This document shows positions 1-64,000 of a stretch of 64,000 nt of DNA, one piece after another. The DNA comes from a virus (taxonomy: Duplodnaviria; Heunggongvirae; Uroviricota; Caudoviricetes), in IMG/VR virus record IMGVR_UViG_3300038829_000114; one strand, written 5' to 3'. Made by a program: the position numbers and the translations under genes. Positions within the stretch are counted from its first letter, which is position 1. Each line of letters starts with the position of its first letter. The notes under the pieces are model-generated. The model ran no database searches and was not told the DNA's origin. It saw nothing but the letters and a program-made list of their open reading frames with translations.

Positions 1-605
1 TGTTTGGTACGTCTGTCCGTAGCAACAACTACATTCGATTGCGTATTTCTCCAGCGCGGGTACATAAGAACTTTTACCGTGAATGGTATATGTCTGAGCG
101 CCAAGATTACATCGAAGTCGATTTAAGTAACAACCAGTTTGCTGAACTCTTAACCCAAATGAACATGGGTGACGGTGTTCCCTGTACGATTCGCCGGTTG
201 AACGGTGAGCAAATTCCTGAGCCGCCAGTTTGCAAAGCCTTGACTCAGCAAGTGCATAGCGACTTTGAAGATGAAATGAAGAAAAAGGCGACAACAATTA
301 ACGATGCTGCTAAAGCCTTGAGTGCTGAACTAGATAACTCCAAGGTATCAGCGGCTACGAAAAATCAATTGAAGTCGTTACTCAATCAGGTTGTAATGGA
401 ATTTAACAGTAACATTCCATTTGCCTTAGATCAGTTTACTGAAGCCTCTGAAGAAGTTGTCGTACAAGCTAAGGCAGAGATCGAAGGATTTATGGTAAAT
501 GCTATCCAAAAAGCTGGTATGGAAGCAATCACATCTGGTAAAGCAATTATTGATGTTCCCTCGTTAAATCCGGGCTTAGACACCGATTTGACGGGAGTTA
601 AATAA
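1..605 (+). CDS. hypothetical protein, 5'-partial (reading frame open to the window edge; track ORF 39..605 starts at TTG)
   Basis: No stop codon in this frame from position 3 onward; 188+ aa with no recognisable domain. Confidence 0.45.
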   Translation, partial: FGTSVRSNNYIRLRISPARVHKNFYREWYMSERQDYIEVDLSNNQFAELLTQMNMGDGVPCTIRRLNGEQIPEPPVCKALTQQVHSDFEDEMKKKATTINDAAKALSAELDNSKVSAATKNQLKSLLNQVVMEFNSNIPFALDQFTEASEEVVVQAKAEIEGFMVNAIQKAGMEAITSGKAIIDVPSLNPGLDTDLTGVK

Positions 606-616
606 ACTGCTAAGAT
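588..616 (+). promoter_or_regulatory. sigma70-like promoter TTGACG-17-TAAGAT, overlapping the end of the upstream CDS
   Basis: -35 TTGACG at 588-593 and -10 TAAGAT at 611-616. It drives the ~420-nt noncoding stretch that follows. Confidence 0.4.
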
Positions 617-622
617 ATTAGT

Positions 623-1042
623 AAGATTAAAGACCACAGGGGTTTACGCCTCATATGTGGCAAATATTGTAGATAGAGACTACGGCCCTAAATTCGTAGT
701 CGCGGGCAAGAATCCTAGTCCGTAAAAAGTCCCAAGTAGAGTAACTCCGAACGGGCAGGGGGTTTCTTATCAAGAATGTGGTGAGAAACTAAATATAAAA
801 CCTCCGCCGCCACCGGGAAATGTGGTTAGGTAATACTAACAATTGGGGTTTAAGGTCGCAAGACTACCACCAAGGGTAAGGGCGAAAATCCCTCTATCTA
901 CTCTCCTCTTGGGCAAACACCACTGGACTGTGCTTAGTAAAATCTAAGAAACTCCTGGGGTACGTGGCCCAACATTCTGAAGCCCTTTGGACTCCATCCT
1001 TTCCCCTTTCACGTTATCGAGTCTGAAGGGCTTCCTCTTTTT
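623..1042 (+). ncRNA. candidate structured noncoding RNA (~420 nt) bounded by a promoter and a terminator; no ORF of 60 codons or more
   Basis: 450-bp gap without coding potential on either strand. Contains several local hairpins and ends in a hairpin plus T-run. Confidence 0.3.
977..1042 (+). terminator. intrinsic terminator-like compound hairpin (gaagccc…gggcttc) followed by CTCTTTTT
   Basis: Inverted repeat 979-985/1028-1034 with an inner stem ggactc/gagtc, then a T-run at 1035-1042. Confidence 0.4.
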
Positions 1043-1116
1043 GAGCTATCTAAAAAACTAACTTGCTTATAGAGACTCCTTTTGTTACAATATCTTTAAT
1101 TGAAAAGGATATACAC

Positions 1117-1419
1117 ATGGCCAAAGTCAAACAAGCACAAGTCGCTGAGATCATGGACAAAACCAAGACTGCTTACAGCCGGGACCGCTACGGCGAAACA
1201 GCTTGGCGTTCCAACATTGAGTCTCTATTGAAAGCAGGCTTCTCGGCTGAACATGTTGAATGGCTGATGTTGGCTAAGTATGCACGTTGGTCTGGTGACG
1301 CTTTCTCAAAGTTTGATGAAGCTACCGAAACCGAGCTTTTTGATGGTACCGAGCTTATGCAGTATTATCACAAGTGGGGTTTTGAGGATGACAACGACAA
1401 GCCAATTTTGCCTAAGTAA
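1117..1419 (+). CDS. hypothetical small protein
   Basis: ORF with RBS AAAGGA 8 nt upstream of ATG 1117 and a TGTTACAAT promoter at ~1087. The track start at 1063 has no RBS. Confidence 0.6.
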   Translation: MAKVKQAQVAEIMDKTKTAYSRDRYGETAWRSNIESLLKAGFSAEHVEWLMLAKYARWSGDAFSKFDEATETELFDGTELMQYYHKWGFEDDNDKPILPK

Positions 1420-1502
1420 CTCGAATAGAGATACCTAACACTACAATTTGATTTAATAGTCTCTATCAGTTAAAATATAAACACATTGAAAGGATGTAGA
1501 CA

Positions 1503-1793
1503 ATGCTTGAAACAATCGTTGATATGAATGAAGTCCCTGGTATTCTCCGCACGGCTGGTTCCACGATCTTTACCGTGAACTTTACCAAACGCAGTAACAA
1601 AGAACTCCGCACCATGAACTGTCGTATGGGCGTTAAAAAGGGTGTTAAGGGCGTGGGTTTGAACTATGACCCTAAAGACCATCGCTTGCTGCCTGTGTAT
1701 GACGTTCAAGCTAAGGACTACCGTATGATCGCTCTAGACTCTGTGAACTGGGTTAAGCTGCGCGGTCATACTTACTGTGTTCGAGGGCGCTAA
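1503..1793 (+). CDS. hypothetical protein
   Basis: TTGAAAGGA RBS before the ATG, and an AGAGAT…GTCTCTAT hairpin upstream. Confidence 0.6.
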   Translation: MLETIVDMNEVPGILRTAGSTIFTVNFTKRSNKELRTMNCRMGVKKGVKGVGLNYDPKDHRLLPVYDVQAKDYRMIALDSVNWVKLRGHTYCVRGR

Positions 1794-2023
1794 TGAAACC
1801 AACTTGGAAAAATACTTTTAACTCTAGCGTCTCCGAACAAGCACAATGGCGCTGGGGACACATGGAACCAGCGTGGAAAGGTGCTGTGGCCGCTGGATAC
1901 CCGTTTTTTACCTGGAATGGTTGGGTTTATGATACCGAGACTACCAAATGCACACAGGTACTAGTAACCGATCTGGATAGAGACTCCGAAACGCCACTAA
2001 AGGATGACTTGGCTGATAAGTAA
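1793..2023 (+). CDS. hypothetical protein (ATGA start overlapping the previous stop)
   Basis: ORF with start/stop overlap consistent with translational coupling. Confidence 0.5.
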   Translation: MKPTWKNTFNSSVSEQAQWRWGHMEPAWKGAVAAGYPFFTWNGWVYDTETTKCTQVLVTDLDRDSETPLKDDLADK

Positions 2024-2044
2024 CTAACGTGTTACAATGTCTCT

Positions 2045-2245
2045 ATGTGCGAACACAATACAGTAGAACTGTTTAAGGTCAAGTACAACCAGAGTACGGG
2101 GAAAACCCAATGCTTATACGTCTGCCAAGAATGTAAGCACACCTGTACTAAAGTTGTAAACCACCATACTCATTCTCGTAAATTCTATGGCGATGTTGCT
2201 ATCTACCGGGCGTTTGAAAAGTCTGCTATACTAAAGAAACAATGA
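2045..2245 (+). CDS. small Cys-rich (zinc-ribbon-like) protein
   Basis: CxxC…CxxC pairs (CQECKHTC). The start lies inside a GTCTCTATG motif after a TGTTACAAT promoter. Confidence 0.5.
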   Translation: MCEHNTVELFKVKYNQSTGKTQCLYVCQECKHTCTKVVNHHTHSRKFYGDVAIYRAFEKSAILKKQ

Positions 2246-2383
2246 TTCAATTTTTGCAACATTTAATGACAAGCCCGCCACACATTTGCCCTATTGAGGC
2301 AAGTGCTGTTCTTGCCGGTATTAGCGCCCTGGTTTATAAAGGCAAATTGATTCTAGCTTATCTTACTAGCTTTTGGCGCTAAC

Positions 2384-2412
2384 TTGACAAAGTAATATAA
2401 ACCTGCTAAAAT
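2384..2412 (+). promoter_or_regulatory. strong sigma70-like promoter TTGACA-17-TAAAAT; its 16-nt core cTTGACAAAGTAATA is identical to the promoter at 40522
   Basis: -35 at 2384-2389 and -10 at 2407-2412. Confidence 0.55.
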
Positions 2413-2419
2413 ATAAGTT

Positions 2420-2711
2420 TAGTTTCCCACGGCTCATGGCATTTGGTGAAATAACTTGAGCCTAAATAATAATCACCCGCCTGGAGTATTCAGTAACTCT
2501 CACTGGTTTACGGGGCGATAATACCTGAGAAGGGTGTAGGTAATTAAGGTAGCAGCCTCTACATTAGTTATCGAAAGCTGGGGTGGCCTAATAGCAGCCA
2601 CATGGTTAGAGATATAGCGTTTGAACTGCTTTTAGAGACAATGGGAATATCGTCTCTACAGTCTCGCCGGTAGTAATAACCACTGATTAGGTTATTACTG
2701 CCGGATTTTTT
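2420..2711 (+). ncRNA. candidate ~290-nt noncoding transcript or tRNA leader between the promoter and the terminator hairpin upstream of tRNA(CAT)
   Basis: No ORF. Bounded by the promoter at 2384-2412 and the terminator at 2667-2711. Multiple hairpins (gtggc/gccac, gtag/ctac). Confidence 0.3.
2667..2711 (+). terminator. rho-independent terminator (15-bp stem ccggtagtaataacc/ggttattactgccgg + TTTTTT)
   Basis: Near-perfect inverted repeat followed by a T-run, ending 3 nt before the tRNA. Confidence 0.55.
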
Positions 2712-2713
2712 AC

Positions 2714-2789
2714 GCGCCGGTAGCTAAATTGGTTCAAAGCACCGTGCTCATAACACGGGGATGTGGGGGTTCGAATCCCTCCCGGCGTA
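2714..2789 (+). tRNA. tRNA with anticodon CAT (elongator Met or, more likely, lysidine-dependent tRNA-Ile2); no encoded CCA
   Basis: Hand-folded cloverleaf: acceptor GCGCCGG/CCGGCGT (G1·U72), anticodon stem CCGTG/CACGG, loop CTCATAA, T-loop GTTCGAATC. Not an initiator (G29-T30-G31). C4-G69/C5-G68 match tRNA-Ile2 identity elements. Confidence 0.8.
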
Positions 2790-3080
2790 TAATTAAATCT
2801 GGGTTATGTGTTTCTCTGTGGCAGTTTTCACATAGTAACTGACATTTAGATATTTCGGTTACTAAGTTTTCCCAGGTTGTCCCTAAGCACATTCTTAAGT
2901 CCACACGAAATTTTTTTGTGTCTCTATCTAAGTGGTGAAATGTAAGGCTTGCTATATCTTTTAGAGACACTATCCCCAACAATTTGCAGTCTTTCCCATG
3001 TTTATGTACAATAGTTACATAACGTGAATTTAGTCAGAAAAACGACTATCTTTTTCTGACACTTTTGAAAGGGAAAAATA

Positions 3081-3371
3081 ATGACATCACATATCATCAC
3101 AGCAGACGGAACGCATAAGGATGCCAAGCCAGCCAACGGGAAAGACTGGCAGTTATACGAACTCCAAGCCATCGTGCGCGGCAACATCGAAATAATCGGC
3201 ATTAACCATCCTGAATGGCCCTACAACACGATGGTACTCAATGAGGAAGGTAAGCTAAATGGGTTGCCTCTCAATCGTGACGCCACGGTTATTAGTGGTC
3301 TCTATCCCGATGATGTGATTGTAGGTAACGTACTGCTCTGCAATACCGATGATGAAGGGAACATGATCTAA
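3081..3371 (+). CDS. hypothetical protein
   Basis: ORF with RBS GAAAGGGAAAAATAATG. Confidence 0.6.
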   Translation: MTSHIITADGTHKDAKPANGKDWQLYELQAIVRGNIEIIGINHPEWPYNTMVLNEEGKLNGLPLNRDATVISGLYPDDVIVGNVLLCNTDDEGNMI

Positions 3372-3518
3372 TGCTCGTTTATTGCGATCAATGCGGGCAC
3401 CCATTTTGGTTGAATATCCCCTATCTGCCTACTCAATACCTCTGCCGTTACTGTAATCCAGGTATTTGACATAGAGACGATTTTCTGGTAAACTAAAATC
3501 AAGTGAAAGGAACACCAA

Positions 3519-3737
3519 ATGATTTTTGTAATTCAAGACCATAATAATGATGTTGTTGACGTTCAAGAATTGGAACGTATTATGGACTTTGATAAGTACC
3601 TCTTAAAAGAGTACGCAATTGACGTTACCGAAGTGCTTGATGATGATGAGTATGCTAAATACGCTTTGGCATTAACTCGTCAACGGAAAACAAAGGTCTA
3701 TGGTTATACAGTATCGTCATGGAGTGTGTTCAAATGA
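3519..3737 (+). CDS. hypothetical acidic small protein
   Basis: ORF with RBS GAAAGGAACACCAAATG. Confidence 0.55.
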   Translation: MIFVIQDHNNDVVDVQELERIMDFDKYLLKEYAIDVTEVLDDDEYAKYALALTRQRKTKVYGYTVSSWSVFK

Positions 3738-3892
3738 TAATCACATACGAAACCTTGGTTACATTGCCGGGGAAACTCAAATTCAGCTTTAACGGGATGC
3801 TTGCGACTCGTTATCAAAACAATCAAGCCTTTTGCTACGAACTTTGTAACGATGGACGCTGGGAATTAACCGACAACTTTAAGGTGAACTAA
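3734..3892 (+). CDS. hypothetical 52-aa protein (ATGA overlap start); not in the ORF track
   Basis: Open frame read manually (MIITYETLVTLPGKLKF…FKVN*) that fills the gap between annotated ORFs. Confidence 0.35.
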   Translation: MIITYETLVTLPGKLKFSFNGMLATRYQNNQAFCYELCNDGRWELTDNFKVN

Positions 3893-3893
3893 C

Positions 3894-4136
3894 ATGGCTA
3901 AAAAACTCCACCTCACAACCATTACCGTTAAATTCCGCGTATTGGATGACAAGCCCTACGCCTATCAAAACGTCGAACAGCTTCTCTATGATATTACTGA
4001 GGGTAGTATGCTTGGTGATATTACGAACGAGAAACCTGTTTCTAAAGCGCTGAATCGTAAAGCGGCTACAACTGCATCTATCGACTTGGGTAATATTGAT
4101 GGTTCTTGGGTTGATCTGCTTTATGGAAACGACTAA
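3894..4136 (+). CDS. hypothetical protein
   Basis: ORF tightly packed against its neighbours. Confidence 0.55.
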   Translation: MAKKLHLTTITVKFRVLDDKPYAYQNVEQLLYDITEGSMLGDITNEKPVSKALNRKAATTASIDLGNIDGSWVDLLYGND

Positions 4137-4405
4137 TGTTTCTCGTACTCCAGCATGACAAACGTGGCTTTACAATCGCTACATACCATTTTTTCGGGGA
4201 TTACTCGGAGCTATGTCGTCTCTATGGGGACTTGGCTTATAAAACGATTGTAGAGGCAATTAAAGCCCTTGGCCCTGATTCTTATGTAGAGGGAGACAAG
4301 CTCGAAATCATTGAACAAATAGAGATAAATCAGGTATTCTATAAATATGAACACTTAACCGCAAGTTTGATTCGGTTATTCCGGCACTACAGTATTGGCA
4401 TTTGA
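4136..4405 (+). CDS. hypothetical protein
   Basis: ORF with ATGA overlap. Confidence 0.5.
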   Translation: MFLVLQHDKRGFTIATYHFFGDYSELCRLYGDLAYKTIVEAIKALGPDSYVEGDKLEIIEQIEINQVFYKYEHLTASLIRLFRHYSIGI

Positions 4406-4641
4406 CAAGTATCATTCTATCTGATACTATGTATTCATACGGTTGAGAAACCACCGGACAAGCGGGGAACTCTGTTTAGAGACTCCACCACATACTCATA
4501 CCTCCCCATTATATATTACCATGTGGTGTAACGCTTGTCAAACTGGAACACAACACCCCTCGAATAGAGACACTAAGATAACTAAATTGTTTTGGTGTTG
4601 TCTCTATAGTATAATTTATTCATAACGTGAAAGGGGACATT

Positions 4642-5190
4642 ATGGACATTCAATTTGTTGAGAACTTTGCTAAGGATACGTTAGCGGAGTATGCTCAGAA
4701 CTATCCGCAATTACAGGGCTATTCCTTTAGCTGGCTAAATAGCGTTCGCACAATGGGCAAATGCAGTTACATGAATCGCCAAATTAGTCTCAGCAAGCCT
4801 ATGGTTGCTGCTATTGTGGACCAATCTAAAATCGTGGACACGTTGTTTCACGAATTTGCTCACGCGATTGTTGGCCCCGGTGCTGGACATGGTTTTCTGT
4901 GGCAAATGAAAGCTAAAGAGCTTGGGGCTGTTCCAGAGGCTTGTTTTAATACAACTGGTGTTATTGACCCTTTGAAAGTCACTAAGTTTAAGTGGTATCT
5001 TGTTTGCCCGAATTGCGGTTACGTTACTGGTATTGTACGGGCGCGTAAACGTAGAACGGCTTGTAGTGACTGCTGCCGCAAATACAATTTTGGTAAGTTT
5101 ACGGAAAAGTTTATGTTCACAATGTACGAAGCTAGCTCTTATAGAGACTATGTGAACAATCAAAGTGCAAATGGCATTGTAACCGAGTAA
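4642..5190 (+). CDS. SprT-like zinc metallopeptidase with C-terminal zinc ribbon
   Basis: HEFAH (HExxH) motif with a downstream GHG, then CPNCGY…CSDCC. RBS GAAAGGGGA before ATG 4642. Confidence 0.7.
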   Translation: MDIQFVENFAKDTLAEYAQNYPQLQGYSFSWLNSVRTMGKCSYMNRQISLSKPMVAAIVDQSKIVDTLFHEFAHAIVGPGAGHGFLWQMKAKELGAVPEACFNTTGVIDPLKVTKFKWYLVCPNCGYVTGIVRARKRRTACSDCCRKYNFGKFTEKFMFTMYEASSYRDYVNNQSANGIVTE

Positions 5191-5215
5191 ACTAAAAGGA
5201 TACTAAGGAGTCTAT

Positions 5216-5425
5216 ATGCGATTAGGCCGTGTTGAAATAGTAATAGGTTACACTATTGACCTAGATAATTATGCAATGGTGGAAGCCGCTAAAAAGGCTG
5301 TTTTTACAGACCTGGATAATATGGGTGTTGGGATAAACCACGATGTTTATAGAGAAGTGCGAGTCGGGGAAGTCTCTATGCCAACTGAGGGCGACATTCC
5401 AAGCTGGCTATCAGACATCGACTAA
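5216..5425 (+). CDS. hypothetical protein
   Basis: ORF with RBS AAGGAG. Confidence 0.5.
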   Translation: MRLGRVEIVIGYTIDLDNYAMVEAAKKAVFTDLDNMGVGINHDVYREVRVGEVSMPTEGDIPSWLSDID

Positions 5426-5473
5426 TTGACAGAAACCTGATTACCTGTTACTATAACTTGAAAGGAATCTAGC

Positions 5474-5746
5474 ATGATCTCATTTGATGTGACAAAAGAA
5501 GAAGGCGAAAGTATTGACCGCATTGTCAGCCGTGTTGAAAAAGCACTAGGCAATGTGGACCGGGCGGGGCTGGTTATGGACATCTTAGCAACACATGCAA
5601 ACGGCTGTCCCCTAGATTTTGCTAAGCTCGAAGCCTTTCCCGCTACCGACTTCTTTCATGATGTTGGCGGCATTAGTCGGCATCTTAATCGGAGTACAGG
5701 TAAACTAGGCGGCTGCTTCTTACCACGGTGCGCCGTTAGTCAGTAA
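5474..5746 (+). CDS. hypothetical protein
   Basis: ORF with RBS TTGAAAGGAA. Confidence 0.5.
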   Translation: MISFDVTKEEGESIDRIVSRVEKALGNVDRAGLVMDILATHANGCPLDFAKLEAFPATDFFHDVGGISRHLNRSTGKLGGCFLPRCAVSQ

Positions 5747-6319
5747 ATGCAGAAAGGTTTGAAGCGATACGGGACAGCCCCTATAGAGACTATCCTACCT
5801 CTCATTAAAGCTAACAAAGCCCCTATCTTAGTCTTTGGTATCCCAGTCAGTGTCTCAAGCGTCCGTATGCGCGTATTCAAACGTGATAACGGTAAGTGTG
5901 TTGGCTGTGGAAAACAAGGCCACTTTTTCGGTTTAGAAAAATTCACTAAAGATAAGACTAACAACATGCACCTTAATCTCTATCACGTTTGCAAAGATGG
6001 TGGTGAGATGCTTATGACGTTAGATCATATTATCCCCGACTCAATGGGTGGGCATCGTACTGTTAAGAATGGTCGGTGTCTATGCTATCAATGCAACCAC
6101 ACACGGGCCAACTGTGTCAATTGGGGAATACCTAAAGATCAGTGGACTAAGTGCGAATGTCATAAATGTGACCCTGAACTCCATAAGGTTAAATCTGCAT
6201 TAGGTATTAAATCGAAACGCATATTAGTTGAAGCTGTGAAAGCACCTCAATTTTGCGATGAGTGGGTAGGTAGTTGGAATATACCTCTATTCGAGCAATT
6301 CAAAACTCTCAAGTTGTAA
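5747..6319 (+). CDS. HNH homing endonuclease (free-standing)
   Basis: CVGCG…LDHIIP…GG…N…CYQCN HNH/zinc-finger motif. ATG overlaps the upstream stop. Confidence 0.75.
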   Translation: MQKGLKRYGTAPIETILPLIKANKAPILVFGIPVSVSSVRMRVFKRDNGKCVGCGKQGHFFGLEKFTKDKTNNMHLNLYHVCKDGGEMLMTLDHIIPDSMGGHRTVKNGRCLCYQCNHTRANCVNWGIPKDQWTKCECHKCDPELHKVKSALGIKSKRILVEAVKAPQFCDEWVGSWNIPLFEQFKTLKL

Positions 6320-6370
6320 TAGAGACTACACCATGTTACAATGTATTTATCTTGAAAGGATGTGAACTAT

Positions 6371-6646
6371 ATGTCAGCAAAAGTAAATCTGGTTGCGACC
6401 GAATTTAAGTCTTATCTTGGAGTCACCTATGGCTTTCGTTTGTATGATGATTACGGCCAAACGTATGCCAACAACATAGACGCAGCGGAGTGGTCTGTGT
6501 TGGATGATATGAAGCTGTTACAATTTGCCCTTGAAAATACAAACGAAAATTCGGACTCTATTTTTGATAACGTCCGAGATATGGGCGAGGGTATTACGAT
6601 TAACGGCAACTACTACGATCATGAAGAGATTCAGCAGTACCTATAA
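6371..6646 (+). CDS. hypothetical acidic protein
   Basis: RBS CTTGAAAGGA; ATG at 6371 preferred over the track start at 6362. Confidence 0.5.
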   Translation: MSAKVNLVATEFKSYLGVTYGFRLYDDYGQTYANNIDAAEWSVLDDMKLLQFALENTNENSDSIFDNVRDMGEGITINGNYYDHEEIQQYL

Positions 6647-6867
6647 TGTTTATTATCAAAGCCATATTACTGTTTGTTTATTTCGTTGGGCTGTTCTTAG
6701 ACGCTTTCGTGGTATTAACTTACCTGTTAGAGAAAAACGTCTCTGCATGGAAAGCTACTCCGATAGCTCTATTTGCTGGAGCATTGTGGCCGGTGTGGTG
6801 TGGTCTCTATGTTTTTGGTATATTGAATAGAGATAACGTATACAAACTACTGGATAGGTATGTATGA
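6646..6867 (+). CDS. small membrane protein (2 TM)
   Basis: Hydrophobic segments; ATGA overlap. Confidence 0.5.
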   Translation: MFIIKAILLFVYFVGLFLDAFVVLTYLLEKNVSAWKATPIALFAGALWPVWCGLYVFGILNRDNVYKLLDRYV

Positions 6868-7475
6868 ACGGAACACCAGACATTAACCGTATGAAACACT
6901 TTGCTGAGATTGCTCACTTCGGGCAAACCTACAATGATGAAGTGCCCTATACCTACCATTTGGAGCAGGTACAGGCTGTTCTTGTAAGATTCGGTGTTAG
7001 AGAAACTGTTCTTCTTGTTGCCGGGACAGGGCACGACTTATTAGAAGATACGAGAAAATCCTACAACGACATTAAAGAGCGATTTGGATTTGAAGTTGCA
7101 GAACTTATTTATGCTGTGACAAACGAAGTTGGCCGCAATCGTAAGGAACGTGCTGCTAAGACTTATCCTAAGATCGCTGGTAACAATAACGCCACGATTC
7201 TAAAACTGGCAGACCGTATTGCTAACCTAGAGTATGGTTTAGCATCCGGCTCTAAGCAAGTCGAAATGTATCGTAGAGAGTATCCTGAGTTTCGTAAGGC
7301 TCTTTACAAAGACTTTGGAATACCCGATCATCCCTTAGTTGGTAATGACATTCTTATTCTCTCTAACATGTGGATTCATTTGGATACGCTGATGAAGTAT
7401 GATAGCACCCCGCGTCAAGCTGGTCCGAATGAAGCTGGGATACATCGTATCTCCGATTTGCAGAAAAATCGCTAG
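6864..7475 (+). CDS. HD-domain small alarmone ((p)ppGpp) hydrolase-like protein
   Basis: AHxGQ…PY…HL…VA…GHDLLEDT…FG…VA…V…VT matches the RelA/SpoT HD hydrolase motif pattern. Confidence 0.65.
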   Translation: MNGTPDINRMKHFAEIAHFGQTYNDEVPYTYHLEQVQAVLVRFGVRETVLLVAGTGHDLLEDTRKSYNDIKERFGFEVAELIYAVTNEVGRNRKERAAKTYPKIAGNNNATILKLADRIANLEYGLASGSKQVEMYRREYPEFRKALYKDFGIPDHPLVGNDILILSNMWIHLDTLMKYDSTPRQAGPNEAGIHRISDLQKNR

Positions 7476-7506
7476 TAGTGTAAACTAAAAGAAAGGATAT
7501 TAACAT

Positions 7507-7824
7507 ATGAAATTTACAGCAACAGATGACCAAATTGCACAACTAATGGCAAACGCTGTCAATGCAGCACGTCCGATGGGACTGGGTTATCTCCATTTTA
7601 AACCTGAAGACAAACCTGCAAGCGAATTCGGCAAAGCTGTAACTGCCAGGCAATGCTGCATTGATTACTACCAAGGGCGTATGACCAAACTGTACCTAGA
7701 TCACGTTGAAGGTAACACTTGGAAATTGCCCGATGGAAATCCACGCAGCGACTATCAATCGTGGAATTGGAAGTACCCAACATATCAAGCACTCGTGGAG
7801 TCTGTTGGCGCAAAAGTTGTTTAA
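7507..7824 (+). CDS. hypothetical protein
   Basis: ORF with RBS AAAGGA. Confidence 0.55.
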   Translation: MKFTATDDQIAQLMANAVNAARPMGLGYLHFKPEDKPASEFGKAVTARQCCIDYYQGRMTKLYLDHVEGNTWKLPDGNPRSDYQSWNWKYPTYQALVESVGAKVV

Positions 7825-7889
7825 AATCACGCAGCCGTCAGGCAGCGTCTAGGGAGCACTTCTTATTCCTTTCAGAGTGACTCCCTCAA

Positions 7890-7935
7890 ATAGAGACACC
7901 GGCTTTCCCTTTCACCGGTCGTCTCTATTTTTTTG
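7890..7935 (+). terminator. rho-independent terminator (ATAGAGACACCGG…CCGGTCGTCTCTAT + TTTTTTT)
   Basis: 17-bp stem with a 7-T run, immediately followed by a TGTTATACT promoter. Confidence 0.7.
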
Positions 7936-7950
7936 TTATACTAAGACATT

Positions 7951-8445
7951 ATGAATACACTACTAAAAATATTGTTTTTAGACTTCGACGGTGTTTTGAA
8001 TACAGACGCCGATGTAAGCCTAGATAGAGACGCCTTACGGGTTGATCTAATCGGTTTACTAAACACTGTCTTAACGGTTACGGGCGCTGTTGTCGTAGTC
8101 TCTAGTGATTGGCGGCTACACCATACCGTAGATCAATTGACCGACATGCTTAGAGCCAAAGGATTTACAGGCACAATCATTGGAGCTACCTCACGCCTAG
8201 ATTTTCAGATAATTGGATTTGATAGTGATGGGGACTCCATACACCAAAAAGTATCTCGCGCTGACTTAATCCTAGCTTGGTTAAAAGACAATGGAATGCT
8301 TGATGCTAAGGTTGCTATTGTTGACGATGTTGAACCAACCTGGGATGCGAACCATCCTTTGTTTAATCGAATTGTACTGACTGATGGTAAAATGGGATTG
8401 TCGCCTATTGATGCAGCCGATCTTATTAAGTTGTTGAAGGATTAG
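7951..8445 (+). CDS. HAD-superfamily phosphatase-like protein
   Basis: N-terminal FLDFDGVLNT (DxDG[VT] motif I). Paralogous to 31325..31807. Confidence 0.55.
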   Translation: MNTLLKILFLDFDGVLNTDADVSLDRDALRVDLIGLLNTVLTVTGAVVVVSSDWRLHHTVDQLTDMLRAKGFTGTIIGATSRLDFQIIGFDSDGDSIHQKVSRADLILAWLKDNGMLDAKVAIVDDVEPTWDANHPLFNRIVLTDGKMGLSPIDAADLIKLLKD

Positions 8446-8503
8446 TTGCGTAAATTTATTATTCGTGTTACAATATTAAAATAACTGAAAAGGAGTTATC
8501 TCT

Positions 8504-8926
8504 ATGTCACTATTCTGGTCCGTTTATCTCTATACAATATTAGAATCTATCCCCCCAATCATTTTCACAGGGATGTTTTTTAGTGGTGTCATAGCAGTAA
8601 TATTTGGTATAATGTGGGTGGTAAATGCTGATATGGTTAGTTCAGGGTTTACCAGTTATCAAGGGTCAGCCAATACCGGCAAAAAGGGATTAAAAACAAC
8701 CCTTACCATTTTCTGCCTTATAGGGTTCATCTCTATTTTTATTCCCAACGAAAAGCAACTAAAATGGCTTGTTGGTGCCTATATTGCCGACCAAGCCCTG
8801 ACTAACGATGAAATCAAAGACCAACTTAAACAACTCCCTGTAAAATCCCTTGACGTAGTTAATTCTGGTTTAGAGGGCTTAGCTGGGTTTGCTAAAGATT
8901 TAACAACCGTTTTGGACAAGGAGTAA
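8504..8926 (+). CDS. membrane protein (paralogue of 8930..9358)
   Basis: TM N-terminus; shared C-terminus …LAGFAKDLTTVLD. Confidence 0.6.
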   Translation: MSLFWSVYLYTILESIPPIIFTGMFFSGVIAVIFGIMWVVNADMVSSGFTSYQGSANTGKKGLKTTLTIFCLIGFISIFIPNEKQLKWLVGAYIADQALTNDEIKDQLKQLPVKSLDVVNSGLEGLAGFAKDLTTVLDKE

Positions 8927-8929
8927 ACC

Positions 8930-9358
8930 ATGTCATTCTTTCTTGCAACATTTTTATATTCGTTGGGCGTCAATATTGGTACAGCCCTTACTGCTTTAGT
9001 TTGTCTATGTATTGTTATCGCTTGTATCTCAGGTTTTTGTTTTATGTGTATTAGCGATGCGATTGATAAGGGTGTTCATGTATCGGATGATGATAAAGCT
9101 ATCTATAAAAAGTCGCTTACATTTATGAAGCGCTCTGTAATCTATTTTCTCCCCGTGCTTTTGTTCCTAGACTTTGCATGGCCTACGGAAAAAAATCTAC
9201 AGCTAATGCTCGGCGCTTATGTTGTGGATAGGACCATCGAACTCCCCGGCGTTAAAGATGAACTCAAACGCTTGCCAGGTGAGGCCCTAAAAACGGTAAA
9301 TGTAAGTTTGGAGTCGTTGGCTGGGTTTGCTAAAGACCTGACCAAAGTCATTGACTAA
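8930..9358 (+). CDS. membrane protein (tandem paralogue)
   Basis: Same architecture and C-terminal motif LAGFAKDLTKVID. Confidence 0.6.
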   Translation: MSFFLATFLYSLGVNIGTALTALVCLCIVIACISGFCFMCISDAIDKGVHVSDDDKAIYKKSLTFMKRSVIYFLPVLLFLDFAWPTEKNLQLMLGAYVVDRTIELPGVKDELKRLPGEALKTVNVSLESLAGFAKDLTKVID

Positions 9359-9361
9359 CTC

Positions 9362-9408
9362 TAATAGAGACACTATCAATACCTCGTGGTAAAGGTGTCT
9401 CTATTTTG
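9362..9408 (+). terminator. terminator-like hairpin TAGAGACAC…GTGTCTCTA + TTTTG
   Basis: 9-bp AGAGACAC stems with a T-run. Confidence 0.55.
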
Positions 9409-9440
9409 TTAAGATATAAACACTTGAAAGGAAGTACACA

Positions 9441-9761
9441 ATGAACAAACGAATTATGGCGGCATTAAACAGTGCTATCGCCCACTTTGAAGAAGTTGTT
9501 AATTGCTCGGATGCAGAAGTTTATCCAATCAACAACAAGATTTACAACGGGCTTGTGAATTTGAAAGCCAAACTCAAGGCTAAACAAAAGCCGCTGTGGG
9601 TTGTTGAACACTTACACCGTCATGGAACGTCTTATGTTGTATGCCGGGCTGACGAAATCCCTAGCTACGAACAGATGGTGAGTTTGTTCTCAGATTTTGA
9701 AGAAGACGAGAATGAAGAAGTTTCTTGTGTCTCTATTGATGAACCTGTAAAGGAATTTTAA
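9441..9761 (+). CDS. hypothetical protein
   Basis: RBS CTTGAAAGGAAG. Confidence 0.55.
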   Translation: MNKRIMAALNSAIAHFEEVVNCSDAEVYPINNKIYNGLVNLKAKLKAKQKPLWVVEHLHRHGTSYVVCRADEIPSYEQMVSLFSDFEEDENEEVSCVSIDEPVKEF

Positions 9762-9762
9762 T

Positions 9763-9891
9763 ATGTCAATCGGATCAGGAATTGCAGTTTTAGGAATTTG
9801 GGCTGGTGCGGCATATGCAGCATCTACTGGCACCCCTGAAGCAGTAGGCTTTGCTGCATTGGCTACTCTCTTTGTAGCGATGGCAAGCTAA
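9763..9891 (+). CDS. 42-aa hydrophobic peptide; not in the track
   Basis: Manual ORF MSIGSGIAVLGIWAGAAYAA… that fills a gap; TAATG overlap with the next gene. Confidence 0.35.
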   Translation: MSIGSGIAVLGIWAGAAYAASTGTPEAVGFAALATLFVAMAS

Positions 9892-10124
9892 TGACACGGC
9901 TCAAAACCATTAGAGAGATGACCAACGCGGATTTAATTGCTGCGCTTAATCAAATCTCTCACCTCGAATCCACAGGCTTATGGCCCAATGGAATGCCCTA
10001 CTGGGTTGAACTCGTAGGCAATGCCCTTAACATAGGCATTGACATGAATAAAGCCTGTGAGGAAATCTTTCGGGAAGCTGCCTATCGTTTCAAAGCTATG
10101 GCCGAACTTGACAAGGTTAGCTAA
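9891..10124 (+). CDS. hypothetical protein
   Basis: ORF. Confidence 0.5.
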   Translation: MTRLKTIREMTNADLIAALNQISHLESTGLWPNGMPYWVELVGNALNIGIDMNKACEEIFREAAYRFKAMAELDKVS

Positions 10125-10145
10125 GTTGTGCTATAGTAATCCCTT

Positions 10146-10481
10146 ATGGTCAAAGACAAAAGACAAGTAAGGGAACTAAAAGGCTTTCGGGCACGACCTT
10201 ACGCGCATGGCTGGGAACTACAAGCTAACTACGTTTATTTTGAGGGTAAAAACAGCGGTAAAAGTGTGTGGGAAGCTGATTCGTTTTTCAGCACCTTTGA
10301 AAACACTTGCTTAGCAATCATAGATAAGAAACTACAGCTACTATTAGATAACGAAGACCCCCAAAATCTCGTAAAAGCCATCCAAGAAGCTAAAGCCGAA
10401 GCTATCAAAGTAGCTCAAGAATTCAAAATTACATACCAAGAAGCTCACAAAGTGGTTAATAACGGGGCCGATACCGAATAG
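10146..10481 (+). CDS. hypothetical protein
   Basis: ORF. Confidence 0.55.
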   Translation: MVKDKRQVRELKGFRARPYAHGWELQANYVYFEGKNSGKSVWEADSFFSTFENTCLAIIDKKLQLLLDNEDPQNLVKAIQEAKAEAIKVAQEFKITYQEAHKVVNNGADTE

Positions 10482-10632
10482 AGACCCCTTAAAAAGGTCC
10501 TAAAATCCTTTTATTATCGTTTTCTCTCTATACCCCATACCTAGACCCCTCGGATAGAGATAACACCCAATTAAACTTGAATAAACGATTAAAACCCGGT
10601 ACAATGGTTTTAACATTGAAAAGGAGCCTAAC

Positions 10633-10914
10633 ATGGCACAATTACTTGTTAAATCGAAATTCACAGCCTGGTTGAAGCAAAAAGGGCGTAAGAAAGTTGG
10701 AAGCCCACGTTTGGCTGATTGCTGCCCGATTGCAACATACATTAACGAAACCTACGGCCATCGCCCTGTGATTGGTAAAATCGACTATAGGCTGATTGAT
10801 TCTGTTGGATGCCGTAAGCGCAAGCTACCTACTTGGGCTAAAGGTTTTATCCATCGTGTTGATATGCATGACAAATTCTCTATCACAGGCAAACAAGCCT
10901 TGGAGTTGCTTTAA
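10633..10914 (+). CDS. hypothetical protein
   Basis: RBS GAAAAGGAG; GGTACAAT promoter upstream. Confidence 0.55.
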   Translation: MAQLLVKSKFTAWLKQKGRKKVGSPRLADCCPIATYINETYGHRPVIGKIDYRLIDSVGCRKRKLPTWAKGFIHRVDMHDKFSITGKQALELL

Positions 10915-10959
10915 TAGAGACTCCATGTTACAATAATCTTAACTGAAAGGGAGTTACAA

Positions 10960-11277
10960 ATGCTTGTCAATAAAAACTATCTGCCGTTTATGGGTGTTGA
11001 ATACGATCAACTGGTATCATTCCCGTCAGGCAACTTTCGTGTAATTACTTACCAAGCCTACAATGCAATGGGCTTAATTGGTTCGGAGCATAACGGTATT
11101 GCTATACTCAATGAGGATGACCGTAACGTAGTGCTTGACCAACATAAGATTGTAAGCACTGGTTATTTTGGTGTAAACCAGGATGTTGTACAGGAATTTA
11201 AGCGCATTTGCAATTTATCGAAAAGTGCTTTTATTTCTTTTGTAAACAATCACCCTCGCGCACGATACGAGATTTAG
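10960..11277 (+). CDS. hypothetical protein
   Basis: TGTTACAAT promoter plus GAAAGGGAG RBS. Confidence 0.55.
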   Translation: MLVNKNYLPFMGVEYDQLVSFPSGNFRVITYQAYNAMGLIGSEHNGIAILNEDDRNVVLDQHKIVSTGYFGVNQDVVQEFKRICNLSKSAFISFVNNHPRARYEI

Positions 11278-11550
11278 ATGCTACACAGACGTAGAATTAA
11301 ACTTTTAGAGCCTGTTACTTTCCAACAGTTTGAACAACTTGTGGAGCAGGCACACGGCCATAGCAAATACGCTAAAGCATTATGGGGGCGTGGTTTTATC
11401 GAACAAATCCCTAACCCAAAGATTATGGACATTCCTTCCCCGGTTTGGTGCTTCATCGCTTTTGAAAAAGATATAGCTGTACTCAATCATTTGACAGCTA
11501 ATCATCTCTATGGTAAGATAAATAATCAAGTGACGAAAACACTTAACTGA
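11278..11550 (+). CDS. hypothetical protein
   Basis: ORF abutting the previous stop. Confidence 0.5.
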   Translation: MLHRRRIKLLEPVTFQQFEQLVEQAHGHSKYAKALWGRGFIEQIPNPKIMDIPSPVWCFIAFEKDIAVLNHLTANHLYGKINNQVTKTLN

Positions 11551-11562
11551 AAGGGAAAAAAC

Positions 11563-11925
11563 ATGAGACCTTATGAAGCAGGATTTGATCTGACGGGAAT
11601 CAGCGGCAGTAATTGGAAAAAGTTACTAAAACTCGTTGGCGCTTCCGAAACGCCTGTAAAATTTGGTCCAGACGAAAAAGACGAACATGGACTCTCTAAA
11701 CTGGGTTGGTTCTGGCAAGGCAAAAACGTCTTGATTGTCAGCGGTGTCAATCCTATAACTAGCGAACATTACACTTACGGAAAACGTAAGGACTGGTTTG
11801 ATTATGCCAGCTATATTGGTATATCTAGCCCGACCAAAGAGGGCCGGAAACTGGTTGTAGATTTTATTAAGAAAAATGCTACCAATATTAAGGGCTACAA
11901 CAAATCTCAACGGGAATACATCTAA
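11563..11925 (+). CDS. hypothetical protein
   Basis: RBS GAAAGGGAAAAAACATG. Confidence 0.55.
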   Translation: MRPYEAGFDLTGISGSNWKKLLKLVGASETPVKFGPDEKDEHGLSKLGWFWQGKNVLIVSGVNPITSEHYTYGKRKDWFDYASYIGISSPTKEGRKLVVDFIKKNATNIKGYNKSQREYI

Positions 11926-12000
11926 TAGAGACACCAAGTAATTTTAGTTGCCAAAATTTTAATAACTGATAAACTATTTGTAACTTAAAAGGAATTAACC

Positions 12001-12516
12001 ATGGGCGCTGATCTATACATTAAGAAAATTTTTGATGAAAACCAAAAACAATTTAAGCCTTTTTTTGACTCTGCTGTTGAGCTTCGGGACTCATTAGGTC
12101 GTGGTAGTGAAAACCCACTGGCGAAAAAGGCCCAAGAGATTGTTGGCTATTTTTATGACAAGATGTACGAGGTTGGTTATTTTCGTGATTCTTACAACGG
12201 AACGGCTGTGCTTTTTCTAATTAACCTGTCCTGGTGGGAAAATGTGAGTCCACTTATCAACAAAAGCGGTAACATCTCTGGCAAAAATCTAAAGACATTT
12301 CGTGATATGGTCACGCAAGGCTGGGCTAACTGTCAAGATGGTATTAACAACGATGCCAAGTTGTTAGAGCATCTAAAAGAGCATAGTTGTACGGTTGATG
12401 ATGGTGAAAACTCTGTTGCTGTTTGGCGGGAGTTTTTTACAAACAAATATAACAGGCTGATTGAGTTTATTGATACAGCAATCAAACTACGCACCTGTAT
12501 CCGAGCAAGCGTCTAA
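12001..12516 (+). CDS. hypothetical protein
   Basis: ORF with RBS AAAAGGAATTAACCATG. Confidence 0.6.
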   Translation: MGADLYIKKIFDENQKQFKPFFDSAVELRDSLGRGSENPLAKKAQEIVGYFYDKMYEVGYFRDSYNGTAVLFLINLSWWENVSPLINKSGNISGKNLKTFRDMVTQGWANCQDGINNDAKLLEHLKEHSCTVDDGENSVAVWREFFTNKYNRLIEFIDTAIKLRTCIRASV

Positions 12517-12603
12517 TACATCGAATAGAGATACCAAGTAATTTTAGTTGTCTCTATGGATTATTTACAGTAAACTATCAACTATAAACAAAAGGAAACA
12601 AAC

Positions 12604-12804
12604 ATGAAAAATCGTATTGCTATTGTGGTTGAGGGCGGGGTTGTCCAAGGTGTTTTTGCAGACTTCACGGACGATATTGAAGTCTCTATTGTTGACCACG
12701 ATACTCTTGATACAGGGGATTGTACCCAAGCCTATAGCGACCACTGTCAATCTCTTATTAAAGATATTGATGATGATAAGCTGGTAATGGCAACCGTTCT
12801 TTGA
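12604..12804 (+). CDS. hypothetical acidic protein
   Basis: ORF with RBS AAAAGGAAACAAACATG. Confidence 0.5.
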   Translation: MKNRIAIVVEGGVVQGVFADFTDDIEVSIVDHDTLDTGDCTQAYSDHCQSLIKDIDDDKLVMATVL

Positions 12805-12858
12805 TTTGACAAGTCTAATAGACTCTGATAAACTATTTTTACTTGAAAGGAAAACAAC

Positions 12859-13068
12859 ATGCCCCAATTTATTGTAAATGTTCGAGAAGTCCACGTTCAA
12901 CCTTACCTGATCGAAGCAGCTACCTTGGATGAAGCTATTACCAAGGTTGAAGAAGGTGAGGGTGATATTCTCGAAGCAGGTTTTGAATACTCCCATACGC
13001 TGGAAACAGATTCATGGGATGGTCATGAGGCAGAAAAATCCGAGCTAGACGAATTTGGTATGGAATAA
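12859..13068 (+). CDS. hypothetical acidic protein
   Basis: RBS CTTGAAAGGAAAAC. Confidence 0.5.
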   Translation: MPQFIVNVREVHVQPYLIEAATLDEAITKVEEGEGDILEAGFEYSHTLETDSWDGHEAEKSELDEFGME

Positions 13069-13370
13069 TGCGCCCGGAGTTTGTCAACACAATAGAGACC
13101 ACCCTTGAAAACTTTCGTTTGAGTCTCTATCATATGCCTTTTTCGTTCCATATAGACGATTGGGGTACTGTGGGGGCCTCTGTATTCGTTTATTTCGCGG
13201 CAAAACCGGATTTAAGGGTAGAGCTACCTAAATTCAAAAGAGTCTTAAAAAAGGCTGGATTTAGGGTTTCCTGGTATGACCGTTATCCAGCGGACCATAC
13301 TGATAAAACAATTAAAATGAGTGTAGATTTGATTAGTTGGGCTGGACCTATACTGAACCCCCAACTCTAA
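13068..13370 (+). CDS. hypothetical protein
   Basis: ATGA overlap. Confidence 0.5.
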   Translation: MRPEFVNTIETTLENFRLSLYHMPFSFHIDDWGTVGASVFVYFAAKPDLRVELPKFKRVLKKAGFRVSWYDRYPADHTDKTIKMSVDLISWAGPILNPQL

Positions 13371-13447
13371 TAGAGACACCTTAAACACATAGTTGCGTTA
13401 GTAGTCTCTATAGGTTACAATTTATTTATCTTGAAAGGATGGAAACA

Positions 13448-13714
13448 ATGAAAACGAAAGAACAGGAATTGGCTACAGCTATTGGTAACGGTGTGAATAT
13501 CATGTGCTTCAGCAATAAAGAGTTTTGCGAAGCTATGGACCGTGAACACCGAACACTACAACAAAGTTTTACTCGCCTTGCTGTAGCTTGGCTATACCAT
13601 CTTGCTAACAAACAAGAGTATCAGTACGACCTACGCAATGAAGCATCTGTAAAGGCAGGAAAGGCCGTTAAAGCTGCTTTGGGCGAATATGGTCCACCAC
13701 TACCCCACATTTAA
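13448..13714 (+). CDS. hypothetical protein
   Basis: RBS spacing favours ATG 13448 over the track start 13439. Confidence 0.5.
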   Translation: MKTKEQELATAIGNGVNIMCFSNKEFCEAMDREHRTLQQSFTRLAVAWLYHLANKQEYQYDLRNEASVKAGKAVKAALGEYGPPLPHI

Positions 13715-13728
13715 GAAAGGACGTTAAA

Positions 13729-13938
13729 ATGAAGCTAAAAGTCTATTTGGCAGCACTTAATGATGCTGTAAAGAAAAACCCTGAGATTCTTGAATTTGAC
13801 GTTGTATGCGCGTCCGATGATGAGGGTAACAGTTTTCAAAAAGCAAACTTTACGCCAACTATCGGGCAGTTTGATGGGCATGATTTTACTGAGGATGTTA
13901 AGTTAGTAAACAATCCTAACGCGGTGTGTATTAACTAA
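13729..13938 (+). CDS. hypothetical protein
   Basis: RBS AAGGACG. Confidence 0.5.
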   Translation: MKLKVYLAALNDAVKKNPEILEFDVVCASDDEGNSFQKANFTPTIGQFDGHDFTEDVKLVNNPNAVCIN

Positions 13939-14026
13939 TAACACTCTAATAGAGACACCTTAAAATCTTAGTTGTTATTAAGTGGTCTCTATGATAAAAT
14001 ATTCTTACTTGAAAGGATGTAAACAA

Positions 14027-14251
14027 ATGCTACCTAAATATCTAGTATTGCTTCAAGAGGGTGAACTACCAACGGATAGGTGGTACTTCCGTTGTGACGC
14101 TGAAAATTTTGAACAAGCTACGGAGTTGGCATTAGAAGATAATGCTGACATTAAAGATTTGCTTACTGTCATTGCAGTTTACGAAAAAGTAAATCAATCT
14201 TACTTAAAAAGGGGAATCGCATGCCAAAATACAAAAAAATTGAGGCTCTAG
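14027..14251 (+). CDS. hypothetical protein
   Basis: CTTGAAAGGATG RBS places the start at 14027. Confidence 0.5.
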   Translation: MLPKYLVLLQEGELPTDRWYFRCDAENFEQATELALEDNADIKDLLTVIAVYEKVNQSYLKRGIACQNTKKLRL

Positions 14252-14475
14252 CTAGTTGGACACAGCAAGACTTTGACCGGCGTGGTGCTAATGTTGACCA
14301 AGAGTGTGAAACGGTAGCAGAGGCCAAAGAACGCGCTAAGTATATGCTGACAACCGAATATCAAGACCTTATCGAAGCTAGTGGCGTTATGATGTACTCT
14401 CAAGTCGTTGCAGATGGAATAGTCCTAGCAGATTATTTTCATAAAGATCACCCCACTATCGTAAGGTTTGAATAA
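14221..14475 (+). CDS. hypothetical protein
   Basis: ORF overlapping the previous 3' end. Confidence 0.45.
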   Translation: MPKYKKIEALASWTQQDFDRRGANVDQECETVAEAKERAKYMLTTEYQDLIEASGVMMYSQVVADGIVLADYFHKDHPTIVRFE

Positions 14476-14476
14476 A

Positions 14477-14701
14477 ATGAAATTACTTGGCGAAGTCGGC
14501 TGCTATGTCCTAGACCTATATTGTAACCACTGTGAGCTTGAGGCTGAAGGTTATAGAAGGCGTACACAATTCACTGGCCAAACATTATCAGAGTGCCGGA
14601 AAGCTGCTAGGAAAGCTGGCTGGATTACAGGTCGAAAACAGGTTCTTTGTCCACAACACAAGACTAAGTTGACCACTCTAATAGAGACACTCTCAACCTA
14701 A
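14477..14701 (+). CDS. Cys-rich small protein (LLGEVGCYVLDLYCNxC family; paralogue of 18482..18688)
   Basis: Shared motifs LLGEVGCYVLDLYCN, QFTG, ARKAARKAGW, TGRK, VLCP. Confidence 0.55.
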   Translation: MKLLGEVGCYVLDLYCNHCELEAEGYRRRTQFTGQTLSECRKAARKAGWITGRKQVLCPQHKTKLTTLIETLST

Positions 14702-14736
14702 GTTGCAGAGTCTCTATAGATTTGTTATACTGACTC

Positions 14737-14775
14737 TGACGGTTGAGATACACCGGACGAAGAAAGGGGAAGTCT
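14737..14775 (+). repeat. conserved 39-nt element TGACGGTTGAGATACACCGGACGAAGAAAGGGGAAGTCT at the predicted 5' end of a transcript (copy 1 of 2)
   Basis: 36/39 identical to 18731-18769. Both copies follow a TGTTATA(C/A)T -10 box and a paralogous Cys-protein gene. Confidence 0.5.
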
Positions 14776-14949
14776 GTTGTCAACCCCCTAAAAATGATTA
14801 GTCTCTTCCATACTATTAATATAACAGAGAGACCACACCCTGTCAAATAGAGAATAAGGTGTCTCTATAAGAGGGGTTATCATGGAACTGTGGCATGGTG
14901 TCTCTATGTACGTTATAATCCTTAGTAACATTTTGAAAGGGAAAATCAA

Positions 14950-15606
14950 ATGAAAACTACATGGTCAGTAAAAACGGCGAAAGCCTACGTTAAAAATTTA
15001 AGTTTGCCTAGTAAGATGCCGGGGTATTCCTACTCTATCCCCGCACAAAACTGTAAGGTAGGCGGACAACTGCAAAAAATTGAAGGGTCCACTTGCTCTA
15101 AGTGTTATTGTTTGCGTGGCAATTATCGCTGGCCCGTAGTTGAAAATGCCTTGAAAGCCCGTCTAAAGGCTATTAAAAAAGCTAAATGGGTTGAAGCTAT
15201 GGCTTTCCTTATCAATAACTATGGTTCAAAAGGCGACACACATTTTAGATTCCATGACAGCGGGGACTTGCAAAGCATGGAACACCTTGAAAATATTGTC
15301 TCTATTGCCAAACTAACTCCCCTTGTAAAAATATGGCTTCCAACGAGAGAGTATAAACTCATTAGAGACTATCTAGCCTCTGGTAAAGTATTCCCCGACA
15401 ATCTTACTGTTAGAGTCTCTAGCCCCATGATTGACGTTTATCAAATTGGGTTTGTTAAAATGGGGGTAACTGTTTCAGGTGTTCATAGCAACGATTCTAA
15501 GGCCCAAGGGTTTAAGTGTATTGCTAAAGATCAAGGGAACCAATGTCTTGATTGCCGTGCTTGTTGGGACAAAAATGTTAAGATAGTGTCTTACCACAAA
15601 CACTAA
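14950..15606 (+). CDS. hypothetical protein (218 aa)
   Basis: ORF with RBS GAAAGGGAAAATCAAATG and a TATAAT -10 upstream. Confidence 0.6.
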   Translation: MKTTWSVKTAKAYVKNLSLPSKMPGYSYSIPAQNCKVGGQLQKIEGSTCSKCYCLRGNYRWPVVENALKARLKAIKKAKWVEAMAFLINNYGSKGDTHFRFHDSGDLQSMEHLENIVSIAKLTPLVKIWLPTREYKLIRDYLASGKVFPDNLTVRVSSPMIDVYQIGFVKMGVTVSGVHSNDSKAQGFKCIAKDQGNQCLDCRACWDKNVKIVSYHKH

Positions 15607-15628
15607 AAGATAGTAAAATAGAGACTAT

Positions 15629-15712
15629 GCGACTATGGTGAAACTGGTAGACACAACAGACTTAAAATCTGTCGATGGCAACATCATCCCGGTTCAAGTC
15701 CGGGTAGTCGCA
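15629..15712 (+). tRNA. tRNA-Leu (anticodon TAA), class II with long variable arm
   Basis: Acceptor GCGACTA/TAGTCGC, anticodon stem ACAGA/TCTGT, loop CTTAAAA, variable arm GATGGCAACATCATCC, T-arm CGGGTTCAAGTCCCG. Confidence 0.8.
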
Positions 15713-15747
15713 ACACTGTATGTTTTATACTATGAATCTTATTCAAT

Positions 15748-15761
15748 ATAGACACTGACTA
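15748..15761 (+). repeat. gene-junction motif TAGACACTGACTA directly abutting ATG 15762 (no SD)
   Basis: Member of a 9-copy motif family. Confidence 0.5.
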
Positions 15762-16169
15762 ATGGCATTAAACCTAACTCACATTACTAAAAAGCTATTC
15801 CCGGACGCTATTCATGAACCTAGTACAATAAACTATGGTCATTGTTATAACTGGGCTTTCGCTGCTTATCTCTATTACAAAGATAAAAAAACAGTGTCTC
15901 TATGGTCAGACCTAGAGTCATATCATGCGTTCATTAAGATAGATCAAAAATTCTATGACGCTGAAAGCCCTAAAGGGGTTTATGACCAATTAGACTTACA
16001 ATGCTATGTCCGGGCACATTGGAATAGAGATAGATTCATATTTGACAAAATGGATGAAATATACTTCCGTCACTATTGGGGACGCCGGGGTAGGTGTGGC
16101 TTTATGCCCTATGATACTTTCGTAAAAGCACTTAAGTTGCGTATATCGTCACCGTCTGATACAATGTAA
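15762..16169 (+). CDS. hypothetical protein
   Basis: ORF after the junction motif. Confidence 0.55.
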   Translation: MALNLTHITKKLFPDAIHEPSTINYGHCYNWAFAAYLYYKDKKTVSLWSDLESYHAFIKIDQKFYDAESPKGVYDQLDLQCYVRAHWNRDRFIFDKMDEIYFRHYWGRRGRCGFMPYDTFVKALKLRISSPSDTM

Positions 16170-16172
16170 ACT

Positions 16173-16478
16173 ATGTTTAAACCAATTAACTTAAAAGTGG
16201 GAGATACTGTCGAATGGCTATCACACAAACCGATTGTGGGCGATAGAGACGGTAAAACATATGTAGACCCTTTCCGTATGCGTGGAAAGGTTGTTAAAAT
16301 CTATGAGCCTTATAGAGAAACCTACATAGACGATGACTTGGAAGAAAATATTAACTATTCCCATGGTAAGGCATCTGTAGCCTTTCCTTATTCAAATTAC
16401 GGGCTTCATTCTGATAAGTGGCCCGCTCCCTTCATTATATTTCATGAAGACGAAGATACATACTGGAGAAAAGCATGA
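16173..16478 (+). CDS. hypothetical protein
   Basis: ORF. Confidence 0.55.
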   Translation: MFKPINLKVGDTVEWLSHKPIVGDRDGKTYVDPFRMRGKVVKIYEPYRETYIDDDLEENINYSHGKASVAFPYSNYGLHSDKWPAPFIIFHEDEDTYWRKA

Positions 16479-16675
16479 ATTATTTCTATGTAGGCCGTTC
16501 AGACTGTAAACCGATGACCGCTAAACAATCCGGGCTGGGCCGTCCATGCAAACACCGCAAATTCAAGTCCTATAAAAAAGCTGTGGAATTCCTTTCTAAT
16601 CACCCGCAACAACATCTGGTTGTAAAGGGTTATTTCTATCTTGATGCCCCTGAAGGCTTCAACCCTCAACTATAG
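16475..16675 (+). CDS. hypothetical basic protein
   Basis: ORF with ATGA overlap. Confidence 0.5.
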   Translation: MNYFYVGRSDCKPMTAKQSGLGRPCKHRKFKSYKKAVEFLSNHPQQHLVVKGYFYLDAPEGFNPQL

Positions 16676-16678
16676 AGA

Positions 16679-16690
16679 AGACACTGACTA
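16679..16690 (+). repeat. junction motif AGACACTGACTA, followed by an 11-codon mini-ORF whose TGA overlaps ATG 16723
   Basis: Motif family member. Confidence 0.45.
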
Positions 16691-16722
16691 ATGCCTAAAC
16701 ACAACTGGAGAAAAATATACCC

Positions 16723-16917
16723 ATGAGTGATTCAAATGTGTTAAACATAGCTTTATTAATAGTGCTTATTGTTATCTCTATCGCTTTAAGGATACAAGGG
16801 TTTCCTTTCTTTGATACCAAAAAACCCCTAAAAGCTACTACCCTATTTTGGGTATTATGGTTTGTTGGTATATTTGCAATCTGCCGGGGCTTCTGGTGGA
16901 TTGTAATAGGGTTTTAG
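16723..16917 (+). CDS. small membrane protein
   Basis: Two hydrophobic helices. Confidence 0.45.
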   Translation: MSDSNVLNIALLIVLIVISIALRIQGFPFFDTKKPLKATTLFWVLWFVGIFAICRGFWWIVIGF

Positions 16918-16920
16918 ACA

Positions 16921-17187
16921 ATGGGCCTAAAAGATGATTTAGAGACAATTAAGAACCTCCCAAAAGGGGCTTCGACAGTGCCTGACCATGGCCCAAAAAT
17001 CTTGTTTAATAATGCCCTACAACACCTAGAGACAGCTAAAGGGTTATTTGAACGGTGTGTAATACAGTTGCCGCAAGAACATATTATGATTCCAAGTATA
17101 ACTAATGCTAAGCTGGATATAGACGATATATTTGATAGAATTAGGTATGTTTCACGAATAGCTCGTTTTGATAGAGAAGATATCTAA
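16921..17187 (+). CDS. hypothetical protein
   Basis: ORF. Confidence 0.5.
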   Translation: MGLKDDLETIKNLPKGASTVPDHGPKILFNNALQHLETAKGLFERCVIQLPQEHIMIPSITNAKLDIDDIFDRIRYVSRIARFDREDI

Positions 17188-17432
17188 TGAATAACAAAAC
17201 CGACTGGATTGGTGATGACGGCCAACACAATAAAATAGTCACAAGATTCTCTAAAAGACGACTTAAAGACCACTCTTACCATGTTGTGCTTAATCCCATT
17301 GGAGAGGGGTATAATACTATCTGGGAAGCTCATTTAAACGGGTCGTCAAAAATCGCTCAAGGGCATACAGTTGATAAAGCAATTGAAAACCTGTTTGCCT
17401 ATTGGGATGCCCTGCCCCTTTGGGAAGACTAG
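17187..17432 (+). CDS. hypothetical protein
   Basis: ATGA overlap. Confidence 0.5.
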   Translation: MNNKTDWIGDDGQHNKIVTRFSKRRLKDHSYHVVLNPIGEGYNTIWEAHLNGSSKIAQGHTVDKAIENLFAYWDALPLWED

Positions 17433-17442
17433 ACACTGACTA
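17430..17442 (+). repeat. junction motif TAGACACTGACTA spanning the upstream stop TAG and abutting ATG 17442
   Basis: No room for an SD. Confidence 0.5.
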
Positions 17443-17639
17443 TGCAAATACTTTTTACTATCTATGCCATCGGTGCCTTATGGGTTCTGGTGGGTTCTAT
17501 AATTACTTCATTAGCCGAGGCCGGGGGCATATATAGAATCAAATGGTTTTTAATGGATCTGATCGTCTCTATATTTTGGCTCCCACTCTTTATCTATCTC
17601 TTTATTGATGAGTCTTTATTTGAGCATGATGTTTACTAG
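17442..17639 (+). CDS. small membrane protein
   Basis: Hydrophobic. Confidence 0.5.
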   Translation: MQILFTIYAIGALWVLVGSIITSLAEAGGIYRIKWFLMDLIVSIFWLPLFIYLFIDESLFEHDVY

Positions 17640-17649
17640 ACACTGACTA
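17637..17649 (+). repeat. junction motif TAGACACTGACTA (stop TAG + motif + ATG 17649)
   Basis: Identical arrangement to 17430. Confidence 0.5.
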
Positions 17650-17873
17650 TGCAACGTAAAATAACTAAAAAACTTTCCTACTTAGAAAACTTTGCTAGAG
17701 AAGAAACACGAAAGCAAAACCGCATAAAGAGATTGGGACTATGTAAGTGTGGAAAAAATCCACAGGCAGATAAATTACATACATGCCCTTTTGCTGAACA
17801 GATAAACGAAGATAAGGAATCTCTATGTAATTGCTGTGAAGATTGTACATACACTTGTGCAGAGAATGTTTAG
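17649..17873 (+). CDS. Cys-rich small protein
   Basis: CKCGKNP…CPF…CNCCEDCTYTC. Confidence 0.5.
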   Translation: MQRKITKKLSYLENFAREETRKQNRIKRLGLCKCGKNPQADKLHTCPFAEQINEDKESLCNCCEDCTYTCAENV

Positions 17874-17883
17874 ACACTGACTA
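17871..17883 (+). repeat. junction motif TAGACACTGACTA
   Basis: Motif family member. Confidence 0.45.
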
Positions 17884-17892
17884 AAGAATATC

Positions 17893-18150
17893 ATGACCAC
17901 AATATCAAAAAAACCTCCTGAATACTTAACAGATGCTTTAGTAGAGATTTTGGCAATTATGTTCAGTGAAATAGAGCTACGCACAAAGGTTAAAGAAGTC
18001 TCTATACCAATTCAATATAAATCCCGCATAGCCTATAAAATGATTGATAACACTCTCTGGGGCGCTAATGTCGTCTTTACTGATGGCGATGTGCTCCAAG
18101 TGTCAGATGAGCTAACCCCTCACATAGAGACACCTTCGACACTGACTTGA
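17893..18150 (+). CDS. hypothetical protein (its stop lies inside a GACACTGACTTGA motif copy)
   Basis: ORF. Confidence 0.5.
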   Translation: MTTISKKPPEYLTDALVEILAIMFSEIELRTKVKEVSIPIQYKSRIAYKMIDNTLWGANVVFTDGDVLQVSDELTPHIETPSTLT

Positions 18151-18210
18151 TAAATACATATCACCTTGTTACAATGTCTCTATGAATACAGAACTACAAA
18201 GGAAACTAAC

Positions 18211-18471
18211 ATGCTGCTAACAAAGAAAGCCTCAGTCCTAAAAGCCTTAGAAAAAATCACCTACGATCAAGTGGATGTTATTCATGGCCTTGCTGAATCC
18301 CGTGGTCTTGATGTAGAGTCTTTAGACATTAAAGACTATAAGGAACTCATTCAAGAAGAAGCTGAGTTTAGTTTCGATTGTGGGGATAAATCTGAATCAG
18401 ATCTAAAGTATTCCCTTGATCTCTATTCTATTGCCCTACGAATCCAAGACCCTCAGTACAAACAAGCATAA
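18211..18471 (+). CDS. hypothetical acidic protein
   Basis: Internal ATG with RBS AAAGGAAACTAACATG preferred over the track start 18166. Confidence 0.45.
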   Translation: MLLTKKASVLKALEKITYDQVDVIHGLAESRGLDVESLDIKDYKELIQEEAEFSFDCGDKSESDLKYSLDLYSIALRIQDPQYKQA

Positions 18472-18481
18472 GATCGTCTCT

Positions 18482-18688
18482 ATGACATTACTCGGAGAAG
18501 TTGGCTGCTACGTTCTTGATCTCTATTGTAATCAATGTCAAGTTGAGCATGTTCTTATTGATACCAGTAAACAATTCACAGGGCATACCCTAGCACAAGC
18601 ACGTAAAGCCGCTAGAAAGGCTGGCTGGGTTACTGGTAGAAAGAAAGTGCTATGCCCCGGACACAACCCATCTAATAGAGATACCTAA
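18482..18688 (+). CDS. Cys-rich small protein (paralogue of 14477..14701)
   Basis: MTLLGEVGCYVLDLYCNQC…ARKAARKAGWVTGRKKVLCP. The start lies inside a GTCTCTATG motif. Confidence 0.55.
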   Translation: MTLLGEVGCYVLDLYCNQCQVEHVLIDTSKQFTGHTLAQARKAARKAGWVTGRKKVLCPGHNPSNRDT

Positions 18689-18730
18689 CTCTCAATTTGA
18701 CAACACACCTCAACCCTGTTATAATGATCA

Positions 18731-18769
18731 TGACGGTTGAAATACACCGGAGGAAGAAAGGAGAAGTCT
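18731..18769 (+). repeat. conserved 39-nt leader element (copy 2)
   Basis: TGACGGTTGAAATACACCGGAGGAAGAAAGGAGAAGTCT, after the -10 box TGTTATAAT. Confidence 0.5.
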
Positions 18770-18936
18770 ATATAGAGACTCCTAAACAAAACAATTCTCT
18801 CCCATATTACTAGTATCCCATAGAATCACCAAATTGTCAAACCAACTTGACAGTATCTCTATTTGAGGTAACATAGAGACAATCCCACAACTTGACAACA
18901 CCTGTGGTACAATATCCTTACATTAAAGGAGTCTCT

Positions 18937-19089
18937 ATGACCGATTTGCGTACTAGAATTATTTATGAAATTTCTTGGGGAATGACTGTTGCGGAAATAG
19001 AAGAAAATAACAGTTTTATTGAGAGAGAAACAAAAAAAGTGTTTATGTCTCTAATGGAAATACTATCTATTGTAAAGGAGTCTCTATGA
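18937..19089 (+). CDS. hypothetical small protein
   Basis: Start context TAAAGGAGTCTCTATGAC, which is duplicated at 19073. Confidence 0.45.
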   Translation: MTDLRTRIIYEISWGMTVAEIEENNSFIERETKKVFMSLMEILSIVKESL

Positions 19090-19199
19090 CTATTTGGCGA
19101 TTTATCTGTAATTGTGGTAACATCTGGCAATCTAAGTACCCCTCCGATAACAAATGCCCGGAATGTGGTCACGCTGCTGCCCGTAAGGAAAAAGACTAA
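19086..19199 (+). CDS. 37-aa zinc-ribbon peptide (CNCG…CPECGH); not in the track
   Basis: Manual ORF with the identical start context TAAAGGAGTCTCTATGAC. Confidence 0.4.
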   Translation: MTIWRFICNCGNIWQSKYPSDNKCPECGHAAARKEKD

Positions 19200-19237
19200 A
19201 GTTGCAATATCTCTACTCCCCTGGTAAAATACCCACC

Positions 19238-19456
19238 ATGGAACCAGACTATAGAGACAAATCAGGTAAATACCACAAAATTTACCACCATATCTCCCGC
19301 TATTCAGGCGATACAACTATCTACCATATCGTCCTGCACTACTCTAAGGGAACTTGGCATGCCTCTTTCCAGAATTCTAGTCTCTATGGTAAGGGACCAT
19401 CTATGGAAACCGCTATAAACGATTTACTAGACTTTACCGACAAGGAGGGGGACTGA
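19238..19456 (+). CDS. hypothetical protein (the track start 19202 is a TTG codon; ATG 19238 is an alternative)
   Basis: ORF. Confidence 0.4.
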   Translation: MEPDYRDKSGKYHKIYHHISRYSGDTTIYHIVLHYSKGTWHASFQNSSLYGKGPSMETAINDLLDFTDKEGD

Positions 19457-19659
19457 TGCCTAAAAAGAAACAAACACGTCAAAAGCCTTTAAAATACCTT
19501 AAAAAGAGGGTCTCTAAGTATACCTGTGCCACATGTGATTCACCACTAGAGACTACTATATCGAAATCTAGTATCTCTATCCTTGTGACCCCATGTAAAA
19601 TCTGTTTATATAACCAGGCTGAAAAAAGCTATGTTGCGGGGAAATATTGGATGGTATGA
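19456..19659 (+). CDS. small basic Cys protein
   Basis: CATCDSP…CKIC. Confidence 0.45.
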   Translation: MPKKKQTRQKPLKYLKKRVSKYTCATCDSPLETTISKSSISILVTPCKICLYNQAEKSYVAGKYWMV

Positions 19660-19688
19660 GAATCTCTTAAGTTGACAAAAGACACTGA

Positions 19689-19702
19689 CTAAGCTACAAT
19701 AA
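19689..19702 (+). repeat. junction motif AAGACACTGACTAA lying in the spacer of a TTGACA-17-TACAAT promoter
   Basis: TTGACA 19682-87 and TACAAT 19705-10. Confidence 0.45.
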
Positions 19703-19717
19703 AGTAAGGAACATACT

Positions 19718-20119
19718 ATGGAACTAACTACATCTCAAGAATACATGCTAAAAGTCCTTGATGACACGGCTAAGTATTATAACTATCACAATAGGTCTGT
19801 AGTAGAACGACCATCGCTTAATAAAAGTCATTGTCTCTATCGTAGCCCTGATGGTAAAGCCTGTGCTATAGGTCGCCTTATCCCAAATAACATAGCATCT
19901 ATCTTAGACAGCTTTATGAGTTCTGGCGTTCAAGAATTTGATGTGTGGGATTTAATCAAAGACCTAGAGACTATCAAACCAGCGCCACAATCTTTCTGGA
20001 AGGATTTACAAGCATTCCATGATGGCGACGTATGCTGGGATGAAGCAGGCTTAACCGCTTTTGGTAATTCTCAATACGGTCATATCAAAAAACTTATTTT
20101 AAAAGGAACCTACGCATGA
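19718..20119 (+). CDS. hypothetical protein
   Basis: RBS TAAGGAAC. Confidence 0.55.
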   Translation: MELTTSQEYMLKVLDDTAKYYNYHNRSVVERPSLNKSHCLYRSPDGKACAIGRLIPNNIASILDSFMSSGVQEFDVWDLIKDLETIKPAPQSFWKDLQAFHDGDVCWDEAGLTAFGNSQYGHIKKLILKGTYA

Positions 20120-20304
20120 AATACATCCCCATATTAGCCTTAGTCGCTGTCTTGGGCTGTCAACAACAATTACCAAGTGTACAAGAAAATTGTATCCGCG
20201 TCCATACACTAGACCAAGAGATTTGTCATGTGGTCATAAATGGTATGAATTGTGTCTCTATGGATGGCTTCGAATCCGGGGCCATTACCTGCAATTGGAA
20301 ATAG
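20116..20304 (+). CDS. small lipoprotein
   Basis: Signal peptide MKYIPILALVAVLGC with a lipobox. Confidence 0.5.
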   Translation: MKYIPILALVAVLGCQQQLPSVQENCIRVHTLDQEICHVVINGMNCVSMDGFESGAITCNWK

Positions 20305-20325
20305 AGACTACACCCACTAACCATA

Positions 20326-20556
20326 TTGATAATGACTCTCAATAACGATATATATAAATTCAACATCCATATAGAGACTCCACAAGGTACTGAAGCTATC
20401 TTAGTCTCTATGGGCCAATTTGACTCTAAAATCGTGGGAACATGGTTATCCTATGCTGAGACCCAACTTCTAATCAAACGCCTTAAAAAAGCCTTAAAAA
20501 CGGCTCACAAGGGTACTCCCAATACCTACTGCGATTGTGGGGAGTGTTTATGGTGA
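20326..20556 (+). CDS. hypothetical protein
   Basis: ORF. Confidence 0.5.
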   Translation: MIMTLNNDIYKFNIHIETPQGTEAILVSMGQFDSKIVGTWLSYAETQLLIKRLKKALKTAHKGTPNTYCDCGECLW

Positions 20557-20570
20557 TTAGACAGTGACTA
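20557..20570 (+). repeat. junction motif variant TTAGACAGTGACTA
   Basis: Directly follows the stop at 20554-56. Confidence 0.4.
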
Positions 20571-20639
20571 TCATAGAGACAACTATCACGCAACTTAACC
20601 CTATGATACCTCACATAGAGATACCTTGGGGTATATTAT

Positions 20640-20669
20640 TTGACTTAGGGAACATTTATGGTGTATAAT
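20640..20669 (+). promoter_or_regulatory. sigma70-like promoter TTGACT-18-TATAAT
   Basis: Sequence match. Confidence 0.45.
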
Positions 20670-20778
20670 GGAGTGAACGAAGGAGTAGTCTCTATAAGCT
20701 AAGGGAACATGCACATTTATTAGGCAATTTGACAGGGAATAGTCTCTATGTTACAATCGTGGGGAGTAGTGTGGAAGA

Positions 20779-21267
20779 GTGTCGAAGAAGGAATCCAGGA
20801 TGTGGAAAAAGACCTCTCATGAACGAATTGCTCCTGGTTTATGGTTCACAATAGAGACTCCAAGTTATCTACATTTACGGGACTATGTTATGGAAATAGA
20901 CGATACATTGAAGCGAATATTTGAGTTAAACCATAAGAAGCTGGATAGTGGTTGTTGGGAGTGGTGTGGTTATCATAGTAAGGATTATGGTTATGCTTGT
21001 TTTTACTATAAGCATAGGATGGTCATGGTACATCGTTTGGGATATGGGATAGAGACTAAGGTAAGTGATCTAAAGGATGTACCTAAAGTATTGAAGCATA
21101 GTTGTGGTAATCGTGGTTGTGTAAATCCTAGTCATCTCTATAAGGCTATAAAGGGAGCTACGAAGCATAAGGTCTCTGGCAAGGATAGATATGAGGTAGA
21201 GAGACTAAGGGTGCAGAAGGCTTTTGATGAATATTTAAAGGCTGTAAAAGCGGGGGAAGAGGATTAG
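20779..21267 (+). CDS. HNH homing endonuclease (HNH_3-type)
   Basis: CWEWCG…HRLGY…KHSCGNRGCVNPSHL; homologous to 57286..57804. Confidence 0.65.
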   Translation: MSKKESRMWKKTSHERIAPGLWFTIETPSYLHLRDYVMEIDDTLKRIFELNHKKLDSGCWEWCGYHSKDYGYACFYYKHRMVMVHRLGYGIETKVSDLKDVPKVLKHSCGNRGCVNPSHLYKAIKGATKHKVSGKDRYEVERLRVQKAFDEYLKAVKAGEED

Positions 21268-21311
21268 TCGATGTCTAGGGTATTAAGAGATAGAATATGA
21301 GCTATTAGTCG

Positions 21312-21566
21312 ATGTCTAAAAGGTTATATGCTGATAGGAGAGCGCTGGATGGTGGTTTAGCTTCTGGCTGGCGGTATGTAAAGAAGGGTGGAAAAGTTAA
21401 ATTCGGTGGAGCTTACTATACAAATCCAAAACTCTGTAAAATTGTAGGTGAGTATGTATTTATAACGAATGTTGATTATTGGGGGCAAGATGTTGAGATT
21501 CACCGTGGGGCGTTTGGGTGTTCTGGATGGTTTTGTAAAGCGGTAATAGAGACGAGGAGTAATTAG
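21312..21566 (+). CDS. hypothetical protein
   Basis: ORF. Its start region is duplicated (TTAGTCGATGTCTA x2). Confidence 0.5.
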   Translation: MSKRLYADRRALDGGLASGWRYVKKGGKVKFGGAYYTNPKLCKIVGEYVFITNVDYWGQDVEIHRGAFGCSGWFCKAVIETRSN

Positions 21567-21567
21567 A

Positions 21568-21819
21568 ATGAAAACGATTAAGATATTAGAAGTTGGGGAT
21601 ATTGTTCGGGACGGGGATTTTATGAAGGATGTATTCCCTTACGATCTTGAGTCCGTCACTGTGATTAATGATTCTTTGGAGTGGCGGAGGATTGATAAGC
21701 AAGGTTTTTACGACGACTGGATTAAGCAAACCCTGACCGAGCAAGATTGTGAGCAGTGGGTTTTTATACGTTGTCCTAATAAGGAGTTGCCTCATGGGTT
21801 TGTGGAGATGGGAGAGTAG
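21568..21819 (+). CDS. hypothetical protein
   Basis: RBS GAGGAG. Confidence 0.5.
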   Translation: MKTIKILEVGDIVRDGDFMKDVFPYDLESVTVINDSLEWRRIDKQGFYDDWIKQTLTEQDCEQWVFIRCPNKELPHGFVEMGE

Positions 21820-21903
21820 GTATATCTAATAGAGATACTGTAGTGGGTGTGTTGTTGTAGTCTCTATAGCGTGGTAGAATATAAATAAATCGAGGAGTTA
21901 GAT

Positions 21904-22221
21904 ATGATTAAGCCAATTAGTCCAGACGATGTTGCTGGTAAAAAAGCAGCGACGATACCTGATGTTGTTTTTGAAGCTATTAATGATCTGATTGTAAAGA
22001 ATTGGGCTGGTACCAGGGCGACTATCCTTCAGAGCAAGATTGTTGAGAGTATTCTTAATAGAGACGATGCTATAACTGAAAAATCTATTTTTGAGCATCG
22101 TTGGTTGGATATTGAAGATATTTATAGGGAGGCTGGTTGGGATGTTAAGTATGACAAACCGGCTTATAACGAGAGCTACTCAGCTACGTTTATTTTTAAG
22201 AAGGTGGGTAAAGAGGAATAG
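21904..22221 (+). CDS. hypothetical protein
   Basis: RBS GAGGAG. Confidence 0.5.
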   Translation: MIKPISPDDVAGKKAATIPDVVFEAINDLIVKNWAGTRATILQSKIVESILNRDDAITEKSIFEHRWLDIEDIYREAGWDVKYDKPAYNESYSATFIFKKVGKEE

Positions 22222-22310
22222 CTCTTATAGAGACCCCTATGTAGGCGTAGTTGCGATATGGTCTATGGGATGGTAAGATAGAGACAACATAAAATAAGGA
22301 TAGAACTACT

Positions 22311-22625
22311 ATGTTTGATAAATTATTTAGTTTGGGGAATGGTTGGAGTGTTTTTTGGAGTGCGAGGCCGGAAATACTATTATGTTCCGTAGGTGTACTG
22401 TTCGTTATTGGTCTATTTACTTCTCCACTGTGGTATGCACGAACACCTTTTAAAAGTAACAGTATGCGTAATATTGAGGCGTCTATTTTAGCTTTTGCGG
22501 GTTCTCTAGTGATCGGGATGTTTTTCTTTTCAGCACTTTCTCCAGCATTATTAGTATCCTGTATAGTGGTTTTTTCGGGGGCTGTTGTTATCAAGCTGGG
22601 CGAAAAGGTGTTTAAAGCATCGTAA
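22311..22625 (+). CDS. membrane protein
   Basis: Three hydrophobic segments. Confidence 0.5.
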   Translation: MFDKLFSLGNGWSVFWSARPEILLCSVGVLFVIGLFTSPLWYARTPFKSNSMRNIEASILAFAGSLVIGMFFFSALSPALLVSCIVVFSGAVVIKLGEKVFKAS

Positions 22626-22711
22626 AGATAGCTCTTATAGAGACACCTATGTAGGTAGATTGTTAGTATTTAAGTAGTGTGGTAAGATAATGTATATAAA
22701 AGAGGTATACA

Positions 22712-23527
22712 ATGGTAAAAGTAATTAAATCACAGAAAGATCTAGATAAATTTTTAGAGGGCGCGGGTGACGAACCAGTTCTGTTAGAAGGGTTTACTGG
22801 AAAATTTATTGGGAAACAGTTTTGTATCTTGACTGGGAATTCCCGTGGTGTGTTTTGGGAGAATTCCAGTGGTGAGTTTAGGGAGAATTCCAGTGGTGTG
22901 TTTAGGGAGAATTCCAGTGGTGTGTTTAGGGAGAATTCCAGTGGTGTGTTTAGGGAGAATTCCAGTGGTGTGTTTAGGGAGAATTCCAGTGGTGAGTTTA
23001 GGGGGAATTCCCGTGGTGTGTTTTGTGGGAATTCCAGTGGTGAGTTTAGGGGGAATTCCCGTGGTGTTCTCTATGATTTCGCGCATGCTCATGTAATGAA
23101 CAACAACAAAATAGAGAAAATTTCCCCAAAAGCCTCTATAACCAAGGTATCTTACCCAAAATCAGTAAAAGGGTGGTTGTCTCTAAAGGGTATTAAACCA
23201 GATAAAAAAGGTAATGTAATCCTTTGGAAGACTGTAAGAACTGACGGTTCTGATTTCAGAACAGGCCAAATCAATTATCTTTCTGGTGTAGCAGTTGCGC
23301 CGGATTGGGATAAGGATGCAGGCATAGAGTGTGGTAACGGTTTACATTTGGCGGATAGCCAACAAGCTGCTATTATGTTTGTCCCTACTGGTGATGACTA
23401 TAGGCTATTAAAGGTAAAGGCTAATATAAAAGATATTGTTGTTTTTGGTGGCAATCCAGAATACCCTATGAAATGCCGGGCCAAGCAATGTGTGTTCGTA
23501 GAAGAAATTGATCCGAAGACTATTTAA
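22712..23527 (+). CDS. protein with about 11 tandem 8-aa repeats (NSSGVFRE) and a C-terminal globular domain
   Basis: 24-nt DNA repeats at 22838-23085 stay in frame; RBS AAAAGAGG. Confidence 0.6.
   Translation: MVKVIKSQKDLDKFLEGAGDEPVLLEGFTGKFIGKQFCILTGNSRGVFWENSSGEFRENSSGVFRENSSGVFRENSSGVFRENSSGVFRENSSGEFRGNSRGVFCGNSSGEFRGNSRGVLYDFAHAHVMNNNKIEKISPKASITKVSYPKSVKGWLSLKGIKPDKKGNVILWKTVRTDGSDFRTGQINYLSGVAVAPDWDKDAGIECGNGLHLADSQQAAIMFVPTGDDYRLLKVKANIKDIVVFGGNPEYPMKCRAKQCVFVEEIDPKTI
22838..23085 (+). repeat. 24-nt tandem repeat x ~11 (GGAGAATTCCAGTGGTGTGTTTAG) inside a CDS; each unit carries an EcoRI site
   Basis: Direct reading of near-identical units with occasional G/A and C/A variants. Confidence 0.85.
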
Positions 23528-23609
23528 TAGAGAGACTACAGCCACGAGTAAGTTGCATAAAAAAACAGTTATGATATAATAGTATTACAAACTCTAAAAA
23601 GGAGATAGT

Positions 23610-24236
23610 ATGCCCAAACCGAAACTGAATAAGCCCTTAATTACCAAGTTGATTAAGGAATTGAATAAAAACCCGCTTTTGTATTTACAAGAAGCCTATA
23701 TCACGAAGATAAACATTAATACAGGTTGTGAATATGATGAAGATGAGGATGCCTCCAAGCAAGAGATTGAAGATATTGCAGACCAGCTTACAAGTGGGGA
23801 GAACCATATTGAACTCGCAAAGCGTTTGTTAGAGATTGAACCAGCGAGTACATTTTGTAAAACGGCTTGTTGCTTGGCAGGTACGGTAGCGGTGATGGAA
23901 GCAGGGGAGAATAACGTTATAGGCGGATACTGTGTAGAAATAAAGGGGGATACTTTGGAAATACATGATTTTGCACAAGGAAAATTGGGATTGAGCGTAG
24001 ATGCAGCAAACACTTTATTTGCTGGTGATCCAGAATGTGATTGGCCGGAGCCATGGGCTGAGCGTTGGACCAAAGCTTTAAGAAACTATGGTGGTTATGA
24101 TATTAAAGAATTGAAGAAACTTCGTAAAGCACAAGTTAAGATTGCTTGTGATCTGTTGGAGACTTTGAAAGCAAAAGGTGAGAAGATTCTTTTGGATGTT
24201 GATCATGACCGCCATGCCGACTACAGCTCTCTATAA
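23610..24236 (+). CDS. hypothetical protein, family X (paralogue of 25910..26503)
   Basis: Shared motifs L(I)KELN(K/E)NPLLY and CC(L/I)AGT. Confidence 0.55.
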   Translation: MPKPKLNKPLITKLIKELNKNPLLYLQEAYITKININTGCEYDEDEDASKQEIEDIADQLTSGENHIELAKRLLEIEPASTFCKTACCLAGTVAVMEAGENNVIGGYCVEIKGDTLEIHDFAQGKLGLSVDAANTLFAGDPECDWPEPWAERWTKALRNYGGYDIKELKKLRKAQVKIACDLLETLKAKGEKILLDVDHDRHADYSSL

Positions 24237-24271
24237 TTATATAGAGACTACATAGTTTAAAATAAATATGG

Positions 24272-24772
24272 ATGGGCAAAAACCCTGTGATAAAACCAAA
24301 TGTAATATACAAAAAGATGACTTTGGTTACATGGGGTTGTGGAAATAGGCTAGAGACAACTAAATTCAAGGGTATTAAGAATGGGTTAGGTAACAAGCCT
24401 AAAGATGGTGGTTTGTGGACTTCACCATACCAGTCCGAGAATAGCTGGCGGAAGTGGGGGAAAGCAAATAAATACGGTAATTTTAATAGTAGGATTAAAA
24501 TGCGTTTTGAGGGTTGGTTGTTTGTTGTGGATGAGGAGAGGGATTTAGCTTACTTACCGAGGGAAAAATGGTACCTTAGAAACAATTCTAGTTACCCTTA
24601 TTTAAACTGCGTTAGTTTAGTAGATAGTTGTGTAGATGGAATATGGTTGACAGCGAGGGGGCAACGAGAGACGCATGGGTATTATTTTCGGCGGGATTAC
24701 GACTGGAATCTCTATGGGTGGGATTGTGAGACTGTTTTGCTGTTTAACTTAGATTGTGTGAAGCAGGTTTAA
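24272..24772 (+). CDS. hypothetical protein, family Y (paralogue of 29017..29508)
   Basis: Shared MTLVTWGCG…KPxDGGLWTSPY…WRKWGK…YGWDCETVLLFNLDCV. Confidence 0.55.
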   Translation: MGKNPVIKPNVIYKKMTLVTWGCGNRLETTKFKGIKNGLGNKPKDGGLWTSPYQSENSWRKWGKANKYGNFNSRIKMRFEGWLFVVDEERDLAYLPREKWYLRNNSSYPYLNCVSLVDSCVDGIWLTARGQRETHGYYFRRDYDWNLYGWDCETVLLFNLDCVKQV

Positions 24773-24773
24773 T

Positions 24774-25118
24774 ATGAACTACTGGGAAGAGTGTATAAAA
24801 GAGTCTTTTGATGAAGCTGGGATAGTAGCGACTGATGCCCAGGTTGCCATAGTAGTCTCTTGGGTGGAGGGTGGCCATGAGAACTATGGAATGGCACATG
24901 GTAATGATGTTATAGGGAACCCAAGGGATAGTGAGATAGAGACACTTAAAAAGCAATTGGAGATAGAGAAGGAGAAAAGACCATGCCCTGACTGTAAGGG
25001 TAGTGGGGAAGAGGTGACATATGGCGGTACTCGAATGAGCCGGACAACGTGTTTTAGGTGTAATGGAGAGGGTAAGTGCTTACGGTATAGTGGTCGGGTG
25101 ACTCCGTATTTGACTTGA
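24774..25118 (+). CDS. hypothetical protein with C-terminal zinc ribbon
   Basis: CPDCKGSG…CFRCNGEGKC. Confidence 0.5.
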   Translation: MNYWEECIKESFDEAGIVATDAQVAIVVSWVEGGHENYGMAHGNDVIGNPRDSEIETLKKQLEIEKEKRPCPDCKGSGEEVTYGGTRMSRTTCFRCNGEGKCLRYSGRVTPYLT

Positions 25119-25180
25119 AGATGAGTCTATGTTAGAATAGTCTCTATGGTATATTAGTGATAAATAAGATGGTATAAAAC

Positions 25181-25873
25181 GTGGCAACTAAAAAGAAAAA
25201 GACTAGTAACGTGCTTAAAAACATTACTTTTCACTACAGCGGTGTTGAGGTTGATTATGCAAGACATAGTGACTGTGAAAACCATGGCTGTGGAGATGAG
25301 GGTATTTGCCGATGCTCTACCCTACATGATGTTGAGGTTACGTCAATTGAACCTAAAGATGTCTTGGAACTGGTGTGTTATCAATTCGACATGGATAGAG
25401 ACTCTGATATACTTATCTATGGTATTGATCGTATTCTAAAGGTTCTCAAAGCTTATGAAAAGGATTCATACACAGTCACGATTTGCGGGGGTTACTATGG
25501 GGAAGAGATTGACGGCATATACCTAGAAAACTCAGATATGATCGAAGCTACTATTAAAGAGTTTCTGAGTTTAAGTACACTAAAAAAACAGGTTGAATAT
25601 CTATTACTACTTGAGTATGGACACCTTCTCGATAAGTTAAAAAAGTGTAGCTGGTCTATTAGTGAGGTGCCTACTAAGTCTATTGTTTTAGGTAACACCG
25701 CCCACTACAAGCGATTAGAGACTACTTTGGTTGACAGATATAATACTTATGACCTTATCCGAGGCGTGGTTAAGAAAAACGGTAACAAATACCATTTATA
25801 TGATGGATACCACAGGGTTGCTGCTATGAGTAATGTTGGGGCGAAAAAGATTAAGGTATTGGTTGCGAAATAG
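25181..25873 (+). CDS. ParB/Srx-like nuclease domain protein (GTG start)
   Basis: C-terminal YHLYDGYHRVAAM…KIKVLV (ParB-N DGxHR motif); N-terminal Cys cluster. Confidence 0.55.
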   Translation: MATKKKKTSNVLKNITFHYSGVEVDYARHSDCENHGCGDEGICRCSTLHDVEVTSIEPKDVLELVCYQFDMDRDSDILIYGIDRILKVLKAYEKDSYTVTICGGYYGEEIDGIYLENSDMIEATIKEFLSLSTLKKQVEYLLLLEYGHLLDKLKKCSWSISEVPTKSIVLGNTAHYKRLETTLVDRYNTYDLIRGVVKKNGNKYHLYDGYHRVAAMSNVGAKKIKVLVAK

Positions 25874-25909
25874 AGACTATTCTGTTAATATTATTAAACG
25901 AGGTAAAAC

Positions 25910-26503
25910 ATGGCACTAAACAAGAAACTAATTCAAAAATTGATAAATCATTTGAACGAGAATCCTTTGCTATATGAGCAGAAAGAGTATTTCACTGCGA
26001 TTGATTTAGCTACGGGGAATTATAGGGATTCTAAGCTTAAGTTTCTTAAGCATCAGATTCATGGCCTTGTGGATGCTATGGATAGATGCAAGATAACCCC
26101 ACAGCAAATGGCAGATAAGATTTTAGAGATTACACCTAAAGAAACGGTGTGTGGTTCAGCCTGTTGCATAGCCGGTACTATCTTCTCTATGAAAGCTGAT
26201 AGTAAGGGGGCTAAGCGAGAAGGTTCGGGTGGTGTTAGGCTTGATAACAACATCGTCTCTATTAGCAACTTTGCGGCTAAAGAGTTGGGACTTGTTGGTT
26301 TAGGGGCTGCGGACATTTTGTTTACATGTAACCCAGAAAGTAATTGGCCACAGCCTTATCGTAGTCGTTGGAAAAAAATTCCTTGTATTATGGACTCGTC
26401 TACCCTAAATGATATTCTAAAGATTCGTAAGAAACAGGTAAAGGTTGCTACGGATTTGTTAAAAGACTTGATGGAGAATGGTGAGCAAGTCTTGGTGGGG
26501 TAA
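25910..26503 (+). CDS. hypothetical protein, family X
   Basis: Paralogue of 23610..24236. Confidence 0.55.
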   Translation: MALNKKLIQKLINHLNENPLLYEQKEYFTAIDLATGNYRDSKLKFLKHQIHGLVDAMDRCKITPQQMADKILEITPKETVCGSACCIAGTIFSMKADSKGAKREGSGGVRLDNNIVSISNFAAKELGLVGLGAADILFTCNPESNWPQPYRSRWKKIPCIMDSSTLNDILKIRKKQVKVATDLLKDLMENGEQVLVG

Positions 26504-26576
26504 GTAGTATGAACGACCTGCAACTAGAGACTCCTGTCTGTTTGCATAAATTAAAAACTTATGTTAAACTATAAAA

Positions 26577-26792
26577 ATGAGTAAACAAAACAACACGACT
26601 GCCGACTTGGTTTTGCACCATGATGATAGGTGCGAAGCCAGATTGTGGGATGGTTATTGCAAAGTCTGTTGTATTCACCCTGATATGCAAAGTACAGCTT
26701 TATGGAATTACTGCCCAGTATGTAAGATACCTTTAAACAAATTGACTTGTTCGGCGTGCAAACAAACATTTAAAAGTGATAGAGACTACTAA
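26577..26792 (+). CDS. Cys-rich small protein
   Basis: CEARLWDGYCKVCC…CPVCK…CSACK. Confidence 0.45.
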   Translation: MSKQNNTTADLVLHHDDRCEARLWDGYCKVCCIHPDMQSTALWNYCPVCKIPLNKLTCSACKQTFKSDRDY

Positions 26793-26795
26793 ACC

Positions 26796-27083
26796 ATGAT
26801 AAAATCAGACCAAACAATCAAAGTAATTTTAGCTGCCGGGGATATACCCGATGGTGCTACAGTAACGAAAGTAACGGGTGAGCAGCAATTTACGTTAAAA
26901 CGAAATTTGAAGATTTATGGGGAGCATGGTGTAGAGATTACTAACACATCTGATAAAGTTTTGTTCATGGTCTCTAGTGGTGGTGTAATCAATACAATAG
27001 ATAAAGATAAGATGCTGTGTTGGCTTACTACGCCTAAGTGGTTGTTTGAGGTGGCCAGGGAAGAAGAAATGGAGGATAAATAA
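26796..27083 (+). CDS. hypothetical protein
   Basis: ORF. Confidence 0.5.
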   Translation: MIKSDQTIKVILAAGDIPDGATVTKVTGEQQFTLKRNLKIYGEHGVEITNTSDKVLFMVSSGGVINTIDKDKMLCWLTTPKWLFEVAREEEMEDK

Positions 27084-27084
27084 T

Positions 27085-27732
27085 ATGGAGTTCGTTTGTT
27101 ACATTGCTAAGACTCGTAAAGATAAATACAAGCCTTTTGTTGGTAAGATTGTGGAGAGTGAAGGGGATGATGATTCCTTCATCTTCGCTCTAGGTAATCT
27201 TACTGCGTGGGATACTCTAAAGGGGGCGCGTGAGGTTATGTTAAAAGAGGCTCCAAAAGACGCAAAAATATATCTAAACCCATATAAGGTGACCGATGGT
27301 ATTCTCTGGGTATCTGAGTTAGAGAAGAACGAGCAATTGGTTTATGATGAGGCTCTTGAGATTGCACCAGTAATCCCAGAAAAAGTTATTGAACCTGTTG
27401 TTCGCTGTGATAAGTACAAAGTTTATAGAGACACCTTAACCAAACTAGAGGGGTATGGCCTTTACTATAGCAGCCAAAATTCTGTGTATTTTGTAAAAGA
27501 GGTTGGCGTAAGTCGGTTGGTAAAGTTTACTGTCTATGATCTATTGCGCGGTGAAGTATCTACTCGTAAAAAGAGTGTAACTAAATTTTTACTTGCTGAC
27601 GGCGTTACTTTTGCAAATAAAATCAGCTTAGCTACGCCTGAGATGCTCAGAGTAGTTAGTGATGCTGTTTGGATTGATATTGGTGATTTGGATGCTAAAT
27701 ATAACCCTAACTATGGTAAGGTTTATGCCTAA
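27085..27732 (+). CDS. hypothetical protein
   Basis: RBS GGAGGATAAATAATATG places the start at 27085. Confidence 0.55.
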   Translation: MEFVCYIAKTRKDKYKPFVGKIVESEGDDDSFIFALGNLTAWDTLKGAREVMLKEAPKDAKIYLNPYKVTDGILWVSELEKNEQLVYDEALEIAPVIPEKVIEPVVRCDKYKVYRDTLTKLEGYGLYYSSQNSVYFVKEVGVSRLVKFTVYDLLRGEVSTRKKSVTKFLLADGVTFANKISLATPEMLRVVSDAVWIDIGDLDAKYNPNYGKVYA

Positions 27733-27916
27733 AAAAATAACAAAGACAGTTAAGCGAAGCGAGTTGACTAATCTAAAAATGGTCGCTGGGAATGAGAAGC
27801 GGTACTCTACAGTGATTATAGATGGATACGTTAAGGATTGGGTTGGTTTTGGTTGGGTTACGTTGGACAAAGCAACAGCAGCGGATAAGAAGAAATTTCC
27901 TACCGCTGTTTACTAG
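27725..27916 (+). CDS. hypothetical basic protein
   Basis: ATG overlaps the upstream 3' end. Confidence 0.4.
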   Translation: MPKKITKTVKRSELTNLKMVAGNEKRYSTVIIDGYVKDWVGFGWVTLDKATAADKKKFPTAVY

Positions 27917-28063
27917 AACACGCTAATTTTATTGACAAATTTTAGATAGTGTGTTAAAATGAGTTCAGCACCGGGGGCTTGGGGGTATAAGATAGCTCTT
28001 TTAGAGACACTAAACTACCTGATTTGCAAAATTGAGTAAACCTTGGTAAGATAGAGACACTAT

Positions 28064-28276
28064 ATGAAAAAACTTAAACTAAAAATTGGCGACAAGATTA
28101 CACACAATAAGACTGGCAAAGATGTTGTTGAGCATGTTCGTGGTTTTGTTGATGGAAACCAAGTTGTTACCCGTTTCTGGAACAGTGAGGGAAGCGTTTG
28201 GGAGTATGGTGTAAAGCATGTTTTTGTTTATCAGTTTATGTGTCAACACGGTTTAATTAAAGTGAGGCAGCGGTAG
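28064..28276 (+). CDS. hypothetical protein
   Basis: TTGACA-17-GTTAAAAT promoter upstream. Confidence 0.5.
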   Translation: MKKLKLKIGDKITHNKTGKDVVEHVRGFVDGNQVVTRFWNSEGSVWEYGVKHVFVYQFMCQHGLIKVRQR

Positions 28277-28281
28277 CTCGT

Positions 28282-28521
28282 ATGTTTTTTTACCAAAGAA
28301 CATTACCGAGTGGGAACAAACAATCAATTGAGTTTTTTAGTTATAGGTATTGCCGGTGCGTTGATTTTGGATTTACTGTATATAGTTTTTCCACACAACA
28401 TCAAAAGAGATTACTAGAACAAAAAGGGTTTACGTCTTTTAACAGATGTCTTGAGGCTGCAAAAGACCTTATTAATAAAACCTCACCAGATTCTGGGGTG
28501 TGGGAGCTTGTAGAACAATGA
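28282..28521 (+). CDS. hypothetical protein
   Basis: ORF. Confidence 0.4.
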   Translation: MFFYQRTLPSGNKQSIEFFSYRYCRCVDFGFTVYSFSTQHQKRLLEQKGFTSFNRCLEAAKDLINKTSPDSGVWELVEQ

Positions 28522-29000
28522 ATCAACTACCGCTTATAAGCCCTATAATCTCGTTTTTTGAGGGTTCTGGTACCGACCATAGGGGTAGACACCTAAAAAC
28601 GATTTTAAGCTATAATAACGAGATTATAGAGACTTCCCACGACATTATCCAATGGGTGTTCCCGCTACCGGAAGCTAGTAACCACAGCGATCATGCTCCA
28701 ATTCTCACGGAAGCTGACATTAAATCGTTTCGAGATAGTGCTAGTTTGCAGCGTCAGGCATGGGAAAATTCTGTTTGGTTTAGAAACTTTTTAATAGCTA
28801 CTACAGCTTGGCGGCGGCATAGAGACCACAACCACTTAAGAATTACACGGGCTATTCGATTTTTGACTTTGGTTGGATTAAAGAACAATGCTGATGTTTT
28901 ACACAGCACGGCCCTGCATTTGGCTTTTGATGTTGTATCGGACCAAACAAAAATATATTGGGAAGAAGCACTAAAAGAAAAACCTTCTTGGTTAGAATAG
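28518..29000 (+). CDS. OGFr-N-like conserved-region protein
   Basis: HDIIQWVFPLPEASNHSDHAPILTEAD resembles the OGFr_N core HxYIQWLFPL…E.S…AP.LT…E. Confidence 0.45.
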   Translation: MNQLPLISPIISFFEGSGTDHRGRHLKTILSYNNEIIETSHDIIQWVFPLPEASNHSDHAPILTEADIKSFRDSASLQRQAWENSVWFRNFLIATTAWRRHRDHNHLRITRAIRFLTLVGLKNNADVLHSTALHLAFDVVSDQTKIYWEEALKEKPSWLE

Positions 29001-29016
29001 TTAGCTTGGTGGTGTC

Positions 29017-29508
29017 ATGCAACTATCTATCAAAAATAGAGAGATGACTTTAGTTACCTACGGGTGTGGTGATAAACTATCGCGCCGGAAATTTAAGCCT
29101 ATAGAGAATGATACATACAGAAACAAACCAGACGGTGGGTTGTGGACTAGCCCGTATCGTTCCAAATGGGGTTGGCGCAAATGGGGAAAAGTAAACCAGT
29201 ATGGCGATTTTAAGACATCTTTTAAATTACGTTTTGAAGGTATGCTTGCTGTAGTTGATTCTAAGTGGCATATGGATAGACTACCGTGGACACTAGTAAA
29301 ACTTCCGAGTTTAGGTGGACGGGCTGTAACTTATTACACACTAGATTTTAAAAAAATTGCTGACATTGGTGTAGATGGCATCCACTTAACGGTTAGGGGT
29401 GAACAAGAGACTCGATATAGTATGGGCAGGATTGGTAAGAGTCTCTATGGCTGGGATTGCGAAACTGTGTTACTATTTAACTTAGATTGTGTTACACAAA
29501 TAAAGTAG
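29017..29508 (+). CDS. hypothetical protein, family Y
   Basis: Paralogue of 24272..24772. Confidence 0.55.
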   Translation: MQLSIKNREMTLVTYGCGDKLSRRKFKPIENDTYRNKPDGGLWTSPYRSKWGWRKWGKVNQYGDFKTSFKLRFEGMLAVVDSKWHMDRLPWTLVKLPSLGGRAVTYYTLDFKKIADIGVDGIHLTVRGEQETRYSMGRIGKSLYGWDCETVLLFNLDCVTQIK

Positions 29509-29514
29509 GTTGCT

Positions 29515-29820
29515 ATGCTAGAGTTAGGAACATTAACAGGATTCTACCGAGTTAAAGACCACTGCTTAGACCGTCTATTTGAGAGAATGGATCGTAGAAC
29601 AAGGTTGGATTTGGGGATAACTAAAGCGCCGCTGAATAAGACCGACCTCGTGCCAGCACTAAAAATTATGTTAAATGATTCTGTTGGTTTGAATGATCCT
29701 GAAAAATGCCGTCGCTTAAAAGAAACGTATGGCCACGGGCATACTTTTAGACAATACAAGAACTGGGTTTTTGTTATCGTTGATAATGTCAACGTAGTTA
29801 CATGTTATCAAGACCTATGA
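29515..29820 (+). CDS. hypothetical protein
   Basis: ORF. Confidence 0.5.
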   Translation: MLELGTLTGFYRVKDHCLDRLFERMDRRTRLDLGITKAPLNKTDLVPALKIMLNDSVGLNDPEKCRRLKETYGHGHTFRQYKNWVFVIVDNVNVVTCYQDL

Positions 29821-29859
29821 CTGTTTGCACAAAAATTTAAAGTGTGGTAGGATATACAA

Positions 29860-30237
29860 ATGAGTAGAAAAACACAGATCAATAAATTAAATAAAAAGCT
29901 ATCAAAATTTCTCAGCGAGTTATCCAAGGCTGAGCATGGCGAGACCGCTGCGATTACGGATGGAGACATAAACAGCCTACATGAAATTTTTAGTTTAATT
30001 GTGGAGCTTAAATATGAGGCTGATTGCGGCGGAGACCGTCCTGTAGAGTTCTCAATCACTGACAGGACTATATGCGAAAGCGACCATTTTCTGCCTGTAC
30101 CGTATCGACACAAAGACAAGGATGGGCATTGCTTCGCCGTTGTATCAAATGTGGAAATAGCTGCTAGTAGATTACGAGGGGTCTCGCACTATCTAAGAGA
30201 TAAGGCTACTGAAATACCGCCGCCAGAGGAAGCATGA
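29860..30237 (+). CDS. hypothetical protein
   Basis: ORF. Confidence 0.5.
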   Translation: MSRKTQINKLNKKLSKFLSELSKAEHGETAAITDGDINSLHEIFSLIVELKYEADCGGDRPVEFSITDRTICESDHFLPVPYRHKDKDGHCFAVVSNVEIAASRLRGVSHYLRDKATEIPPPEEA

Positions 30238-30476
30238 AAAAACAAGTTTTGACAGACACAGAATGGGCTGTTATCTGCACAATTCATATAGAACCTAAAT
30301 ATAGGTTTCAATATGAAGAAGCTCGTTGGGCTAAGCGTATGCAAGAAAAAGGTTTACTAAAATTTATTGGCGACAAAAATTATAAGGTTACTGCTAGGGC
30401 CGAACGTCTTTACGATAGGTATAACCAAGAAAATTTCTTAAATATCTCAAGTAGAGCTACTAAGAAAGCAGAGTAG
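30234..30476 (+). CDS. hypothetical protein
   Basis: ATGA overlap. Confidence 0.5.
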   Translation: MKKQVLTDTEWAVICTIHIEPKYRFQYEEARWAKRMQEKGLLKFIGDKNYKVTARAERLYDRYNQENFLNISSRATKKAE

Positions 30477-30520
30477 AAAAATCTGTTGCCTGGTGTTATA
30501 GTATTTGAAAGGACACAGCA

Positions 30521-31075
30521 ATGCAAACCATTTATCAAAAATTTCGTGCGGAGAAGGTTGGTAAGGAATTTAAGTTCCAAAAATATCCTGACTGTTTAGG
30601 AAGCGGGAGCTATGGTAGCGTTTTTGCTGTTGACGATACTAAAGTTGTTAAAGTAACTTGTGATAAAAGGGAAATTTGGCCTGCCAGAAAAATTCAGAAA
30701 ACAAAGTTTAAACATGTATGGGAAATATACAACATCTCTACTTTGAACATAAATGGTATAGCTTATTTTGCTATTGTCGGAGAGCGTTTAAGTTTACCAA
30801 ATTCAATTGGCAGAGGTTTGCTATCTCAAGCAACCAGCATATCAAACAGAGCTTTTGAGATGAGGGTTACTATAGAGAAAACAGCACAATACCGTTTGTG
30901 TGACCTAAACAAACGGAAAAAACATATAGTATTAGAAACGGCGACACAACATTTGGCTGGGATTAAAGAGGCAAAGAAAAAAATCAGTAAAAATAGTTGG
31001 GATTTTCACTCTGGTAATTGTTTGTTTGACAAGTCTGGAAATCTTAAACTCTTTGATATTTTGGTTGCTGATTAA
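30521..31075 (+). CDS. protein-kinase-like protein (compact)
   Basis: Gly-loop GSGSYGSV plus VVKV lysine, and a degenerate catalytic/DFG-like region HSGNCLFD…LKLFDI. Confidence 0.4.
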   Translation: MQTIYQKFRAEKVGKEFKFQKYPDCLGSGSYGSVFAVDDTKVVKVTCDKREIWPARKIQKTKFKHVWEIYNISTLNINGIAYFAIVGERLSLPNSIGRGLLSQATSISNRAFEMRVTIEKTAQYRLCDLNKRKKHIVLETATQHLAGIKEAKKKISKNSWDFHSGNCLFDKSGNLKLFDILVAD

Positions 31076-31314
31076 TGTTATTTGAAAACAACCTTTACAA
31101 AACCGGGTACTACGCAAATTACCGTGGTAATGCTTCTGGGTGTCACGTTGTAGACTTTAAGACACATAAAGCAATTTGCGGTTATAAACCAGCATCCAGT
31201 ATGATGTTTCAATGGTGCGCTTACCATGTTGTAGAGGATTATGTCCGGTGCAGAAAATGCTTAGATCGACTTGATAAAGACCGTAGAGAACGAAATAAAA
31301 TGTTAGTTATTTAG
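31075..31314 (+). CDS. small Cys protein
   Basis: ORF with ATGA overlap. Confidence 0.45.
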   Translation: MLFENNLYKTGYYANYRGNASGCHVVDFKTHKAICGYKPASSMMFQWCAYHVVEDYVRCRKCLDRLDKDRRERNKMLVI

Positions 31315-31324
31315 GGGAATAGAT

Positions 31325-31807
31325 TTGTCCAACGATAATAAATACTGTTTCCTAGATATGGACGGCGTTCTCGTTACAGCGGCGTCCTGTGCTTTAGCTG
31401 GTGGCGCTCATTACACACGGCCAAAATGCGTTGTAATAGAGAAACTAAGGCTTTTTGACGACTTTGTTCGGGAAACAGGATGTAGGGTGGTTTTATCATC
31501 TTCATGGCGTATAAACCAATTTGAAGGTATTAAAACGATGTTTAAAGAGTTGGGTGCCAGCTTTGAGCTACATGACAAGACACCTTCAGGCTCCGAGATG
31601 GTGGGTAGTCTCTATATAGGTAGACTTCGAGGCAATGAGATTAGAGAGTGGATGGATAAGCACAATGTAACGTCACAGAATGTCGTTATTTTTGATGATT
31701 CTGATGACATGGATGATCTACTAGATAGACTGGTACAAACGACCTGGGAAAACGGTTTAGAGACTCCACACATAGAGACAGCTAGGCGTTTGCTTGGGTT
31801 TGCTTAA
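31325..31807 (+). CDS. HAD-superfamily phosphatase-like protein (TTG start)
   Basis: CFLDMDGVLV motif I; paralogue of 7951..8445. RBS AGGGGA before the TTG. Confidence 0.55.
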   Translation: MSNDNKYCFLDMDGVLVTAASCALAGGAHYTRPKCVVIEKLRLFDDFVRETGCRVVLSSSWRINQFEGIKTMFKELGASFELHDKTPSGSEMVGSLYIGRLRGNEIREWMDKHNVTSQNVVIFDDSDDMDDLLDRLVQTTWENGLETPHIETARRLLGFA

Positions 31808-31848
31808 AAACATTGTGTGTGATATTATGGGGGAGTAAGGATAAAAAT

Positions 31849-32130
31849 ATGGACATTAAAGATAAAAGCCCTGCTGAATTGGCTGAGTTAATAGACACAA
31901 GCGGATACACTCTCGGTATCTGTACTGGTCTCGAACAAGCTGCTGGATTTCTTCTAAAAGAGTCTGGAGAGCTTTTTAAACACAATCAGGACAAGTTAGC
32001 TAATCAGCTAAGAGAATTTTCTACCAAAATTGCTAAGTTGGCAGATAAGCAAAGAAAATTATATGATGAAGAATTTCAACCTGGCCGCAACGAGTGTTAC
32101 AAAGAATTAGAAAAAGCTGCGTGGAAATAA
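31849..32130 (+). CDS. hypothetical protein
   Basis: RBS GGGGGAGTAAGG before ATG 31849. Confidence 0.5.
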   Translation: MDIKDKSPAELAELIDTSGYTLGICTGLEQAAGFLLKESGELFKHNQDKLANQLREFSTKIAKLADKQRKLYDEEFQPGRNECYKELEKAAWK

Positions 32131-32274
32131 ATCTGATCTATACAGGTTTAAAGCTAAATTTAAGCGTGACGTTGACAAATACACTAACTCCCTCTAAAAG
32201 ATATATCTAAAACATTTTGTAGAAACCTTTAGTATATTGAGGTATACTGGTTTTATTACTTAAAGGAGATTCAA

Positions 32275-32532
32275 ATGCCTGTACGAAAAGCAAAGCGATA
32301 CGATTTTAAAAACCTTGGCTTAACCGTTATGGTTGAGCCTGGTGGTGTTGGAGAAACTGTTTCAACACTATTCAAAGCAGATGATAACGACGAAACCAAT
32401 GCAGCTTTCAGTGCTCTTGAAAGTCTTATCTTGGCCTGTGCCTGTGAGGGTATTGACATTGGCTCTAAGAAATTTCGGAGCGCAATTGCTACGGCCCATG
32501 ACGCAATCATAAACAACCTGGAAGGAAACTAA
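32275..32532 (+). CDS. hypothetical protein
   Basis: RBS AAAGGAG. Confidence 0.5.
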   Translation: MPVRKAKRYDFKNLGLTVMVEPGGVGETVSTLFKADDNDETNAAFSALESLILACACEGIDIGSKKFRSAIATAHDAIINNLEGN

Positions 32533-32533
32533 C

Positions 32534-32707
32534 ATGGAAACTTGGGTACTGGTTATTATGGTTTATATACACCGACAAGGCTCTGTAGCTGTCTCTGTTG
32601 AATCTGTTCCTGGTTTTAAATCTGAGGCGTCTTGTAAGGTTGCTGAGAGTTTGGTTGCAAGCGAGTTTAAATCGGGTATTACGGACACTTTTTGTACGAA
32701 ACAGTAA
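32534..32707 (+). CDS. 57-aa protein; not in the track
   Basis: Manual ORF with RBS GGAAGGAAACTAACATG. Confidence 0.4.
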   Translation: METWVLVIMVYIHRQGSVAVSVESVPGFKSEASCKVAESLVASEFKSGITDTFCTKQ

Positions 32708-32736
32708 ATTTATTACATTACGAGGATATAAAATAT

Positions 32737-33057
32737 ATGAATATTTTCAAATCTATTTTTCATTTAGAGGCATCTACAACTATTTCAGTAACAGTTGCTG
32801 TAATCAGCTATTTACTGACTGTTGTCTATGCCTCTTATGTTCTTACAAAAGAGAAAGATTCTTTACTAGGCCATGTTATATTGGTACCTATCGCTAGTTT
32901 TGTTTTCTCTATAGCGATTTTTGTGTTTGTAAAGCTATATGGTGCTGTTATTATATTTTCGATTGTTATTTTTATCAGCGCACTATTAATGTTTGCCACA
33001 AAATATCTAACCCAGAGATTAACAGGTAAAAAAGAGAGTCCCTCTTTTAGAGGGTAA
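32737..33057 (+). CDS. membrane protein
   Basis: RBS GAGGATATAAAATATATG; three TM segments. Confidence 0.5.
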   Translation: MNIFKSIFHLEASTTISVTVAVISYLLTVVYASYVLTKEKDSLLGHVILVPIASFVFSIAIFVFVKLYGAVIIFSIVIFISALLMFATKYLTQRLTGKKESPSFRG

Positions 33058-33121
33058 GATTCTGCACCGTTGAAAAAAGTGTTGATGTAGGGTAAACTAA
33101 AAGTAAATAAAGGATGGTTAT

Positions 33122-33454
33122 ATGCCAAAGAAAGAAAAGTTAGAGATTCAAAAATGCTTGGTTCTGAGTACGGCACACATTGACTATAAAGCGATCAGCC
33201 CGAACAGTTTCCACGGTGACATTCTCGACTGCGGTGAAGATGTTCGAGTAAGCGTTCACGAATATGGCTGGTTCTGTTTCCTTTATCACGAAATGTCTAG
33301 CTACGAAACAAAAGGTGGTAAGTTTCCTAACGTGGCAAAGTGGTTTGTACCCATCCTCAAGTATTGCTTGAAGAATAAGATTTATATGGTTAATTTTGAC
33401 CAAGATGGCACCACTTACGATATGTTTAAAAACTACGAGAGTACCTGGGGTTAA
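33122..33454 (+). CDS. hypothetical protein
   Basis: RBS AAAGGATGG. Confidence 0.55.
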   Translation: MPKKEKLEIQKCLVLSTAHIDYKAISPNSFHGDILDCGEDVRVSVHEYGWFCFLYHEMSSYETKGGKFPNVAKWFVPILKYCLKNKIYMVNFDQDGTTYDMFKNYESTWG

Positions 33455-33457
33455 ACC

Positions 33458-33793
33458 ATGAGTACAGCGTATAGAATTGCAAAAGAGGCGGCTGATAAGG
33501 GTATTAAGGTAGAACTGTTACCTAACAACGTTTTTAGGGTTTATGGGTTTTCTAAGTCTGGTTATGCGGATATAAACGACGAGATAGATTATTCTGTAAC
33601 CGTAAAATGCCGATACAAAAGCGAACATACGGTAATTGAATTTGATGGGCTTGCTGAAATTGCGTATGACTGGTACAAACGGTATAGAGATGTTGCTACT
33701 TTTAGTGAACCAGACCCAAGTTGGCTACCGGTTTTTATTGAAAGAGGTTGGGTTACTGTTGCAAGCCAGCCCGTATATACGACACATCGTTAA
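33458..33793 (+). CDS. hypothetical protein
   Basis: ORF. Confidence 0.55.
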   Translation: MSTAYRIAKEAADKGIKVELLPNNVFRVYGFSKSGYADINDEIDYSVTVKCRYKSEHTVIEFDGLAEIAYDWYKRYRDVATFSEPDPSWLPVFIERGWVTVASQPVYTTHR

Positions 33794-33819
33794 GACACTA
33801 ACTTAGGAGATTATTACCA

Positions 33820-34065
33820 ATGTCGCTAACAAATATTGAGTTTGAACTTGTTCTAACGGCTGTTGGCCGTGTAGGAACATATGACCCCGACGAGTCTCTT
33901 TACTGCATTGAAGAGATGTTGACAGCTAAATCCTACGATAAATTACATGGCTTTTTATCTTGGTGCCACAAAAATGGAAAAAGTTTTGGGCATGGAAACC
34001 TAGATAAAATATTCCAAGAGTATAAGAAAAATAGCTCTAATCGAGCTAGTAAAAAACTTAAGTAG
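33820..34065 (+). CDS. hypothetical protein
   Basis: RBS TAGGAGA. Confidence 0.5.
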   Translation: MSLTNIEFELVLTAVGRVGTYDPDESLYCIEEMLTAKSYDKLHGFLSWCHKNGKSFGHGNLDKIFQEYKKNSSNRASKKLK

Positions 34066-34116
34066 TCATCCAATATCGTTAGTGTTATTATATAAATAAC
34101 TAAAGGAAACAAAATT

Positions 34117-34662
34117 ATGTCAACACGCTGCCACATTGCTTTGTACGAAAAACAAAATGCTCCAAGCAACTCCACCCTAGACAATTACTCGGTGTTACTC
34201 TACCGACATTGTGACGGTTATCCCGGTTCTGTAACCAAAAGTGGGCGCTGTAGAGACATCGGCGTATTGTCAGATATTGTAACGTTTCTACACCGTTTTA
34301 ATCGACAACGTGGTGTTAATGACGTTGAATATGCTGGCGCTTGGTTGATGCACCATTTGCTTGAAATACACGTTAAAGACATGCGGAAATTTGTGGATGC
34401 AAATAGCGTTAAAAAAGACGGTAAAGATTTTCTTGGCCATGGTGTATGTCAAAAAGGCGGGCACCATGGAGACATTGAGTATTTTTACGCAATTTTTCAA
34501 AATCCAGATAACTATAATGAAATTGTAGTTCACGTATTTGAGGCAAATCTGTGGGACGATGTAAGCCTGCGTGACGGTTTGAAATTAGCACAAACAATTC
34601 GTATCAACACAGAGAACGAGAAACCTCTTGTTCACACTGAAATTTTGAGAGCGAGTGAATAA
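34117..34662 (+). CDS. hypothetical protein
   Basis: RBS AAAGGAAAC. Confidence 0.55.
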   Translation: MSTRCHIALYEKQNAPSNSTLDNYSVLLYRHCDGYPGSVTKSGRCRDIGVLSDIVTFLHRFNRQRGVNDVEYAGAWLMHHLLEIHVKDMRKFVDANSVKKDGKDFLGHGVCQKGGHHGDIEYFYAIFQNPDNYNEIVVHVFEANLWDDVSLRDGLKLAQTIRINTENEKPLVHTEILRASE

Positions 34663-34840
34663 TATGGAAAACTTTAACGATCTTATTTTGTATTGCATGC
34701 GTAAAGACATTGCTTTTCACTATAGCCCAGACGGTCATGGAAGCGTTCGTTGGCGACTTGAATATGCTGGGCGGGCATACTACGATACAACCTTAGAACG
34801 AGCTTTAGCTCAAGTTAAAGCTGACGATGCTTGTTTGTAA
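34655..34840 (+). CDS. hypothetical protein
   Basis: ORF. Confidence 0.45.
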   Translation: MNNMENFNDLILYCMRKDIAFHYSPDGHGSVRWRLEYAGRAYYDTTLERALAQVKADDACL

Positions 34841-34882
34841 TTAGTCGGTGTCTATGGTATACTACTATAATAGGAGTGAGTA

Positions 34883-35152
34883 ATGAAACGTTTTTTAGCT
34901 ATTTTGTTAATCTGTTTTATGACTGTTGCTTGTGGCGACGGTATGGTAATTAAGGGTATTTATCGAGACACCTATGGAATTTTCTCAGAACCCGAAATCA
35001 AAGATGAGTGTGTTGTTTATAAAACAGTTACAGGCAACATTATCTGGTCCATCCTGTTGATTGAAACAATCATTATTCCTGTGTGGTTGATTGGCTGGGA
35101 TTTATATGAACCAGTTGGAATTAAACCCGAATGTAAGAACAGCTTGTTTTAA
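34883..35152 (+). CDS. lipoprotein
   Basis: MKRFLAILLICFMTVAC signal peptide with a lipobox. Confidence 0.5.
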   Translation: MKRFLAILLICFMTVACGDGMVIKGIYRDTYGIFSEPEIKDECVVYKTVTGNIIWSILLIETIIIPVWLIGWDLYEPVGIKPECKNSLF

Positions 35153-35173
35153 GTATTTAAAAGGAGAATTAAA

Positions 35174-35545
35174 ATGGGATTAGACGTACATTTACACATC
35201 GAAGGCGTTAAGCCAGCGGACGAGAATTTTAATAAGAAACTAAAGGTTTTAAAAGCGTGTCATGAAGCTGGTGTGGAAGCTCCAGAAGAAATTTTAGAGT
35301 TTTTTGAGGTAGGCTCGACAGAAGAATATTTTCACGAGAATGTTGATGATGGTGGAGTGACTGTAAAAATCTCTGATCGTGATGTTTTGCGCGGGATTGA
35401 TCGTAAACCAAATGTTGAAAAAGGTTTTGAAAGCTGTGTCAGTTCGCTGCCAGAACACAACTACAGAAACGGGTTTTATATTGACTTGGAAAAAATACCT
35501 AAAGACATTAAATTGTTAAGGGTTTTTACAAGTAATAGTTATTAA
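35174..35545 (+). CDS. hypothetical acidic protein
   Basis: RBS AAAGGAGAA. Confidence 0.55.
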   Translation: MGLDVHLHIEGVKPADENFNKKLKVLKACHEAGVEAPEEILEFFEVGSTEEYFHENVDDGGVTVKISDRDVLRGIDRKPNVEKGFESCVSSLPEHNYRNGFYIDLEKIPKDIKLLRVFTSNSY

Positions 35546-35557
35546 TACCAGAGATAT

Positions 35558-35572
35558 AAGACAGTGACTAAT
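35558..35572 (+). repeat. junction motif TAAGACAGTGACTAATAT immediately before ATG 35575; the only copy outside the 15.7-20.6 kb cluster
   Basis: Motif family member. Confidence 0.4.
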
Positions 35573-35574
35573 AT

Positions 35575-35829
35575 ATGAAAATAATTTTAATTTTCTTTGC
35601 TCTTTATGCTTATGTTGTTATAACCCAGCTAATGGTTTTGTTGTATCTATGTGGTACAGAAAAACCTACATTAAAAGCATATCTAGGTATTGTCATCGGA
35701 TGGCCAGTTATTCCTTTGGGATGGCTTATCTACACGGCAACAAGACCTGTTGATAGATCGCTTGAGACTATTTTCAGGCTGTCCTTAAAACACTTTGGTA
35801 AGAATGTTGAATACAAACCTAAAATGTAA
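35575..35829 (+). CDS. membrane protein
   Basis: Two TM segments. Confidence 0.5.
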   Translation: MKIILIFFALYAYVVITQLMVLLYLCGTEKPTLKAYLGIVIGWPVIPLGWLIYTATRPVDRSLETIFRLSLKHFGKNVEYKPKM

Positions 35830-35895
35830 TTTGCAAATTTTTTGTTGGCGTGTTAAGATAATAAAACTGAATAAACAAAATAGGAGATAATACAT

Positions 35896-36687
35896 ATGCG
35901 TTTATTTTTGCTTGCTTTGATTGTTGTTATTGGCGGTGGTTGTTCTACGGTTGCGCCGGACCCTGGTTTTGAGGCCGTTATTGTACATAAGCCTGCCTTT
36001 ATTGGTAAAGGCGGTGTCGATAAAAATACTGTAAAAACAGGACGCACATATACGTGGATCACCTCTGAAAATATTGTGGTGAACATGCAACCACAGCTTT
36101 TCCAATTAAAATTTGATGACTTTATGACTAGTGACGGGGTTCCTTTGGATTTCGATGCAGCAATCCGTTTGCGGGTATCCGACGCTGTTTTGTTGGTGGA
36201 GAAATTTGGGCATAATTGGTACGATAATAACGTAGCAAATGAGTTAGCGCAACAAGCCCGACAAGCCGTGCGTAAACGAGGTTTGAACGAAACAGCTATT
36301 CAAACAACTGCTATTGATGCTATTGATAGCGAAGTTACTGAGAAAATGAAGGCATACTTTCAAACTATCGGACTACCAGTTATGCTTGAAAGTTTTTCTG
36401 TCGGAAAAGCTAATCCACCAGATTCTGTTAAAGACCAACGCATTGCCACTGCTGCACAGCAACAACGTATAATCACCGAACAAGAACGTAAGTTGGCAGA
36501 AGATAAGCGTAAGATGGCTGAAGAGAGTCGGGCTGCTGCTGACAATGCCTACCGTGAAAAAATGAAAATGTCCCCAGACCAGTTTCTTCAGCTTGAAGCT
36601 ATTAAAATGATGAATGAAGTTTGTAATGGTGGCAAATGCACGTTTATCAGTGACTCCGTTACGCCAACTTTTAACGTAAATAAGTGA
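35896..36687 (+). CDS. SPFH/band-7 (stomatin/prohibitin-like) domain lipoprotein
   Basis: Signal peptide plus Cys, then SPFH-like core (…FDAAIRLRVSDAVLLVEKFG…) and a coiled-coil C-terminal region. Confidence 0.65.
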   Translation: MRLFLLALIVVIGGGCSTVAPDPGFEAVIVHKPAFIGKGGVDKNTVKTGRTYTWITSENIVVNMQPQLFQLKFDDFMTSDGVPLDFDAAIRLRVSDAVLLVEKFGHNWYDNNVANELAQQARQAVRKRGLNETAIQTTAIDAIDSEVTEKMKAYFQTIGLPVMLESFSVGKANPPDSVKDQRIATAAQQQRIITEQERKLAEDKRKMAEESRAAADNAYREKMKMSPDQFLQLEAIKMMNEVCNGGKCTFISDSVTPTFNVNK

Positions 36688-36816
36688 AAAAACAAAACAC
36701 ATATTGGTGTCCACATTGTAAGAAAACAATGTTAAGAGACTACACAGCAAGGCGCAAACGTTCTTTTTGCGAAGCTACTGGAAAAGATGTCTGGATTTAC
36801 AAAAAGGTAAGAAAGC

Positions 36817-37182
36817 ATGCTCTCTAAATTTATAGTTGGTGGAAACAACACTCCGTTATCCATTTATGATAGCCCTAAGCGTTTATGTGCGCCTGGAGAG
36901 ATATACGTCTGTACCAAACCATTTTTGACACTAGCTAACAAAGTATACACTCCAGGCGATTTGTTTGTTGTCGTGGAAAGGACTTGGGAGTCTCCCTACG
37001 GATGGTACTCGTCTTTAGGTAATCTAAAGATAAAATGTAAATATATGACCAGTGTTTGGGGCGGTTTTGAGGCTATGATTATCGACGGATACTTTGTAGC
37101 ATGGCATAAAAACTCTATCAAAAATCTCCTTATTAAGCGTGTAGACGAGTTAAAAAATATGTTAGAGCTTATTGGAGAATAA
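36817..37182 (+). CDS. hypothetical protein
   Basis: ORF. Confidence 0.5.
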   Translation: MLSKFIVGGNNTPLSIYDSPKRLCAPGEIYVCTKPFLTLANKVYTPGDLFVVVERTWESPYGWYSSLGNLKIKCKYMTSVWGGFEAMIIDGYFVAWHKNSIKNLLIKRVDELKNMLELIGE

Positions 37183-37184
37183 TT

Positions 37185-37598
37185 ATGGGAACACGGGCAG
37201 ACTTTTACATTAAAACTAAGGATAAAGATTCAGACGATTTTGATTACGAGTGGTTAGGTAGTATTGGATGGGACGGATACCCTAGTGGCATAGATAAATC
37301 AATACTGAAGGCCACTAGAATAAAAGATTATCGCATTTTAGTAAAAGATTATATAGTTCAAGAGGGCGGTACTCTGCCTGAGCAAGGATGGCCATGGCCT
37401 TGGAAAACGTCTGCAACAACAGATTATGCCTATATTCTCTACAGAGGTAAGGTTTGGGCTTCTTGCTTTGGCGGGCTATTATTTGATCCGTTAAAGAGAG
37501 AACCAATGCCGCCTGAGTATCCAGATATGTCTGAGATTCAGAAGGTTGCACAAGCAGGTTCCCAACGATCTGGTTTGATAGCTATATCACAGATTTGA
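37185..37598 (+). CDS. hypothetical protein
   Basis: ORF. Confidence 0.5.
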   Translation: MGTRADFYIKTKDKDSDDFDYEWLGSIGWDGYPSGIDKSILKATRIKDYRILVKDYIVQEGGTLPEQGWPWPWKTSATTDYAYILYRGKVWASCFGGLLFDPLKREPMPPEYPDMSEIQKVAQAGSQRSGLIAISQI

Positions 37599-37646
37599 CA
37601 TTAACCAATTAATTTGTTATTATAATACAAAATAAAGGAGATTAGC

Positions 37647-37982
37647 ATGGGTGATCGTGCAAACGTTTTAGTTAAAGCAGATGATAAAGATTCCGGTGTA
37701 TATATCTATACACATTGGTCAGGAGAAGAACTTCCAAAACTTGTCCAAAAAGCATTGGCTAAGGAATGGCGGTGGGATGATGCCCAGTATTTGACTCGTA
37801 TTATCTATGATACAGTTGTTGGAAAAGAGTTTGGTACAGAGACCGGTTTTGGTATCTCAACGCAAGTTGGCGATGGGGATGATCGGGTCATTGAAGTAAA
37901 TTCAGACGCCGAGACCGTTAAACTAAACAAGAAAACCTACTCCTTTCAAGAGTATGTAGATTTAAAAAATCCTAAGTGGTAA
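37647..37982 (+). CDS. hypothetical protein
   Basis: RBS AAAGGAGATTAGCATG. Confidence 0.55.
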   Translation: MGDRANVLVKADDKDSGVYIYTHWSGEELPKLVQKALAKEWRWDDAQYLTRIIYDTVVGKEFGTETGFGISTQVGDGDDRVIEVNSDAETVKLNKKTYSFQEYVDLKNPKW

Positions 37983-37983
37983 C

Positions 37984-38241
37984 ATGGCTTTTTTATCAGA
38001 GTTAAAAAACGCTTTGGAGGACGCTCTTGCAGAGGCTAGAAATCTGCCTGAATCTCCACTACGCTCTAAGCTAGAACGGTTAAAAACCGTTTTTGAATTG
38101 TGGTCAACAACCAACACATTTCAAATGCCTGTTAAGGACAGTTTAGAAATTGATAGCTTTAAACATATTCCACCAATTCGTTTAAAAGATGGCGAACCTA
38201 CGGTTGGCGCTATATATGGGAATTTCGACAATGACATCTAA
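37984..38241 (+). CDS. hypothetical protein
   Basis: ORF. Confidence 0.45.
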   Translation: MAFLSELKNALEDALAEARNLPESPLRSKLERLKTVFELWSTTNTFQMPVKDSLEIDSFKHIPPIRLKDGEPTVGAIYGNFDNDI

Positions 38242-38770
38242 CCGGCCAATCATAGAGAATAAGCAACCAACATGGCTGACAAAATCTGAGGGCATAATTT
38301 TTGGAAGCCGTTGGTTACAAGCACCTCTGTATGTTGGACTTATTATAGCTCAGTGTGTTTATGTATTTAAGTTTATAGTAGAGTTGGTACATCTAGTTGG
38401 CTCAGCTAAGACACTGACTGAGAATGAGGTCATGCTATCCGTTCTTGCTTTAGTTGATATTGTTATGATTGCAAACCTGTTATTAATGGTTATTGTCGGC
38501 GGTTATGAAACTTTCGTAAGCCGACTTTATTTAGAGAAACATCCTGACAACCCAGAATGGTTAAGCCACGTTGACGCAGGCATTCTAAAAATAAAATTAG
38601 CTATGTCTCTAATAGGTATATCCTCAATTCATCTACTAAAAACATTTATTAACGTAAACAACATGACTAATTCAGCAATTTTCTGGCAAGTGGTTATTCA
38701 TGTAGTATTTATTTTTTCAGCTTATTTTCTCGCCAAAGTAGAACAAGTAACAAACCAAAAAGGATCATAG
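38189..38770 (+). CDS. YqhA/UPF0114-family membrane protein (the true start may be an internal ATG near 38231)
   Basis: FGSRWLQAPLYVGLIIAQCVYVFKFIVELVHLV is similar to the E. coli YqhA N-terminus ASRWLLAPVYFGL…. Confidence 0.6.
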   Translation: MANLRLALYMGISTMTSNRPIIENKQPTWLTKSEGIIFGSRWLQAPLYVGLIIAQCVYVFKFIVELVHLVGSAKTLTENEVMLSVLALVDIVMIANLLLMVIVGGYETFVSRLYLEKHPDNPEWLSHVDAGILKIKLAMSLIGISSIHLLKTFINVNNMTNSAIFWQVVIHVVFIFSAYFLAKVEQVTNQKGS

Positions 38771-38771
38771 T

Positions 38772-39701
38772 ATGTGGGACAACATTCGTAGAATTAATTC
38801 GTCTGATAAAAATGTAGCAAAGTTTGTTTTTGAGATGGGTACTGCTGTGGCGGAATCAGTGCTATACAAATACCCTACCTATGAAGATCGAACGGTTATT
38901 TGTTGCTCAACAATGAGTGGTTGTCCAATTGGTTGTCGCTTTTGTGGTGCAGGTGATAACTTTGTTCGATCATTAAATGCCGATGAGATTATATCGCAGC
39001 CAGTATACTTGCTAGATCAAACAGGTGTTGACCCAAACGCTATGACGCGGCTACAGATTATGTTTATGTCTATGGGTGAACCTATGCTTAATCTAAAGCA
39101 CCTTATCCCGGCGCTGGAGACACTGTATGCCAAATATCCAAAGGCAGCATTGCTTGTATCCACATCTGGTCCTGATATTGATTACAGCGATTTTAATGAG
39201 GTATCTAAAGCCATCCCAACAATCGGTCTACAATTCTCTGTGCATGAATCTACAGATGAAGCTAGAGATAAGTTGATCCCGTTTAGTAAGAAGCTGTCTT
39301 TGACACAAATTTCTACTGTAGGCAAGGATTGGTATAAAGCTACTGGCCGTCAACCGTTCTTTAACTATTGCGTACATGAAAACAACAATACATATGCAGA
39401 TGTAAACCGATTGTCTCATTTGTTTGACCCGTCTGTTTGGCAAGCTACAATATCTGTGATTTGTGAGCGTAACGAATCCATTGCTGCCGCGAACGAACGC
39501 CAGCGGGGGCTTGCCTCTGACTTTATGAGTAAGATGTTAAATAATAACTACTCTGTTCGTATGTTTGATCCTGCTGGACAAGATGATATTGGCGGCGGCT
39601 GCGGGCAGCTTTGGTTTGTGCAAGACTGGATGAAGAAAAATCCACACTTGGCCAAGCCATCTGTCGGTTATGGATTGCCGATGGTACATACCCCGGCGTA
39701 A
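38772..39701 (+). CDS. RlmN/Cfr-family radical-SAM RNA methyltransferase-like protein
   Basis: CX3CX2C (CPIGCRFC). Also MSMGEPMLN, STSG, S(V)HESTDEARDKLIP and the C-terminal GGGCGQL conserved-Cys motif, colinear with RlmN. Confidence 0.7.
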   Translation: MWDNIRRINSSDKNVAKFVFEMGTAVAESVLYKYPTYEDRTVICCSTMSGCPIGCRFCGAGDNFVRSLNADEIISQPVYLLDQTGVDPNAMTRLQIMFMSMGEPMLNLKHLIPALETLYAKYPKAALLVSTSGPDIDYSDFNEVSKAIPTIGLQFSVHESTDEARDKLIPFSKKLSLTQISTVGKDWYKATGRQPFFNYCVHENNNTYADVNRLSHLFDPSVWQATISVICERNESIAAANERQRGLASDFMSKMLNNNYSVRMFDPAGQDDIGGGCGQLWFVQDWMKKNPHLAKPSVGYGLPMVHTPA

Positions 39702-39747
39702 ATGTTATCAAAAAGTAAATAACTATACTAATTAGTGAGGATTTAAT

Positions 39748-40020
39748 ATGAGTAAAAAAGGAAAACCAAAGGAGCTAAAATTTCTGTTAGCTGTGACAGA
39801 AAAACTCAATAATAAAAACGATCTTGGTAATTTAATAGAATCTGGTTCATCAGATTTTGAATTGGGAGAACCTGGTCAATCTCCAGAGGATGTGGCAGAA
39901 AGACTTGCTGGTAACGAGCCGGAATCTATCTTTGTATATGAGATTTCAATTAAAAGAGTGGAGAGCTTCGGCGTTGAAAGTGAGCCTGTTCTAATTCCGT
40001 GTGGAGTTGATTATGAGTAA
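39748..40020 (+). CDS. hypothetical acidic protein
   Basis: RBS GTGAGGA. Confidence 0.5.
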   Translation: MSKKGKPKELKFLLAVTEKLNNKNDLGNLIESGSSDFELGEPGQSPEDVAERLAGNEPESIFVYEISIKRVESFGVESEPVLIPCGVDYE

Positions 40021-40258
40021 GAAAAAACTGAAAGCCAATCTACAATATTATGCTTTTACAGTGGTTGATGATGAGCTAGATAATAATATTTTTTCAGTAT
40101 TGTCTGAGGAAGACGGTTGGTGGGGAGAGACTGAAGAAGATGCCGTAAAAGAGTTGTTAGATAATCAAGAGGTAGAGAAAGATACTAAGATTGAAGTCTA
40201 TAAACTTGGTGCAGAGTTGGTAGGTAAATTTAAGTTTAGATTAACTAAAACGGAGTAG
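40013..40258 (+). CDS. hypothetical acidic protein
   Basis: RBS GGAG before ATG 40013. Confidence 0.5.
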   Translation: MSKKKLKANLQYYAFTVVDDELDNNIFSVLSEEDGWWGETEEDAVKELLDNQEVEKDTKIEVYKLGAELVGKFKFRLTKTE

Positions 40259-40262
40259 TTTT

Positions 40263-40517
40263 ATGGAAAAAGTTATTGGAACGTGTTCAGAATGTCATGG
40301 TAGGGTTTGTATTAGTTTTCCTTGGCATTCTGTGTTACCACAAATCCCACGTTGTATTGATTGTGGGGCTACTATGGCGAAACCACATGGGCCGGTGATA
40401 CCAATGGTACCACGAGAAGACCATTATAAGGATGAGACCCCACATCCGGGATGGTCAAAAGAGCTAAGCCCGTGGGAGTGGCCGGAAATAACGTTTTTTC
40501 AGAAAACGTGGTGTTAG
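40263..40517 (+). CDS. zinc-ribbon protein
   Basis: CSECHGRVC…CIDCG. Confidence 0.5.
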   Translation: MEKVIGTCSECHGRVCISFPWHSVLPQIPRCIDCGATMAKPHGPVIPMVPREDHYKDETPHPGWSKELSPWEWPEITFFQKTWC

Positions 40518-40521
40518 CCAC

Positions 40522-40550
40522 TTGACAAAGTAATAAAAGTTTGCTAATAT
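40522..40550 (+). promoter_or_regulatory. sigma70-like promoter TTGACA-17-TAATAT; duplicate of the promoter at 2384
   Basis: Core CTTGACAAAGTAATA is identical to 2383-2397. Confidence 0.55.
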
Positions 40551-40555
40551 AGTCT

Positions 40556-40813
40556 TATATGATATTTTGATCCGATGGACGTTTAAGTTAATAGCTACTC
40601 TGTGTACAAAGGGTAGCTAGTCTTGGCAATGAGATAGACATTAACATTGCCCGCAGGTTAAAGGTTAGGTTTTGAATCCTTTCTCCTGCGTGACCAAAAA
40701 ACCACCATTCCACTTAAAATTGAAGAAACAATCCTTTTGTGGGATACCTTTGTCTAGGGTTCGACAAAATTTAAATTATGTGATATTATTAAGAGCAATA
40801 ATAGGAGAACAAT
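40556..40813 (+). promoter_or_regulatory. long (~260 nt) structured 5' leader or ncRNA preceding the DUF1399 gene
   Basis: Three consecutive 6-7-bp stem-loops (tagctac/gtagcta; ggcaatg/cattgcc; cgcagg/cctgcg), an A-tract, and no ORF. Confidence 0.35.
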
Positions 40814-41449
40814 ATGATTTGGATTATTAGCGGCGCTATTCTTATTTTTGGAGTTGTGATTTGGGCAATGGCTGTATCGACAGAGCCTGAAAAAGTAACG
40901 GACTATGATTTGGTTAAGAGAATTAATAGGATTGACTTTAAGCCTATTGAAAAACTGCTTGAGAAGAAGAAAAATTGGGATCGAGCTAAAATTGACATCA
41001 ACATCGTTGAGTATAAAAAATTCTTGTTTTTGGTTGGTGCGAACTTAGGGCACACAATCGTACCGTTTAATGATGACGTAGATGAAGTTTGGCATATGCA
41101 CTTGCTAGACTCCGCAAAATACCGCCTGGATTGTATTAATGTCTTTGGACGCATTATTGACCACAATCCTCACTTATATGTTGGGATACCTAAACAGGTT
41201 GATGGACATAAAAAAACACAGCAGCTTTATAAAAACATGTCTCCTTCAGTTAGGGCTACATTAGACTCCCGCCATTATAACAGCAGGAGAAATACCACTG
41301 ACGACTACAGTACAACCTATATTCCAAGTAGCTGTAGTTCTGACAGTCCTAGCAAGGCAGCGTCATGTGGTGCCTCTTGTAACAGCGGCGCTTCTTGTGG
41401 TGGAGCATCTTGCGGAGGTGGGGGTTGCGGCGGCGGTTGCGGTGCATAA
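40814..41449 (+). CDS. DUF1399 (glycine-rich-domain protein)-like membrane-anchored protein with a Cys/Gly/Ser-rich C-terminal tail
   Basis: VPFNDDVDEVWHMHLLDSAKYRLDC…IDHNP resembles the DUF1399 core (DIDLIWHTHQL…Y..DC). Tail SCGASCNSGASCGGASCGGGGCGGGCGA. Confidence 0.55.
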   Translation: MIWIISGAILIFGVVIWAMAVSTEPEKVTDYDLVKRINRIDFKPIEKLLEKKKNWDRAKIDINIVEYKKFLFLVGANLGHTIVPFNDDVDEVWHMHLLDSAKYRLDCINVFGRIIDHNPHLYVGIPKQVDGHKKTQQLYKNMSPSVRATLDSRHYNSRRNTTDDYSTTYIPSSCSSDSPSKAASCGASCNSGASCGGASCGGGGCGGGCGA

Positions 41450-41838
41450 TGAAATACGATAAATATATAGGCCATCCTGTAGACGTTTATTTTAATCTAC
41501 ATAAACGGGTATGGAGTGTGCGGTCTCGAAAAACCAATAAGATTATTTTACACACACCACAAGCCGCAGTCAAAGATGTAAAGTTTGTTGTCAGGGAATC
41601 TGGGCGCAAACGTGTTTTAAAAGAAAAAAGAAAAAACGTACACGCTTTTGTTCGTGGAATTTTAGCTGATTTTCACAATAACACTGACGGGAGTGTTACC
41701 CACTTTACGAGGGTTCATTATAACCCTTTCCGAGCAGGGTATTTTTTTACCGAAATAACAAACCCAGTACATAACGCTAGCTTGGTTGTTATGGGCAAAT
41801 TTGAAGACGCAGATTGTTGGGCAACCGGACTTACATAA
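41449..41838 (+). CDS. hypothetical protein
   Basis: TAATG overlap start. Confidence 0.5.
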   Translation: MKYDKYIGHPVDVYFNLHKRVWSVRSRKTNKIILHTPQAAVKDVKFVVRESGRKRVLKEKRKNVHAFVRGILADFHNNTDGSVTHFTRVHYNPFRAGYFFTEITNPVHNASLVVMGKFEDADCWATGLT

Positions 41839-41849
41839 GGAGAATTTTT

Positions 41850-42056
41850 ATGTTACACGAAGTAAAACCCGGATCATTTGTATTACCTTTTGAAATATGT
41901 GCTGTTTTTAAAAGTGGTGATAAGGTATTAAACTGGACATATACAAAAAATGGGGTAACTCACAGCGATTATTTTGAAACGGAAACAGAGCGCGACAATG
42001 CGCTGGATGTTTTAGTTAAAGCAGTAAACGACTCACAACCTATGAAAATTGAGTAG
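41850..42056 (+). CDS. hypothetical protein
   Basis: RBS TAAGGAGAA. Confidence 0.5.
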   Translation: MLHEVKPGSFVLPFEICAVFKSGDKVLNWTYTKNGVTHSDYFETETERDNALDVLVKAVNDSQPMKIE

Positions 42057-42116
42057 GTTGCACAAAAAATAAACTTGTGTTACTATACATAAAGTAACAA
42101 AACAAAGGAGTTACAT

Positions 42117-42446
42117 ATGTTGAATAAGATTTATCATTTGCGTCGTAAGGATGAGAACGGAATTAGCAACCAAGGCGGTGTCACGATTGTCGCAAAGCTG
42201 TTGCCTAACCACCGTACAGTATTTGCCTCGTTTGCTGTTTGCAATGGCAACGATAATTTCTCCCGTAAGATTGGGCGAAGTATTGCTGAAGGCCGCTTAA
42301 AGAACGGTATTGGCTTTAAGGTTTCACATCGCCGTGACCAAAAACTTATCGAAGATATTTTGTTTGCTAAGAACTTTAAACTAGTTGGTATCAGCCGCGC
42401 TCAGGAAGAAACTCTTAGCGAAGCATTGTTCGCTGCTGGGTTATGA
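42117..42446 (+). CDS. hypothetical protein
   Basis: RBS AAAGGAG. Confidence 0.55.
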   Translation: MLNKIYHLRRKDENGISNQGGVTIVAKLLPNHRTVFASFAVCNGNDNFSRKIGRSIAEGRLKNGIGFKVSHRRDQKLIEDILFAKNFKLVGISRAQEETLSEALFAAGL

Positions 42447-42448
42447 TA

Positions 42449-42478
42449 TTGACAACAATAGTTATTATCTGATATAAT
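42449..42478 (+). promoter_or_regulatory. sigma70-like promoter TTGACA-18-TATAAT for the tRNA-Arg pair
   Basis: -35 at 42449-54 and -10 at 42473-78; the first tRNA begins 9 nt later. Confidence 0.55.
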
Positions 42479-42486
42479 AATTGTAG

Positions 42487-42555
42487 GCCCATGGTAATAG
42501 GATACAGGCGAATCTTCTAAATTTGCCGTTGGACGTTCGAGTCGTCTCGTGGGCA
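42487..42555 (+). tRNA. tRNA-Arg (anticodon TCT), compact with a short D-arm
   Basis: Acceptor GCCCATG/CGTGGGC (one G·U pair), anticodon stem CGAAT/ATTTG, loop CTTCTAA, T-arm GGACG-TTCGAGT-CGTCT. Confidence 0.6.
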
Positions 42556-42559
42556 ACAT

Positions 42560-42630
42560 GGCCTAGCTATCTGGATGTAGGCGCGAATTTCCTAAATTTG
42601 CTGCGGTAGGTTCAAATCCTATCTAGGCCG
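42560..42630 (+). tRNA. tRNA-Arg (anticodon CCT)
   Basis: Acceptor GGCCTAG/CTAGGCC (perfect), anticodon stem CGAAT/ATTTG, loop TTCCTAA, T-arm GTAGG-TTCAAAT-CCTAT. Confidence 0.65.
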
Positions 42631-42648
42631 AATTAAAGTAGGTAAAAA

Positions 42649-42984
42649 ATGGTAGACATCGTAGAACCAAAATTACTCTGGGAACTCCTAGTCCCAACAA
42701 TACATAGTGAGACGGGTAAACCAATCCGTACTCGTTTCCACAGAGTATGGGACACCAAAGTTCGTGCCATATCTGGCGGATTAACAATCTTACAGCCTGC
42801 TAAGGGTCAGTGGATTTCCATGGAAGGTGAGTTGTTTAGTGAACGAATGATACCTGTCCGCATTATGTGTACTTGGAGTGAGATTAATAAAATATCTGAC
42901 ATGACAGCAGCCTACTACAAACAAAAAGCTGTTATGTTTTATAAACTTACTCAAGATGTACACATTAAACATTACACAAGCTGA
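42649..42984 (+). CDS. hypothetical protein
   Basis: ORF. Confidence 0.55.
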   Translation: MVDIVEPKLLWELLVPTIHSETGKPIRTRFHRVWDTKVRAISGGLTILQPAKGQWISMEGELFSERMIPVRIMCTWSEINKISDMTAAYYKQKAVMFYKLTQDVHIKHYTS

Positions 42985-42992
42985 GGTGGTAT

Positions 42993-43256
42993 ATGGACTG
43001 GGATTATTACAAAATTGGTGGTGAAAAGTGTTCAGAGAAAGACCCTAACCTGCAAAGAGCCGAGGGTTACATTGGTAACTTTAAATTAGAGCTTGATAGA
43101 ACAAACAACACTAAATTTGTTGGTTACATTAATGGTTGCCCTGAAATTTCTGGCGACACTTTAGATATTGCAAAAAAACATCTTGTTGCACAAGCTATAG
43201 TTCTATCGCTAGTTACACTAGACGCGCTTAAAGAATACTACTTGACAATACAATAA
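42993..43256 (+). CDS. hypothetical protein
   Basis: RBS GAGGTGG. Confidence 0.5.
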   Translation: MDWDYYKIGGEKCSEKDPNLQRAEGYIGNFKLELDRTNNTKFVGYINGCPEISGDTLDIAKKHLVAQAIVLSLVTLDALKEYYLTIQ

Positions 43257-43270
43257 AAACCTGCTATACT
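43242..43270 (+). promoter_or_regulatory. sigma70-like promoter TTGACA-17-(TG)TATACT
   Basis: -35 at 43242-47 and an extended -10 at 43262-70. Confidence 0.5.
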
Positions 43271-43276
43271 CTGTAA

Positions 43277-43745
43277 CTGACAATTTGGTGTTTGGTTGAA
43301 CAAGGGGTCGCCAGCCCCTAAAACATGTAACCATCGGCTGAAAAGCATGATGGAGACAGTAGCAAAAACCAACGAAGCATAAAGCTAAAAAAACAACGGT
43401 TGTACAACCGTTAGTTTCGTAAGAACCGGGCAAATCGACTAATACTTGATGGCTGTATCCGGTTGGAGGGAACCGTACCTCCCCTTCGCACAGAGTGGGC
43501 GTGATTAACCTGCTTGAAGGTGGCTGAATAATGCGCTGTGGTAGGAAGCTTGAGGGTAATCAATAGTCCCTTAACACCCGGTTGTCGTTTAATAGTTTTA
43601 GCGAACCTTACTAGGGTGTAGCGTGGAGACAGGACTAGTGACCTGAAAGAGTAACCACAACTAAAACTATTTGGGCGGAAACTAAGCCCTGGAGACACTC
43701 ACGCTTTATGCCACTCTGTCGTGTCTCTAGGGCTTTTTGTTTTTT
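43277..43745 (+). ncRNA. candidate ~470-nt structured noncoding RNA (alternatively a replication-origin-like region), bounded by a promoter and a strong terminator
   Basis: 530-bp gap with no ORF. Hairpins ggggtcgccagcccc and aacaacggttgtacaaccgtt. Ends in the stem GCCCTGGAGACAC…GTGTCTCTAGGGC + TTTTTGTTTTTT. Confidence 0.4.
43686..43745 (+). terminator. rho-independent terminator (13-bp stem built from the GGAGACAC/GTGTCTC motif + T-run)
   Basis: Perfect inverted repeat followed by TTTTTGTTTTTT. Confidence 0.7.
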
Positions 43746-43790
43746 GACGTAAAAATAATTTCTGGTATAATGTAATAACTGGAGATTCAA

Positions 43791-44177
43791 ATGACAAAAA
43801 AACATCCTCTACAACCGCTTGAACTTGATAAGAACGGTGTGCTTCGATTTAAACAAAACAAAATTGTAAATACGCTTCTCGAATGCGCCAGCGCGGGTAA
43901 GAAGCTAGACCTTAACGACATTGCTATGATAGATTTTTCACAGGAAGATAGGGCGCAGTTCGCTCAGTTAATCGGCTATTCCCTGTCTGGTTATGGTGAT
44001 CTATCTTATGTGGATAATGAGACTTACGATGCCGCTGATAAAACATACAGAGAAGGTTTAACAGAGTCCGAAGCTCGTATTAAAGACCTTGAAGAAAAAC
44101 TTGCTTCAGTCAGGGAGCAGGTCAGAGACTTGGCTCCAACATTGTTTAGAATATCCCCAGACGATTTGGAGGAATAA
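43791..44177 (+). CDS. hypothetical protein
   Basis: RBS CTGGAGA. Confidence 0.55.
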   Translation: MTKKHPLQPLELDKNGVLRFKQNKIVNTLLECASAGKKLDLNDIAMIDFSQEDRAQFAQLIGYSLSGYGDLSYVDNETYDAADKTYREGLTESEARIKDLEEKLASVREQVRDLAPTLFRISPDDLEE

Positions 44178-44473
44178 TGAATACTGCATATATGTATACC
44201 TGGACTGAATACGAACGTGGTTGGGGACAGCGGCCTGATGGAGCATCTCTCCATGTTTCTGAAGATGTTGCAAAAAAATATATAAAGGATTATTGGGACA
44301 GACAGCCCAAGAAAGTTCCTGATGACTATTCAAAAGAAGACCAGTCAACTCCTATGAAAGTCAAAGTATCTGACCAACTTTTTGAACAGATTAGTAAAAC
44401 AGGTTCTCTTATGCTATGGCAAGGCGAGTTTAACAAGTTGAGAACAGCAGAAGAGATTTTAAAGGTTCTATAA
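44177..44473 (+). CDS. hypothetical protein
   Basis: ATGA overlap. Confidence 0.5.
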   Translation: MNTAYMYTWTEYERGWGQRPDGASLHVSEDVAKKYIKDYWDRQPKKVPDDYSKEDQSTPMKVKVSDQLFEQISKTGSLMLWQGEFNKLRTAEEILKVL

Positions 44474-44474
44474 T

Positions 44475-44732
44475 ATGAGATGTATTTTAATGGTTGCTTT
44501 ACTTTTAACGTCAAGCTCATGCAGTCCCAGGATTAGTAGCTACCCTGACGAGTTTGGTTTAGCTAACGGCGAGTGTTTTGTGTTAGAGACTCCTATAGAA
44601 ACAGTAAAATGTCAGAATATTGGCTGGTTTACAGGTGCCGACGCAATCCTATCTTTTCCAGTTCTTATGGAGTGTGACAATAACAAAAGATATTTTAATC
44701 CCGTAAACTTTACAATAGAGACATGTAATTAA
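44475..44732 (+). CDS. secreted or lipoprotein-like small protein
   Basis: MRCILMVALLLTSSSCS signal peptide. Confidence 0.5.
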   Translation: MRCILMVALLLTSSSCSPRISSYPDEFGLANGECFVLETPIETVKCQNIGWFTGADAILSFPVLMECDNNKRYFNPVNFTIETCN

Positions 44733-44733
44733 G

Positions 44734-44997
44734 ATGGACGAGCCAAACGACGACATGCCAAAATCTATGTTTTGGAGACCTAACCAGCACGATCCTATAG
44801 AGATTAAATTTATACCCGCAGACAACGCTATAACTTTTAGTCACCATACAGACCATGGTATTAAAAAAGGATGTTGTATTTGCGGCAAGGTTTACTGTGA
44901 TCATTTACAAAACAAACATTTAGAGAAAATTAGCTCCGATTGGATAAACAATTTTTTCTCGGCAATAGAAGGCAAAAAAGGTAGTGTAAAATGGTAG
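44734..44997 (+). CDS. hypothetical protein
   Basis: ORF. Confidence 0.5.
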   Translation: MDEPNDDMPKSMFWRPNQHDPIEIKFIPADNAITFSHHTDHGIKKGCCICGKVYCDHLQNKHLEKISSDWINNFFSAIEGKKGSVKW

Positions 44998-45230
44998 TAG
45001 AAATTTGGGAAGGTGAGTATTTAAATCCAGAGCATGTTAGTGCTATAAACTCGTCTACTTACGAACGTGGTGAGAAAAAAGATTGGTCTTATAGCATTAG
45101 TATTAAACTACAAAGTTCTAAAGAAATTAGCTACTCCTGGAAAACCAAACAAGATAGAGACCATATGCGACAAAAAATTGTTGATTTATGTAATATGTTG
45201 AGTTTGCCGAAAACTGATTTGCAATCTTAG
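44991..45230 (+). CDS. hypothetical protein
   Basis: ORF. Confidence 0.45.
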   Translation: MVVEIWEGEYLNPEHVSAINSSTYERGEKKDWSYSISIKLQSSKEISYSWKTKQDRDHMRQKIVDLCNMLSLPKTDLQS

Positions 45231-45252
45231 CATGTTAGTGGTAATATAATGT

Positions 45253-46332
45253 ATGGAAACTGCATTACAAAAAGCACTGCGCTCTGGGGAAACTCCAGAA
45301 CAACTAAAAGAACGACTTGGGGTCGGATTCTATGTTCATCCCTCTTTGCCTTTAGTTGGATTTAAATATTCACAGATTGATAGTCCAAAGGCAGACCCAG
45401 TGGTTTTAGCCTCTCGTGGTACTGTGCTCGAAAAAGATACTTGGAATTTAGTTGCACAACCTTTTTTCAGATTCTTCAATTATGGTGAGCAGGAGACTGA
45501 TAAAAAGTTTGTTTTTCCAGGCTCATCTGCGTTTGCGAAAGAAGACGGCTCTTTAATGATCGTCTATAATTATAATGAAAACTGGCATGTTAATACGTCT
45601 GGTTCTTTCGGTATTCAAGAATGTGGGTTCTCAGGTAAAACTTGGGGCCAGTTATTCTGGGAGACCTCAAAACTGGATAAATCTAAACTAGACCCAAAGA
45701 ATACCTATATCTTTGAACTATGCACTGTTTGGAACAAGATCGTCCGTATGTACCCAGAACCTAAAACTCCTTTAACCGGGGTCATAGAGACGGCTACGTT
45801 ACATGACTATCCAAATCCTTGGGTAAAAGCTGTTGGGGAAGAGTTAGGTGTTGGGTATCCAGCACTAGTATATTTTTCCTCAATACAAGAGGTCCACGAC
45901 TGCTTAACCCAAACTTCAGCTAAAGACCCTACTTTTGAAGGTTTGGTATTGCGGGATATGAATGGGCTTCGAGTTAAGATCAAGACGGATACTTATTTAG
46001 CTCTACACCACATGGCAGATAATGGTAATTTAGGTAATCCTAAATATATTGTTAAGTATCTCCTAAAAGGTGAGAAGGATGAGATTATTACATACTTTCC
46101 TGAGCTAAAAGCTAAGATAGAGGATGTAGAAGCCACTTTAAACACTCATAAACAGGCTTTATTAGCGCTTTGGGAAGAAACTAAGGGTATCGTGGCCCAG
46201 AAGGACTTTGCCCTTGCTATTGTTGGAAATACGCCTTTTACGGGCATTCTGTTTAATGCACGTAAGACAGGTGCCGATCCTGCTAAGATTTGGCACGAGT
46301 CAGATGAATTGATTGTTAAAGTTTTGTACTAA
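45253..46332 (+). CDS. RNA ligase 1 (T4 RnlA-like) family nucleotidyltransferase
   Basis: Motif I FAKEDGSL (KxDG, identical to the T4 Rnl1 TKEDGSL), motif IV EGLVLR, motif V RVKIKT. Confidence 0.65.
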   Translation: METALQKALRSGETPEQLKERLGVGFYVHPSLPLVGFKYSQIDSPKADPVVLASRGTVLEKDTWNLVAQPFFRFFNYGEQETDKKFVFPGSSAFAKEDGSLMIVYNYNENWHVNTSGSFGIQECGFSGKTWGQLFWETSKLDKSKLDPKNTYIFELCTVWNKIVRMYPEPKTPLTGVIETATLHDYPNPWVKAVGEELGVGYPALVYFSSIQEVHDCLTQTSAKDPTFEGLVLRDMNGLRVKIKTDTYLALHHMADNGNLGNPKYIVKYLLKGEKDEIITYFPELKAKIEDVEATLNTHKQALLALWEETKGIVAQKDFALAIVGNTPFTGILFNARKTGADPAKIWHESDELIVKVLY

Positions 46333-46616
46333 TGGGGATCAAGCTAAAATCTAAGGCTGAAAGAGCTATTAGGATACTACTGGCAGGTCACCCTATAGTA
46401 CATGATGGTCGGGAGTATTACCTTGGAGATGATAATAACCTCGTACACAAAGCAGTGAAATTCAGCTTAGGTAGTAAAAAAGGCCCTGAAACTGTCTATC
46501 TAAACGTTCATGTAGACTTGAAATGGTTCTTAGATATGGTGGAGTCTCTATCTGAGGATTATTACATAGGCGCGATGGCTAACGTCACGCTAACTGAGAT
46601 GAATAGGGGCGGTTGA
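46332..46616 (+). CDS. hypothetical protein
   Basis: ORF. Confidence 0.5.
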   Translation: MGIKLKSKAERAIRILLAGHPIVHDGREYYLGDDNNLVHKAVKFSLGSKKGPETVYLNVHVDLKWFLDMVESLSEDYYIGAMANVTLTEMNRGG

Positions 46617-46660
46617 CATATTGTAGTCTCTATGTTACTATATGGAAATAGGAGATTTAT

Positions 46661-46912
46661 ATGCGAAAAGAATATGTCACATTTGAAGGTAAGGTTACAA
46701 CCAGTGCGAGGGCTTATGCAAAATCATGGAAAACCGCTACCGAGAAAATAGCAAAGCTGTTTGGCGAGGATGTTGTTTGTATGGGCTTCGATCCATCCAT
46801 TGCTTTAGCTGTTAAGTATAAAGACGCTCTGGGGTATGATTGTCTCGCAGCATCTGTTACAATCCCAAAACTAATGTCGAAAAAATTATTAGAAAACTGT
46901 TCTAAAAAGTAG
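46661..46912 (+). CDS. hypothetical protein
   Basis: RBS TAGGAGA. Confidence 0.5.
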   Translation: MRKEYVTFEGKVTTSARAYAKSWKTATEKIAKLFGEDVVCMGFDPSIALAVKYKDALGYDCLAASVTIPKLMSKKLLENCSKK

Positions 46913-46919
46913 GTATATC

Positions 46920-47123
46920 ATGACACTCCCAAAAGTATATGTTTTTATCGGGGCTGACGGATACGTGCTGTCGGTCAGTAGTGACAAACCCGTTGAGGTT
47001 ATTCAAGTTGACTACTCGCCAATGGCTACTCTTGACAAGCATGCTACACTAAAGCTTGAACAAGAAATGCGAAAAAATACAGTGTTTACAAAATCGTTTT
47101 ACGGAGATACTAAAAATGTCTGA
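46920..47123 (+). CDS. hypothetical protein
   Basis: ORF. Confidence 0.45.
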   Translation: MTLPKVYVFIGADGYVLSVSSDKPVEVIQVDYSPMATLDKHATLKLEQEMRKNTVFTKSFYGDTKNV

Positions 47124-48159
47124 ATGGAAAGTTAGCGTTGAAGCTATTGAAATATTTGACCACCCCAATGCAGACCGCATGCAAATTGGGAAAGTTGGTA
47201 CTTATCAGGTAGTTGTGCAGAAAAACTTGTACAAGACTGGGGATATTGTTGCGTTTGCGCCGGAAAAGTCTATTCTTCCACAATCTTTGAAAGAGCCTTG
47301 GGAAAAATACCTTACCGGCACTAACAAAGATCGGGTCAAGGGAGTGCGCTTACGTGGGGAATTTTCGTGTGGTATTATCATCCCGTTGACTACTGTCCAA
47401 GAAAAACTTGGCTATGTTCCTGAAGTCGGCGTAGACATTTCAGAAAAACTCTCAATCCGTAAATTTGAGCCACCTGTCCCTGTCGCTTTAATGGGCAGCG
47501 TTCAGAAGTTTCCAGAGTTTATCAACAACACTTTGGCCGGTGCTCATGACTGTGAACACTTTAGAACATATGTAAACGAGTTTGTTGCCGGTGAACGTGT
47601 AATAGTACAAGAAAAATTGCATGGTAGCCAGTTAATTTGTACTGCCGATGCCGGGGGTAATAACCCAACAATAACGTCTAAAGGTTTGCGTAAAGACGAT
47701 CTTTGTATTAAAGAGAGCGAAGCCAACTCTTACTGGCAAGCTTTCCATAACTGCAAACTACAAGATGTGCTGTTCGAGGCGGCTTTAACACACTCCCCGA
47801 CTAAAGTTATACGAGTGTTTGGTGAATTGGTGCCTTGCCAAAAGGGTTATGCCTATGGCTTGACAAAACCTGAAGTTCGTATTTTTGACATCCGGGTTGA
47901 TGGGCAATCTATTCCGTATGACCAAGCTCCGCCAAGCGCAAAGAAAATCTGGGTTCCATTGCTCTATGACGGGCCTTTTGAAGAAGTTAAGATACTGCCT
48001 CTTTGTGAGGGTAACGAGCAGGTCTCTGGCAAAGAATACCATATCCGTGAGGGCTGTGTTGTTTCTCCATATATAGACAGGTATGCTAAGGACCGAACAC
48101 GCCTGCGTTTGAAGGTTATTAATCCTAAGTACAAGGATGAAGACGATGCGTTCAACTAA
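47116..48159 (+). CDS. Rnl2-family (KxHG) RNA ligase-like nucleotidyltransferase with an N-terminal extra domain
   Basis: Motif I QEKLHGSQ (T4 Rnl2 has EKIHGTN), motif IV REGCVV, motif V LKVINPKYK. ATG 47116 overlaps the previous stop. Confidence 0.6.
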   Translation: MSEWKVSVEAIEIFDHPNADRMQIGKVGTYQVVVQKNLYKTGDIVAFAPEKSILPQSLKEPWEKYLTGTNKDRVKGVRLRGEFSCGIIIPLTTVQEKLGYVPEVGVDISEKLSIRKFEPPVPVALMGSVQKFPEFINNTLAGAHDCEHFRTYVNEFVAGERVIVQEKLHGSQLICTADAGGNNPTITSKGLRKDDLCIKESEANSYWQAFHNCKLQDVLFEAALTHSPTKVIRVFGELVPCQKGYAYGLTKPEVRIFDIRVDGQSIPYDQAPPSAKKIWVPLLYDGPFEEVKILPLCEGNEQVSGKEYHIREGCVVSPYIDRYAKDRTRLRLKVINPKYKDEDDAFN

Positions 48160-48160
48160 G

Positions 48161-48346
48161 ATGACTGAATCCGAATTGAGGTTGCTACGGGAGAAAGCAT
48201 CTCTTGAAAAGGCTTGTCTCTTTTTGGACCTAAAGACTCTACAGTTGTATGGTTTGATGACAGAAGAGGATTTACTGACGCAGATAGCTTTGCTAAAAGA
48301 CGAAAGTGTAAAACAACTCTTAATTGACAATGGCGCTATGGTGTGA
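48161..48346 (+). CDS. hypothetical protein
   Basis: ORF. Confidence 0.4.
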   Translation: MTESELRLLREKASLEKACLFLDLKTLQLYGLMTEEDLLTQIALLKDESVKQLLIDNGAMV

Positions 48347-48352
48347 TAGTAT

Positions 48353-48652
48353 ATGAGCATGGAAAACAAACTTAAAGCAATAATGAAGTTCTGTGCGCCG
48401 TTCATGGCTATGAACGCCTACGAAGACTTAAAAGAAGGTGTTACTGGCAAAAAAACAGGATTCCTAGAATCCCTGTTTGTCGGGATGGGCACTTACTATG
48501 CTTTAAACGAGAGCGAAAAACAGCCTCAGCCGGTTAGCCAAACTGCCGACGAGCCTGAAACACCTCATGTTGACGTTCCCTACGTTCCTAGCCGTCCTGT
48601 TGCTGTCTCTAGCAACCCTGCCGGGAAACACATTAAAGATTTTCTAAAGTAA
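48353..48652 (+). CDS. hypothetical protein
   Basis: ORF. Confidence 0.5.
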   Translation: MSMENKLKAIMKFCAPFMAMNAYEDLKEGVTGKKTGFLESLFVGMGTYYALNESEKQPQPVSQTADEPETPHVDVPYVPSRPVAVSSNPAGKHIKDFLK

Positions 48653-48737
48653 TACCTCTTTCCGAGGTATCAAACAAATCTTGTTGTTTGGGGATAAGGT
48701 CTCTGTTACTATAAAAGTATACAAGGAGATTTGTATG

Positions 48738-48920
48738 GAACAGAAAATATTCGAAGTTGAGGTTGTGGTTAAAGGCTCGTTTAAGATACGAGCAGTTTCA
48801 GAAGCGGATTTCAACGCAAAAACGACTGCTGCACTGTTGTTATTAAATTTAAACACGTTGGGCGCAGATTTTGAAGTTGAGTCTGAAGAAGGTACTGCCG
48901 AGTTATTCTTGAAAGAGTAG
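48738..48920 (+). CDS. hypothetical 60-aa protein
   Basis: Strong RBS CAAGGAGATTTGTATG. Confidence 0.45.
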   Translation, partial: EQKIFEVEVVVKGSFKIRAVSEADFNAKTTAALLLLNLNTLGADFEVESEEGTAELFLKE

Positions 48921-48925
48921 TTAGT

Positions 48926-48954
48926 TTGACAGTACCCTACAAATGATGTAGAAT
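48926..48954 (+). promoter_or_regulatory. sigma70-like promoter TTGACA-17-TAGAAT for the radical-SAM operon
   Basis: -35 at 48926-31 and -10 at 48949-54. Confidence 0.5.
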
Positions 48955-48995
48955 AGTAAAAGTGTTTATTTGTTTAAAACAAAAGGAATATCAAA

Positions 48996-49250
48996 ATGTT
49001 AGATGAGACTGCTCTCCAAGATTTGTTTAAGAAGGCTATTAAGATCGGGCGTATCAGTATTGACGTGTCTCCGTCTGGGGAAGATATTATGTACAGTGCA
49101 AATGCCACCTGGCTCACTCCTGGGATGGGCGGTATCTCTGCCAACGTAAAAGCCAGTGGTGCCAGCACAGTATTATCGGAGTGCTTAACAAGCCTAATAA
49201 CAGACTATGAAACTAAAAAAGCCCTTTTAGTTAAGGCAGTAACGGAGTAG
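48996..49250 (+). CDS. 84-aa protein encoded immediately upstream of the radical-SAM enzyme (candidate substrate or partner; Gly/Ser-rich middle region, no Cys)
   Basis: RBS AAAAGGAATATCAAAATG; first gene after the promoter. Confidence 0.5.
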   Translation: MLDETALQDLFKKAIKIGRISIDVSPSGEDIMYSANATWLTPGMGGISANVKASGASTVLSECLTSLITDYETKKALLVKAVTE

Positions 49251-49254
49251 TTTT

Positions 49255-50898
49255 ATGCCTAGCGAATCAAGAACTCTACAAACAAAGATTAACGGAGTAC
49301 AGATTTACAAGTCTTCGTTCAATCCAAAAACTGGAATGATCGTCAGAGAAACTGTTGAAGGTCTTGATGACTTTGACATGACTCTTACACGATATGTTGG
49401 CTGGAAAAGCGGGGAGTTAGCCCCAACATTTGAACGTGGTGAGTATTTTTGGAATTACGATAAAGACAGAGAGTTTGGAACCAAGGCTTTTCAAGGTTTT
49501 TCGAGATCGAGAACAGAGAAAGCGTTTTCTGTGGTGCCTGAGACTGTAGATATTAAGATCACAGAATGGTGCGATTTTGGTTGTTCTTACTGCTACATGG
49601 ATAGTACAACTACAGCCAAAAAGACAGACGCTATCACACTTGTAAAAAATATTGTGAAAGGCTTCGACCATGCCCCGTATCAATTTGCGTTCGGTGGGGG
49701 CGAACCTTGTTCGTACAAAGACCTCCCAAAGCTTTTGAAAGTAACACGGGAGCTTGGGGTTGTACCTAATTTTACAACCGCTGGTCATATTTTTCGAGAA
49801 GATGTGATTAAAGCTGCAAACAAATATTGTGGCGGCGTTGCTTTAACATACCACCGTTTTAAGGGAGTTGACTTTTTCAAGGAAACGTATGCTAAATGGC
49901 GTGGCGCTCTTAATATCCAAATGAATATTCATGTTATCGCTGATGATGATGTTATTAAGTCGCTGTCTGAGTTAGAGACTATTCAGGCCGAGCTTGGTGG
50001 TACATTTAATATTGTTTTGTTGGCTTACTATCCAAACGTTGGTCGTGCTGATTATAGCCGCGTTATGGATAAGAAAGTTTTTAACGATACCTTACCATCT
50101 GTTATTCGCAAGATGCAACGCAGGCCAGCGGATTTTAGAATTGCTTTTTCTGAGGGCTTACTACCTTATTTCAACTCTCGTGATATTGTGGACATGCAAA
50201 TGGCTACGACACAAGAGGGCAGATTTTCTTGTTATATTGACAACTATGGTCGTATGAGTACCAGTAGCTTTTCAAAGCCTGATATTAAGACACCGACTGT
50301 TTTTGATAAGAGAGCACAAGAGCTTTGGAATAGCCTACAGATGCCGTGGCAGAAACAATCTATCTGTTACGGTTGTCCAAAGTCTTCTAAGTGTAACGCT
50401 CCTGATCTAACACACATGTTGTACTGTGCGTACTCTCCTCTAAACAAAGGTGGAGACCACATTAACGATTACAATCCTTATAATGTTTCAGATCGGCGCA
50501 ACCCAAACAGATTTAACACACAGATTACCGCTATTGGTAGTTTTGTAACGAACTCGTCTTCGGTTATTTGTGCGTTTCCAAAAGAAGTTTTAGACAGCCC
50601 GCAGGTTAGGGCGGTCATTGAAAAATACGGTTTCGATTTGGACCACGTTGGAGATGTTTGGTATCGTGGGTCTTGTGGGTCAATTGCTTCATCTGCGGCT
50701 AAAAAAAGACTCTTAAAAAGTGAGTTGAGTTCGGAAGAATATGGGGAACGTGTTGCTGGCCAAATTGACGTGGACGATGGTAATGTCTATGTTGTGTATG
50801 GCGATGAATATACATCGACAGAGACAATTTTCCTCGATCTTTTAAAAGAAGTTTTGGGCGGAGAGTTGAAATATGTTGTCCATGATGATTTTAACTAA
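49255..50898 (+). CDS. radical-SAM enzyme with SPASM/twitch-like C-terminal Cys cluster (547 aa)
   Basis: CX3CX2C at aa 106-113 (CDFGCSYC), then FAFGGGEP. Late cluster CYGCPKSSKCN…YCAY. RBS ACGGAG. Confidence 0.75.
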   Translation: MPSESRTLQTKINGVQIYKSSFNPKTGMIVRETVEGLDDFDMTLTRYVGWKSGELAPTFERGEYFWNYDKDREFGTKAFQGFSRSRTEKAFSVVPETVDIKITEWCDFGCSYCYMDSTTTAKKTDAITLVKNIVKGFDHAPYQFAFGGGEPCSYKDLPKLLKVTRELGVVPNFTTAGHIFREDVIKAANKYCGGVALTYHRFKGVDFFKETYAKWRGALNIQMNIHVIADDDVIKSLSELETIQAELGGTFNIVLLAYYPNVGRADYSRVMDKKVFNDTLPSVIRKMQRRPADFRIAFSEGLLPYFNSRDIVDMQMATTQEGRFSCYIDNYGRMSTSSFSKPDIKTPTVFDKRAQELWNSLQMPWQKQSICYGCPKSSKCNAPDLTHMLYCAYSPLNKGGDHINDYNPYNVSDRRNPNRFNTQITAIGSFVTNSSSVICAFPKEVLDSPQVRAVIEKYGFDLDHVGDVWYRGSCGSIASSAAKKRLLKSELSSEEYGERVAGQIDVDDGNVYVVYGDEYTSTETIFLDLLKEVLGGELKYVVHDDFN

Positions 50899-51521
50899 TG
50901 ATTAGATTTTTGGGCGAACTTCCGAGAGAATGTTATATTGCCGTGTCTGGTGGTCCTGATAGCATGGCTGTGTTAGATTTCTTGGCGCATGATGGAAAAC
51001 GAGATATTACTGTACTACACGTAAATCACGGAACTGCGTTTGGTAACTTAGAGGGTATGCCGGTAACAGGAAGATACTGTGACAGGAACAGAATTAAGTG
51101 GTCGAACACTTTTATTGATACACAGCCGGAGTCTAATAAAGAAAATTACTGGCGGGAAAAGAGATATGAATTTTTTAATAAGTTTACAGATAAGCCACTA
51201 ATTACATGCCACACGCTTGATGATTGTATTGAGACCTGGTTTTTTGGTGCCTGTCATGGAACACCTAAACTAATCCCATATCGTAGAGGACATATTATTA
51301 GACCGTTCTTAGTGACTCCGAAAAACGAGCTTGTTAGGTGGTGCGATGATCATGGCGTCCCATTTGCTGTTGACCCAAGTAACTCAGACCCGGCCTACAT
51401 GCGGTCGTTAATCCGTACAGAAATGGTACCAACAGTTTTAAAAGTAAACCCTGGTATCAGTAAGGTTATAAAGCGCAAAGTGGAAGAAGACTTTGCAGCT
51501 ACAGAAACGTGTGCTGTTTAA
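50898..51521 (+). CDS. tilS: tRNA(Ile)-lysidine synthetase (TilS) catalytic-domain-like PP-loop ATPase
   Basis: PP-loop SGGPDS. Also VLHVNHG, HTLDDCIETWFF, IIRPFLV…DPSN…Y.R..IR, colinear with the TilS N-terminal domain. ATGA overlap with the rSAM gene. Confidence 0.65.
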   Translation: MIRFLGELPRECYIAVSGGPDSMAVLDFLAHDGKRDITVLHVNHGTAFGNLEGMPVTGRYCDRNRIKWSNTFIDTQPESNKENYWREKRYEFFNKFTDKPLITCHTLDDCIETWFFGACHGTPKLIPYRRGHIIRPFLVTPKNELVRWCDDHGVPFAVDPSNSDPAYMRSLIRTEMVPTVLKVNPGISKVIKRKVEEDFAATETCAV

Positions 51522-51928
51522 AAACGGTTTTGACGCTTAAACTTTTTATACTCGTTCTTAAAGTCTGACCAGTTCTTGGATGGAACTAAAAGAAATGCTC
51601 TAGTGACGGGACTCACAGCTACGTAAGTTTTACCATCTATTTGAACCTCTTCAGTATTAAATACATCAAGATCGCGTAAACGTTTTAAAAATGATTTTAT
51701 GGTCGTAACTGGGTAGTTAACTTTATCAGCGAGTGTAGCAGGTTCCTGGGCCATCGAAATGTCTTTAATTATCTCCCCCGCTATAGTAAATTGTTTTTCG
51801 CTATGTATAAACTCACCGCCAGCATCATATTCAGCCCCATCTGCCTTAATTTCGTGTTTTTCTGGGTAGAGGTATGCTTGGATATCCAAAAACTCTTTTG
51901 TGGGCTTTAAACGTTTAAAATCAATCAT
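51518..51928 (-). CDS. hypothetical protein
   Basis: ORF convergent with tilS. Confidence 0.5.
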   Translation of the reverse strand: MIDFKRLKPTKEFLDIQAYLYPEKHEIKADGAEYDAGGEFIHSEKQFTIAGEIIKDISMAQEPATLADKVNYPVTTIKSFLKRLRDLDVFNTEEVQIDGKTYVAVSPVTRAFLLVPSKNWSDFKNEYKKFKRQNRF

Positions 51929-51993
51929 AGAGACTATATAAACCAGTAGTTAGGGTTAGCTATATATCCCTAACTTAGAGAAAATAAAAAAGA

Positions 51994-54900
51994 TTAGTAA
52001 ACAACGGTCTCTTTACCGAAAAGAAGTTCGTATATATCTTCTGGAATCTGGCGTTTGTATTTACGGGCAATTTTCATAGCCAACACACCCTGTTTAGGAG
52101 TAAGTTGTTGGAGCAAGCCAAGTTTTTTACCAATGTCTGCATCTAATTTATTAAAACCCATTCCATCTAACTCCCTAGCTCCGTCGCAGTATCCAGCAAG
52201 CAGTCGAATAGCAATATGAGCAGCTTTCAATTGGGCATCAGTAATCTTAACAGCCTCTTCTTCAAGCTCTTTGCGATCTAACTTGATTGGTTCTGGAACA
52301 GGAATGATAGGCTGTGATCGGGTAGTCTCTAAGTCTTCATCAAGAGCTTTGTCAATAATCTCTTGTTTTTCAATAATAGTCTTAGCCATGGTTGCGTCAA
52401 TAGAGCCTTCCAAAACCAAGTGTTGAACTAATACTGGGGTCATTTTTGTAACGTGACGAACGCGATCCTCTGCTTGAGAAACGTTGCCTGGAACCCAATC
52501 TTCTTCAATCATTAGAATATGGCTTGATACCGCCAAATTAATACCTACCCCGGCAGCACCAATTGTTCCAATAAACAGGTTGCAAGTAGGATCGTTTTGA
52601 AACCGCTCAATCTCTTCCTGACGCTTGGTTACAGGAGTATCTCCAGTAATTACAGCAGCATTAGGAAACTCAGCCCGAATAATAGAGACTACCTCTTTGT
52701 GGTGAGCAAACACAACAAGTTTATAATTAGGGTCGTTGTCATCAAAAATATCTGAGATATAGTCAACAACCAGCGGAGCCTTGGCGATAGCTGTCTCTCT
52801 ACGAACTGCCGAGATTTCTTCAAAAGACAGCTTAACACCATCTTGTAAAGATTTTACAGCATTTGCATATTCAGTTGGATCATCTGACACCTTGGCTAAT
52901 TCAACAGCAGCTTTAAGAGAGTCTAAACGTTCTGTATATTGAGACTCTTTTTTAAGAGCTTTTAGGCATGTTTTATCAGCAGGTATTTCGATAACCTGAC
53001 GCTGCTTGAGAGGCATTTCTGGGAACACTTCTTCAAATGTACGCCGGATCATAATAGAGGCGCGGAGTTTTGTTTGAAGCTCATCTAGGTTTGAAGCACC
53101 GTCATAATGATGGCCATATTGATCTGTATAGCCATTGCAGTAGCGTTTACTGAAATAGTAGAAAGATTTCCAGGTATTTGAATCAAGCGAATTGACCAAC
53201 GTCCACAATTCTTTCGGACGGTTTACAATAGGCGTACCTGTCATGTAAATCTTTTTCTTGGCTGGAATAGGTTTGATTTCCCATTCATATGTTTTTGGGG
53301 CCAACTTACCCAAAATATTCTGGGTTCTTTTTGTTTTATAATTTTTACAGTTAGAAACCAACACCCCGTTGGCAAAATAATTATTATTATCCGCTATCTC
53401 TATGTTGTAAACAAATTTATTTTCTCCACCACTAATTCTAAATTTTCCAATACTTCCTTGTTCTTGAATCGAACAACTCTCCACCCTAGAAAATTTAGTA
53501 TAGACTCTTTCCGTTTGTCCAGAAATCTCCACTTTTTTGTGTCGTGGCTTCTTCCATCTATCTCTACTGCTAACATTTTCTCTGGAATTCCTATATCTAC
53601 TTTGTAGCAGTGAGGAAGACTTGGAAATTTTCCTTTTGCTGGAGACGTTTGAATTATATACTCTGTGTTTTCCATTAAATTTAGCTTTTCCGCTAAAAGT
53701 TTTTGAGGAACCGTAAGCTGGCCGTTCCCACCGCGACTTAAAAAGGTTCTCCCTACCATTTTCTTCCGCATTTTTTCTACTGATTCTGGGTTCGACATTG
53801 GGTTGTTTTTTTTCATTCTTTCCGATGATTTTGGGTTTGGCTTTCCTGTAATAGCTGCCACCGCTTTTTTTATAGCTTTTCTCGAATGATCTCGTCGTCC
53901 TGGCAACGTCATCATCCACACACCACGACAATGGTTTGAACAAAATCTTCTTTTGTAAATCCCCTTTGAATAGTGAGGTTTTACTAAAAACTGCTTTTTG
54001 CAGGTTTCGCACTCCAAGCTTATTTTTGGCTTCAAAGTTGCCAACCGTATTTTTTCTCTCACTTCTGGTTGAGAATTCGTCCACTTCGCGGAACATTTTA
54101 GAGAACAAAATCTTCGAGTGTTTTTCCCTAGCTTTTCTGCGGTAAAAATCTTTTGGCAAAAACCACAGGTTTTCTCTATTTTTGATCTTCCGCGCTTCGA
54201 CATAATCTTGCCTTGTTAGTGAATAAATTTTATGGTTAGATGTACAACCAAATTCCCCATACTTATGTTTTACAGACACTAAATCTTCGTACAAAGGATT
54301 AGAAAATCTGGTTAGTATATCTTTATATTCAAGACAATTTTTATTATGATTAAAGGATAACACTTTTAAGCTGAGATTTTTTGTTACAATATCCCCTATT
54401 TTTTTTGTACCCTTATCAGTATAGACTTCAGTATCATATGGAAAACAATAATGGGCTTCGTCTAGGATTAACAAATCCCAATCTATGCCATCAATTATAG
54501 TCTTATGTCTGGACACTAAATCATAATTTATAATGACAATATCAGTATCTGGGAAGGTGTCCCCCGTGACTACACCTATATTTCGTTTTGTAACTAACCA
54601 TTTGTTGGCTTCGTTTCTCCAATTGAGCTTCACAGTTGCTGGGCAAATTATAAGAATTTTACGAATGGTTTGTACGTTGTTGATAATACCAAGAGCTTGA
54701 ATAGTCTTCCCAAGTCGCATAGCATCAGCTAAGAGAATGTTTGGCTTGGCGATACCAAAAGCAATGCCAGCTTTTTGATAGGGATAGTATTCTAAACCTT
54801 TGGGTCTGATAAAATCTACAGCCGATTCGACGGCTTGGGACATCTCGATAGTTTTATAGAACTCTTCTAAACGCTTTTTTACATCATCAGAAGCATAATT

Positions 54901-55050
54901 AACGAGTTTGTAAGCTCTATCAGCATCGTAGGTGTACCAGTATTTTTGCGCCCCGTCCCACCAGAAATCGGCGGATTTGGGGATATGTTTCTCAGAATAC
55001 TGGGAAACAACATAATAGCGGCGTTTGATATCGTCGTACTTTAATTCCAT
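51994..55050 (-). CDS. SNF2-family DEAH-box helicase interrupted by an in-frame intein (1018-aa precursor; about 652 aa after splicing)
   Basis: GKT Walker A, LILDEAH motif II immediately followed by a Cys; C-terminal helicase motifs (TGTPIVN, FAHH, QAEDRVRHV). Confidence 0.8.
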   Translation of the reverse strand: MELKYDDIKRRYYVVSQYSEKHIPKSADFWWDGAQKYWYTYDADRAYKLVNYASDDVKKRLEEFYKTIEMSQAVESAVDFIRPKGLEYYPYQKAGIAFGIAKPNILLADAMRLGKTIQALGIINNVQTIRKILIICPATVKLNWRNEANKWLVTKRNIGVVTGDTFPDTDIVIINYDLVSRHKTIIDGIDWDLLILDEAHYCFPYDTEVYTDKGTKKIGDIVTKNLSLKVLSFNHNKNCLEYKDILTRFSNPLYEDLVSVKHKYGEFGCTSNHKIYSLTRQDYVEARKIKNRENLWFLPKDFYRRKAREKHSKILFSKMFREVDEFSTRSERKNTVGNFEAKNKLGVRNLQKAVFSKTSLFKGDLQKKILFKPLSWCVDDDVARTTRSFEKSYKKSGGSYYRKAKPKIIGKNEKKQPNVEPRISRKNAEENGRENLFKSRWERPAYGSSKTFSGKAKFNGKHRVYNSNVSSKRKISKSSSLLQSRYRNSRENVSSRDRWKKPRHKKVEISGQTERVYTKFSRVESCSIQEQGSIGKFRISGGENKFVYNIEIADNNNYFANGVLVSNCKNYKTKRTQNILGKLAPKTYEWEIKPIPAKKKIYMTGTPIVNRPKELWTLVNSLDSNTWKSFYYFSKRYCNGYTDQYGHHYDGASNLDELQTKLRASIMIRRTFEEVFPEMPLKQRQVIEIPADKTCLKALKKESQYTERLDSLKAAVELAKVSDDPTEYANAVKSLQDGVKLSFEEISAVRRETAIAKAPLVVDYISDIFDDNDPNYKLVVFAHHKEVVSIIRAEFPNAAVITGDTPVTKRQEEIERFQNDPTCNLFIGTIGAAGVGINLAVSSHILMIEEDWVPGNVSQAEDRVRHVTKMTPVLVQHLVLEGSIDATMAKTIIEKQEIIDKALDEDLETTRSQPIIPVPEPIKLDRKELEEEAVKITDAQLKAAHIAIRLLAGYCDGARELDGMGFNKLDADIGKKLGLLQQLTPKQGVLAMKIARKYKRQIPEDIYELLFGKETVVY
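53350..54447 (-). mobile_element. intein (366 aa) inserted in helicase motif II
   Basis: N-terminal block CFPYDTEV…TSNH (TxxH); C-terminal blocks VYNIEIADNNNYFANGVLVSN followed by the extein Cys. The central 380 codons are open but low-complexity K/R-rich. Confidence 0.65.
53400..54203 (-). mobile_element. homing-endonuclease gene nested inside the intein but in a different reading frame: 2x Zn-ribbon, NUMOD3-like repeats, C-terminal DUF559/Vsr-like PD-(D/E)xK nuclease
   Basis: Own SD (AAGG) 8 nt before the ATG. Motifs RRFCSLKCSAKW / RRFCSNHCRGVW and AVEIDGRSHD…GWRVVRF. Frame offset from the intein confirmed by codon phase (55050 vs 54203). Confidence 0.6.
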
Positions 55051-55088
55051 AAATATTATAATACCACAGTGATGGTATTACCGCAAAT

Positions 55089-55289
55089 TTAATTGTATTC
55101 TGGAACCTCTGTAATAGTAAAGTTGCAACCAGGCTTTATACAGAACCACTGTTTATCAGCTTTATTATATTTCCAGTCTTTTAAGCCAAGGCCATTATGA
55201 TGTTTGGACGCATTCTCCAAAGAGCTAAAAATTCCGATAGGAGTAGAGGGATCGTCTATATTTTCCAAGCACAGCAACCATTTAGACAT
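55089..55289 (-). CDS. hypothetical small protein
   Basis: ORF. Confidence 0.4.
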   Translation of the reverse strand: MSKWLLCLENIDDPSTPIGIFSSLENASKHHNGLGLKDWKYNKADKQWFCIKPGCNFTITEVPEYN

Positions 55290-55451
55290 TCTAATAACCT
55301 CTCTAAAAATAAAGTGTACAACCAGGGATTTTAACTCCCTGGCTTAATACAGGATTCCTTGTATTGCTACAGGGTTGACCACACCTAGCCTGTATAAACG
55401 TCAACTCTCACTGTAGTATCCTACAGCTTGTACACTGACGCCATTATATCG

Positions 55452-55862
55452 TTAAATAGAGATTATGTCAACCGGCCACTTACGGTCAATAATTTTAATT
55501 GTCTCAGATTCTATACCAAACTCTTTACGAAGAAAACCCATGGCCTCTTTTTCACTAAAATCTTTACAAGAAAAAACATCCATAGAGAATCTGTTTCTTA
55601 AGGGCCAGGTGTGTATGGATATATGAGAGGTCGTTACCATACAGAAGCCTGAAATACCACCGTCATCGGCATCGGTATTTAGCTTGGTAGTGTCTGTTGG
55701 GACGTATAGAAATTGAGGGTAGAGGAGTATTTCCATCTTTAAAATTCCGACTAGTTTAATTAAGATGTCAGACATCTTCGATATGTCGGAAAGTATCTGA
55801 TTGTCTTTTACAAAAGCATCTAATACAATGTGTTTACCGGCAGACAAACCATGTTCGTGCAT
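55452..55862 (-). CDS. S-adenosylmethionine decarboxylase proenzyme (small pyruvoyl-dependent type)
   Basis: TSHISIHTWP with the Ser processing site, GKHIVLD, DVFSC. Confidence 0.65.
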   Translation of the reverse strand: MHEHGLSAGKHIVLDAFVKDNQILSDISKMSDILIKLVGILKMEILLYPQFLYVPTDTTKLNTDADDGGISGFCMVTTSHISIHTWPLRNRFSMDVFSCKDFSEKEAMGFLRKEFGIESETIKIIDRKWPVDIISI

Positions 55863-55938
55863 CTCTAAAGTACCTCCAGGTAGTACATGAGTATTTGTAG
55901 AGACTAATTATAGCACAATAATCTAAAAATAATTTTGG

Positions 55939-55967
55939 TTGACTTTGTTCTATACTACTGGTATACT
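55939..55967 (+). promoter_or_regulatory. sigma70-like promoter TTGACT-17-TATACT in a divergent intergenic region
   Basis: Sequence match; precedes 55985. Confidence 0.5.
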
Positions 55968-55984
55968 CTAAAAGAGGTATTGCT

Positions 55985-56584
55985 ATGCGTGATGACTATG
56001 TAATGACTTTGTTATGTGCTTATTCCAAACGATACGATCAGATAAGTAAATTCCACCACGACTTTAGGCAATACATACTCAAAGCGCCGGGGTCTCAGCA
56101 TAAGCATCAAGCCTGGGAAGGTGGGTATATAGATCACTTAACGGAGTGTTTTCGTATTGCCAGAGCAACATATACTGCATTAAAACAAATCCGTCCATTA
56201 CCGTTTGATATAAGCAGTGTTTTTGATGTGCTGTATTTTCATGACGTTAGTAAACTTTTTCTATATACAGATGCAAAAACTCCTTTAGGCGTCAATGTAG
56301 CTATCTCTGTTACTAATCCAGTGGAAAAATTGGTTGCAGAATCTTACTCAATAGTATTTACCCAAGAAGAAATTAATGCTATTTGCTATATTCACGGCGA
56401 ACCAGATTATCTCTATGACAAAGAAACCCGCATTCTAAATGAGCTTGGAGCCTTCTGCCACTCATGTGATGTACTGTCTGCCAGAATGTGGTATAATCAT
56501 CCTACTAAAGAAGAATTACAACCATCAACTGAGAACATAAAGGTGGAACTAACATCCGACAAAGAACCTATTGCCGGATGTTAA
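55985..56584 (+). CDS. possible HD-domain phosphohydrolase
   Basis: H…(YFHD) HD dyad; weak. Confidence 0.4.
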   Translation: MRDDYVMTLLCAYSKRYDQISKFHHDFRQYILKAPGSQHKHQAWEGGYIDHLTECFRIARATYTALKQIRPLPFDISSVFDVLYFHDVSKLFLYTDAKTPLGVNVAISVTNPVEKLVAESYSIVFTQEEINAICYIHGEPDYLYDKETRILNELGAFCHSCDVLSARMWYNHPTKEELQPSTENIKVELTSDKEPIAGC

Positions 56585-56599
56585 GTCGGTGTCTTAGTT

Positions 56600-56872
56600 G
56601 TGGAAAAAGAAATTTCTGCTATACTGTTTAAGATTGACCCAGTAGGTATAAATTATGAGCACAATACAGACGAGTATGATTACGAAGCTAAACTTATTAA
56701 TGATAGACTAAAATTTGGTGGTTTTGAGGGCGTAAACGATTTTAGTTTATTTATCTGCGGCGTGTTTTATAGAAGTTTTAATGGGCATTTAGAATTTAAA
56801 CCAGAGCATTGTTTGACAGCAGCATATGAAATTTGGAACCTAATACACAAGGAGTGTTACCATGGTGTTTAA
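56600..56872 (+). CDS. hypothetical protein (GTG start)
   Basis: ORF. Confidence 0.4.
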   Translation: MEKEISAILFKIDPVGINYEHNTDEYDYEAKLINDRLKFGGFEGVNDFSLFICGVFYRSFNGHLEFKPEHCLTAAYEIWNLIHKECYHGV

Positions 56873-57308
56873 CTTTACAGCGTTTAAGAGAAGTATGGAC
56901 GAGGCAGCACGGGCTATTGATGCAGCTTTTTCCGAAACAACCCGCGACCTTAAATCTGACTTAACAGACATAGCTAAGTCTATAACAAAAGAAACAGGTC
57001 ACAAAGCAAAAATACTTGTCTATAAATCCCATTATTTTAATGGCGACCGTGACAACTCTTTTATACACGGCAAAGAGATTTTAAGAGAGACAGAATTAAT
57101 TGGGGAGATATCTTTTGACGACCCAGATGACGCTCATTACGATAACTTCCTGTACGTTCTTATTACTGCTCGTGGAATAGCCTACAATCACCACATAGGG
57201 GTTTCTAGTGTGTACGACCAAAAAATAAAGAGTCTTTCAGAAATAAAAGACCTATACCTAAAAGGTTTTCAACAGGTACGGAAAAATGCTAGCAAAAAGA
57301 ATTCCTAA
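56862..57308 (+). CDS. hypothetical protein
   Basis: ORF. Confidence 0.5.
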   Translation: MVFNFTAFKRSMDEAARAIDAAFSETTRDLKSDLTDIAKSITKETGHKAKILVYKSHYFNGDRDNSFIHGKEILRETELIGEISFDDPDDAHYDNFLYVLITARGIAYNHHIGVSSVYDQKIKSLSEIKDLYLKGFQQVRKNASKKNS

Positions 57309-57804
57309 AAAAATATCAGAGAGCCACGTAAACAAATTTTGGGATCGCGTAACTAAGACAGCGACTTGCTGGCTTTGGACCGGGGAGTTAACTGGTGATG
57401 GTTACGGGCGTTTTCATATGGATAATAATAACCGTTACCGGGCGCACCGAGTATCTTATGTATTAGCTGGTAAAGAGTTAAGTCCAAAAGATTTACTACG
57501 TCACAAATGCGACAATCCTGCATGTGTCAGACCAAGCCACCTTAAGCCTGTGGATAAGGCCCAAAATGCTTGGGACGCTATTAGAAAAGGCCGTGATACA
57601 ACTACAATAACTTTACATAAACAGACATCAAAATATCGCGGTGTTTGGCTTAATAAAAATAGTAACAAATGGATGTCTAGAATCACATCCAGAGGAGTAT
57701 CTAAATATCTGGGAACATTTAAAAATGAAAAAGATGCCGCCAATGCTTATAACAAAGCCGCTAGAAAAATACATGGAAGAAAAGCTGTTTTAAATGTCGT
57801 GTGA
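57286..57804 (+). CDS. HNH-AP2 homing endonuclease
   Basis: CWLWTG…HRVSY…HKCDNPACVRPSHL plus AP2-like YRGV…W…I…G…LGTF…EKDAANAYNKAA. Confidence 0.7.
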   Translation: MLAKRIPKKISESHVNKFWDRVTKTATCWLWTGELTGDGYGRFHMDNNNRYRAHRVSYVLAGKELSPKDLLRHKCDNPACVRPSHLKPVDKAQNAWDAIRKGRDTTTITLHKQTSKYRGVWLNKNSNKWMSRITSRGVSKYLGTFKNEKDAANAYNKAARKIHGRKAVLNVV

Positions 57805-57967
57805 AACTAAAGAAAAAATTGAGACTGTGACAAAACTTGTTTGTCCATATTGTGCCAAGCCATTAAGTGTATGGACGGCCTTTGGCGAGTACCATTTCAA
57901 ATGTGACGTATGTAATTACACGCAAACAGAATTAGACCAAAAAATCAAAACCGTTACTGACAAATGA
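57794..57967 (+). CDS. 57-aa zinc-ribbon protein; not in the track
   Basis: Manual ORF: CPYC…CDVC. Confidence 0.35.
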   Translation: MSCETKEKIETVTKLVCPYCAKPLSVWTAFGEYHFKCDVCNYTQTELDQKIKTVTDK

Positions 57968-58045
57968 CCATTTTAGGAATTATGATTTGTGTAGTTGTTG
58001 GCATTGCAGCCTTAGACGTATTCTACTTTAAAAAAAGAGGTTAGT

Positions 58046-58504
58046 ATGCCAACAGTGTATCTTGCAGGACCAATAAAAGGGCTGTCATATAGTGATGTTG
58101 TGGGTTGGCGTGATATTATTACAACCTCTCTCGCCCATTTTAAAATAAATACAACCAGCCCAATGAGAAATAAAGAATATCTCCAAGGTACGGGTGTTCT
58201 TGACGCCGCCTATGAGCAGCATATTCTTAGCACACAAAAATCTATTATGACGAGAGATTTTTTTGATTGTACGCATGCTGATATGGTCGTAGTTAATTTG
58301 CTCGGCTACTCTGGGGTGTCTATAGGAACTATTATGGAGATAGCCTGGGCATATGAAAAAAGAATTCCGGTGGTCTGTATTATAGAAGACGGCGGAAATC
58401 TACATGATCACCCGATGGTACGAGAAGCTATTAGTTATAGAGTTCGTAATATTGAAGATGCTATAATGATTGTTAAGTCTGTGCTAGTTCCTTATGCTAA
58501 GTAA
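58046..58504 (+). CDS. nucleoside 2-deoxyribosyltransferase / Rcl-like protein
   Basis: N-terminal VYLAGPI… and GTIMEIAWAYEKRIPVV. Confidence 0.5.
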   Translation: MPTVYLAGPIKGLSYSDVVGWRDIITTSLAHFKINTTSPMRNKEYLQGTGVLDAAYEQHILSTQKSIMTRDFFDCTHADMVVVNLLGYSGVSIGTIMEIAWAYEKRIPVVCIIEDGGNLHDHPMVREAISYRVRNIEDAIMIVKSVLVPYAK

Positions 58505-58567
58505 TATAATAACATGGGCTGTGATAGGGATTCCCGCTATACTTATCAAAAGTATGAGGAGATTTAA

Positions 58568-59077
58568 ATGAGTAAACCTTGGGTACACGCGAAGTCCTCT
58601 GCCAGAAAACATGGTGGAAAGCCGGATGATTATATAGACATCCACAACATGATGGATTCAAGTAAGGGCCTGATTGCTGATGTTAGGCATAGAGCGCTTT
58701 TCCACCACGCTTACGGACCTTTCATAATGGAAAAAATTTTTGGAGTTATGAAAACAAACTCTGAAGGTAAAGAATATAGCGTCAGAGATGTTGCCGAAGA
58801 ACATATCCTTGAGGATTTGGGGACAATACCAACTTTTCAGGATTATTTAAAAACAATGGAGATCGAGACATGGATGGGTGGGGTGTCTAAGAAAATAAAA
58901 TACCTATCAGCAGATAATTTAGAGCCTGTTGATGAGTTGCCAAGGATACCTGCATGCCCTTTACCGAGTATATCCGATCCACCAATATTTGACGATGCTT
59001 CGAAAAGCGACATCTTTCTAGATGGAGCCTCAAATTTAAGAGATAAACTTACAAACAAAACCAGATACTTCGACTAG
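58568..59077 (+). CDS. hypothetical protein
   Basis: RBS GAGGAG. Confidence 0.5.
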   Translation: MSKPWVHAKSSARKHGGKPDDYIDIHNMMDSSKGLIADVRHRALFHHAYGPFIMEKIFGVMKTNSEGKEYSVRDVAEEHILEDLGTIPTFQDYLKTMEIETWMGGVSKKIKYLSADNLEPVDELPRIPACPLPSISDPPIFDDASKSDIFLDGASNLRDKLTNKTRYFD

Positions 59078-59087
59078 GAGGAACACT

Positions 59088-59561
59088 ATGTCAACATTTA
59101 AGAAAATAACAGATCAGCAAAAAGCCTTGCAAGAGACAATATCTAAAGATGGCAAACAGGCCCTTGCCGAGGAGTTTAAAAAGTTTTTTAACCTGTTCCC
59201 TCAAGTTAAAACGATAAAGTGGGACCAGTTTACGCCCCATTTTAATGATGGCGACTCATGCGTGTTTGGTGTTAATGATTTCTGGATTTTCACTGGTACA
59301 GAAGACGAGGATGGCTATGAAGGAAGCGGTAGCTTAAGCTGGTATAACGTAGATGATATATTAAAAAATAACTACAAATCCCAGAGTGAGGTTTTAGTAG
59401 ATACCTTAAAAAGCTTGTCTAAATCAGATAAAAAGTGGTACGTTGATTTTGTAAAAGGTATACATGAAAACAATGACCTATTCGAGGCTGTCTTTGGCGA
59501 CCATGCTACAGTAATTGCCTCAATAAATGGGTTTACTGTTGAAGAATGTAGCCACGATTAG
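59088..59561 (+). CDS. hypothetical protein
   Basis: RBS AGGAGGAA. Confidence 0.5.
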   Translation: MSTFKKITDQQKALQETISKDGKQALAEEFKKFFNLFPQVKTIKWDQFTPHFNDGDSCVFGVNDFWIFTGTEDEDGYEGSGSLSWYNVDDILKNNYKSQSEVLVDTLKSLSKSDKKWYVDFVKGIHENNDLFEAVFGDHATVIASINGFTVEECSHD

Positions 59562-59563
59562 TC

Positions 59564-59989
59564 ATGGATAGAAGACACTTTCTAAAATTATTGGCTGGGG
59601 TTGGTATCGCTGCTGCTTTGCCTCCAATAGAGACTCCGGCACAACAAAAACCTTGTGTTGACGTATCTCCAGGAACATACATAAAAGATGGGTCTGTTTA
59701 CTTTTTCGGAGGCGGTACATTTGTTTTTGACAATATCTATATTGACAAAGCTACTTTAATTTGCCATGAAGATACGGTATTAGTTTTGAAAAACAGTGTT
59801 ACTATTTCTGGGTGTGAGATATCTCTTGGTAAAGCTGCTTTAACGTTGCAGGGTCATAACAACACAATCATTAATACAGTATTTAATGATGGTAACTTTC
59901 GTATATCGCCAAATTTAAAAACACCTAGAAGATCCGCGTCATTGCCATACTATAGGCAATACGAACAGCAAGAAAAATATTATGGGTAG
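59564..59989 (+). CDS. Tat-signal-peptide protein (predicted exported, beta-rich)
   Basis: MDRRHFLKLLAGVGIAAALPP matches the twin-arginine consensus (RRxFLK) followed by an h-region and AxA-like site. Confidence 0.55.
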   Translation: MDRRHFLKLLAGVGIAAALPPIETPAQQKPCVDVSPGTYIKDGSVYFFGGGTFVFDNIYIDKATLICHEDTVLVLKNSVTISGCEISLGKAALTLQGHNNTIINTVFNDGNFRISPNLKTPRRSASLPYYRQYEQQEKYYG

Positions 59990-60428
59990 ACCAGTGTTTG
60001 CATCAAAAAAAAGTTGTGATAGTACATCCCAAACCGTATCATTCAAAGCAGTAGACAAGAATGGAAAATCAGTTAAGATAGGAGACTACGTTATCTCTCA
60101 TAGAGAACACGTAACATCCGATGGTTATCTACGTAGAGGCTATCCTAAGAAAATTAGGATTATTTGCCTAGTGGTTTATAACCATGTAACATTTGGATTT
60201 GAGTTCAGACAAGTATGCGTACATCCTGACGACCAAAAATATGTGGAGTTATACCAATATAGGGCAATGTATAACGTTGATCTAAGTGTTGACTGGGATA
60301 ATGAACTACAGAATTATAGAGACGACTTCAGGGTAAGTGAGATAGAGTTGATTGAAGATAGTTTCTTAATAGAGTATGCAGCAAACAACGAATTTGATTT
60401 CAGGGGTAGATTAAAAGATACTCAATGA
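59982..60428 (+). CDS. hypothetical protein
   Basis: ORF. Confidence 0.5.
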   Translation: MGRPVFASKKSCDSTSQTVSFKAVDKNGKSVKIGDYVISHREHVTSDGYLRRGYPKKIRIICLVVYNHVTFGFEFRQVCVHPDDQKYVELYQYRAMYNVDLSVDWDNELQNYRDDFRVSEIELIEDSFLIEYAANNEFDFRGRLKDTQ

Positions 60429-60751
60429 CCTACGCTATTATACTAAGTCTGATGGCGGGTTTGTTAGTAACCTTTGCACAAGCTTATATTAGTTACGACA
60501 AAGGTATCCAAACCAGTTCTTACTATTATCCAGTGGGGTTGTCTTTGAACGTAATCGGAGGAATATTTTGGTATTTTATAGCCAAAAATACTCCAGAAAA
60601 AACAACCCTGTTCGCCAGCCTGATTTGGGATATTTTTTTAGTAATGTCTTTCATGCTCGTCCCAATACTCTTATTCGGAGTAACGATAACAAAATATCAG
60701 ATGATAGGGATCGGGCTGATTGTGATAGGAATACTTTTTCTTAAGTTTTAG
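60425..60751 (+). CDS. small membrane protein (4 TM)
   Basis: Hydrophobic. Confidence 0.5.
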   Translation: MTYAIILSLMAGLLVTFAQAYISYDKGIQTSSYYYPVGLSLNVIGGIFWYFIAKNTPEKTTLFASLIWDIFLVMSFMLVPILLFGVTITKYQMIGIGLIVIGILFLKF

Positions 60752-61200
60752 ATATCAAAATTGACTTTGTTGCTCTGCCTGATACTAACATATCCTGCAT
60801 CAAACGCACCTACAACTACGTGATCAACGAAATATACTCCAATAACCTTTGAAGCATTGATCATATATTCTGTTAAACGTTCGTCAGATTCAGATACCTC
60901 TAACGATCCAGAGGGGTGATTATGTACCAAAATGACTTTATAGGCACTGCACACTAAAGCGGCAGAAAAAACGTCTCTAGCTGCTGAACGGCATTCATCA
61001 ATAGTTCCTTTAGAGACCATGTGGATACCGATCAATTCATTATCGACTGTTAAATAGAGGGCGTAAGTAACCTCGTGAGGGAGGTCTCTGAGAATAGGGT
61101 TTATAACCGTATATACGTCTATAGGCTGGTTTATTTTGGTCGGGCCATCCGAAGTACCCGGAACGACCTCTTTCACCATTTTTAGCTTAATTTCGTACAT
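60748..61200 (-). CDS. RadC-like JAB/MPN-domain protein
   Basis: HNHPSGSLEVSESDERLT (JAMM-like H-x-H-P-S…D). Own promoter TTGACA-17-TATACT on the - strand. Confidence 0.65.
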   Translation of the reverse strand: MYEIKLKMVKEVVPGTSDGPTKINQPIDVYTVINPILRDLPHEVTYALYLTVDNELIGIHMVSKGTIDECRSAARDVFSAALVCSAYKVILVHNHPSGSLEVSESDERLTEYMINASKVIGVYFVDHVVVGAFDAGYVSIRQSNKVNFDI

Positions 61201-61223
61201 TATGCGTGTCTCCTATGTTTAAT

Positions 61224-61252
61224 AGTATAACCTAACGCATAATGTTTGTCAA
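61224..61252 (-). promoter_or_regulatory. sigma70-like promoter (- strand) TTGACA-17-TATACT for the RadC-like gene
   Basis: Reverse complement of 61224-61252. Confidence 0.5.
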
Positions 61253-61267
61253 ATAGCGGGTATTATG

Positions 61268-61312
61268 TGAAAAACCCCTTATTGCCGAAAGGAGATAAAG
61301 GCAACAAGGGGT
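61268..61312 (-). terminator. rho-independent terminator on the - strand (CCCCTTGTTGCC…GGCAATAAGGGG + TTTTT)
   Basis: Inverted repeat 61275-86/61300-11 and an A-run on + (a T-run on -). Confidence 0.55.
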
Positions 61313-61400
61313 CGGAGGTTTTGTATCAAGAATCTATCTTGTACAAAGCTGTAGCTCAACGTCCACAGCGACTACATAATAGCAAAAAAGACACATTTTG

Positions 61401-61748
61401 TCAAGAGTTGATGTCTATAGACTGGGTGTGCGATAATAACTCCTGAAAAACCTTATAAACAAGATGTCTTACGTCTTTGCTAATGAACTCCAGCTCAAGT
61501 TGTGGGAGCCTAACCTCTAAGTTATTCTCATAGAGAAACTCCAAGTCAATTTTATAACGATTATCTCCAATATCGATATAGATAGTAAATAGTGATTCCC
61601 CGCCTATATCTTTGGTGGCATAAACTAGTTCAGAACTGTTGTTTTTCAGTTCTGCTACCAACTGGTCTCTAAAGAACGCAGCAGCGAGTTGGTTATACTG
61701 AGTGGTTAATAATCCAATATCAAGGGCAATGTTCTCAAATTTTTCCAT
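61401..61748 (-). CDS. hypothetical protein
   Basis: ORF followed by the terminator. Confidence 0.5.
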   Translation of the reverse strand: MEKFENIALDIGLLTTQYNQLAAAFFRDQLVAELKNNSSELVYATKDIGGESLFTIYIDIGDNRYKIDLEFLYENNLEVRLPQLELEFISKDVRHLVYKVFQELLSHTQSIDINS

Positions 61749-61815
61749 TTAATCCTCCACAGGTGGTATTAACACACTTATGTGGATTTAGAGACAATAA
61801 ACACTATACTAAGAT

Positions 61816-62172
61816 ATGGCCAAAGCTAAAAAACCAGTAAAAAATAAGCTAAAAGAAGAGTCTTTTGAAGTTAAAAAAGTAATACCTAAAGATATATATC
61901 ATAAGGCCCTGTGTTGGATAGCTATTTTGTCTCTAACGGTTGTGTGTATTAATCAACAAATGGATATAAACGACTTGAAGATGGGCATGTCTTACCTAGT
62001 ATTAAGAGACACAGATATCCAACTGAAAATGACCACAAATGATGAGTGGATGGCTGGGGCAGAGGGTGCTATATTCGTTTTAAATGAAAAACTAACTGTA
62101 CAAGAATCTTTAATGCAAGCAATAGCTGGGCAACTGGCAGGAGACTATGATGGTAAAAAAGATACCAAGTAA
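61816..62172 (+). CDS. hypothetical protein
   Basis: ORF. Confidence 0.5.
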   Translation: MAKAKKPVKNKLKEESFEVKKVIPKDIYHKALCWIAILSLTVVCINQQMDINDLKMGMSYLVLRDTDIQLKMTTNDEWMAGAEGAIFVLNEKLTVQESLMQAIAGQLAGDYDGKKDTK

Positions 62173-62374
62173 AGCTGATACCGTATCAGTACAACGTTTT
62201 AAGTGTTTTCAAGCCCCTAACATGGTTTCCTTAGAGAAATCATTAAATGGATGGTTAGAGACTAATCCATACGTATTTAATGTGAATGTTACAATGGGTG
62301 TGGCTGACAACATGTTTGGCGCAATACTCCACTATAGTGACCTAGTTGAAACCAAAGAACCGGTGAGCAACTGA
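62147..62374 (+). CDS. hypothetical protein
   Basis: ORF. Confidence 0.45.
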   Translation: MMVKKIPSKADTVSVQRFKCFQAPNMVSLEKSLNGWLETNPYVFNVNVTMGVADNMFGAILHYSDLVETKEPVSN

Positions 62375-62375
62375 T

Positions 62376-62717
62376 ATGAACGAGGATATCCCGACACAAG
62401 CAGTCTCTATAATAACAAAAGACAAGACTGTTACAAATGATGAGAATGCTTCTACAACAACTGGTGTCGAGGTTAACGTTCCATCAGTAAAAAAACCAAC
62501 AGCTTTGGAGAGAGTAACAGCGTTTCTTAACGACCCTAATACCAAGCCAGAGGACGTACAAAACCTATCTCCGGAAGATAGGAGTATTTTAGGGAGACTA
62601 GTAGGGCTTGGAATGCGGAAGACTCACCAAAAGCCTAAGAATTGGGCAAAAAAGAAACGTGACAAACGAAAAGCGCAACGTAGAGCCAGAAAAACACAGC
62701 GGGCACATAGAAAATAG
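62376..62717 (+). CDS. hypothetical protein with a highly basic C-terminal tail
   Basis: …KKKRDKRKAQRRARKTQRAHRK. Confidence 0.5.
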   Translation: MNEDIPTQAVSIITKDKTVTNDENASTTTGVEVNVPSVKKPTALERVTAFLNDPNTKPEDVQNLSPEDRSILGRLVGLGMRKTHQKPKNWAKKKRDKRKAQRRARKTQRAHRK

Positions 62718-62776
62718 ACTGTTTTTGACAAAAGTGTCTCTATTTGTTATCATATAGCAGTAGAGGATTGAAAAAA

Positions 62777-63127
62777 ATGGGTAGAACACATAGAGAAATT
62801 GAGGAAGTAATCCAACAGGTTTCTTATAAAAATTGGCGATTTATCGTAGGGTGCGACCTGGGCGGAAGAGATTATCTACAGGTTTCATGGCAGGGAGAAG
62901 ACGTTACATCCGGAATTATCACAGAACAAAAAAGTAGAAAATGGTGGTTATCTCCACACATGACTAATACCGAATTGGTTACTACTGCATATAAAGCTGT
63001 GATGGCTGCGGAAGAGCACGAGGTCAGAGAGTACTTTCGCTATAAAGGGGCACAGGTGTTTAACCCACATTTTGACGTAGACGAGCTAGTCCAGTTTTCG
63101 AAAACCGTAAGATTAGATTCGAGGTAA
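62777..63127 (+). CDS. hypothetical protein
   Basis: RBS GAGGATTGAAAAAAATG places the start at 62777. Confidence 0.5.
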   Translation: MGRTHREIEEVIQQVSYKNWRFIVGCDLGGRDYLQVSWQGEDVTSGIITEQKSRKWWLSPHMTNTELVTTAYKAVMAAEEHEVREYFRYKGAQVFNPHFDVDELVQFSKTVRLDSR

Positions 63128-63131
63128 TATT

Positions 63132-63830
63132 ATGTTAGATGTTAGGAATATGTTAGATTTGCTTGAAGTAAATACCCATCGGGTAGGTTTAAATTCCATA
63201 GTTGGCCAACCAAATTCTGGTAAATCAACACTAGCAATGCGATTGGCTATTAATTATGCGGCTGAATACGGTGTCAACACAGCCTTCTGTTCTTCAGAAT
63301 CTACCTTAGAGAATTTTGAGAGTGAGGTCCACGCTTATAACATGAACTATATCGGAGATAATAAAGATCGTGCGGCTGTCTGTAATAGGCTCCATTTTTG
63401 GGGAAGTTTAGAGACAACTCTAAACGGACTCCCAGATTTCGACTTTTTCTCATTACATGGTAGGCTGGGTGTTCATAAGATTGGCTGCGTATTTATAGAC
63501 GGTAACCAATCAGGGTCACTGCTCTATGATACAAATGTCGAAAACGTTGAGTTTTTATGTTCTAGATACACAGTTTGGGTGGTTAACCAACAGAGTAGAA
63601 TTCCGGTAGAGATTGACAAAGATACTATTCGTCGGCATACTGTCTCATTAACATCAAAAATGAATTATGTTTATCAAGTAGAGAAAGCGTATCAAAGTGA
63701 CGGTATAGTTGTATCAGCATTAAAAAACCGTTCGGGCAGAGCATTACGTGTTAGTCTTGAACGAGATGTTTTTGAACATAGAAAAGAAGGAACATCGTAC
63801 CGGCTAAAATCTTTAGTGGGTATAGAATGA
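63132..63830 (+). CDS. RecA/DnaB-superfamily P-loop ATPase
   Basis: Walker A GQPNSGKST, Walker B-like VFIDGNQ, Arg-finger-like KNRSGRA. Confidence 0.55.
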   Translation: MLDVRNMLDLLEVNTHRVGLNSIVGQPNSGKSTLAMRLAINYAAEYGVNTAFCSSESTLENFESEVHAYNMNYIGDNKDRAAVCNRLHFWGSLETTLNGLPDFDFFSLHGRLGVHKIGCVFIDGNQSGSLLYDTNVENVEFLCSRYTVWVVNQQSRIPVEIDKDTIRRHTVSLTSKMNYVYQVEKAYQSDGIVVSALKNRSGRALRVSLERDVFEHRKEGTSYRLKSLVGIE

Positions 63831-64000
63831 CCACAGTAATAGCAATAAAAGACAAAAAAACGGTTTACATTGGATCAGATTCACAAGCTACTTCTGGCGA
63901 TGTTTATCACGAGCTTGGGTATGCAAAAGTTTTTGAGCAAGGGCCATTAATCGTGGGTTTTTCTGGTAGTTTAAGAGCACCAAATGTTTTAATACATGGG
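63827..64000 (+). CDS. HslV / proteasome-beta-like peptidase, 3'-partial at the window edge
   Basis: MTTVIAIKDKKTVYIGSDSQATSGD…VGFSGS parallels the HslV N-terminus, including Thr1. Confidence 0.6.
   Translation, partial: MTTVIAIKDKKTVYIGSDSQATSGDVYHELGYAKVFEQGPLIVGFSGSLRAPNVLIHG

Follow-up and report, generated by a model that had tools for sequence, protein, structure and literature searches.

TilS is regarded as a bacteria-specific and essential enzyme, and its appended domains explain how tRNA-Ile2 is discriminated from tRNA-Met. The TilS/lysidine chemistry is attributed to Muramatsu 1988 and Soma 2003. To our knowledge, every characterised TilS needs at least one C-terminal domain, and we know of no catalytic-domain-only enzyme that has been assayed. 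The current literature knows no other forms than type I, with CTD1 and CTD2, type II, with CTD1 alone, and fusion proteins of greater length. The formation of lysidine by TilS, with the switch in codon and in charging that it brings about, is established (PMC12514573). When CTD2 is deleted by engineering, the enzyme is weakly active (PMC11947777) and loses discrimination at the 3:70 pair, while tRNA-Met is still rejected (PMC12514573; PMC11947777). How TilS enzymes without CTD2 discriminate their substrate is an open question (PMC11947777).

Earlier publications have described phage TilS genes, a hypothesis linking chlorovirus TilS to AUA decoding, and a phage tRNA(CAU) that carries lysidine. 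Phage tRNA-Ile2 has long been known and may occur without a phage TilS, as with the tRNA-Ile of T4 and the ileZ-argN-argO genes of Stx phages; the tRNA-Ile of T4-type phages is presumably lysidinylated by the host TilS. Phage-encoded TilS has been reported in RsoM2USA (a 349-aa form), in some pelagimyophages, and in MIJ3 (PMC6892783).

Here, we analysed a 64-kb stretch of phage DNA (hereafter the window, meaning the whole of this stretch), which carries a tRNA gene with a CAU anticodon and a gene for a short TilS (Table 1). We propose, with a probability of about 0.68, that this phage encodes a self-contained module for decoding AUA, composed of an Ile2-type tRNA and its own short TilS.

Table 1. 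Positions in the window of the tRNA genes and of the short TilS gene, with the evidence for each
Feature	Position	Strand	Evidence
tRNA(CAU), Ile2-type, predicted lysidine substrate at C34	2714-2789	+	ARAGORN, Rfam RF00005, predicted cloverleaf fold
tRNA-Leu(UAA), decodes UUA	15628-15714	+	ARAGORN; Rfam 58.3 bits
tRNA-Arg(UCU), reduced D arm, decodes AGA	42487-42555	+	ARAGORN; cloverleaf-like fold, z = -2.3
tRNA-Arg(CCU)-like, tandem copy of the 42487-42555 gene, weak call	42560-42630	+	Rfam 25.3 bits; fold z = -2.9
Short TilS, 207 aa, predicted N-terminal catalytic PP-loop domain alone	50898-51521	+	PF01171, TIGR02432, AlphaFold2/Foldseek

Isotype of the tRNA(CAU) and codon demand

ARAGORN called three tRNAs in the window (cat, Leu taa, and Arg tct). 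The first of them coincided exactly with the span that was matched by Rfam RF00005 (61.5 bits, E = 7e-11), and a cloverleaf fold was predicted for it. The acceptor stem is made of G1.U72, C2-G71, G3-C70, C4-G69, C5-G68, G6-C67, and G7-C66 and is followed by A73. The D stem has C11-G24 and U12-A23, the anticodon stem has C27-G43, C28-G42, G29-C41, U30-A40, and G31-C39, and the anticodon loop, CUCAUAA, is of the canonical 7 nt. The gene is atypical in several respects: A13.A22 is mismatched, the variable region has 6 nt, CCA is not encoded, and a terminator-like hairpin lies upstream, ending 9 nt before the gene. None of the initiator marks is present (no 1x72 mismatch, no A11-U24/G12-C23, and no G29G30G31). 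The initial annotation had set the tRNA apart from initiators by its G29-U30-G31 stem, in place of GGG, and had placed C4-G69 and C5-G68 in the acceptor stem; both statements, like all its structural claims on the tRNA, agree with what is read directly from the sequence. No close relative of this tRNA was found among deposited phages, and an exact search for its anticodon arm in IMG/VR returned nine unrelated loci with a mixture of Ile2-type and initiator-type tRNAs.

Rules for the classification of such tRNAs were available from the work of Silva et al., who classified 1,070 CAU tRNAs: G3, A3, C70, or T70 rule out Met and fMet, both being C3-G70; tRNA-Ile(CAU) often has C4-G69 and C5-G68; and A11-T24/G12-C23 are marks of fMet (PMC1635315). 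The window tRNA(CAU) is Ile-type on every count of this rule. The determinants C4:G69 and C5:G68, which the initial annotation had associated with recognition by TilS, are indeed the dominant identity elements of the E. coli enzyme, and G3:C70 is an identity element for that of Burkholderia (PMC12514573).

The isotype was also assessed using profile and covariance models that we built ourselves. Species-representative genomes provided 120 loci and 105 unique bacterial CAU tRNAs, with training classes of 59 fMet, 24 Ile2, and 19 Met; the reference sequence of E. coli tRNA-Ile2 was 100% identical to genes annotated as tRNA-Ile. In this sample, by far the strongest differences between the classes are found at 3-70, 4-69, and 5-68, with position 72 coming next. 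In leave-one-out tests of the Ile2 and Met profiles, 43/43 tRNAs were assigned correctly when all positions were used, and 32/43 when the acceptor stem was removed. The window tRNA(CAU) scored 31.8 bits with the Ile2 profile, 11.3 with the Met profile, and -44.8 with the fMet profile, the last of these being in line with its not being an initiator. The Ile2-minus-Met difference of +20.5 bits falls within the leave-one-out range of Ile2 tRNAs (5.6 to 50.8) and beyond that of Met tRNAs (-43.6 to -2.3). Covariance models made from the same sets also placed Ile2 above Met (61.3 vs 51.0 bits), where the gap between the two models in unrelated tRNAs was about -8 to +7.

The Ile2 call rests almost entirely on the three acceptor-stem pairs 3-70, 4-69, and 5-68. 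Since the training labels use 3-70, the supervised test is partly circular. When the three pairs were left out, the profile difference moved to -10.3 bits, a value on the Met side for which G1.U72 and C2-G71 are responsible; it was +1.3 bits, too little to be informative, when the whole acceptor stem was left out. Unsupervised clustering without positions 3-5 and 68-70 set fMet apart and did not separate Met from Ile2, so that the labels depend on the discriminating positions. An ordinary elongator tRNA-Met would show this leaning outside pairs 3-5, and in the bacterial sample G1.U72 is present in 11/19 Met tRNAs vs 2/24 Ile2 tRNAs and C2-G71 in 2/19 vs 0/24. The phage TilS would then act on host tRNA-Ile2 or on a phage tRNA beyond the 64-kb window, and other tRNAs may exist, since the source contig has at least 107 kb. 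We nevertheless consider it quite improbable that the window tRNA is a tRNA-Met. No Met tRNA in the sample combines G3-C70, C4-G69, and C5-G68, the score difference is above that of any Met tRNA in the leave-one-out test, and G1.U72 is common (5/11) in the phage tRNAs that are adjacent to short-TilS genes and otherwise score as Ile2. There is also no codon-bias motive for a phage tRNA-Met, since AUA is used more than AUG. C29-G41, an element for the E. coli IleRS, is absent; we do not take this as an objection to the Ile2 call, since G29-C41 is often seen in Ile2 tRNAs of bacteria. We conclude that the window tRNA is, to judge from its sequence, Ile2-type but atypical.

Codon usage was counted over 120 greedily called ORFs of the window (17,048 codons). 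AUA is heavily used, representing 27% of the Ile codons and 18.3 per 1000 codons (an absolute usage), vs 17.2 per 1000 for AUG. Among the Leu codons UUA ranks first (27%), as does AGA among the Arg codons (28%). For comparison, published values for AUA are 4.9 per 1000 in E. coli and 0.6 in B. cenocepacia (PMC12514573). A demand for AUA decoding exists in this phage. The accompanying tRNAs proposed by the initial annotation were recovered in part: tRNA-Leu(UAA) and tRNA-Arg(UCU) are called by ARAGORN, whereas the CCU gene remains a weak candidate, with a score on RF00005 below the gathering score of 29 and no ARAGORN call over its span. The latter has a UUCCUAA anticodon loop, a reduced D arm, and a cloverleaf fold. 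Rfam at E <= 1 gave no match for the span of tRNA-Arg(UCU). A sigma-70-like promoter is found just upstream of this gene; promoters of this type hint at a conventional bacterial host and at nothing more specific.

Domain composition of the short TilS

The TilS-like enzyme that had been annotated at 50898 was confirmed as a TilS-type PP-loop protein by Pfam PF01171 (PP-loop; 4e-31) and by NCBIfam TIGR02432, lysidine_TilS_N (107.5 bits vs a cut-off of 93.6), whereas the equivalog of full-length TilS, NF007942, scored 43.5 vs a cut-off of 606. Alignments with solved TilS proteins, at about 20-27% identity, were restricted to residues 22-220 of 464 in the Geobacillus enzyme (3A2K), 14-207 of 433 in E. 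coli MesJ (1NI5), and 25-225 of 317 in the Aquifex enzyme (1WY5). The AlphaFold2 model (pLDDT 94, pTM 0.90) consists of a single compact domain whose top six Foldseek matches are all TilS, with a TMq of 0.76-0.83 and a TMt of only 0.37-0.56. Neither CTD1 nor CTD2 was found in the chain, which stops at residue 207. Sequence and model together indicate that the phage protein is the TilS catalytic domain with nothing appended.

The motifs that are invariant across 31 members of the family (SGGxDS, NHGT, E..WR..RY, HxLDDxxE, and RPF) are all kept in the window protein. We considered whether it could be an Fe-S thiolase of the TtcA, TtuA, or NcsA type. This identity was rejected: the family alignment has no invariant or near-invariant Cys, which argues against such an enzyme, and TilS structures rank first in Foldseek, with NcsA and TtuA below all solved TilS entries. 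The start codon of the gene overlaps the stop codon of an upstream ORF (TAATG) encoding a 547-aa radical-SAM protein, a member of a large unnamed phage-type family. The enzyme that turns lysidine into ava2C is still unidentified (PMC11938285; PMC13602947). The radical-SAM protein was discarded as an unsupported candidate for this role, since none of its homologues adjoins a PP-loop gene and the other short-TilS loci lack it.

In the absence of C-terminal domains, the phage TilS must recognise its tRNA by the catalytic domain alone, most likely through contacts that would involve mainly the anticodon loop and stem. The argument from the acceptor pairs thus concerns the host TilS and not the phage enzyme, because the latter is devoid of CTD2, the reader of those pairs. 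Across 61 short-TilS loci, we found no conserved neighbour protein able to supply tRNA binding.

The missing domains are those used for Ile2-vs-Met discrimination, and the short TilS might therefore be promiscuous, turning host tRNA-Met and/or tRNA-fMet into AUA readers, either to raise AUA decoding or to sabotage host translation. The chlorovirus literature, in which TilS is loosely said to act on "tRNA-Met" (PMC7589089), would fit such an activity. We find it highly improbable, since the loss of Met and fMet decoding would cripple the translation of the phage too, the engineered enzyme deleted for CTD2 still rejects tRNA-Met (PMC11947777), and the linkage of the family to a dedicated Ile2-type tRNA, detailed below, points to a cognate substrate.

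Linkage of short TilS genes to CAU tRNAs in phages

A homologue search with the window protein revealed approximately 110 clusters of proteins of 195-226 aa, at 38-54% identity to it, and full-length bacterial TilS appeared only at E ~1e-17. Going by these sequences, the window protein is not a truncation artefact. Among deposited phages, the best matches were two megaphages whose genomes exceed 630 kb (45-47% identity), followed by the PA5oct/MIJ3 group (about 40%), whose copy has 203 aa and is annotated tilS. In IMG/VR, relatives are present in at least 502 viral contigs, and the ORFs of all the relatives that were fetched (80/80) have 195-245 aa.

We scanned 80 of these loci for tRNAs, up to ±10 kb, and collapsed them to 58 TilS clusters. 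CAU was the commonest tRNA species around the short-TilS genes of the 80 loci, whereas after the collapse it was no commoner across loci than UGU (24 vs 23 clusters). The two differ in their proximity to the TilS gene: a CAU tRNA lies at 150 nt or less, on the same strand, in 13 of the 58 clusters, vs 4 for UGU and 3 for UCU, the runner-up anticodons at that distance. Adjacency is 13/24 for CAU vs 16/209 for all other anticodons (odds ratio 14; Fisher p = 1.1e-7). The adjacent CAU tRNAs, always on the strand of the TilS gene, are upstream of it in some cases and downstream in others and represent 11 distinct sequences, so that a single accident passed on by descent does not account for the arrangement.

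None of these 11 tRNAs is of the initiator type. C3-G70 is absent from 10 of them, and the eleventh is E. coli-like (C3/C4/C5). All 10 that were reported by both covariance models scored higher with Ile2 than with Met, by +6 to +21 bits; the other one (L063) had 34.5 bits with the Ile2 model and was below the reporting threshold of the Met model. Several lack C4-G69 and C5-G68, which fits an enzyme unable to read the acceptor stem. In the window, the tRNA(CAU) and the TilS gene are not adjacent and are separated by 48 kb, so that the linkage argument holds at the level of the family and not locally.

This distance is also what might be expected if the window tRNA were lysidinylated by the full-length TilS of the host, and the short TilS did something else, such as modifying another tRNA or nucleotide, using another amine, or supplementing the host enzyme. 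The window tRNA has the pairs G3-C70, C4-G69, and C5-G68, which are read by the CTD2 of type I enzymes and not by the phage enzyme, which has no such domain. Furthermore, the tRNA(CAU) of a vibriophage acquires k2C34 (PMC13191261), and an amine other than lysine, 5-aminovaleramide, is accepted by TilS in vitro (PMC13602947). We nonetheless judge this division of labour rather unlikely. The linkage of short TilS to Ile2-type CAU tRNAs is strong and repeated, and would be hard to explain with another substrate. The adjacent tRNAs without C4-G69/C5-G68 would be poor substrates for a host TilS of the E. coli type, and the catalytic motifs of the phage protein are those of TilS.

The proposed module and its relation to known systems

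In the module that we favour, the tRNA(CAU) would be transcribed with a CAU anticodon that, if left unmodified, would lead to charging by MetRS and to the reading of AUG. The short TilS, as a PP-loop ATP pyrophosphatase, would adenylate C2 of C34, and lysine would then be transferred to give lysidine (k2C34), switching the codon to AUA and the charging to IleRS. The tRNA-Leu(UAA) and the tRNA-Arg(UCU/CCU) genes would extend this supply to the A-ending and AGR codons favoured by the phage. Having its own TilS would free lysidine formation from a scarce host enzyme: in the host, TilS has only a minor tRNA to serve, and its amount could be limiting, or it could miss a foreign tRNA, which may be the motive for carrying the gene. 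The enzymatic activity, the substrate, and the recognition mode of the short TilS are those that we infer from the comparisons above. The suggestion of the initial annotation that the phage brings its own enzyme to make a CAU tRNA into an AUA reader is supported by the isotype scores, by the usage of AUA, and by the linkage within the family, the activity itself being predicted. Neither of the two outcomes that it had named as contrary, a clear elongator-Met score or codon usage without enrichment of AUA, was encountered. A broader proposal, to which we give even odds, is that the phage proteins of ~200 aa form a third, undescribed architectural class of TilS, consisting solely of the catalytic domain, discriminating tRNAs without an appended domain, and travelling with a co-evolving tRNA-Ile2 as a portable cassette that makes AUA decoding independent of the host.

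A widespread natural family without an appended domain, often found beside its presumed substrate, represents a minimal system for the question of discrimination and offers ready pairs of enzyme and tRNA to biochemists and to those who engineer the genetic code. As regards phage biology, the family suggests that supplying tRNAs is not sufficient by itself and that the modification by which a tRNA acquires its identity is brought along by some phages as well. For annotation, many of the phage "tRNA-Met" genes beside short-TilS ORFs are probably tRNA-Ile2.

In the full-text literature that we searched, we found no description of a phage TilS without any C-terminal domain or linked to Ile2-type tRNAs, and both features appear to be undescribed. 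The window copy is one more member of the phage family of short TilS. Among the closest described systems are those of the Pseudomonas jumbo phages MIJ3 and PA5oct (MIJ3 gp263; PMC6892783), which share with the window the short form of the protein and, in MIJ3, the same trio of tRNAs (CAU, Leu-UAA, and Arg-UCU). In the description of MIJ3, tilS is given as "function unknown", and neither the truncation nor a link to a CAU tRNA is mentioned (PMC6892783). The window comes from a groundwater metagenome and from an unrelated phage, with no nucleotide match to these; a megablast of 20 kb against INPHARED returned no match, and the relatives of its RNA ligase reach no more than 34% identity and have diverse hosts.

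The bacterial TilS/tRNA-Ile2 pair (E. coli tilS/ileX; structures 1NI5, 3A2K, and 2E89) resembles the phage system in the catalytic PP-loop domain and its motifs, in the CUCAUAA loop, C4-G69, C5-G68, and A73 of the tRNA, and in the predicted chemistry and outcome (k2C34, from AUG/Met to AUA/Ile). It differs in that the bacterial enzymes, of 310-500 aa, carry C-terminal domains for tRNA binding, one in type II and two in type I, and in that the window tRNA carries G1.U72 and C2-G71. The tRNA(CAU) with k2C34 of a T4-like vibriophage (PMC13191261) is also a phage tRNA converted into an AUA reader, and is accompanied by two tRNAs that read rare codons, Arg(UCU) and Leu(UAA), but this phage has no TilS and presumably relies on that of the host. 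The TilS of chloroviruses (PMC7589089) and giant viruses is encoded by the virus, as here, and has been proposed to raise the decoding of AUA, which these viruses use far above their hosts. These are however viruses of eukaryotes, the target is loosely given as "tRNA-Met", and linkage to a cognate tRNA has not been described for them. In plastids, the tilS-trnI(CAU) pair (PMC13494906) is organellar, and it resembles the phage cassettes in that a reduced genome has kept the enzyme and its tRNA together, the two genes forming one module.

A recurrent motif and the sequences flanking the tRNA(CAU) gene

Analysis of the window revealed that TTTTAGAGACA is over-represented: 13 sites matched with at most one mismatch, against 2.4 expected, and none of 100 shuffles gave as many as 13. 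Most of these matches are on the plus strand (examples in the table). Several intergenic sites carry a longer form, approximately ATAGCTCTTWTAGAGACAC, which is found on both sides of the Ile2-type tRNA(CAU) gene. Candidate roles for the motif are those of a promoter or regulatory site specific to the phage. Upstream of the tRNA(CAU) there is a strong promoter-like site, as well as a terminator-like hairpin whose end is followed, after only 9 nt, by the 5′ end of the tRNA.

Features identified in the window
Feature	Position	Strand	Remarks
Promoter-like site	2384-2412	+	TTGACA-17-TAAAAT with TG
TTTTAGAGACA sites (examples of 13)	2630, 2959, 22635, 27423, 27999, 61786		
Terminator-like hairpin	2667-2704	+	15 bp, with T-tract
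Second orphan radical-SAM ORF	38772-39701	+	
Tandem tRNA-Arg-like pair	within 42450-42630	+	UCU then CCU; reduced D arms
RNA ligase, T4 Rnl1-type	45253-46332	+	tRNA-repair ligase family; PF09511, phrog_562
Second RNA ligase	47056-48159	+	PF09414 and PHA02142 OB-fold
Orphan radical-SAM ORF	49255-50898	+	547 aa
SNF2-family helicase gene	51994-55050	-	Intein-interrupted; Pfam Intein_splicing, residues 212-567
ORF inside the intein insert	53400-54203	-	267 aa, different frame

Gene neighborhood of the short TilS

Two RNA ligases are encoded 3 to 5 kb upstream of the gene for the short TilS, which consists of the catalytic PP-loop domain only, suggesting that these surroundings form a neighborhood for RNA and tRNA maintenance. 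The 547-aa radical-SAM ORF is translationally coupled to the TilS gene. Its family, which is large and unnamed, is present on big phage-like contigs, and some members contain inteins. A role for this ORF as the enzyme converting lysidine to ava2C was tested, and the link was unsupported. The SNF2-family gene is split by an intein, with the helicase motifs divided between the two flanks.

tRNA genes of the window and of related phages

The two tRNA-Arg-like genes have almost identical anticodon stems and are directly preceded by a near-consensus, TG-extended sigma-70 promoter (TTGACA-N18-TATAAT). The CCU copy was not called by ARAGORN and fell under the Rfam threshold.

The window tRNA(CAU) has a G1.U72 wobble (2714/2788), as do 5 of the 11 distinct CAU tRNAs located within 150 nt of short TilS genes in relatives (L018, L031, L058, L070, and L076). 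In the bacterial sample, this wobble was found in 11 of 19 elongator tRNA-Met versus 2 of 24 tRNA-Ile2, making it a Met trait that is rare in Ile2. For the minimal TilS, G1.U72 could act as an identity element or as an anti-determinant.

The closest deposited homolog of the short TilS (198 aa; L002, positions 19992-20588) is encoded by an uncultured megaphage (LR756502.1), where it is surrounded by 25 tRNA genes (12864-28208). These include a tRNA-Ile(UAU), with which AUA can be read without lysidine. In Pseudomonas phage MIJ3 (L003), two “tRNA-Met” genes (14831-14907 and 15312-15388) are identical from positions 8 to 65 and differ in their acceptor stems: one is Ile2-like (G3-C70), the other ambiguous to Met-like (C3-G70, U4-A69). 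From this pattern, they look like duplicates whose identity would have been switched via the acceptor stem alone. A third MIJ3 “tRNA-Met” (17442-17518) is initiator-like, with C1xA72.

Follow-up and report, generated by a model that had tools for sequence, protein, structure and literature searches.

A 13-bp box at gene junctions and promoters of a groundwater phage looks more like a regulator site than a ribosome-binding-site replacement

The 13-bp box that recurs between small early genes of this uncultivated groundwater phage looks more like a protein-binding control site in promoter cassettes than a replacement for the ribosome-binding site. The window is the whole stretch of DNA that was analysed (64,000 nt), and coverage extends to ~73 kb (72.9 kb), the genome being 107.5 kb long or longer. 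In the window we found eight exact copies of (T/A)AGACA(C/G)TGACTA, on the + strand only, against 0.01 expected from shuffles, with AGACASTGACTA matching exactly at 15750, 16679, 17431, 17638, 17872, 19680, 20559 and 35559 (all +).

A conserved box at gene junctions

The preliminary description had counted nine copies, eight of them within 15.7–20.6 kb; seven exact copies lie there and one at 35.56 kb, while the ninth (TCGACACTGACTT at 18136) carries two mismatches. Its observation that the copies sit at gene boundaries was borne out for all eight exact copies and for the degenerate one at 18136, and the motif search along the genome that it proposed gave the same picture, in that the best copies are all at promoters or gene junctions and copies within genes occur at about chance frequency. 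A relaxed pattern, WAGACASYRACTW, gave 13 matches against 0.03 expected. Conservation covers the 13 bp alone, with flanks that carry no information, and the naked copies include six identical 12-mers whereas those inside cassettes are less uniform. The box at gene boundaries is real and confined to junctions. Its TAG, thought to be typically the stop codon of the upstream gene, is a real stop in three copies (17430, 17637, 17871), but at 15749 it closes only a spurious ORF over tRNA-Leu and at 20558 the real stop is a TGA one base before it. Similarly, the proposed spacing of at most 10 nt to the next ATG applies to six copies (ends at -2, -2, 0, 0, +4 and +9 nt) and not to 19679, 27 nt away, or to 20558, which has no nearby start.

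Table 1. Box copies, degenerate copies and reversed variants (SD, Shine-Dalgarno sequence)
Feature	Coordinates	Strand	Context
Box copy 1, TAGACACTGACTA	15749..15761	+	34 nt past tRNA-Leu; directly abuts ATG of SD-less gene 15762-16169
Box copy 2, AAGACACTGACTA	16678..16690	+	2 nt past stop 16673-16675; abuts ATG (16691) of a mini-ORF (10 codons); ATGA overlap between this mini-ORF and the start of membrane-protein gene 16723-16917, a gene with a GGAG of its own
Box copy 3	17430..17442	+	TAG is stop of gene 17187-17432; last A is the A of ATG of gene 17442-17639; intergenic gap 9 nt
Box copy 4	17637..17649	+	TAG is stop of gene 17442-17639; last A begins ATG of Cys-rich gene 17649-17873
Box copy 5	17871..17883	+	TAG is stop of Cys-rich gene; ATG of gene 17893-18150 9 nt downstream
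Degenerate copy, TCGACACTGACTT	18136..18148	+	In promoter cassette between arm ATAGAGAC (18124) and GTCTCTAT (18176); overlaps -35 TTGATA of a TTGATA-17-TACAAT promoter; counterpart in the relative L282 at 2786
Sigma-70-type promoter TTGACA-17-TACAAT	19672..19700	+	Box copy 7 (19679-19691) fills the spacer, 3 nt upstream of -10, and is followed by gene 19718
Box copy 8, TAGACAGTGACTA	20558..20570	+	1 nt past stop TGA 20554-20556; no adjacent ATG; downstream are ATAGAGAC, a promoter-rich spacer and HNH gene 20779-21267
Box copy 9, AAGACAGTGACTA	35558..35570	+	4 nt before ATG of SD-less small membrane-protein gene 35575-35829
Degenerate copy, AAGACACTAACTT	33792..33804	+	Overlaps stop 33791-33793; then normal SD (AGGAG) and ATG 33820
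Scaffold match, AAGTCATTGACTA	9345..9357	+	3' end of gene 8930-9358, just ahead of a promoter cassette
Reversed variant, TAGTCGATGTCTA	21265..21277	+	TAG is stop of HNH gene 20779-21267
Reversed variant, TAGTCGATGTCTA	21306..21318	+	Contains ATG (21312) of SD-less gene 21312-21566
Reversed variant, TAGTCGGTGTCTA	34842..34854	+	1 nt past stop 34838-34840; 3 nt upstream of extended -10 (tgGTATACT), the same register to -10 as box copy 7
Reversed variant, AAGTCGGTGTCTT	56583..56595	+	Overlaps stop 56582-56584; GTG start 56600 is 4 nt on

Promoter overlap and partial dyad symmetry

Motif-like copies occupy the -35 element or the spacer of sigma-70 promoters at 19679, at 18136, at L282:2786 and in five cassettes within the 8.9 kb upstream of the window, where box-like 13-mers lie exactly at the -35 position (L174 1108, 3303, 3919, 4235 and 8050). 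The promoter with the motif in its spacer had been recognized before and stands with shifted coordinates (TTGACA 19672-19677, motif 19679-19691, TACAAT 19695-19700). The box fits a partial dyad, TAGnCA-n-TGnCTA, and with at most one mismatch this scaffold occurs at 18 sites in 72.9 kb where 2.7 ± 1.6 would be expected, 17 of the sites being at junctions or cassettes. Reversed variants are found at four gene junctions, and the use of both orientations comes naturally to recognition of double-stranded DNA but sits awkwardly with an RNA signal. At its inner positions, T8 and G9, the dyad is altered in L282 (CCGA, CCAA), and the symmetry is therefore not strictly conserved. A second repeat, ATAGAGAC/GTCTCTAT, likewise runs into stop codons (as TAATAGAGAC) and start codons (as GTCTCTATG), indicating that such overlap reflects compaction and not a translational role.

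As the best reading, although a tentative one, we propose that the box is a DNA-level recognition site, operator- or stoperator-like, for a putative regulator, placed in minimal junctions that double as mosaic breakpoints. A sequence-specific protein of phage or host would recognize the box DNA, which would belong with the ATAGAGAC...GTCTCTAT early-promoter cassettes to one lineage-specific regulatory system. Bound to a promoter box, on the -35 or in the spacer, this protein would block or remodel RNA polymerase binding and so act at an operator; in the packed 15.7-18 kb operon, where the box fills the whole intergenic gap, it could stop or modulate read-through in a manner resembling the stoperators of mycobacteriophage L5. 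Wedged into minimal junctions, the box would have its TAG end reused as a stop and its ...CTA end as the beginning of an ATG, and because its ends double in this way there would be no room for an SD. Translation of the SD-less genes would then rely on termination-reinitiation or, on unstructured RNA, on initiation that needs no SD, and as a side effect the repeated junction may provide a breakpoint for swapping small genes between related phages.

The promoter overlap, which includes the reversed variant at 34842, supports this DNA-site reading, as do the absence of RNA structure around the box and the box kept around the Cys-rich ortholog in L282. Where the box lies, how it is conserved, its overlap with promoters and the mosaic junction are direct observations, while protein binding and any effect on transcription are what we infer from them. 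HTH, RHH, sigma and repressor families were absent among the 25 top families listed per Pfam/PHROG scan of 144 ORFs in ~73 kb. This failure to identify a binding protein counts against the reading, together with the altered inner dyad, the SD-less state of abutting genes, the tRNA-preceded gene 15762 and the single relative available. With one asymmetric sequence and one orientation, the eight exact copies are compatible with a directional element too, be it a promoter or an RNA signal.

By analogy, the operators and stoperators of Cluster A mycobacteriophages, recognized by the L5 gp71 repressor, would count in favor of a DNA site, as these are 13-bp sites present many times per phage genome, in promoters and short intergenic spaces and oriented with transcription (PMC9283540). 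The box shares the very short intergenic gaps, the mostly transcription-wise orientation and a conservation far exceeding that of the surroundings. The L5 site, GGTGGMTGTCAAG, is unrelated to TAGACACTGACTA and is fully asymmetric and monomer-bound, whereas the box is a partial palindrome with reversed variants. L5 has gp71, while no repressor homologue was found among the families listed for ~73 kb of this phage, whose box is a putative site of binding and elongation block.

Translation starts next to the box

At the starts abutting the box, SD duplex energies range from +0.5 to -3.8 kcal/mol, whereas 106 of the 142 predicted genes are at -5 or below, and at six copies, ending anywhere from 2 nt within the ATG to 9 nt short of it, that ATG has no usable SD. 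An SD is present in 0 of 5 box-abutting genes against 9 of 11 genes at other 9-31 nt junctions (Fisher p = 0.005), which counts against dismissing a translational role completely. The claim that genes after the motif lack an SD is accordingly correct for the abutting ones and incorrect for gene 19718 (AAGGA), and an SD appears wherever the box-ATG spacing leaves room (19718, 33820, 16723 and L282 r2). We observed that genes 16173, 16921 and 17187 in the same 15.7-18.2 kb stretch are SD-less with no box, contrary to the idea that the motif replaces the SD in this gene cluster. As a primary function, a signal for translation, re-initiation or coupling in place of the SD is not supported, and the reversed variants and a lack of any complementarity between box and anti-SD also speak against it; promoter overlap upstream of the transcription start, the SD where there is room, the reversed variants and the overlaps of the second repeat together mean that SD replacement is not the best reading.

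A start-associated RNA signal similar to the SAS of Cluster K mycobacteriophages is an alternative that we consider unlikely, in which the transcribed AGACACUGACUA, just upstream of the AUG, would recruit ribosomes, set their position or be bound by a translational regulator, acting on SD-less mRNAs or in re-initiation past an upstream stop. In its favor, six of the eight exact copies and L282 r1 lie next to a real start codon, ending from 2 nt within it to 9 nt short of it, the abutting genes differ in SD content from those at other junctions, and gene 15762, being preceded by a tRNA, is uncoupled from upstream translation and has no upstream ORF for coupling. We looked for RNA structure around the box and found none, the start regions being unstructured, and the ATG of the Cys-rich ortholog stays box-adjacent in both phages despite a diverged N-terminus. 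The SAS offers a precedent as a 13-bp element, asymmetric with symmetric outer parts, that lies 3-7 bp before starts and sometimes includes the upstream stop codon (PMC3203893), its function still untested as of 2025 (PMC12699233). SAS/ESAS and the box share the length of 13 bp, the asymmetry with symmetric outer bases and the occasional stop codon inside the motif, as well as an essentially single orientation, a position few bases before start codons of non-structural genes, a link to genes of different families and nearby inverted repeats (ESAS there, the ATAGAGAC/GTCTCTAT arms here). However, the SAS contains the SD core AGGAG in ribosome-binding-site position, whereas the box is not complementary to the anti-SD, often overlaps the ATG itself and is present within promoters and at places with no start as well. 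Copies in promoter spacers and on -35 elements lie upstream of the transcription start, no start codon is near box 20558, SDs occur wherever they fit, reversed junction variants would yield unrelated RNA, and the box-ATG spacing spans 11 nt.

There is a small chance that the box works as a compact promoter, read by an RNA polymerase that the phage modifies or encodes, or that RNA is cleaved at it site-specifically; in either case RNA 5' ends would fall on the conserved A13 or beside it, making the mRNAs leaderless or nearly so. A leaderless layout (-10 hexamer, 6-9 nt, ATG, no SD) is clear in this phage on genuine -10 hexamers, for example at 2045, 7951, 10146, 16173, 18184, 18482 and 20410, and TAGACA-CTGACT-ATG has the same geometry as TACAAT-GTCTCT-ATG. 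Every exact copy is oriented as the genes are, and 15.75-17.9 kb has no consensus -35/-10 sigma-70 promoter at the scan level of at least 10 of 12, and no more turned up there than weak matches at 9 of 12 and, near 16160, one extended -10. Leaderless mRNAs in Deinococcus-Thermus arise from -10 motifs placed 6-7 bp ahead of the ORF (PMC12340547), which the box resembles in having a TA-initial hexamer 6-7 nt before the ATG and no SD, and the closest helicase homologues of this phage are in Thermus phages, at just 35-36% identity. TAGACA, however, lacks the final T (-7) that is essential to the leaderless -10 motif and invariant in sigma-70 -10 elements, and has neither a -35 nor a TG extension upstream; the whole 13 bp is conserved as opposed to the hexamer alone, and position 8 is C in L282. 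For copies at +4, +9 and +11 the leaders would be short and SD-less, several copies are too far from the ATG for the Deinococcus-Thermus layout, and reversed copies would fire against gene direction. Among the families listed for the window (best 25 per Pfam/PHROG scan), nothing pointed to an RNA polymerase or sigma gene.

Mosaic junctions in a related phage

Comparative evidence comes from one relative, L282 (4.5 kb), whose GP88 protein is 64% identical to that of this phage and whose genes between GP88 and the Cys-rich gene are entirely different. The orthologous Cys-rich gene of L282 has a box on both sides and flanking genes unrelated to those here: the junction orthologous to box copy 4 reads AAGACACCGACTA with the ATG directly following, the one orthologous to copy 5 reads TAGACACCAACTAaaggaactatcATG followed by an unrelated gene, and DNA homology ends at the ATG after the box. 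The synteny comparison suggested in the preliminary description thus found the Cys-rich cassette kept between boxes with differing neighbours, lending direct support to its option of a 'boundary sequence'.

Whether the box is primarily a recombination junction, a crossover point or target for inserting, duplicating and exchanging small gene cassettes (PeSL-like, or cut by an endonuclease or recombinase) with no role in expression, seems doubtful to us. The breakpoints just described fit, as do three consecutive single-gene units each bounded by boxes and the HNH gene 20779-21267 between a forward and a reversed copy; an 18-base identity between box copies 3 and 4 (TAGACACTGACTATGCAA) is what a duplication of the junction upon insertion of gene 17442-17639 would leave. 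PeSLs (promoter-early stem-loops) of T4-like phages are a precedent for regulatory repeats as exchange points, since they too are conserved repeats between small early genes in plastic regions and coincide with insertion/deletion and gene-swap breakpoints between related phages (PMC2839356, PMC4122927). The larger cassettes of this phage, with an inverted repeat and early promoter, match the PeSL design, but the box alone is much shorter and is neither promoter nor stem-loop, and exchange at it is documented at one or two junctions in a single relative. Moreover, homologous exchange would have a very short stretch to work with in 13 bp, the families listed (best 25 per Pfam/PHROG scan) include no recombinase or integrase, and the fixed-register promoter overlap points to a regulatory role. 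Since a breakpoint would show up at any conserved junction sequence, it may follow from the box without being its function.

Decayed or hitch-hiking fragments of promoter cassettes (arm-like TAGACAC plus -35-like TGACT) with no present function are very unlikely: ATAGACAC is one base from the arm ATAGAGAC, CTGACT resembles the -35 TTGACT, L174:4235 reads TAGACATTGACTG with a proper -35 and a fused form, ATAGAGACACTGACTT, exists at L174:8724, but the naked copies are the more uniform ones, are found at junctions alone and are kept at orthologous junctions in L282.

A 13-bp box at gene junctions

The box, AGACASTGACTA, has eight exact matches in the 72.9 kb covered by our scans (the window and L174, the 8,884-bp locus directly upstream of it), all on the + strand and against 0.01 expected, which makes the earlier observation of a repeat at gene boundaries sound and statistically strong. 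The preliminary description had counted nine copies; the ninth, TCGACACTGACTT at 18136, is degenerate, and about ten degenerate copies stand beside the eight exact ones in the same 72.9 kb. Every copy lies at a gene boundary, and the information content is confined to the 13 bp, the flanks being far less conserved. In six of the eight exact copies the end of the box ranges from 2 nt inside an ATG to 9 nt ahead of it, and the remaining two comprise one within a promoter, 27 nt upstream of a start, and one with no start nearby. The TAG of the box, first described as typically the stop codon of the upstream gene, has this function in three copies.

As a partial palindrome, the box follows the scaffold TAGnCA-n-TGnCTA, which, with at most one mismatch, occurs at 18 sites in 72.9 kb (2.7 ± 1.6 expected), 17 of which lie in junctions or in the promoter cassettes described below. 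Its inner dyad positions vary in the related locus L282, and conservation is highest in the blocks AGACAC and ACTA. All eight exact boxes are co-directional with the genes, and four reversed variants (WAGTCGRTGTCTW), a pattern defined after the data had been seen, are likewise located at junctions of + strand genes. An HNH gene at 20779–21267 (HNH_3 / His-Me finger) and its promoter region lie between the forward box 20558 and the reversed variants 21265 and 21306, which form a 13-bp direct repeat 41 nt apart, and a similar inverted pair, 34842 and 35558, flanks two genes at a distance of about 716 bp; such bracketing could have arisen by chance, or it could point to mobile cassettes. The RNA of one reversed variant, TAGTCGGTGTCTA (34842–34854), could pair with box RNA (15749–17883) at 13 of 13 positions, one of them G-U, so that an antisense interaction between the two kinds of transcript is conceivable from their sequences.

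Coordinates of the box, its variants and associated elements
Feature	Locus	Coordinates	Strand	Remark
Intergenic box	window	15749, 16678, 17430, 17637, 17871, 20558, 35558	+
Promoter box	window	19679, 34842, 18136
Promoter box	L174	five cassettes
Reversed variant	window	21265, 21306, 34842, 56583		gene junctions; overlaps stop or start codons
Arms (examples)	window	13370–13411, 13949–13992, 9364–9404
Arms	L174	1–8884
Arms	L282, L285
~45-nt element	window	4440–4500, 14740–14800, 18734–18795
~45-nt element	L174	1843, 6868
~45-nt element	L282	1015, 3511
~45-nt element	L285	163
Leaderless layout	window	2023–2045, 7930–7951, 10124–10146, 16155–16173, 18150–18184, 18465–18482, 20390–20410		−10, often TG-extended, 4–9 nt before ATG; no SD
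Leaderless layout	window	51928–51950, 55050–55075	−	as above

Promoter cassettes and starts without a Shine-Dalgarno sequence

The most over-represented word of the genome is ATAGAGAC/GTCTCTAT (51 + 43 copies in 64 kb, the greater part of them within the first 32 kb), whose arms occur within genes and as inverted repeats around the −35 of sigma-70 early promoters; it is probably the binding site of a global phage regulator. The resulting cassette, located between early genes, begins with a stop codon, (c)tc(t/g)aATAGAGACacc, 22–29 nt and GTCTCTAT, with the −35 hexamer 5 nt upstream of GTCTCTAT, and continues through 3–5 nt, a −10 (TAnAAT or TAAACT), about 12 nt and GAAAGG(A) to the ATG. Like the box, the arms often overlap codons, TAATAGAGAC at stops and GTCTCTATG at starts. 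Five L174 cassettes carry box-like 13-mers exactly on the −35 position (AAGACACTGGCTA twice, TAGTCAGTGGCTA, TAGACATTGACTG and TAGACAGTGACTT), copy 18136 overlaps a cassette −35 in the window, and copies 19679 and 34842 lie 3 nt 5′ of a −10, the former in a promoter spacer as originally proposed, with the promoter confirmed at 19672–19700. The box is part of a larger regulatory grammar with the arm and promoter cassettes. The promoter-embedded copies precede the transcription start, which rules out an action as RNA at these sites. A conserved element of ~45 nt, CGGTTGAGAnAC(n)CCGGA-gaAGAAAGGrGAAGTCT, begins 7–8 nt past the strongest TTGACA-17-TATAAT promoters and is followed by 150–250 nt without an ORF; it has no Rfam match at the gathering threshold, and together with the ORF-free stretch it is a candidate for phage small RNAs or leaders.

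Roughly one gene in four has no Shine-Dalgarno (SD) sequence, and these fall into three groups: starts that overlap or directly adjoin the upstream stop, leaderless-type starts with a −10 hexamer 4–9 nt ahead of the ATG (such as TGTTACAATgtctctATG at 2045 and 18184), and genes abutting a box or an arm. Duplex energies with the anti-SD sequence CACCUCCUUA are between +0.5 and −3.8 kcal/mol for box-abutting starts; −5 kcal/mol or lower is reached by 106 of the 142 predicted genes. Judged by complementarity to the 16S rRNA 3′ end (CCUCC) 5–10 nt before the start, the box is itself no SD. An SD is present in 9 of 11 genes at box-free junctions of 9–31 nt, the two exceptions having a −10 beside the ATG, versus none of five genes with an abutting box (Fisher p = 0.005). 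That the box replaces the SD, as was first suggested, is nevertheless not the best reading, given the copies upstream of transcription starts, the SD retained wherever the gap between box and ATG leaves room (genes 19718, 33820 and 16723, and r2, the box 3′ of a Cys-rich gene in L282), and the neighbouring genes 16173, 16921 and 17187 in the same stretch, which have neither SD nor box. From the latter two observations, and from the way the arms also overlap codons, we read the missing SD as a consequence of fitting a 13-bp site into a minimal junction. A leaderless mRNA layout with the −10 next to the ORF has been described for Deinococcus-Thermus (PMC12340547). Its recurrence here may hint at the translation habits of the host.

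Candidate functions of the box

Short, highly conserved junction repeats occur in a few well-studied phage groups, as the L5 stoperators, the Cluster K SAS and the T4 PeSLs, and to our knowledge a mechanism has been demonstrated for the stoperators alone. Like the Cluster A stoperators, the box is a 13-bp site with many genome copies, far more conserved than its flanks, which lies both in promoters (as operators) and in the short intergenic gaps of operons, but its sequence is unrelated to the L5 site. Stoperator orientation is tied to transcription, and exact box copies are co-directional, with the four reversed variants in addition. Stoperators are bound by a phage repressor with an HTH and a stoperator domain that blocks initiation and elongation. 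The reading that we tentatively favour, as the best supported, is that the box is a DNA site for a sequence-specific protein, as are the L5 stoperators (PMC9283540): the site would act as an operator at promoters and possibly as a roadblock within the operon, and the SD-less genes that abut a box would be translated by re-initiation or on unstructured RNA. Among the 25 top Pfam and PHROG families listed per scan for the 144 ORFs of the 64-kb window (the longest known contig being 107,508 bp), there was no stoperator-repressor-type family and, as candidate binders, no HTH, RHH, sigma or RNA polymerase family.

A start signal read in RNA, similar to the SAS (PMC3203893), appears unlikely. The SAS is a 13-mer located 3–7 bp before starts in one orientation; six of the eight exact box copies lie −2 to +9 nt from an ATG, one other being in a promoter 27 nt upstream and one having no start nearby. 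The SAS has an SD core, AGGAG, at the position of a ribosome-binding site, whereas the box has no purine-rich core and is followed by a separate SD at 19718, 33820 and L282 r2; the promoter copies also speak against a role in RNA. This alternative stays alive mainly because gene 15762 follows a tRNA, a position that does not agree with our reading of the missing SD and of re-initiation. SAS function was itself still untested in 2025 (PMC12699233). We are similarly doubtful that the box is a new type of SD-independent expression signal, either an RNA element through which ribosomes start or restart at an abutting AUG independently of anti-SD pairing, or a promoter or cleavage site of 13 bp that yields leaderless mRNAs for a timed subset of early genes; in both cases the promoter-embedded and reversed copies would be secondary.

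If the box were a compact promoter not of the sigma-70 type, or a cleavage site, from which leaderless mRNAs result, its geometry would have a precedent in Deinococcus-Thermus (PMC12340547), and the sigma-70 leaderless −10 (TANNNT, 6–7 nt before the start) matches in placement copies 1–4 and r1, the box 5′ of the L282 Cys-rich gene; the box hexamer (T/A)AGACA, however, ends in A rather than T, and we rate this explanation as quite improbable. T4 PeSLs, which lie between small genes, combine an early sigma-70 promoter with a stem-loop, whereas the naked box has neither a −10 16–18 nt downstream nor RNA structure; the larger ATAGAGAC-N22-29-GTCTCTAT-(-10) cassettes do fit the PeSL design. Direct reading also led us to reject sigma-70 promoters with a downstream −10 (none 16–18 nt after the box) or an upstream −35 (none 17 nt before TAGACA), and sigma-54, whose −24/−12 spacing does not fit. 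Further rejected candidates were a MotA-box-like activator site at naked copies (on the same grounds), a structured RNA, an RNase III site or a known RNA family (none found), and pairing of the box with a conserved promoter-proximal RNA element, for which the candidate stretch varies among copies.

The box system adds an independent case of such repeats, from an uncultivated lineage of groundwater phages with no relation to the L5, Cluster K and T4 groups. Three layers come together in a single genome: promoter cassettes with inverted repeats, a junction box of 13 bp and many leaderless-type starts. If a regulator binds the box, roadblock-type control would extend beyond actinobacteriophages; if the box works at the RNA level, it would add to the rare start signals that do not depend on an SD.

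Relatives and genome context

The phage is uncultivated and of groundwater metagenome origin, with contigs 100% identical to the window in ENA ERZ909581/ERZ909586 (PRJEB10139). Near and distant DNA searches of the phage collection gave no match to the window except a tRNA, IMG/VR scans with box + ATG and two cassette patterns returned single chance matches only, and metagenome and genome collections scanned with the cassette pattern likewise yielded chance matches only; four Sulfurimonas matches were rejected as a host clue because they are conserved coding sequence. At 90% identity each of the 10 cluster proteins is a singleton, and searching for homologues of genes 19718 and 17649 brought back the query alone. 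Usable relatives were reached solely through a homologue search with GP88, a gene shared with them. L282 (4.5 kb; GP88 64% identical) and L285 (1 kb; 73%) have the same arms and cassettes, and L286 (GP88 57%), L001 and L002 have none of the motifs; the motif comparison covered these five loci, a further GP88 relative being L284 (52%). Besides GP88 and the Cys-rich ORF described next, L282 shares ORF 14221–14475 with the window.

An uncalled ORF in L282 is an ortholog, at 52% identity, of the Cys-rich gene 17649–17873, whose protein has no Pfam and no PDB match. It carries TAA-AGACACCGACTA-ATG directly 5′ and TAGACACCAACTAaaggaactatcATG 3′, and a third L282 copy, TAGACACTGACTTGCTA, sits on a cassette −35, as at 18136. 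The genes that adjoin the ortholog on its two sides have no relation to their counterparts in the window, DNA homology between the two loci ends at the ATG after the box, and the interval from GP88 to the Cys-rich gene holds in L282 a single unrelated gene, which has a normal promoter and an SD, versus tRNA-Leu and seven genes in the window. Judged from one relative, the box therefore serves as a junction element that is conserved and as a breakpoint of mosaicism, which directly supports the 'boundary sequence' option of the preliminary description, and it can help to locate the limits of modules in phage genomes from metagenomes. An identical stretch of 18 bases is common to copies 3 and 4 and suggests that the junction was duplicated upon gene insertion. 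T4 PeSLs likewise coincide with indel or gene-swap breakpoints between related phages, and if the box is a protein-binding site, its repetition at junctions would promote recombination only as a side effect, as in PeSLs (PMC4122927). That recombination is the primary function of the box seems to us distinctly improbable, and that the copies are non-functional cassette debris very improbable indeed.

The window has a G+C content of ~40% and three tRNAs, and its + strand carries nearly all genes, the majority being small ORFs without homologues. Recognisable proteins are of accessory or replication type: an SNF2 helicase with an intein, two RNA ligases, radical SAM proteins, HNH endonucleases and GP88. 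The helicase gene (51994–55050, −) is one of the few on the minus strand, contains an intein (Intein_splicing match, residues 212–567) and has its best matches in Thermus phages at 35–36% identity, there being no close sequenced phage. GC skew is about 0 to 0.1 in 1–20 kb and strongly positive in 20000–50000 (0.13–0.31 up to 38 kb and 0.08–0.18 beyond), the shift starting just after the box cluster and a promoter-rich spacer at 20.6–20.8 kb. Gene 22712–23527 holds six tandem 24-nt repeats (GTTTAGGGAGAATTCCAGTGGTG...) at 22857–22999, which give an 8-residue repeat in the protein.

Follow-up and report, generated by a model that had tools for sequence, protein, structure and literature searches.

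A short, mostly phage-borne branch of the RlmN/Cfr radical-SAM superfamily that recurs beside NAD+ salvage genes

The 64-kb stretch of viral DNA analysed here (the window), part of a 107.5-kb contig, carries at 38772..39701 on the + strand a gene predicted to encode a short class-A radical-SAM methyltransferase of the RlmN/Cfr superfamily that lacks the N-domain (hereafter the rSAM protein). The reading frame has exact boundaries, running from ATG to stop over 309 aa, and an AAGGA-type ribosome-binding site lies about 9 nt 5′ of the ATG. Directly upstream on the same strand (38189..38770) is a gene for a UPF0114/TIGR00645 (YqhA-like) membrane protein (Pfam, 1.8e-36; NCBIfam, 192.8 bits against a cutoff of 144.4), the stop codon of which is separated from the rSAM start by 1 nt. 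A sigma-70-like promoter sequence at 37595..37623 on the + strand (TTGACA-17-TATTAT plus an extended TG; a consensus match only) could drive the string of genes from 37647 to 39701. The window also encodes an Rnl1-like and an Rnl5-type RNA ligase, 5.5–8 kb downstream of the rSAM gene, together with a TilS N-domain protein, a 547-aa radical-SAM protein and an SPFH protein. Three tRNAs are found by ARAGORN and two by Rfam, and not the four counted in an earlier, sequence-only reading of this DNA. Near and distant nucleotide searches with 20-kb and 7.5-kb segments of the window returned no match in 50,697 phage records, among which this phage has no close sequenced relative. PADLOC gives no match to the rSAM protein, indicating that it is not a known defence-system component.

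All of the sequence motifs that had been listed for the product are present at their expected places. The radical-SAM [4Fe-4S] cluster-binding motif CX3CX2C is C51-P-I-G-C55-R-F-C58 (38922..38945, + strand), in which the three cysteines are invariant. In the alignment M99-S-M-G-E-P104 (39066..39083, + strand) is the counterpart of the SAM-binding motif MGMGEP of RlmN, and the segment Q95–P104 is invariant across the short rSAM family. The STSG motif occupies residues 130–133 and the sequence SVHESTDEARDKLIP residues 156–170. The motif GGGCGQL (G274-G-G-C277-G-Q-L280; 39591..39611, + strand) contains C277, which corresponds to the methyl-carrying cysteine of the superfamily (RlmN C355, Cfr C338). 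The cysteine that resolves the enzyme–substrate crosslink (RlmN C118, Cfr C105) is matched in the phmmer alignment by C44, whose codon lies at 38901..38903 on the + strand; this residue is invariant in 45 family members and is cysteine in 24 of 32 broader family members and in all 11 canonical enzymes. All five of these cysteines (C51, C55, C58, C44 and C277) align with RlmN and are invariant in the close family, and RlmN E105 and R114 are represented by E28 and R40. Loss of the second catalytic cysteine, named beforehand as a sign against the assignment, is not seen, and the strict retention of both C44 and C277 argues for methyl transfer.

The close family has three additional conserved cysteines, C45, C200 and C231, that the canonical enzymes lack. 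We considered an auxiliary Fe–S cluster at these positions, but the residues are replaced by I, V or N in the wider short clade, and their confinement to the close subfamily leaves such a cluster unsupported as a family feature. The same cysteines could instead point to methylation of another macromolecule, either a site-specific adenine in phage DNA or a protein, or to radical chemistry other than methyl transfer. This would also suit a distant relative that is fused to an HD/dGTPase-like domain and the roughly 15 loci with replication or recombination neighbours (SSB, DnaQ-like, primase-helicase and YqaJ). We regard it as improbable, because both cysteines needed for methyl transfer are strictly retained, conservation of the extra three does not reach into the wider short clade, the loci with replication neighbours appear to be one related set of phage contigs, and Pfam detects no DNA-binding domain.

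RlmN is a dual-specificity radical-SAM methyltransferase that forms m2A2503 in 23S rRNA and m2A37 in tRNA, and Cfr forms m8A2503 in 23S rRNA and confers PhLOPSA resistance. A phmmer search of PDB sequences aligns residues 16–280 of the rSAM protein with residues 93–358 of E. coli RlmN (3rf9; E = 6e-18), and the top NCBIfam matches are the RlmN and Cfr models (E = 1e-28 to 1e-19; 1.5e-28 for RlmN and about 1e-19 to 1e-21 for Cfr). The general radical-SAM model PF04055 scores 23.9 bits on the protein itself, below the Pfam gathering score of 29.5, and has a precomputed match in most close homologues. An AF2 model (pLDDT 90) has 6fz6, E. coli RlmN and Cfr as its best Foldseek matches (TM about 0.7). 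By sequence and predicted fold, then, the product is a member of the RlmN/Cfr radical-SAM superfamily and does not fall in an unrelated radical-SAM family; on this point NCBIfam, phmmer and the fold agree with the sequence-only reading, which had proposed a phage-encoded homologue of these methyltransferases. With RlmN (TIGR00048; PDB 3RF9, 5HR7) it shares the CX3CX2C core, the β-sheet extension that precedes the core, the MGMGEP-like and STSG motifs and both mechanistic cysteines, and with Cfr (TIGR04432, NF000424; PDB 9P0P) the fold and, by its residues, the two-cysteine mechanism.

Membership does not extend to either enzyme. The protein is only about 20–24% identical to RlmN and misses every curated RlmN and Cfr cutoff by a factor of 3–8: it scores 99.8 bits against 290 for TIGR00048, 76 against 633 for NF008396, and 69–76 against 468–550 for the Cfr models (TIGR04432, NF000424 and NF011024). 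In a neighbour-joining tree the short clade is separate from the RlmN and Cfr clades in 100 of 100 bootstraps, and the rSAM protein lies outside the clade made up of Cfr, Cfr(C) and Cfr(D), again in 100 of 100. A conserved C-terminal tail, W281...H306-x-P308, is specific to the short family. A similarly truncated architecture and fold is seen in short COG0820-type phage proteins, such as those of an uncultured Caudovirales virus (A0A6J5RTK8) and Pseudomonas phage 201phi2-1 (B3FJU2) (BFVD predictions, TM 0.6–0.78), but these are just 17–22% identical to the rSAM protein.

The N-terminal truncation relative to RlmN noted from the sequence is real. The alignment starts at RlmN residue ~75–93, and the HhH2 RNA-binding N-domain (Pfam PF21016, RlmN_N) has no match on the rSAM protein, unlike on a canonical relative (P0251). 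Three members with N-terminal extensions (P0121, P0122 and P0126) have no Pfam domain there and do not carry RlmN_N. In RlmN and Cfr this domain has a role in rRNA binding and anchors the H90–H92 junction (PMC13001441).

Residues that contact RNA, which we took from Cfr structural preprints, have also been replaced. E. coli RlmN R206, R207, R344 and N307 (Cfr R184, R185, R327 and N288) become A125, A126, F265/D266 and T226/S228; at two of these positions the HMMER and MAFFT registers differ, and neither register places an Arg or Asn there. The replacements are conserved across the short family, whereas the canonical enzymes keep R or N in 9–11 of 11 cases. The R344 position in particular is R in 11 of 11 canonical enzymes and F/Y or D/N in the short family, where a family-specific loop, F265-D-P-A-G-Q-D-D-I273 (39564..39590, + strand), takes the place of RlmN R344-K-T-R-G-D-D-I and Cfr R327-S-Q-F, a segment whose residue roles and target adenosine contact have been described (PMC13001441). 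Judged by alignment, the replaced arginines include contacts to the RNA backbone and the target ribose. The short family is also acidic, with a median pI of 5.4 compared to 7.1 for the E. coli RlmN core. Taking together the scores, the missing N-domain, the lost RNA contacts, the acidity and the separate clade, the product is, by its sequence, neither RlmN nor Cfr. The proposal that it is one or the other, acting on 23S A2503 or tRNA A37, finds no support, given the failed cutoffs, the replaced arginines and a tree position outside both clades.

These features bear directly on a Cfr-type activity, in which methylation of A2503 at C8 would give the infected cell or lysogen PhLOPSA resistance. 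The general superfamily, both cysteines and Cfr-model E values of about 1e-19 to 1e-21 are in common with Cfr, but the bit scores, the tree and the absent H90–H92 anchor all oppose it. So does the position of Cfr Q329, reported to be important for C8-specific methylation (bioRxiv 2025.09.18.677109), which is P or A in the family (P267/A268 in the rSAM protein). The short family is, furthermore, absent from 72,556 plasmids, in which true cfr genes (cfr, cfr(C) and cfr(D)) turn up easily. We consider a Cfr-type enzyme very unlikely, and the suggested antibiotic-resistance role finds no specific support.

The rSAM protein has 5543 database homologues, the best 120 of which are all ~67–74% identical and ~310 aa long. 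Within the short family, identity is 60–74% over phages and prophages of several phyla, and by this conservation the gene is under strong purifying selection. Cultured carriers include phages ANB28 (Stenotrophomonas), Arash (Salmonella), 249E41-1 (Vibrio) and Ahp1 (Aeromonas).

To look for partners among immediate neighbours, we clustered 12,532 ORFs from 152 related loci all against all. No universal neighbour emerged, and the largest neighbour 'clusters' were alternative-frame ORFs within the conserved rSAM gene itself. The UPF0114, SPFH, 547-aa radical-SAM and TilS-N genes of the window recur beside homologues in 0 of about 150 loci and are for this reason rejected as functional partners. 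RNA ligases lie near homologues in only about 9 of 148 loci. The translation toolkit in which the gene had been placed is thus not a conserved context, and the link of the gene to it is weak.

Nevertheless, an RNA target has evidence in its favour. The protein could be an RlmN-like RNA adenine C-methyltransferase that makes m2A at tRNA position 37, at another tRNA or rRNA site or on phage tRNAs, as part of a kit that maintains, repairs or immunises translation, for example against anticodon nucleases. Lacking the HhH2 domain, it would then have to bind RNA by other means or with the help of a partner. All characterised homologues are RNA enzymes; R40 (RlmN R114), R193 and K17 are retained; and the window itself has the two ligases, the TilS N-domain protein and tRNAs. 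Elsewhere, tRNA genes are found within 10 kb of a homologue in 35 of 151 loci, and in Stenotrophomonas phage ANB28 the rSAM gene sits within a tRNA array. In a prophage-like region of Mycolicibacterium it shares an overlap with the start of a PNKP gene, and an RNA ligase gene precedes it by ~500 nt; at another locus (L160) PTH2 and RlaP are nearby. Against this stand the loss of the N-domain and of R206, R207, R344 and N307, the acidity of the protein, the scarcity of RNA ligases, the failure of the other window genes to recur and the lack of a conserved partner protein among the neighbours. RlmN and Cfr, moreover, use naked 23S rRNA as substrate (PMC13001441), of which we would expect little during lytic infection. 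An RNA target would also leave unexplained a tight embedding in NAD operons and a Nudix fusion, described below, and we therefore judge it possible but on the unlikely side.

In 22 of 148 related loci, a gene for an NAD+ biosynthesis or salvage enzyme lies within 600 nt of the rSAM gene, rising to 28 within 3 kb and 31 within 10 kb. The nearest 600 nt thus hold 22 of those 31, as against about 6% if the genes were spread evenly over ±10 kb. The Pfam-confirmed neighbours are NAMPT, NAPRTase, NadE, NadA, NMNAT-like, Prs-like and Nudix-NrtR proteins. Two types of cluster are seen, NMNAT-Nudix with NAMPT in phages and a PncA/PncB/NadE/NrtR type in cellular or MAG contigs. Viral contigs have the order NMNAT-Nudix / NAMPT / rSAM; an Ornithinimicrobium genome contig (L109) has pncB-pncA-rSAM-nrtR with 4-nt overlaps; and Saccharibacteria MAG contigs have metG, pncB pncA, rSAM, nrtR nadE and tatD. 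One homologue (P0141) is an rSAM–NUDIX fusion encoded directly upstream of NAMPT and NMNAT. The proteins closest to the rSAM protein include those of NAD-linked loci, and orthologues inside or fused to NAD+ salvage clusters are 66–72% identical to it. Since NARP1 is present in about 4.3% of phage genomes and NARP2 is rare (review of phage NAD pathways, PMC13464706), the adjacency is far above background. In ~15–20% of loci, orthologues lie next to, are translationally coupled with or are fused to members of NARP2 (NAMPT and NMNAT) and NrtR-regulated Preiss–Handler operons (PncA, PncB, NadD and NadE). The window differs from these in containing no NAD gene, and the same is true of ~80% of related loci out to 10 kb.

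The loss of the HhH2 domain and of the RNA-contact arginines, the acidity and the orthologues in NAD clusters make an NAD-connected nucleotide the most likely substrate. We thus favour, at a probability of about 40%, a class-A radical-SAM C-methyltransferase that acts on a nucleotide tied to NAD+ or ADP-ribose metabolism. The enzyme is probably active, as suggested by its homology, predicted fold and intact catalytic residues, and the short clade would have kept RlmN/Cfr chemistry and retargeted it away from rRNA. From the conserved residues, we infer that a first SAM would methylate C277 and that a second, bound at the C51/C55/C58 [4Fe-4S] cluster, would yield a 5′-deoxyadenosyl radical. This radical would take a hydrogen from the cysteine-bound methyl group, and the resulting methylene radical would add to an electron-poor sp2 carbon of the substrate in a covalent adduct resolved by C44. 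The enzyme might act on an adenine (or pyridine) nucleotide that has to do with NAD+/ADP-ribose metabolism, or alternatively on an RNA end that is NAD-linked. The physiological role, like the substrate, is a matter of inference: the protein would assist phage NAD+ counter-defence and would not serve to methylate 23S A2503.

Several considerations weigh against an NAD-connected substrate. Phage accessory genes cluster in islands, so the adjacency may reflect co-transfer instead of a shared pathway, and several of the 'cellular' NAD loci may be prophages or islands; genes for a transposase and a CCA-adding enzyme border the Ornithinimicrobium locus. Some loci pair the rSAM gene with RNA-repair genes instead. 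NAD+ synthesis requires no methyl-transfer step, we know of no class-A radical-SAM methyltransferase that acts on a free nucleotide, and by analogy with RlmN and Cfr the enzyme would spend two SAM on each methyl, which seems a poor fit for altering a metabolite present in abundance. The NARP papers examined name no radical-SAM enzyme among the pathway components, and we found no publication that ties RlmN-like or radical-SAM enzymes to phages in such a role, or to NARP, NrtR or NAMPT clusters.

More tentatively still, and with some doubt on our part, the short family might be the first class-A radical-SAM methyltransferase whose substrate is a nucleotide cofactor or a product of its breakdown, forming a third component of phage NAD+ reconstitution clusters. 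In NAD+, ADP-ribose or NMN-type molecules, the candidate site of C-methylation would be either the adenine or the pyridinium ring, which is electron-poor. Such a modification could keep host NADase defence effectors from using the rebuilt NAD+ pool or its intermediates; alternatively, it could neutralise an NAD-derived immune signal.

As a stripped-down member of a mostly phage branch that has lost its RNA-gripping parts and has some of its closest relatives in NAD+ salvage clusters, the 38772..39701 product probably neither methylates the ribosome nor confers antibiotic resistance. JGI labels it '23S rRNA (adenine2503-C2)-methyltransferase', and its relatives bear the same name in databases. 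This label is probably wrong for a family of thousands spread over phages of many phyla, and it invites the idea that phages carry ribosome-modifying or Cfr-like resistance genes. If the target is tRNA, the short family would represent RNA methyltransferases cut down to a minimal domain set that recognise their substrate in a new way. If the NAD link is functional, it would bring a new enzyme class into the arms race over NAD+ that phages and bacterial immunity are engaged in, and would extend RlmN/Cfr chemistry to a new type of substrate.

The radical-SAM gene of the window is an ATG-to-stop ORF of 309 amino acids at 38772-39701 (+), with its ATG one base past the stop codon of the upstream gene and an AAGGA-type ribosome-binding site 5' of that ATG. 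All of the motifs named in the sequence-only reading are found in exactly this ORF: C51-x3-C55-x2-C58, MSMGEP (residues 99-104), STSG (130-133), SVHESTDEARDKLIP (156-170) and GGGCGQL (274-280). Among PDB sequences, phmmer matches the protein to E. coli RlmN (E = 6e-18; residues 16-280 against RlmN 93-358), pairing C44 with RlmN C118 and C277 with RlmN C355, so that the second catalytic cysteine is retained. The top NCBIfam models are RlmN (1.5e-28) and then Cfr (about 1e-19 to 1e-21). An AlphaFold2 model computed from an alignment of 45 family members (mean pLDDT 90) has Sphaerobacter RlmN-like 6FZ6, E. coli RlmN and Cfr as its top PDB matches (TM about 0.6-0.74), with other radical-SAM folds giving E-values ten orders of magnitude worse. 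These searches agree with the RlmN/Cfr superfamily assignment first made from sequence, which is not new in itself, since JGI calls the protein 23S rRNA (adenine2503-C2)-methyltransferase and the Stenotrophomonas phage ANB28 record names its homologue RlmN. The gene is clearly under selection: of its 5543 database homologues, the best 120 all show about 67-74% identity and a length of about 310 amino acids.

Like canonical RlmN and Cfr, the protein has an RlmN-type fold, an intact [4Fe-4S]/SAM site and both mechanistic cysteines (methyl-carrying C277 and resolving C44), whereas it lacks the HhH2 domain and the RNA-contact arginines and asparagine that canonical members possess. It falls short of the curated NCBIfam cutoffs for RlmN (99.8 bits against 290) and Cfr (69-76 bits against 468-550). 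The window protein lacks the HhH2 domain (Pfam RlmN_N), which a canonical relative retrieved by the same search (P0251) does have, bearing out the earlier suggestion of an N-terminal truncation, with the alignment beginning at about RlmN residue 75-93. RNA-contact residues taken from two Cfr structural papers were mapped onto the family alignment. The canonical-invariant arginines R206, R207 and R344 of E. coli RlmN (Cfr R184, R185 and R327) are replaced by A125, A126 and F265 or D266 in the short family, the homologues without an HhH2 domain, and N307 (Cfr N288) by Thr or Ser, changes that hold across the family. Two of the sites lie one register apart between HMMER and MAFFT, with no Arg or Asn in either register. 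The short family is also acidic (median pI 5.4; the corresponding core of E. coli RlmN has 7.1). In a neighbour-joining tree (259 core columns), all short forms separate from canonical long-N-terminus RlmN and Cfr in 100 of 100 bootstraps, and Cfr, Cfr(C) and Cfr(D) group together as a separate clade with the same support. The protein has thus kept the full methyl-transfer machinery and lost the canonical RNA-holding features. Judged from its sequence, the protein is neither RlmN nor Cfr, and its proposed methylation of A2503 and A37 is left without support. Three further cysteines, C45 (codon 38904-38906), C200 (39369-39371) and C231 (39462-39464), do not vary among the 45 closest family members; canonical RlmN and Cfr lack them, and more distant short forms have I, V or N in their place.

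Short-family members are encoded by cultured phages of Stenotrophomonas (ANB28 and BUCTxx99), Xanthomonas (JGB6), Salmonella (Arash) and Aeromonas (Ahp1), by several Vibrio phages of 130-140 kb and by 218 viral contigs in IMG/VR, many of them 100-420 kb long. They also occur on contigs from Mycolicibacterium, Saccharibacteria, many Proteobacteria, Firmicutes, Bacteroidota and two archaeal MAGs. Identity across phyla is unusually high (60-72%), which points to a substrate that may be common to all hosts, recent spread among phages, or both. None of the 72,556 plasmids searched carries a short-family member, the matches there being canonical rlmN and true cfr at below 30% identity. Given also the Cfr scores and the position outside the Cfr clade, the Cfr-like antibiotic resistance raised earlier, to which the shared catalytic machinery might have lent itself, is very improbable. 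PADLOC defence-system models do not match the family, and a search of 50,697 phage records gave no nucleotide-level relative of the window phage. The homologous radical-SAM region of BUCTxx99 and JGB6 is annotated as a prohibitin family protein, probably a mislabel or a neighbouring SPFH gene.

A conserved translation toolkit around the gene, as had been envisaged, is not borne out by the 152 homologue loci compared over ±10 kb (12,532 ORFs, clustered). Four neighbours in the window recur beside homologues in none of them: a UPF0114/YqhA-like membrane protein directly upstream (38189-38770, +), an SPFH/Band-7 protein 2 kb upstream (35896-36687, +), a 547-residue radical-SAM protein (49255-50898, +), of which viperin/SPASM-type models match only the N-terminal cluster region, and a 207-residue protein with only the TilS PP-loop N-domain (50898-51521, +; TIGR02432, 107.5 bits against a cutoff of 93.6). 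The latter two genes overlap by one base; they look like a translationally coupled pair, possibly a tRNA C34-type modification module. RNA ligases lie near homologues in about nine loci. The window ligase at 47056-48159 (+), previously called Rnl2-like, is better described as DRB0094-type (Rnl5-like in our reading), because it passes the TIGR02306 cutoff (249.8 bits against 151) and has a PHA02142 OB-fold domain. Transfer RNA genes fall within 10 kb of homologues in 35 of 151 loci; the window itself has three by ARAGORN or two by Rfam, rather than the four counted before, including tRNA(CAT) at 2714-2789. The 42449-42555 (+) region holds a 69-nt tRNA-Arg(TCT) called by ARAGORN below the Rfam gathering score, with a 12/12 sigma-70 promoter match with extended TG upstream (42449-42478); tRNA-Arg(TCT) is the commonest tRNA near homologues in other loci (8 occurrences).

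Some loci do place the radical-SAM gene among RNA-repair genes: in a prophage-like region of Mycolicibacterium it follows an RNA ligase gene and its stop codon is overlapped by a PNKP gene, and at locus L160 PTH2 and RlaP are nearby. An RNA target, tRNA sooner than 23S, is somewhat less probable than the NAD-linked substrate proposed below, with the loss of the canonical RNA-holding features counting against it. Naked 23S rRNA, the substrate of RlmN and Cfr (PMC13001441), is moreover something we expect to be scarce in lytic infection.

No gene is a universal neighbour across the 152 loci; it is NAD+ genes that keep recurring. Pfam verifies among them NAMPT (NAMPT_N + NAPRTase), NAPRTase, NAD synthase, NadA, NMNAT-like cytidylyltransferase, bifunctional NMNAT-Nudix, Nudix-NrtR and PRPP-synthetase-like proteins, and a nicotinamidase-type isochorismatase cluster was recognised by eye (Pfam Isochorismatase for the L160 homologue). 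Of 148 loci, 22 have a gene for an NAD biosynthesis or salvage enzyme no more than 600 nt away; the number rises to 28 at 3 kb (15 of the 85 loci from phages or viral contigs and 13 of the 63 from genomes or MAGs) and to 31 at 10 kb. This adjacency is far above background, because 22 of the 31 linked loci have the gene right beside the radical-SAM gene, whereas an even scatter across ±10 kb would put about 6% there, and because, of the phage NAD+ reconstitution pathways, NARP1 occurs in about 4.3% of phage genomes and NARP2 (NAMPT and NMNAT) is rare (PMC13464706, 2026).

Gene orders include NMNAT-Nudix/NAMPT/rSAM in viral contigs; pncB-pncA-rSAM-nrtR, each gene overlapping the next by 4 nt, in an Ornithinimicrobium murale genome contig; metG/pncB pncA/rSAM/nrtR nadE/tatD in four Saccharibacteria MAGs; and pncB/pncA/nadA/rSAM ... 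nadE/Nudix/prs in a Woesearchaeota MAG. One homologue (P0141, 468 residues) is a radical-SAM-Nudix fusion encoded immediately upstream of NAMPT and NMNAT genes. NAD-linked members are dispersed over the family tree rather than forming a side branch, and are among the nearest relatives of the window protein (66-72% identity). A further set of loci has ADP-ribose-processing macro and NADAR genes. On IMG/VR viral contig 3300020045_011377 (L014), nadA (5293-6186; quinolinate synthase, Pfam 1e-83), a phage-borne gene for an Fe-S enzyme of de novo NAD synthesis, lies directly 5' of the genes for NMNAT-Nudix, NAMPT and the RlmN-like protein. In P0217 (L163 724-3003; 759 residues in total), one of the more distant short RlmN-like proteins (33% identity), the fusion partner is an HD/HD_assoc dGTPase-like domain, a second fusion with a nucleotide-hydrolysing domain. 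About 80% of homologue loci have no NAD gene inside 10 kb, and the window has none in its 64 kb. Co-transfer is an alternative to co-function, because the accessory and counter-defence genes of phages are grouped in islands and at least one 'cellular' operon, that of Ornithinimicrobium (L109), is flanked by a transposase, and also by a CCA-adding enzyme.

Elsewhere in the window, the sole large minus-strand gene in its part of the sequence (51994-55050, -) encodes a 1018-residue SNF2-family helicase with an intein-like insertion, Intein_splicing matching residues 212-567, which separate the SNF2 N-lobe from Helicase_C. Over about 8 kb (20001-28000) the GC skew is 0.24-0.31, strongly positive beside the values of about 0.0-0.15 in most of the window, with GC content unchanged. 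Two adjoining small ORFs (37185-37598 and 37647-37982, +) have similar starts (MGTRADFYIKTKDKD... and MGDRANVLVKADDKD...), which suggests a tandem duplication; neither has a PADLOC match. A 211-residue protein (40814-41449, +) with a weak GRDP-like match ends in a tail of nearly all Cys, Gly, Ser and Ala (...CGASCNSGASCGGASCGGGGCGGGCGA).

We infer that the window protein uses the ping-pong mechanism of RlmN and Cfr. C277 would be methylated by SAM, the 5'-deoxyadenosyl radical would abstract a hydrogen, the methylene radical would attack an electron-poor sp2 carbon of the substrate and C44 would resolve the adduct. Our leading reading, at a probability of roughly 0.4, is that the substrate is an NAD+/ADP-ribose-linked nucleotide and the enzyme an accessory to phage NAD+ reconstitution; candidate targets are an NAD-linked RNA end and, in an NAD-type molecule, the adenine C2/C8 or the pyridinium ring. 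Another macromolecule or other chemistry is improbable. In the literature collection that we searched, no paper links radical-SAM or RlmN-like enzymes to NARP pathways, NrtR regulons or NAMPT clusters; an extended-NARP1 preprint describes accessory enzymes in such operons, its example being a phosphatase. The new finding here is a separate short clade with a very wide distribution, which no longer has its RNA-binding features and is repeatedly tied to NAD+ salvage clusters. It may, tentatively, be the first class-A radical-SAM methyltransferase to act on an NAD-type nucleotide and a third component of phage NAD+ reconstitution, which would be of high interest if true.
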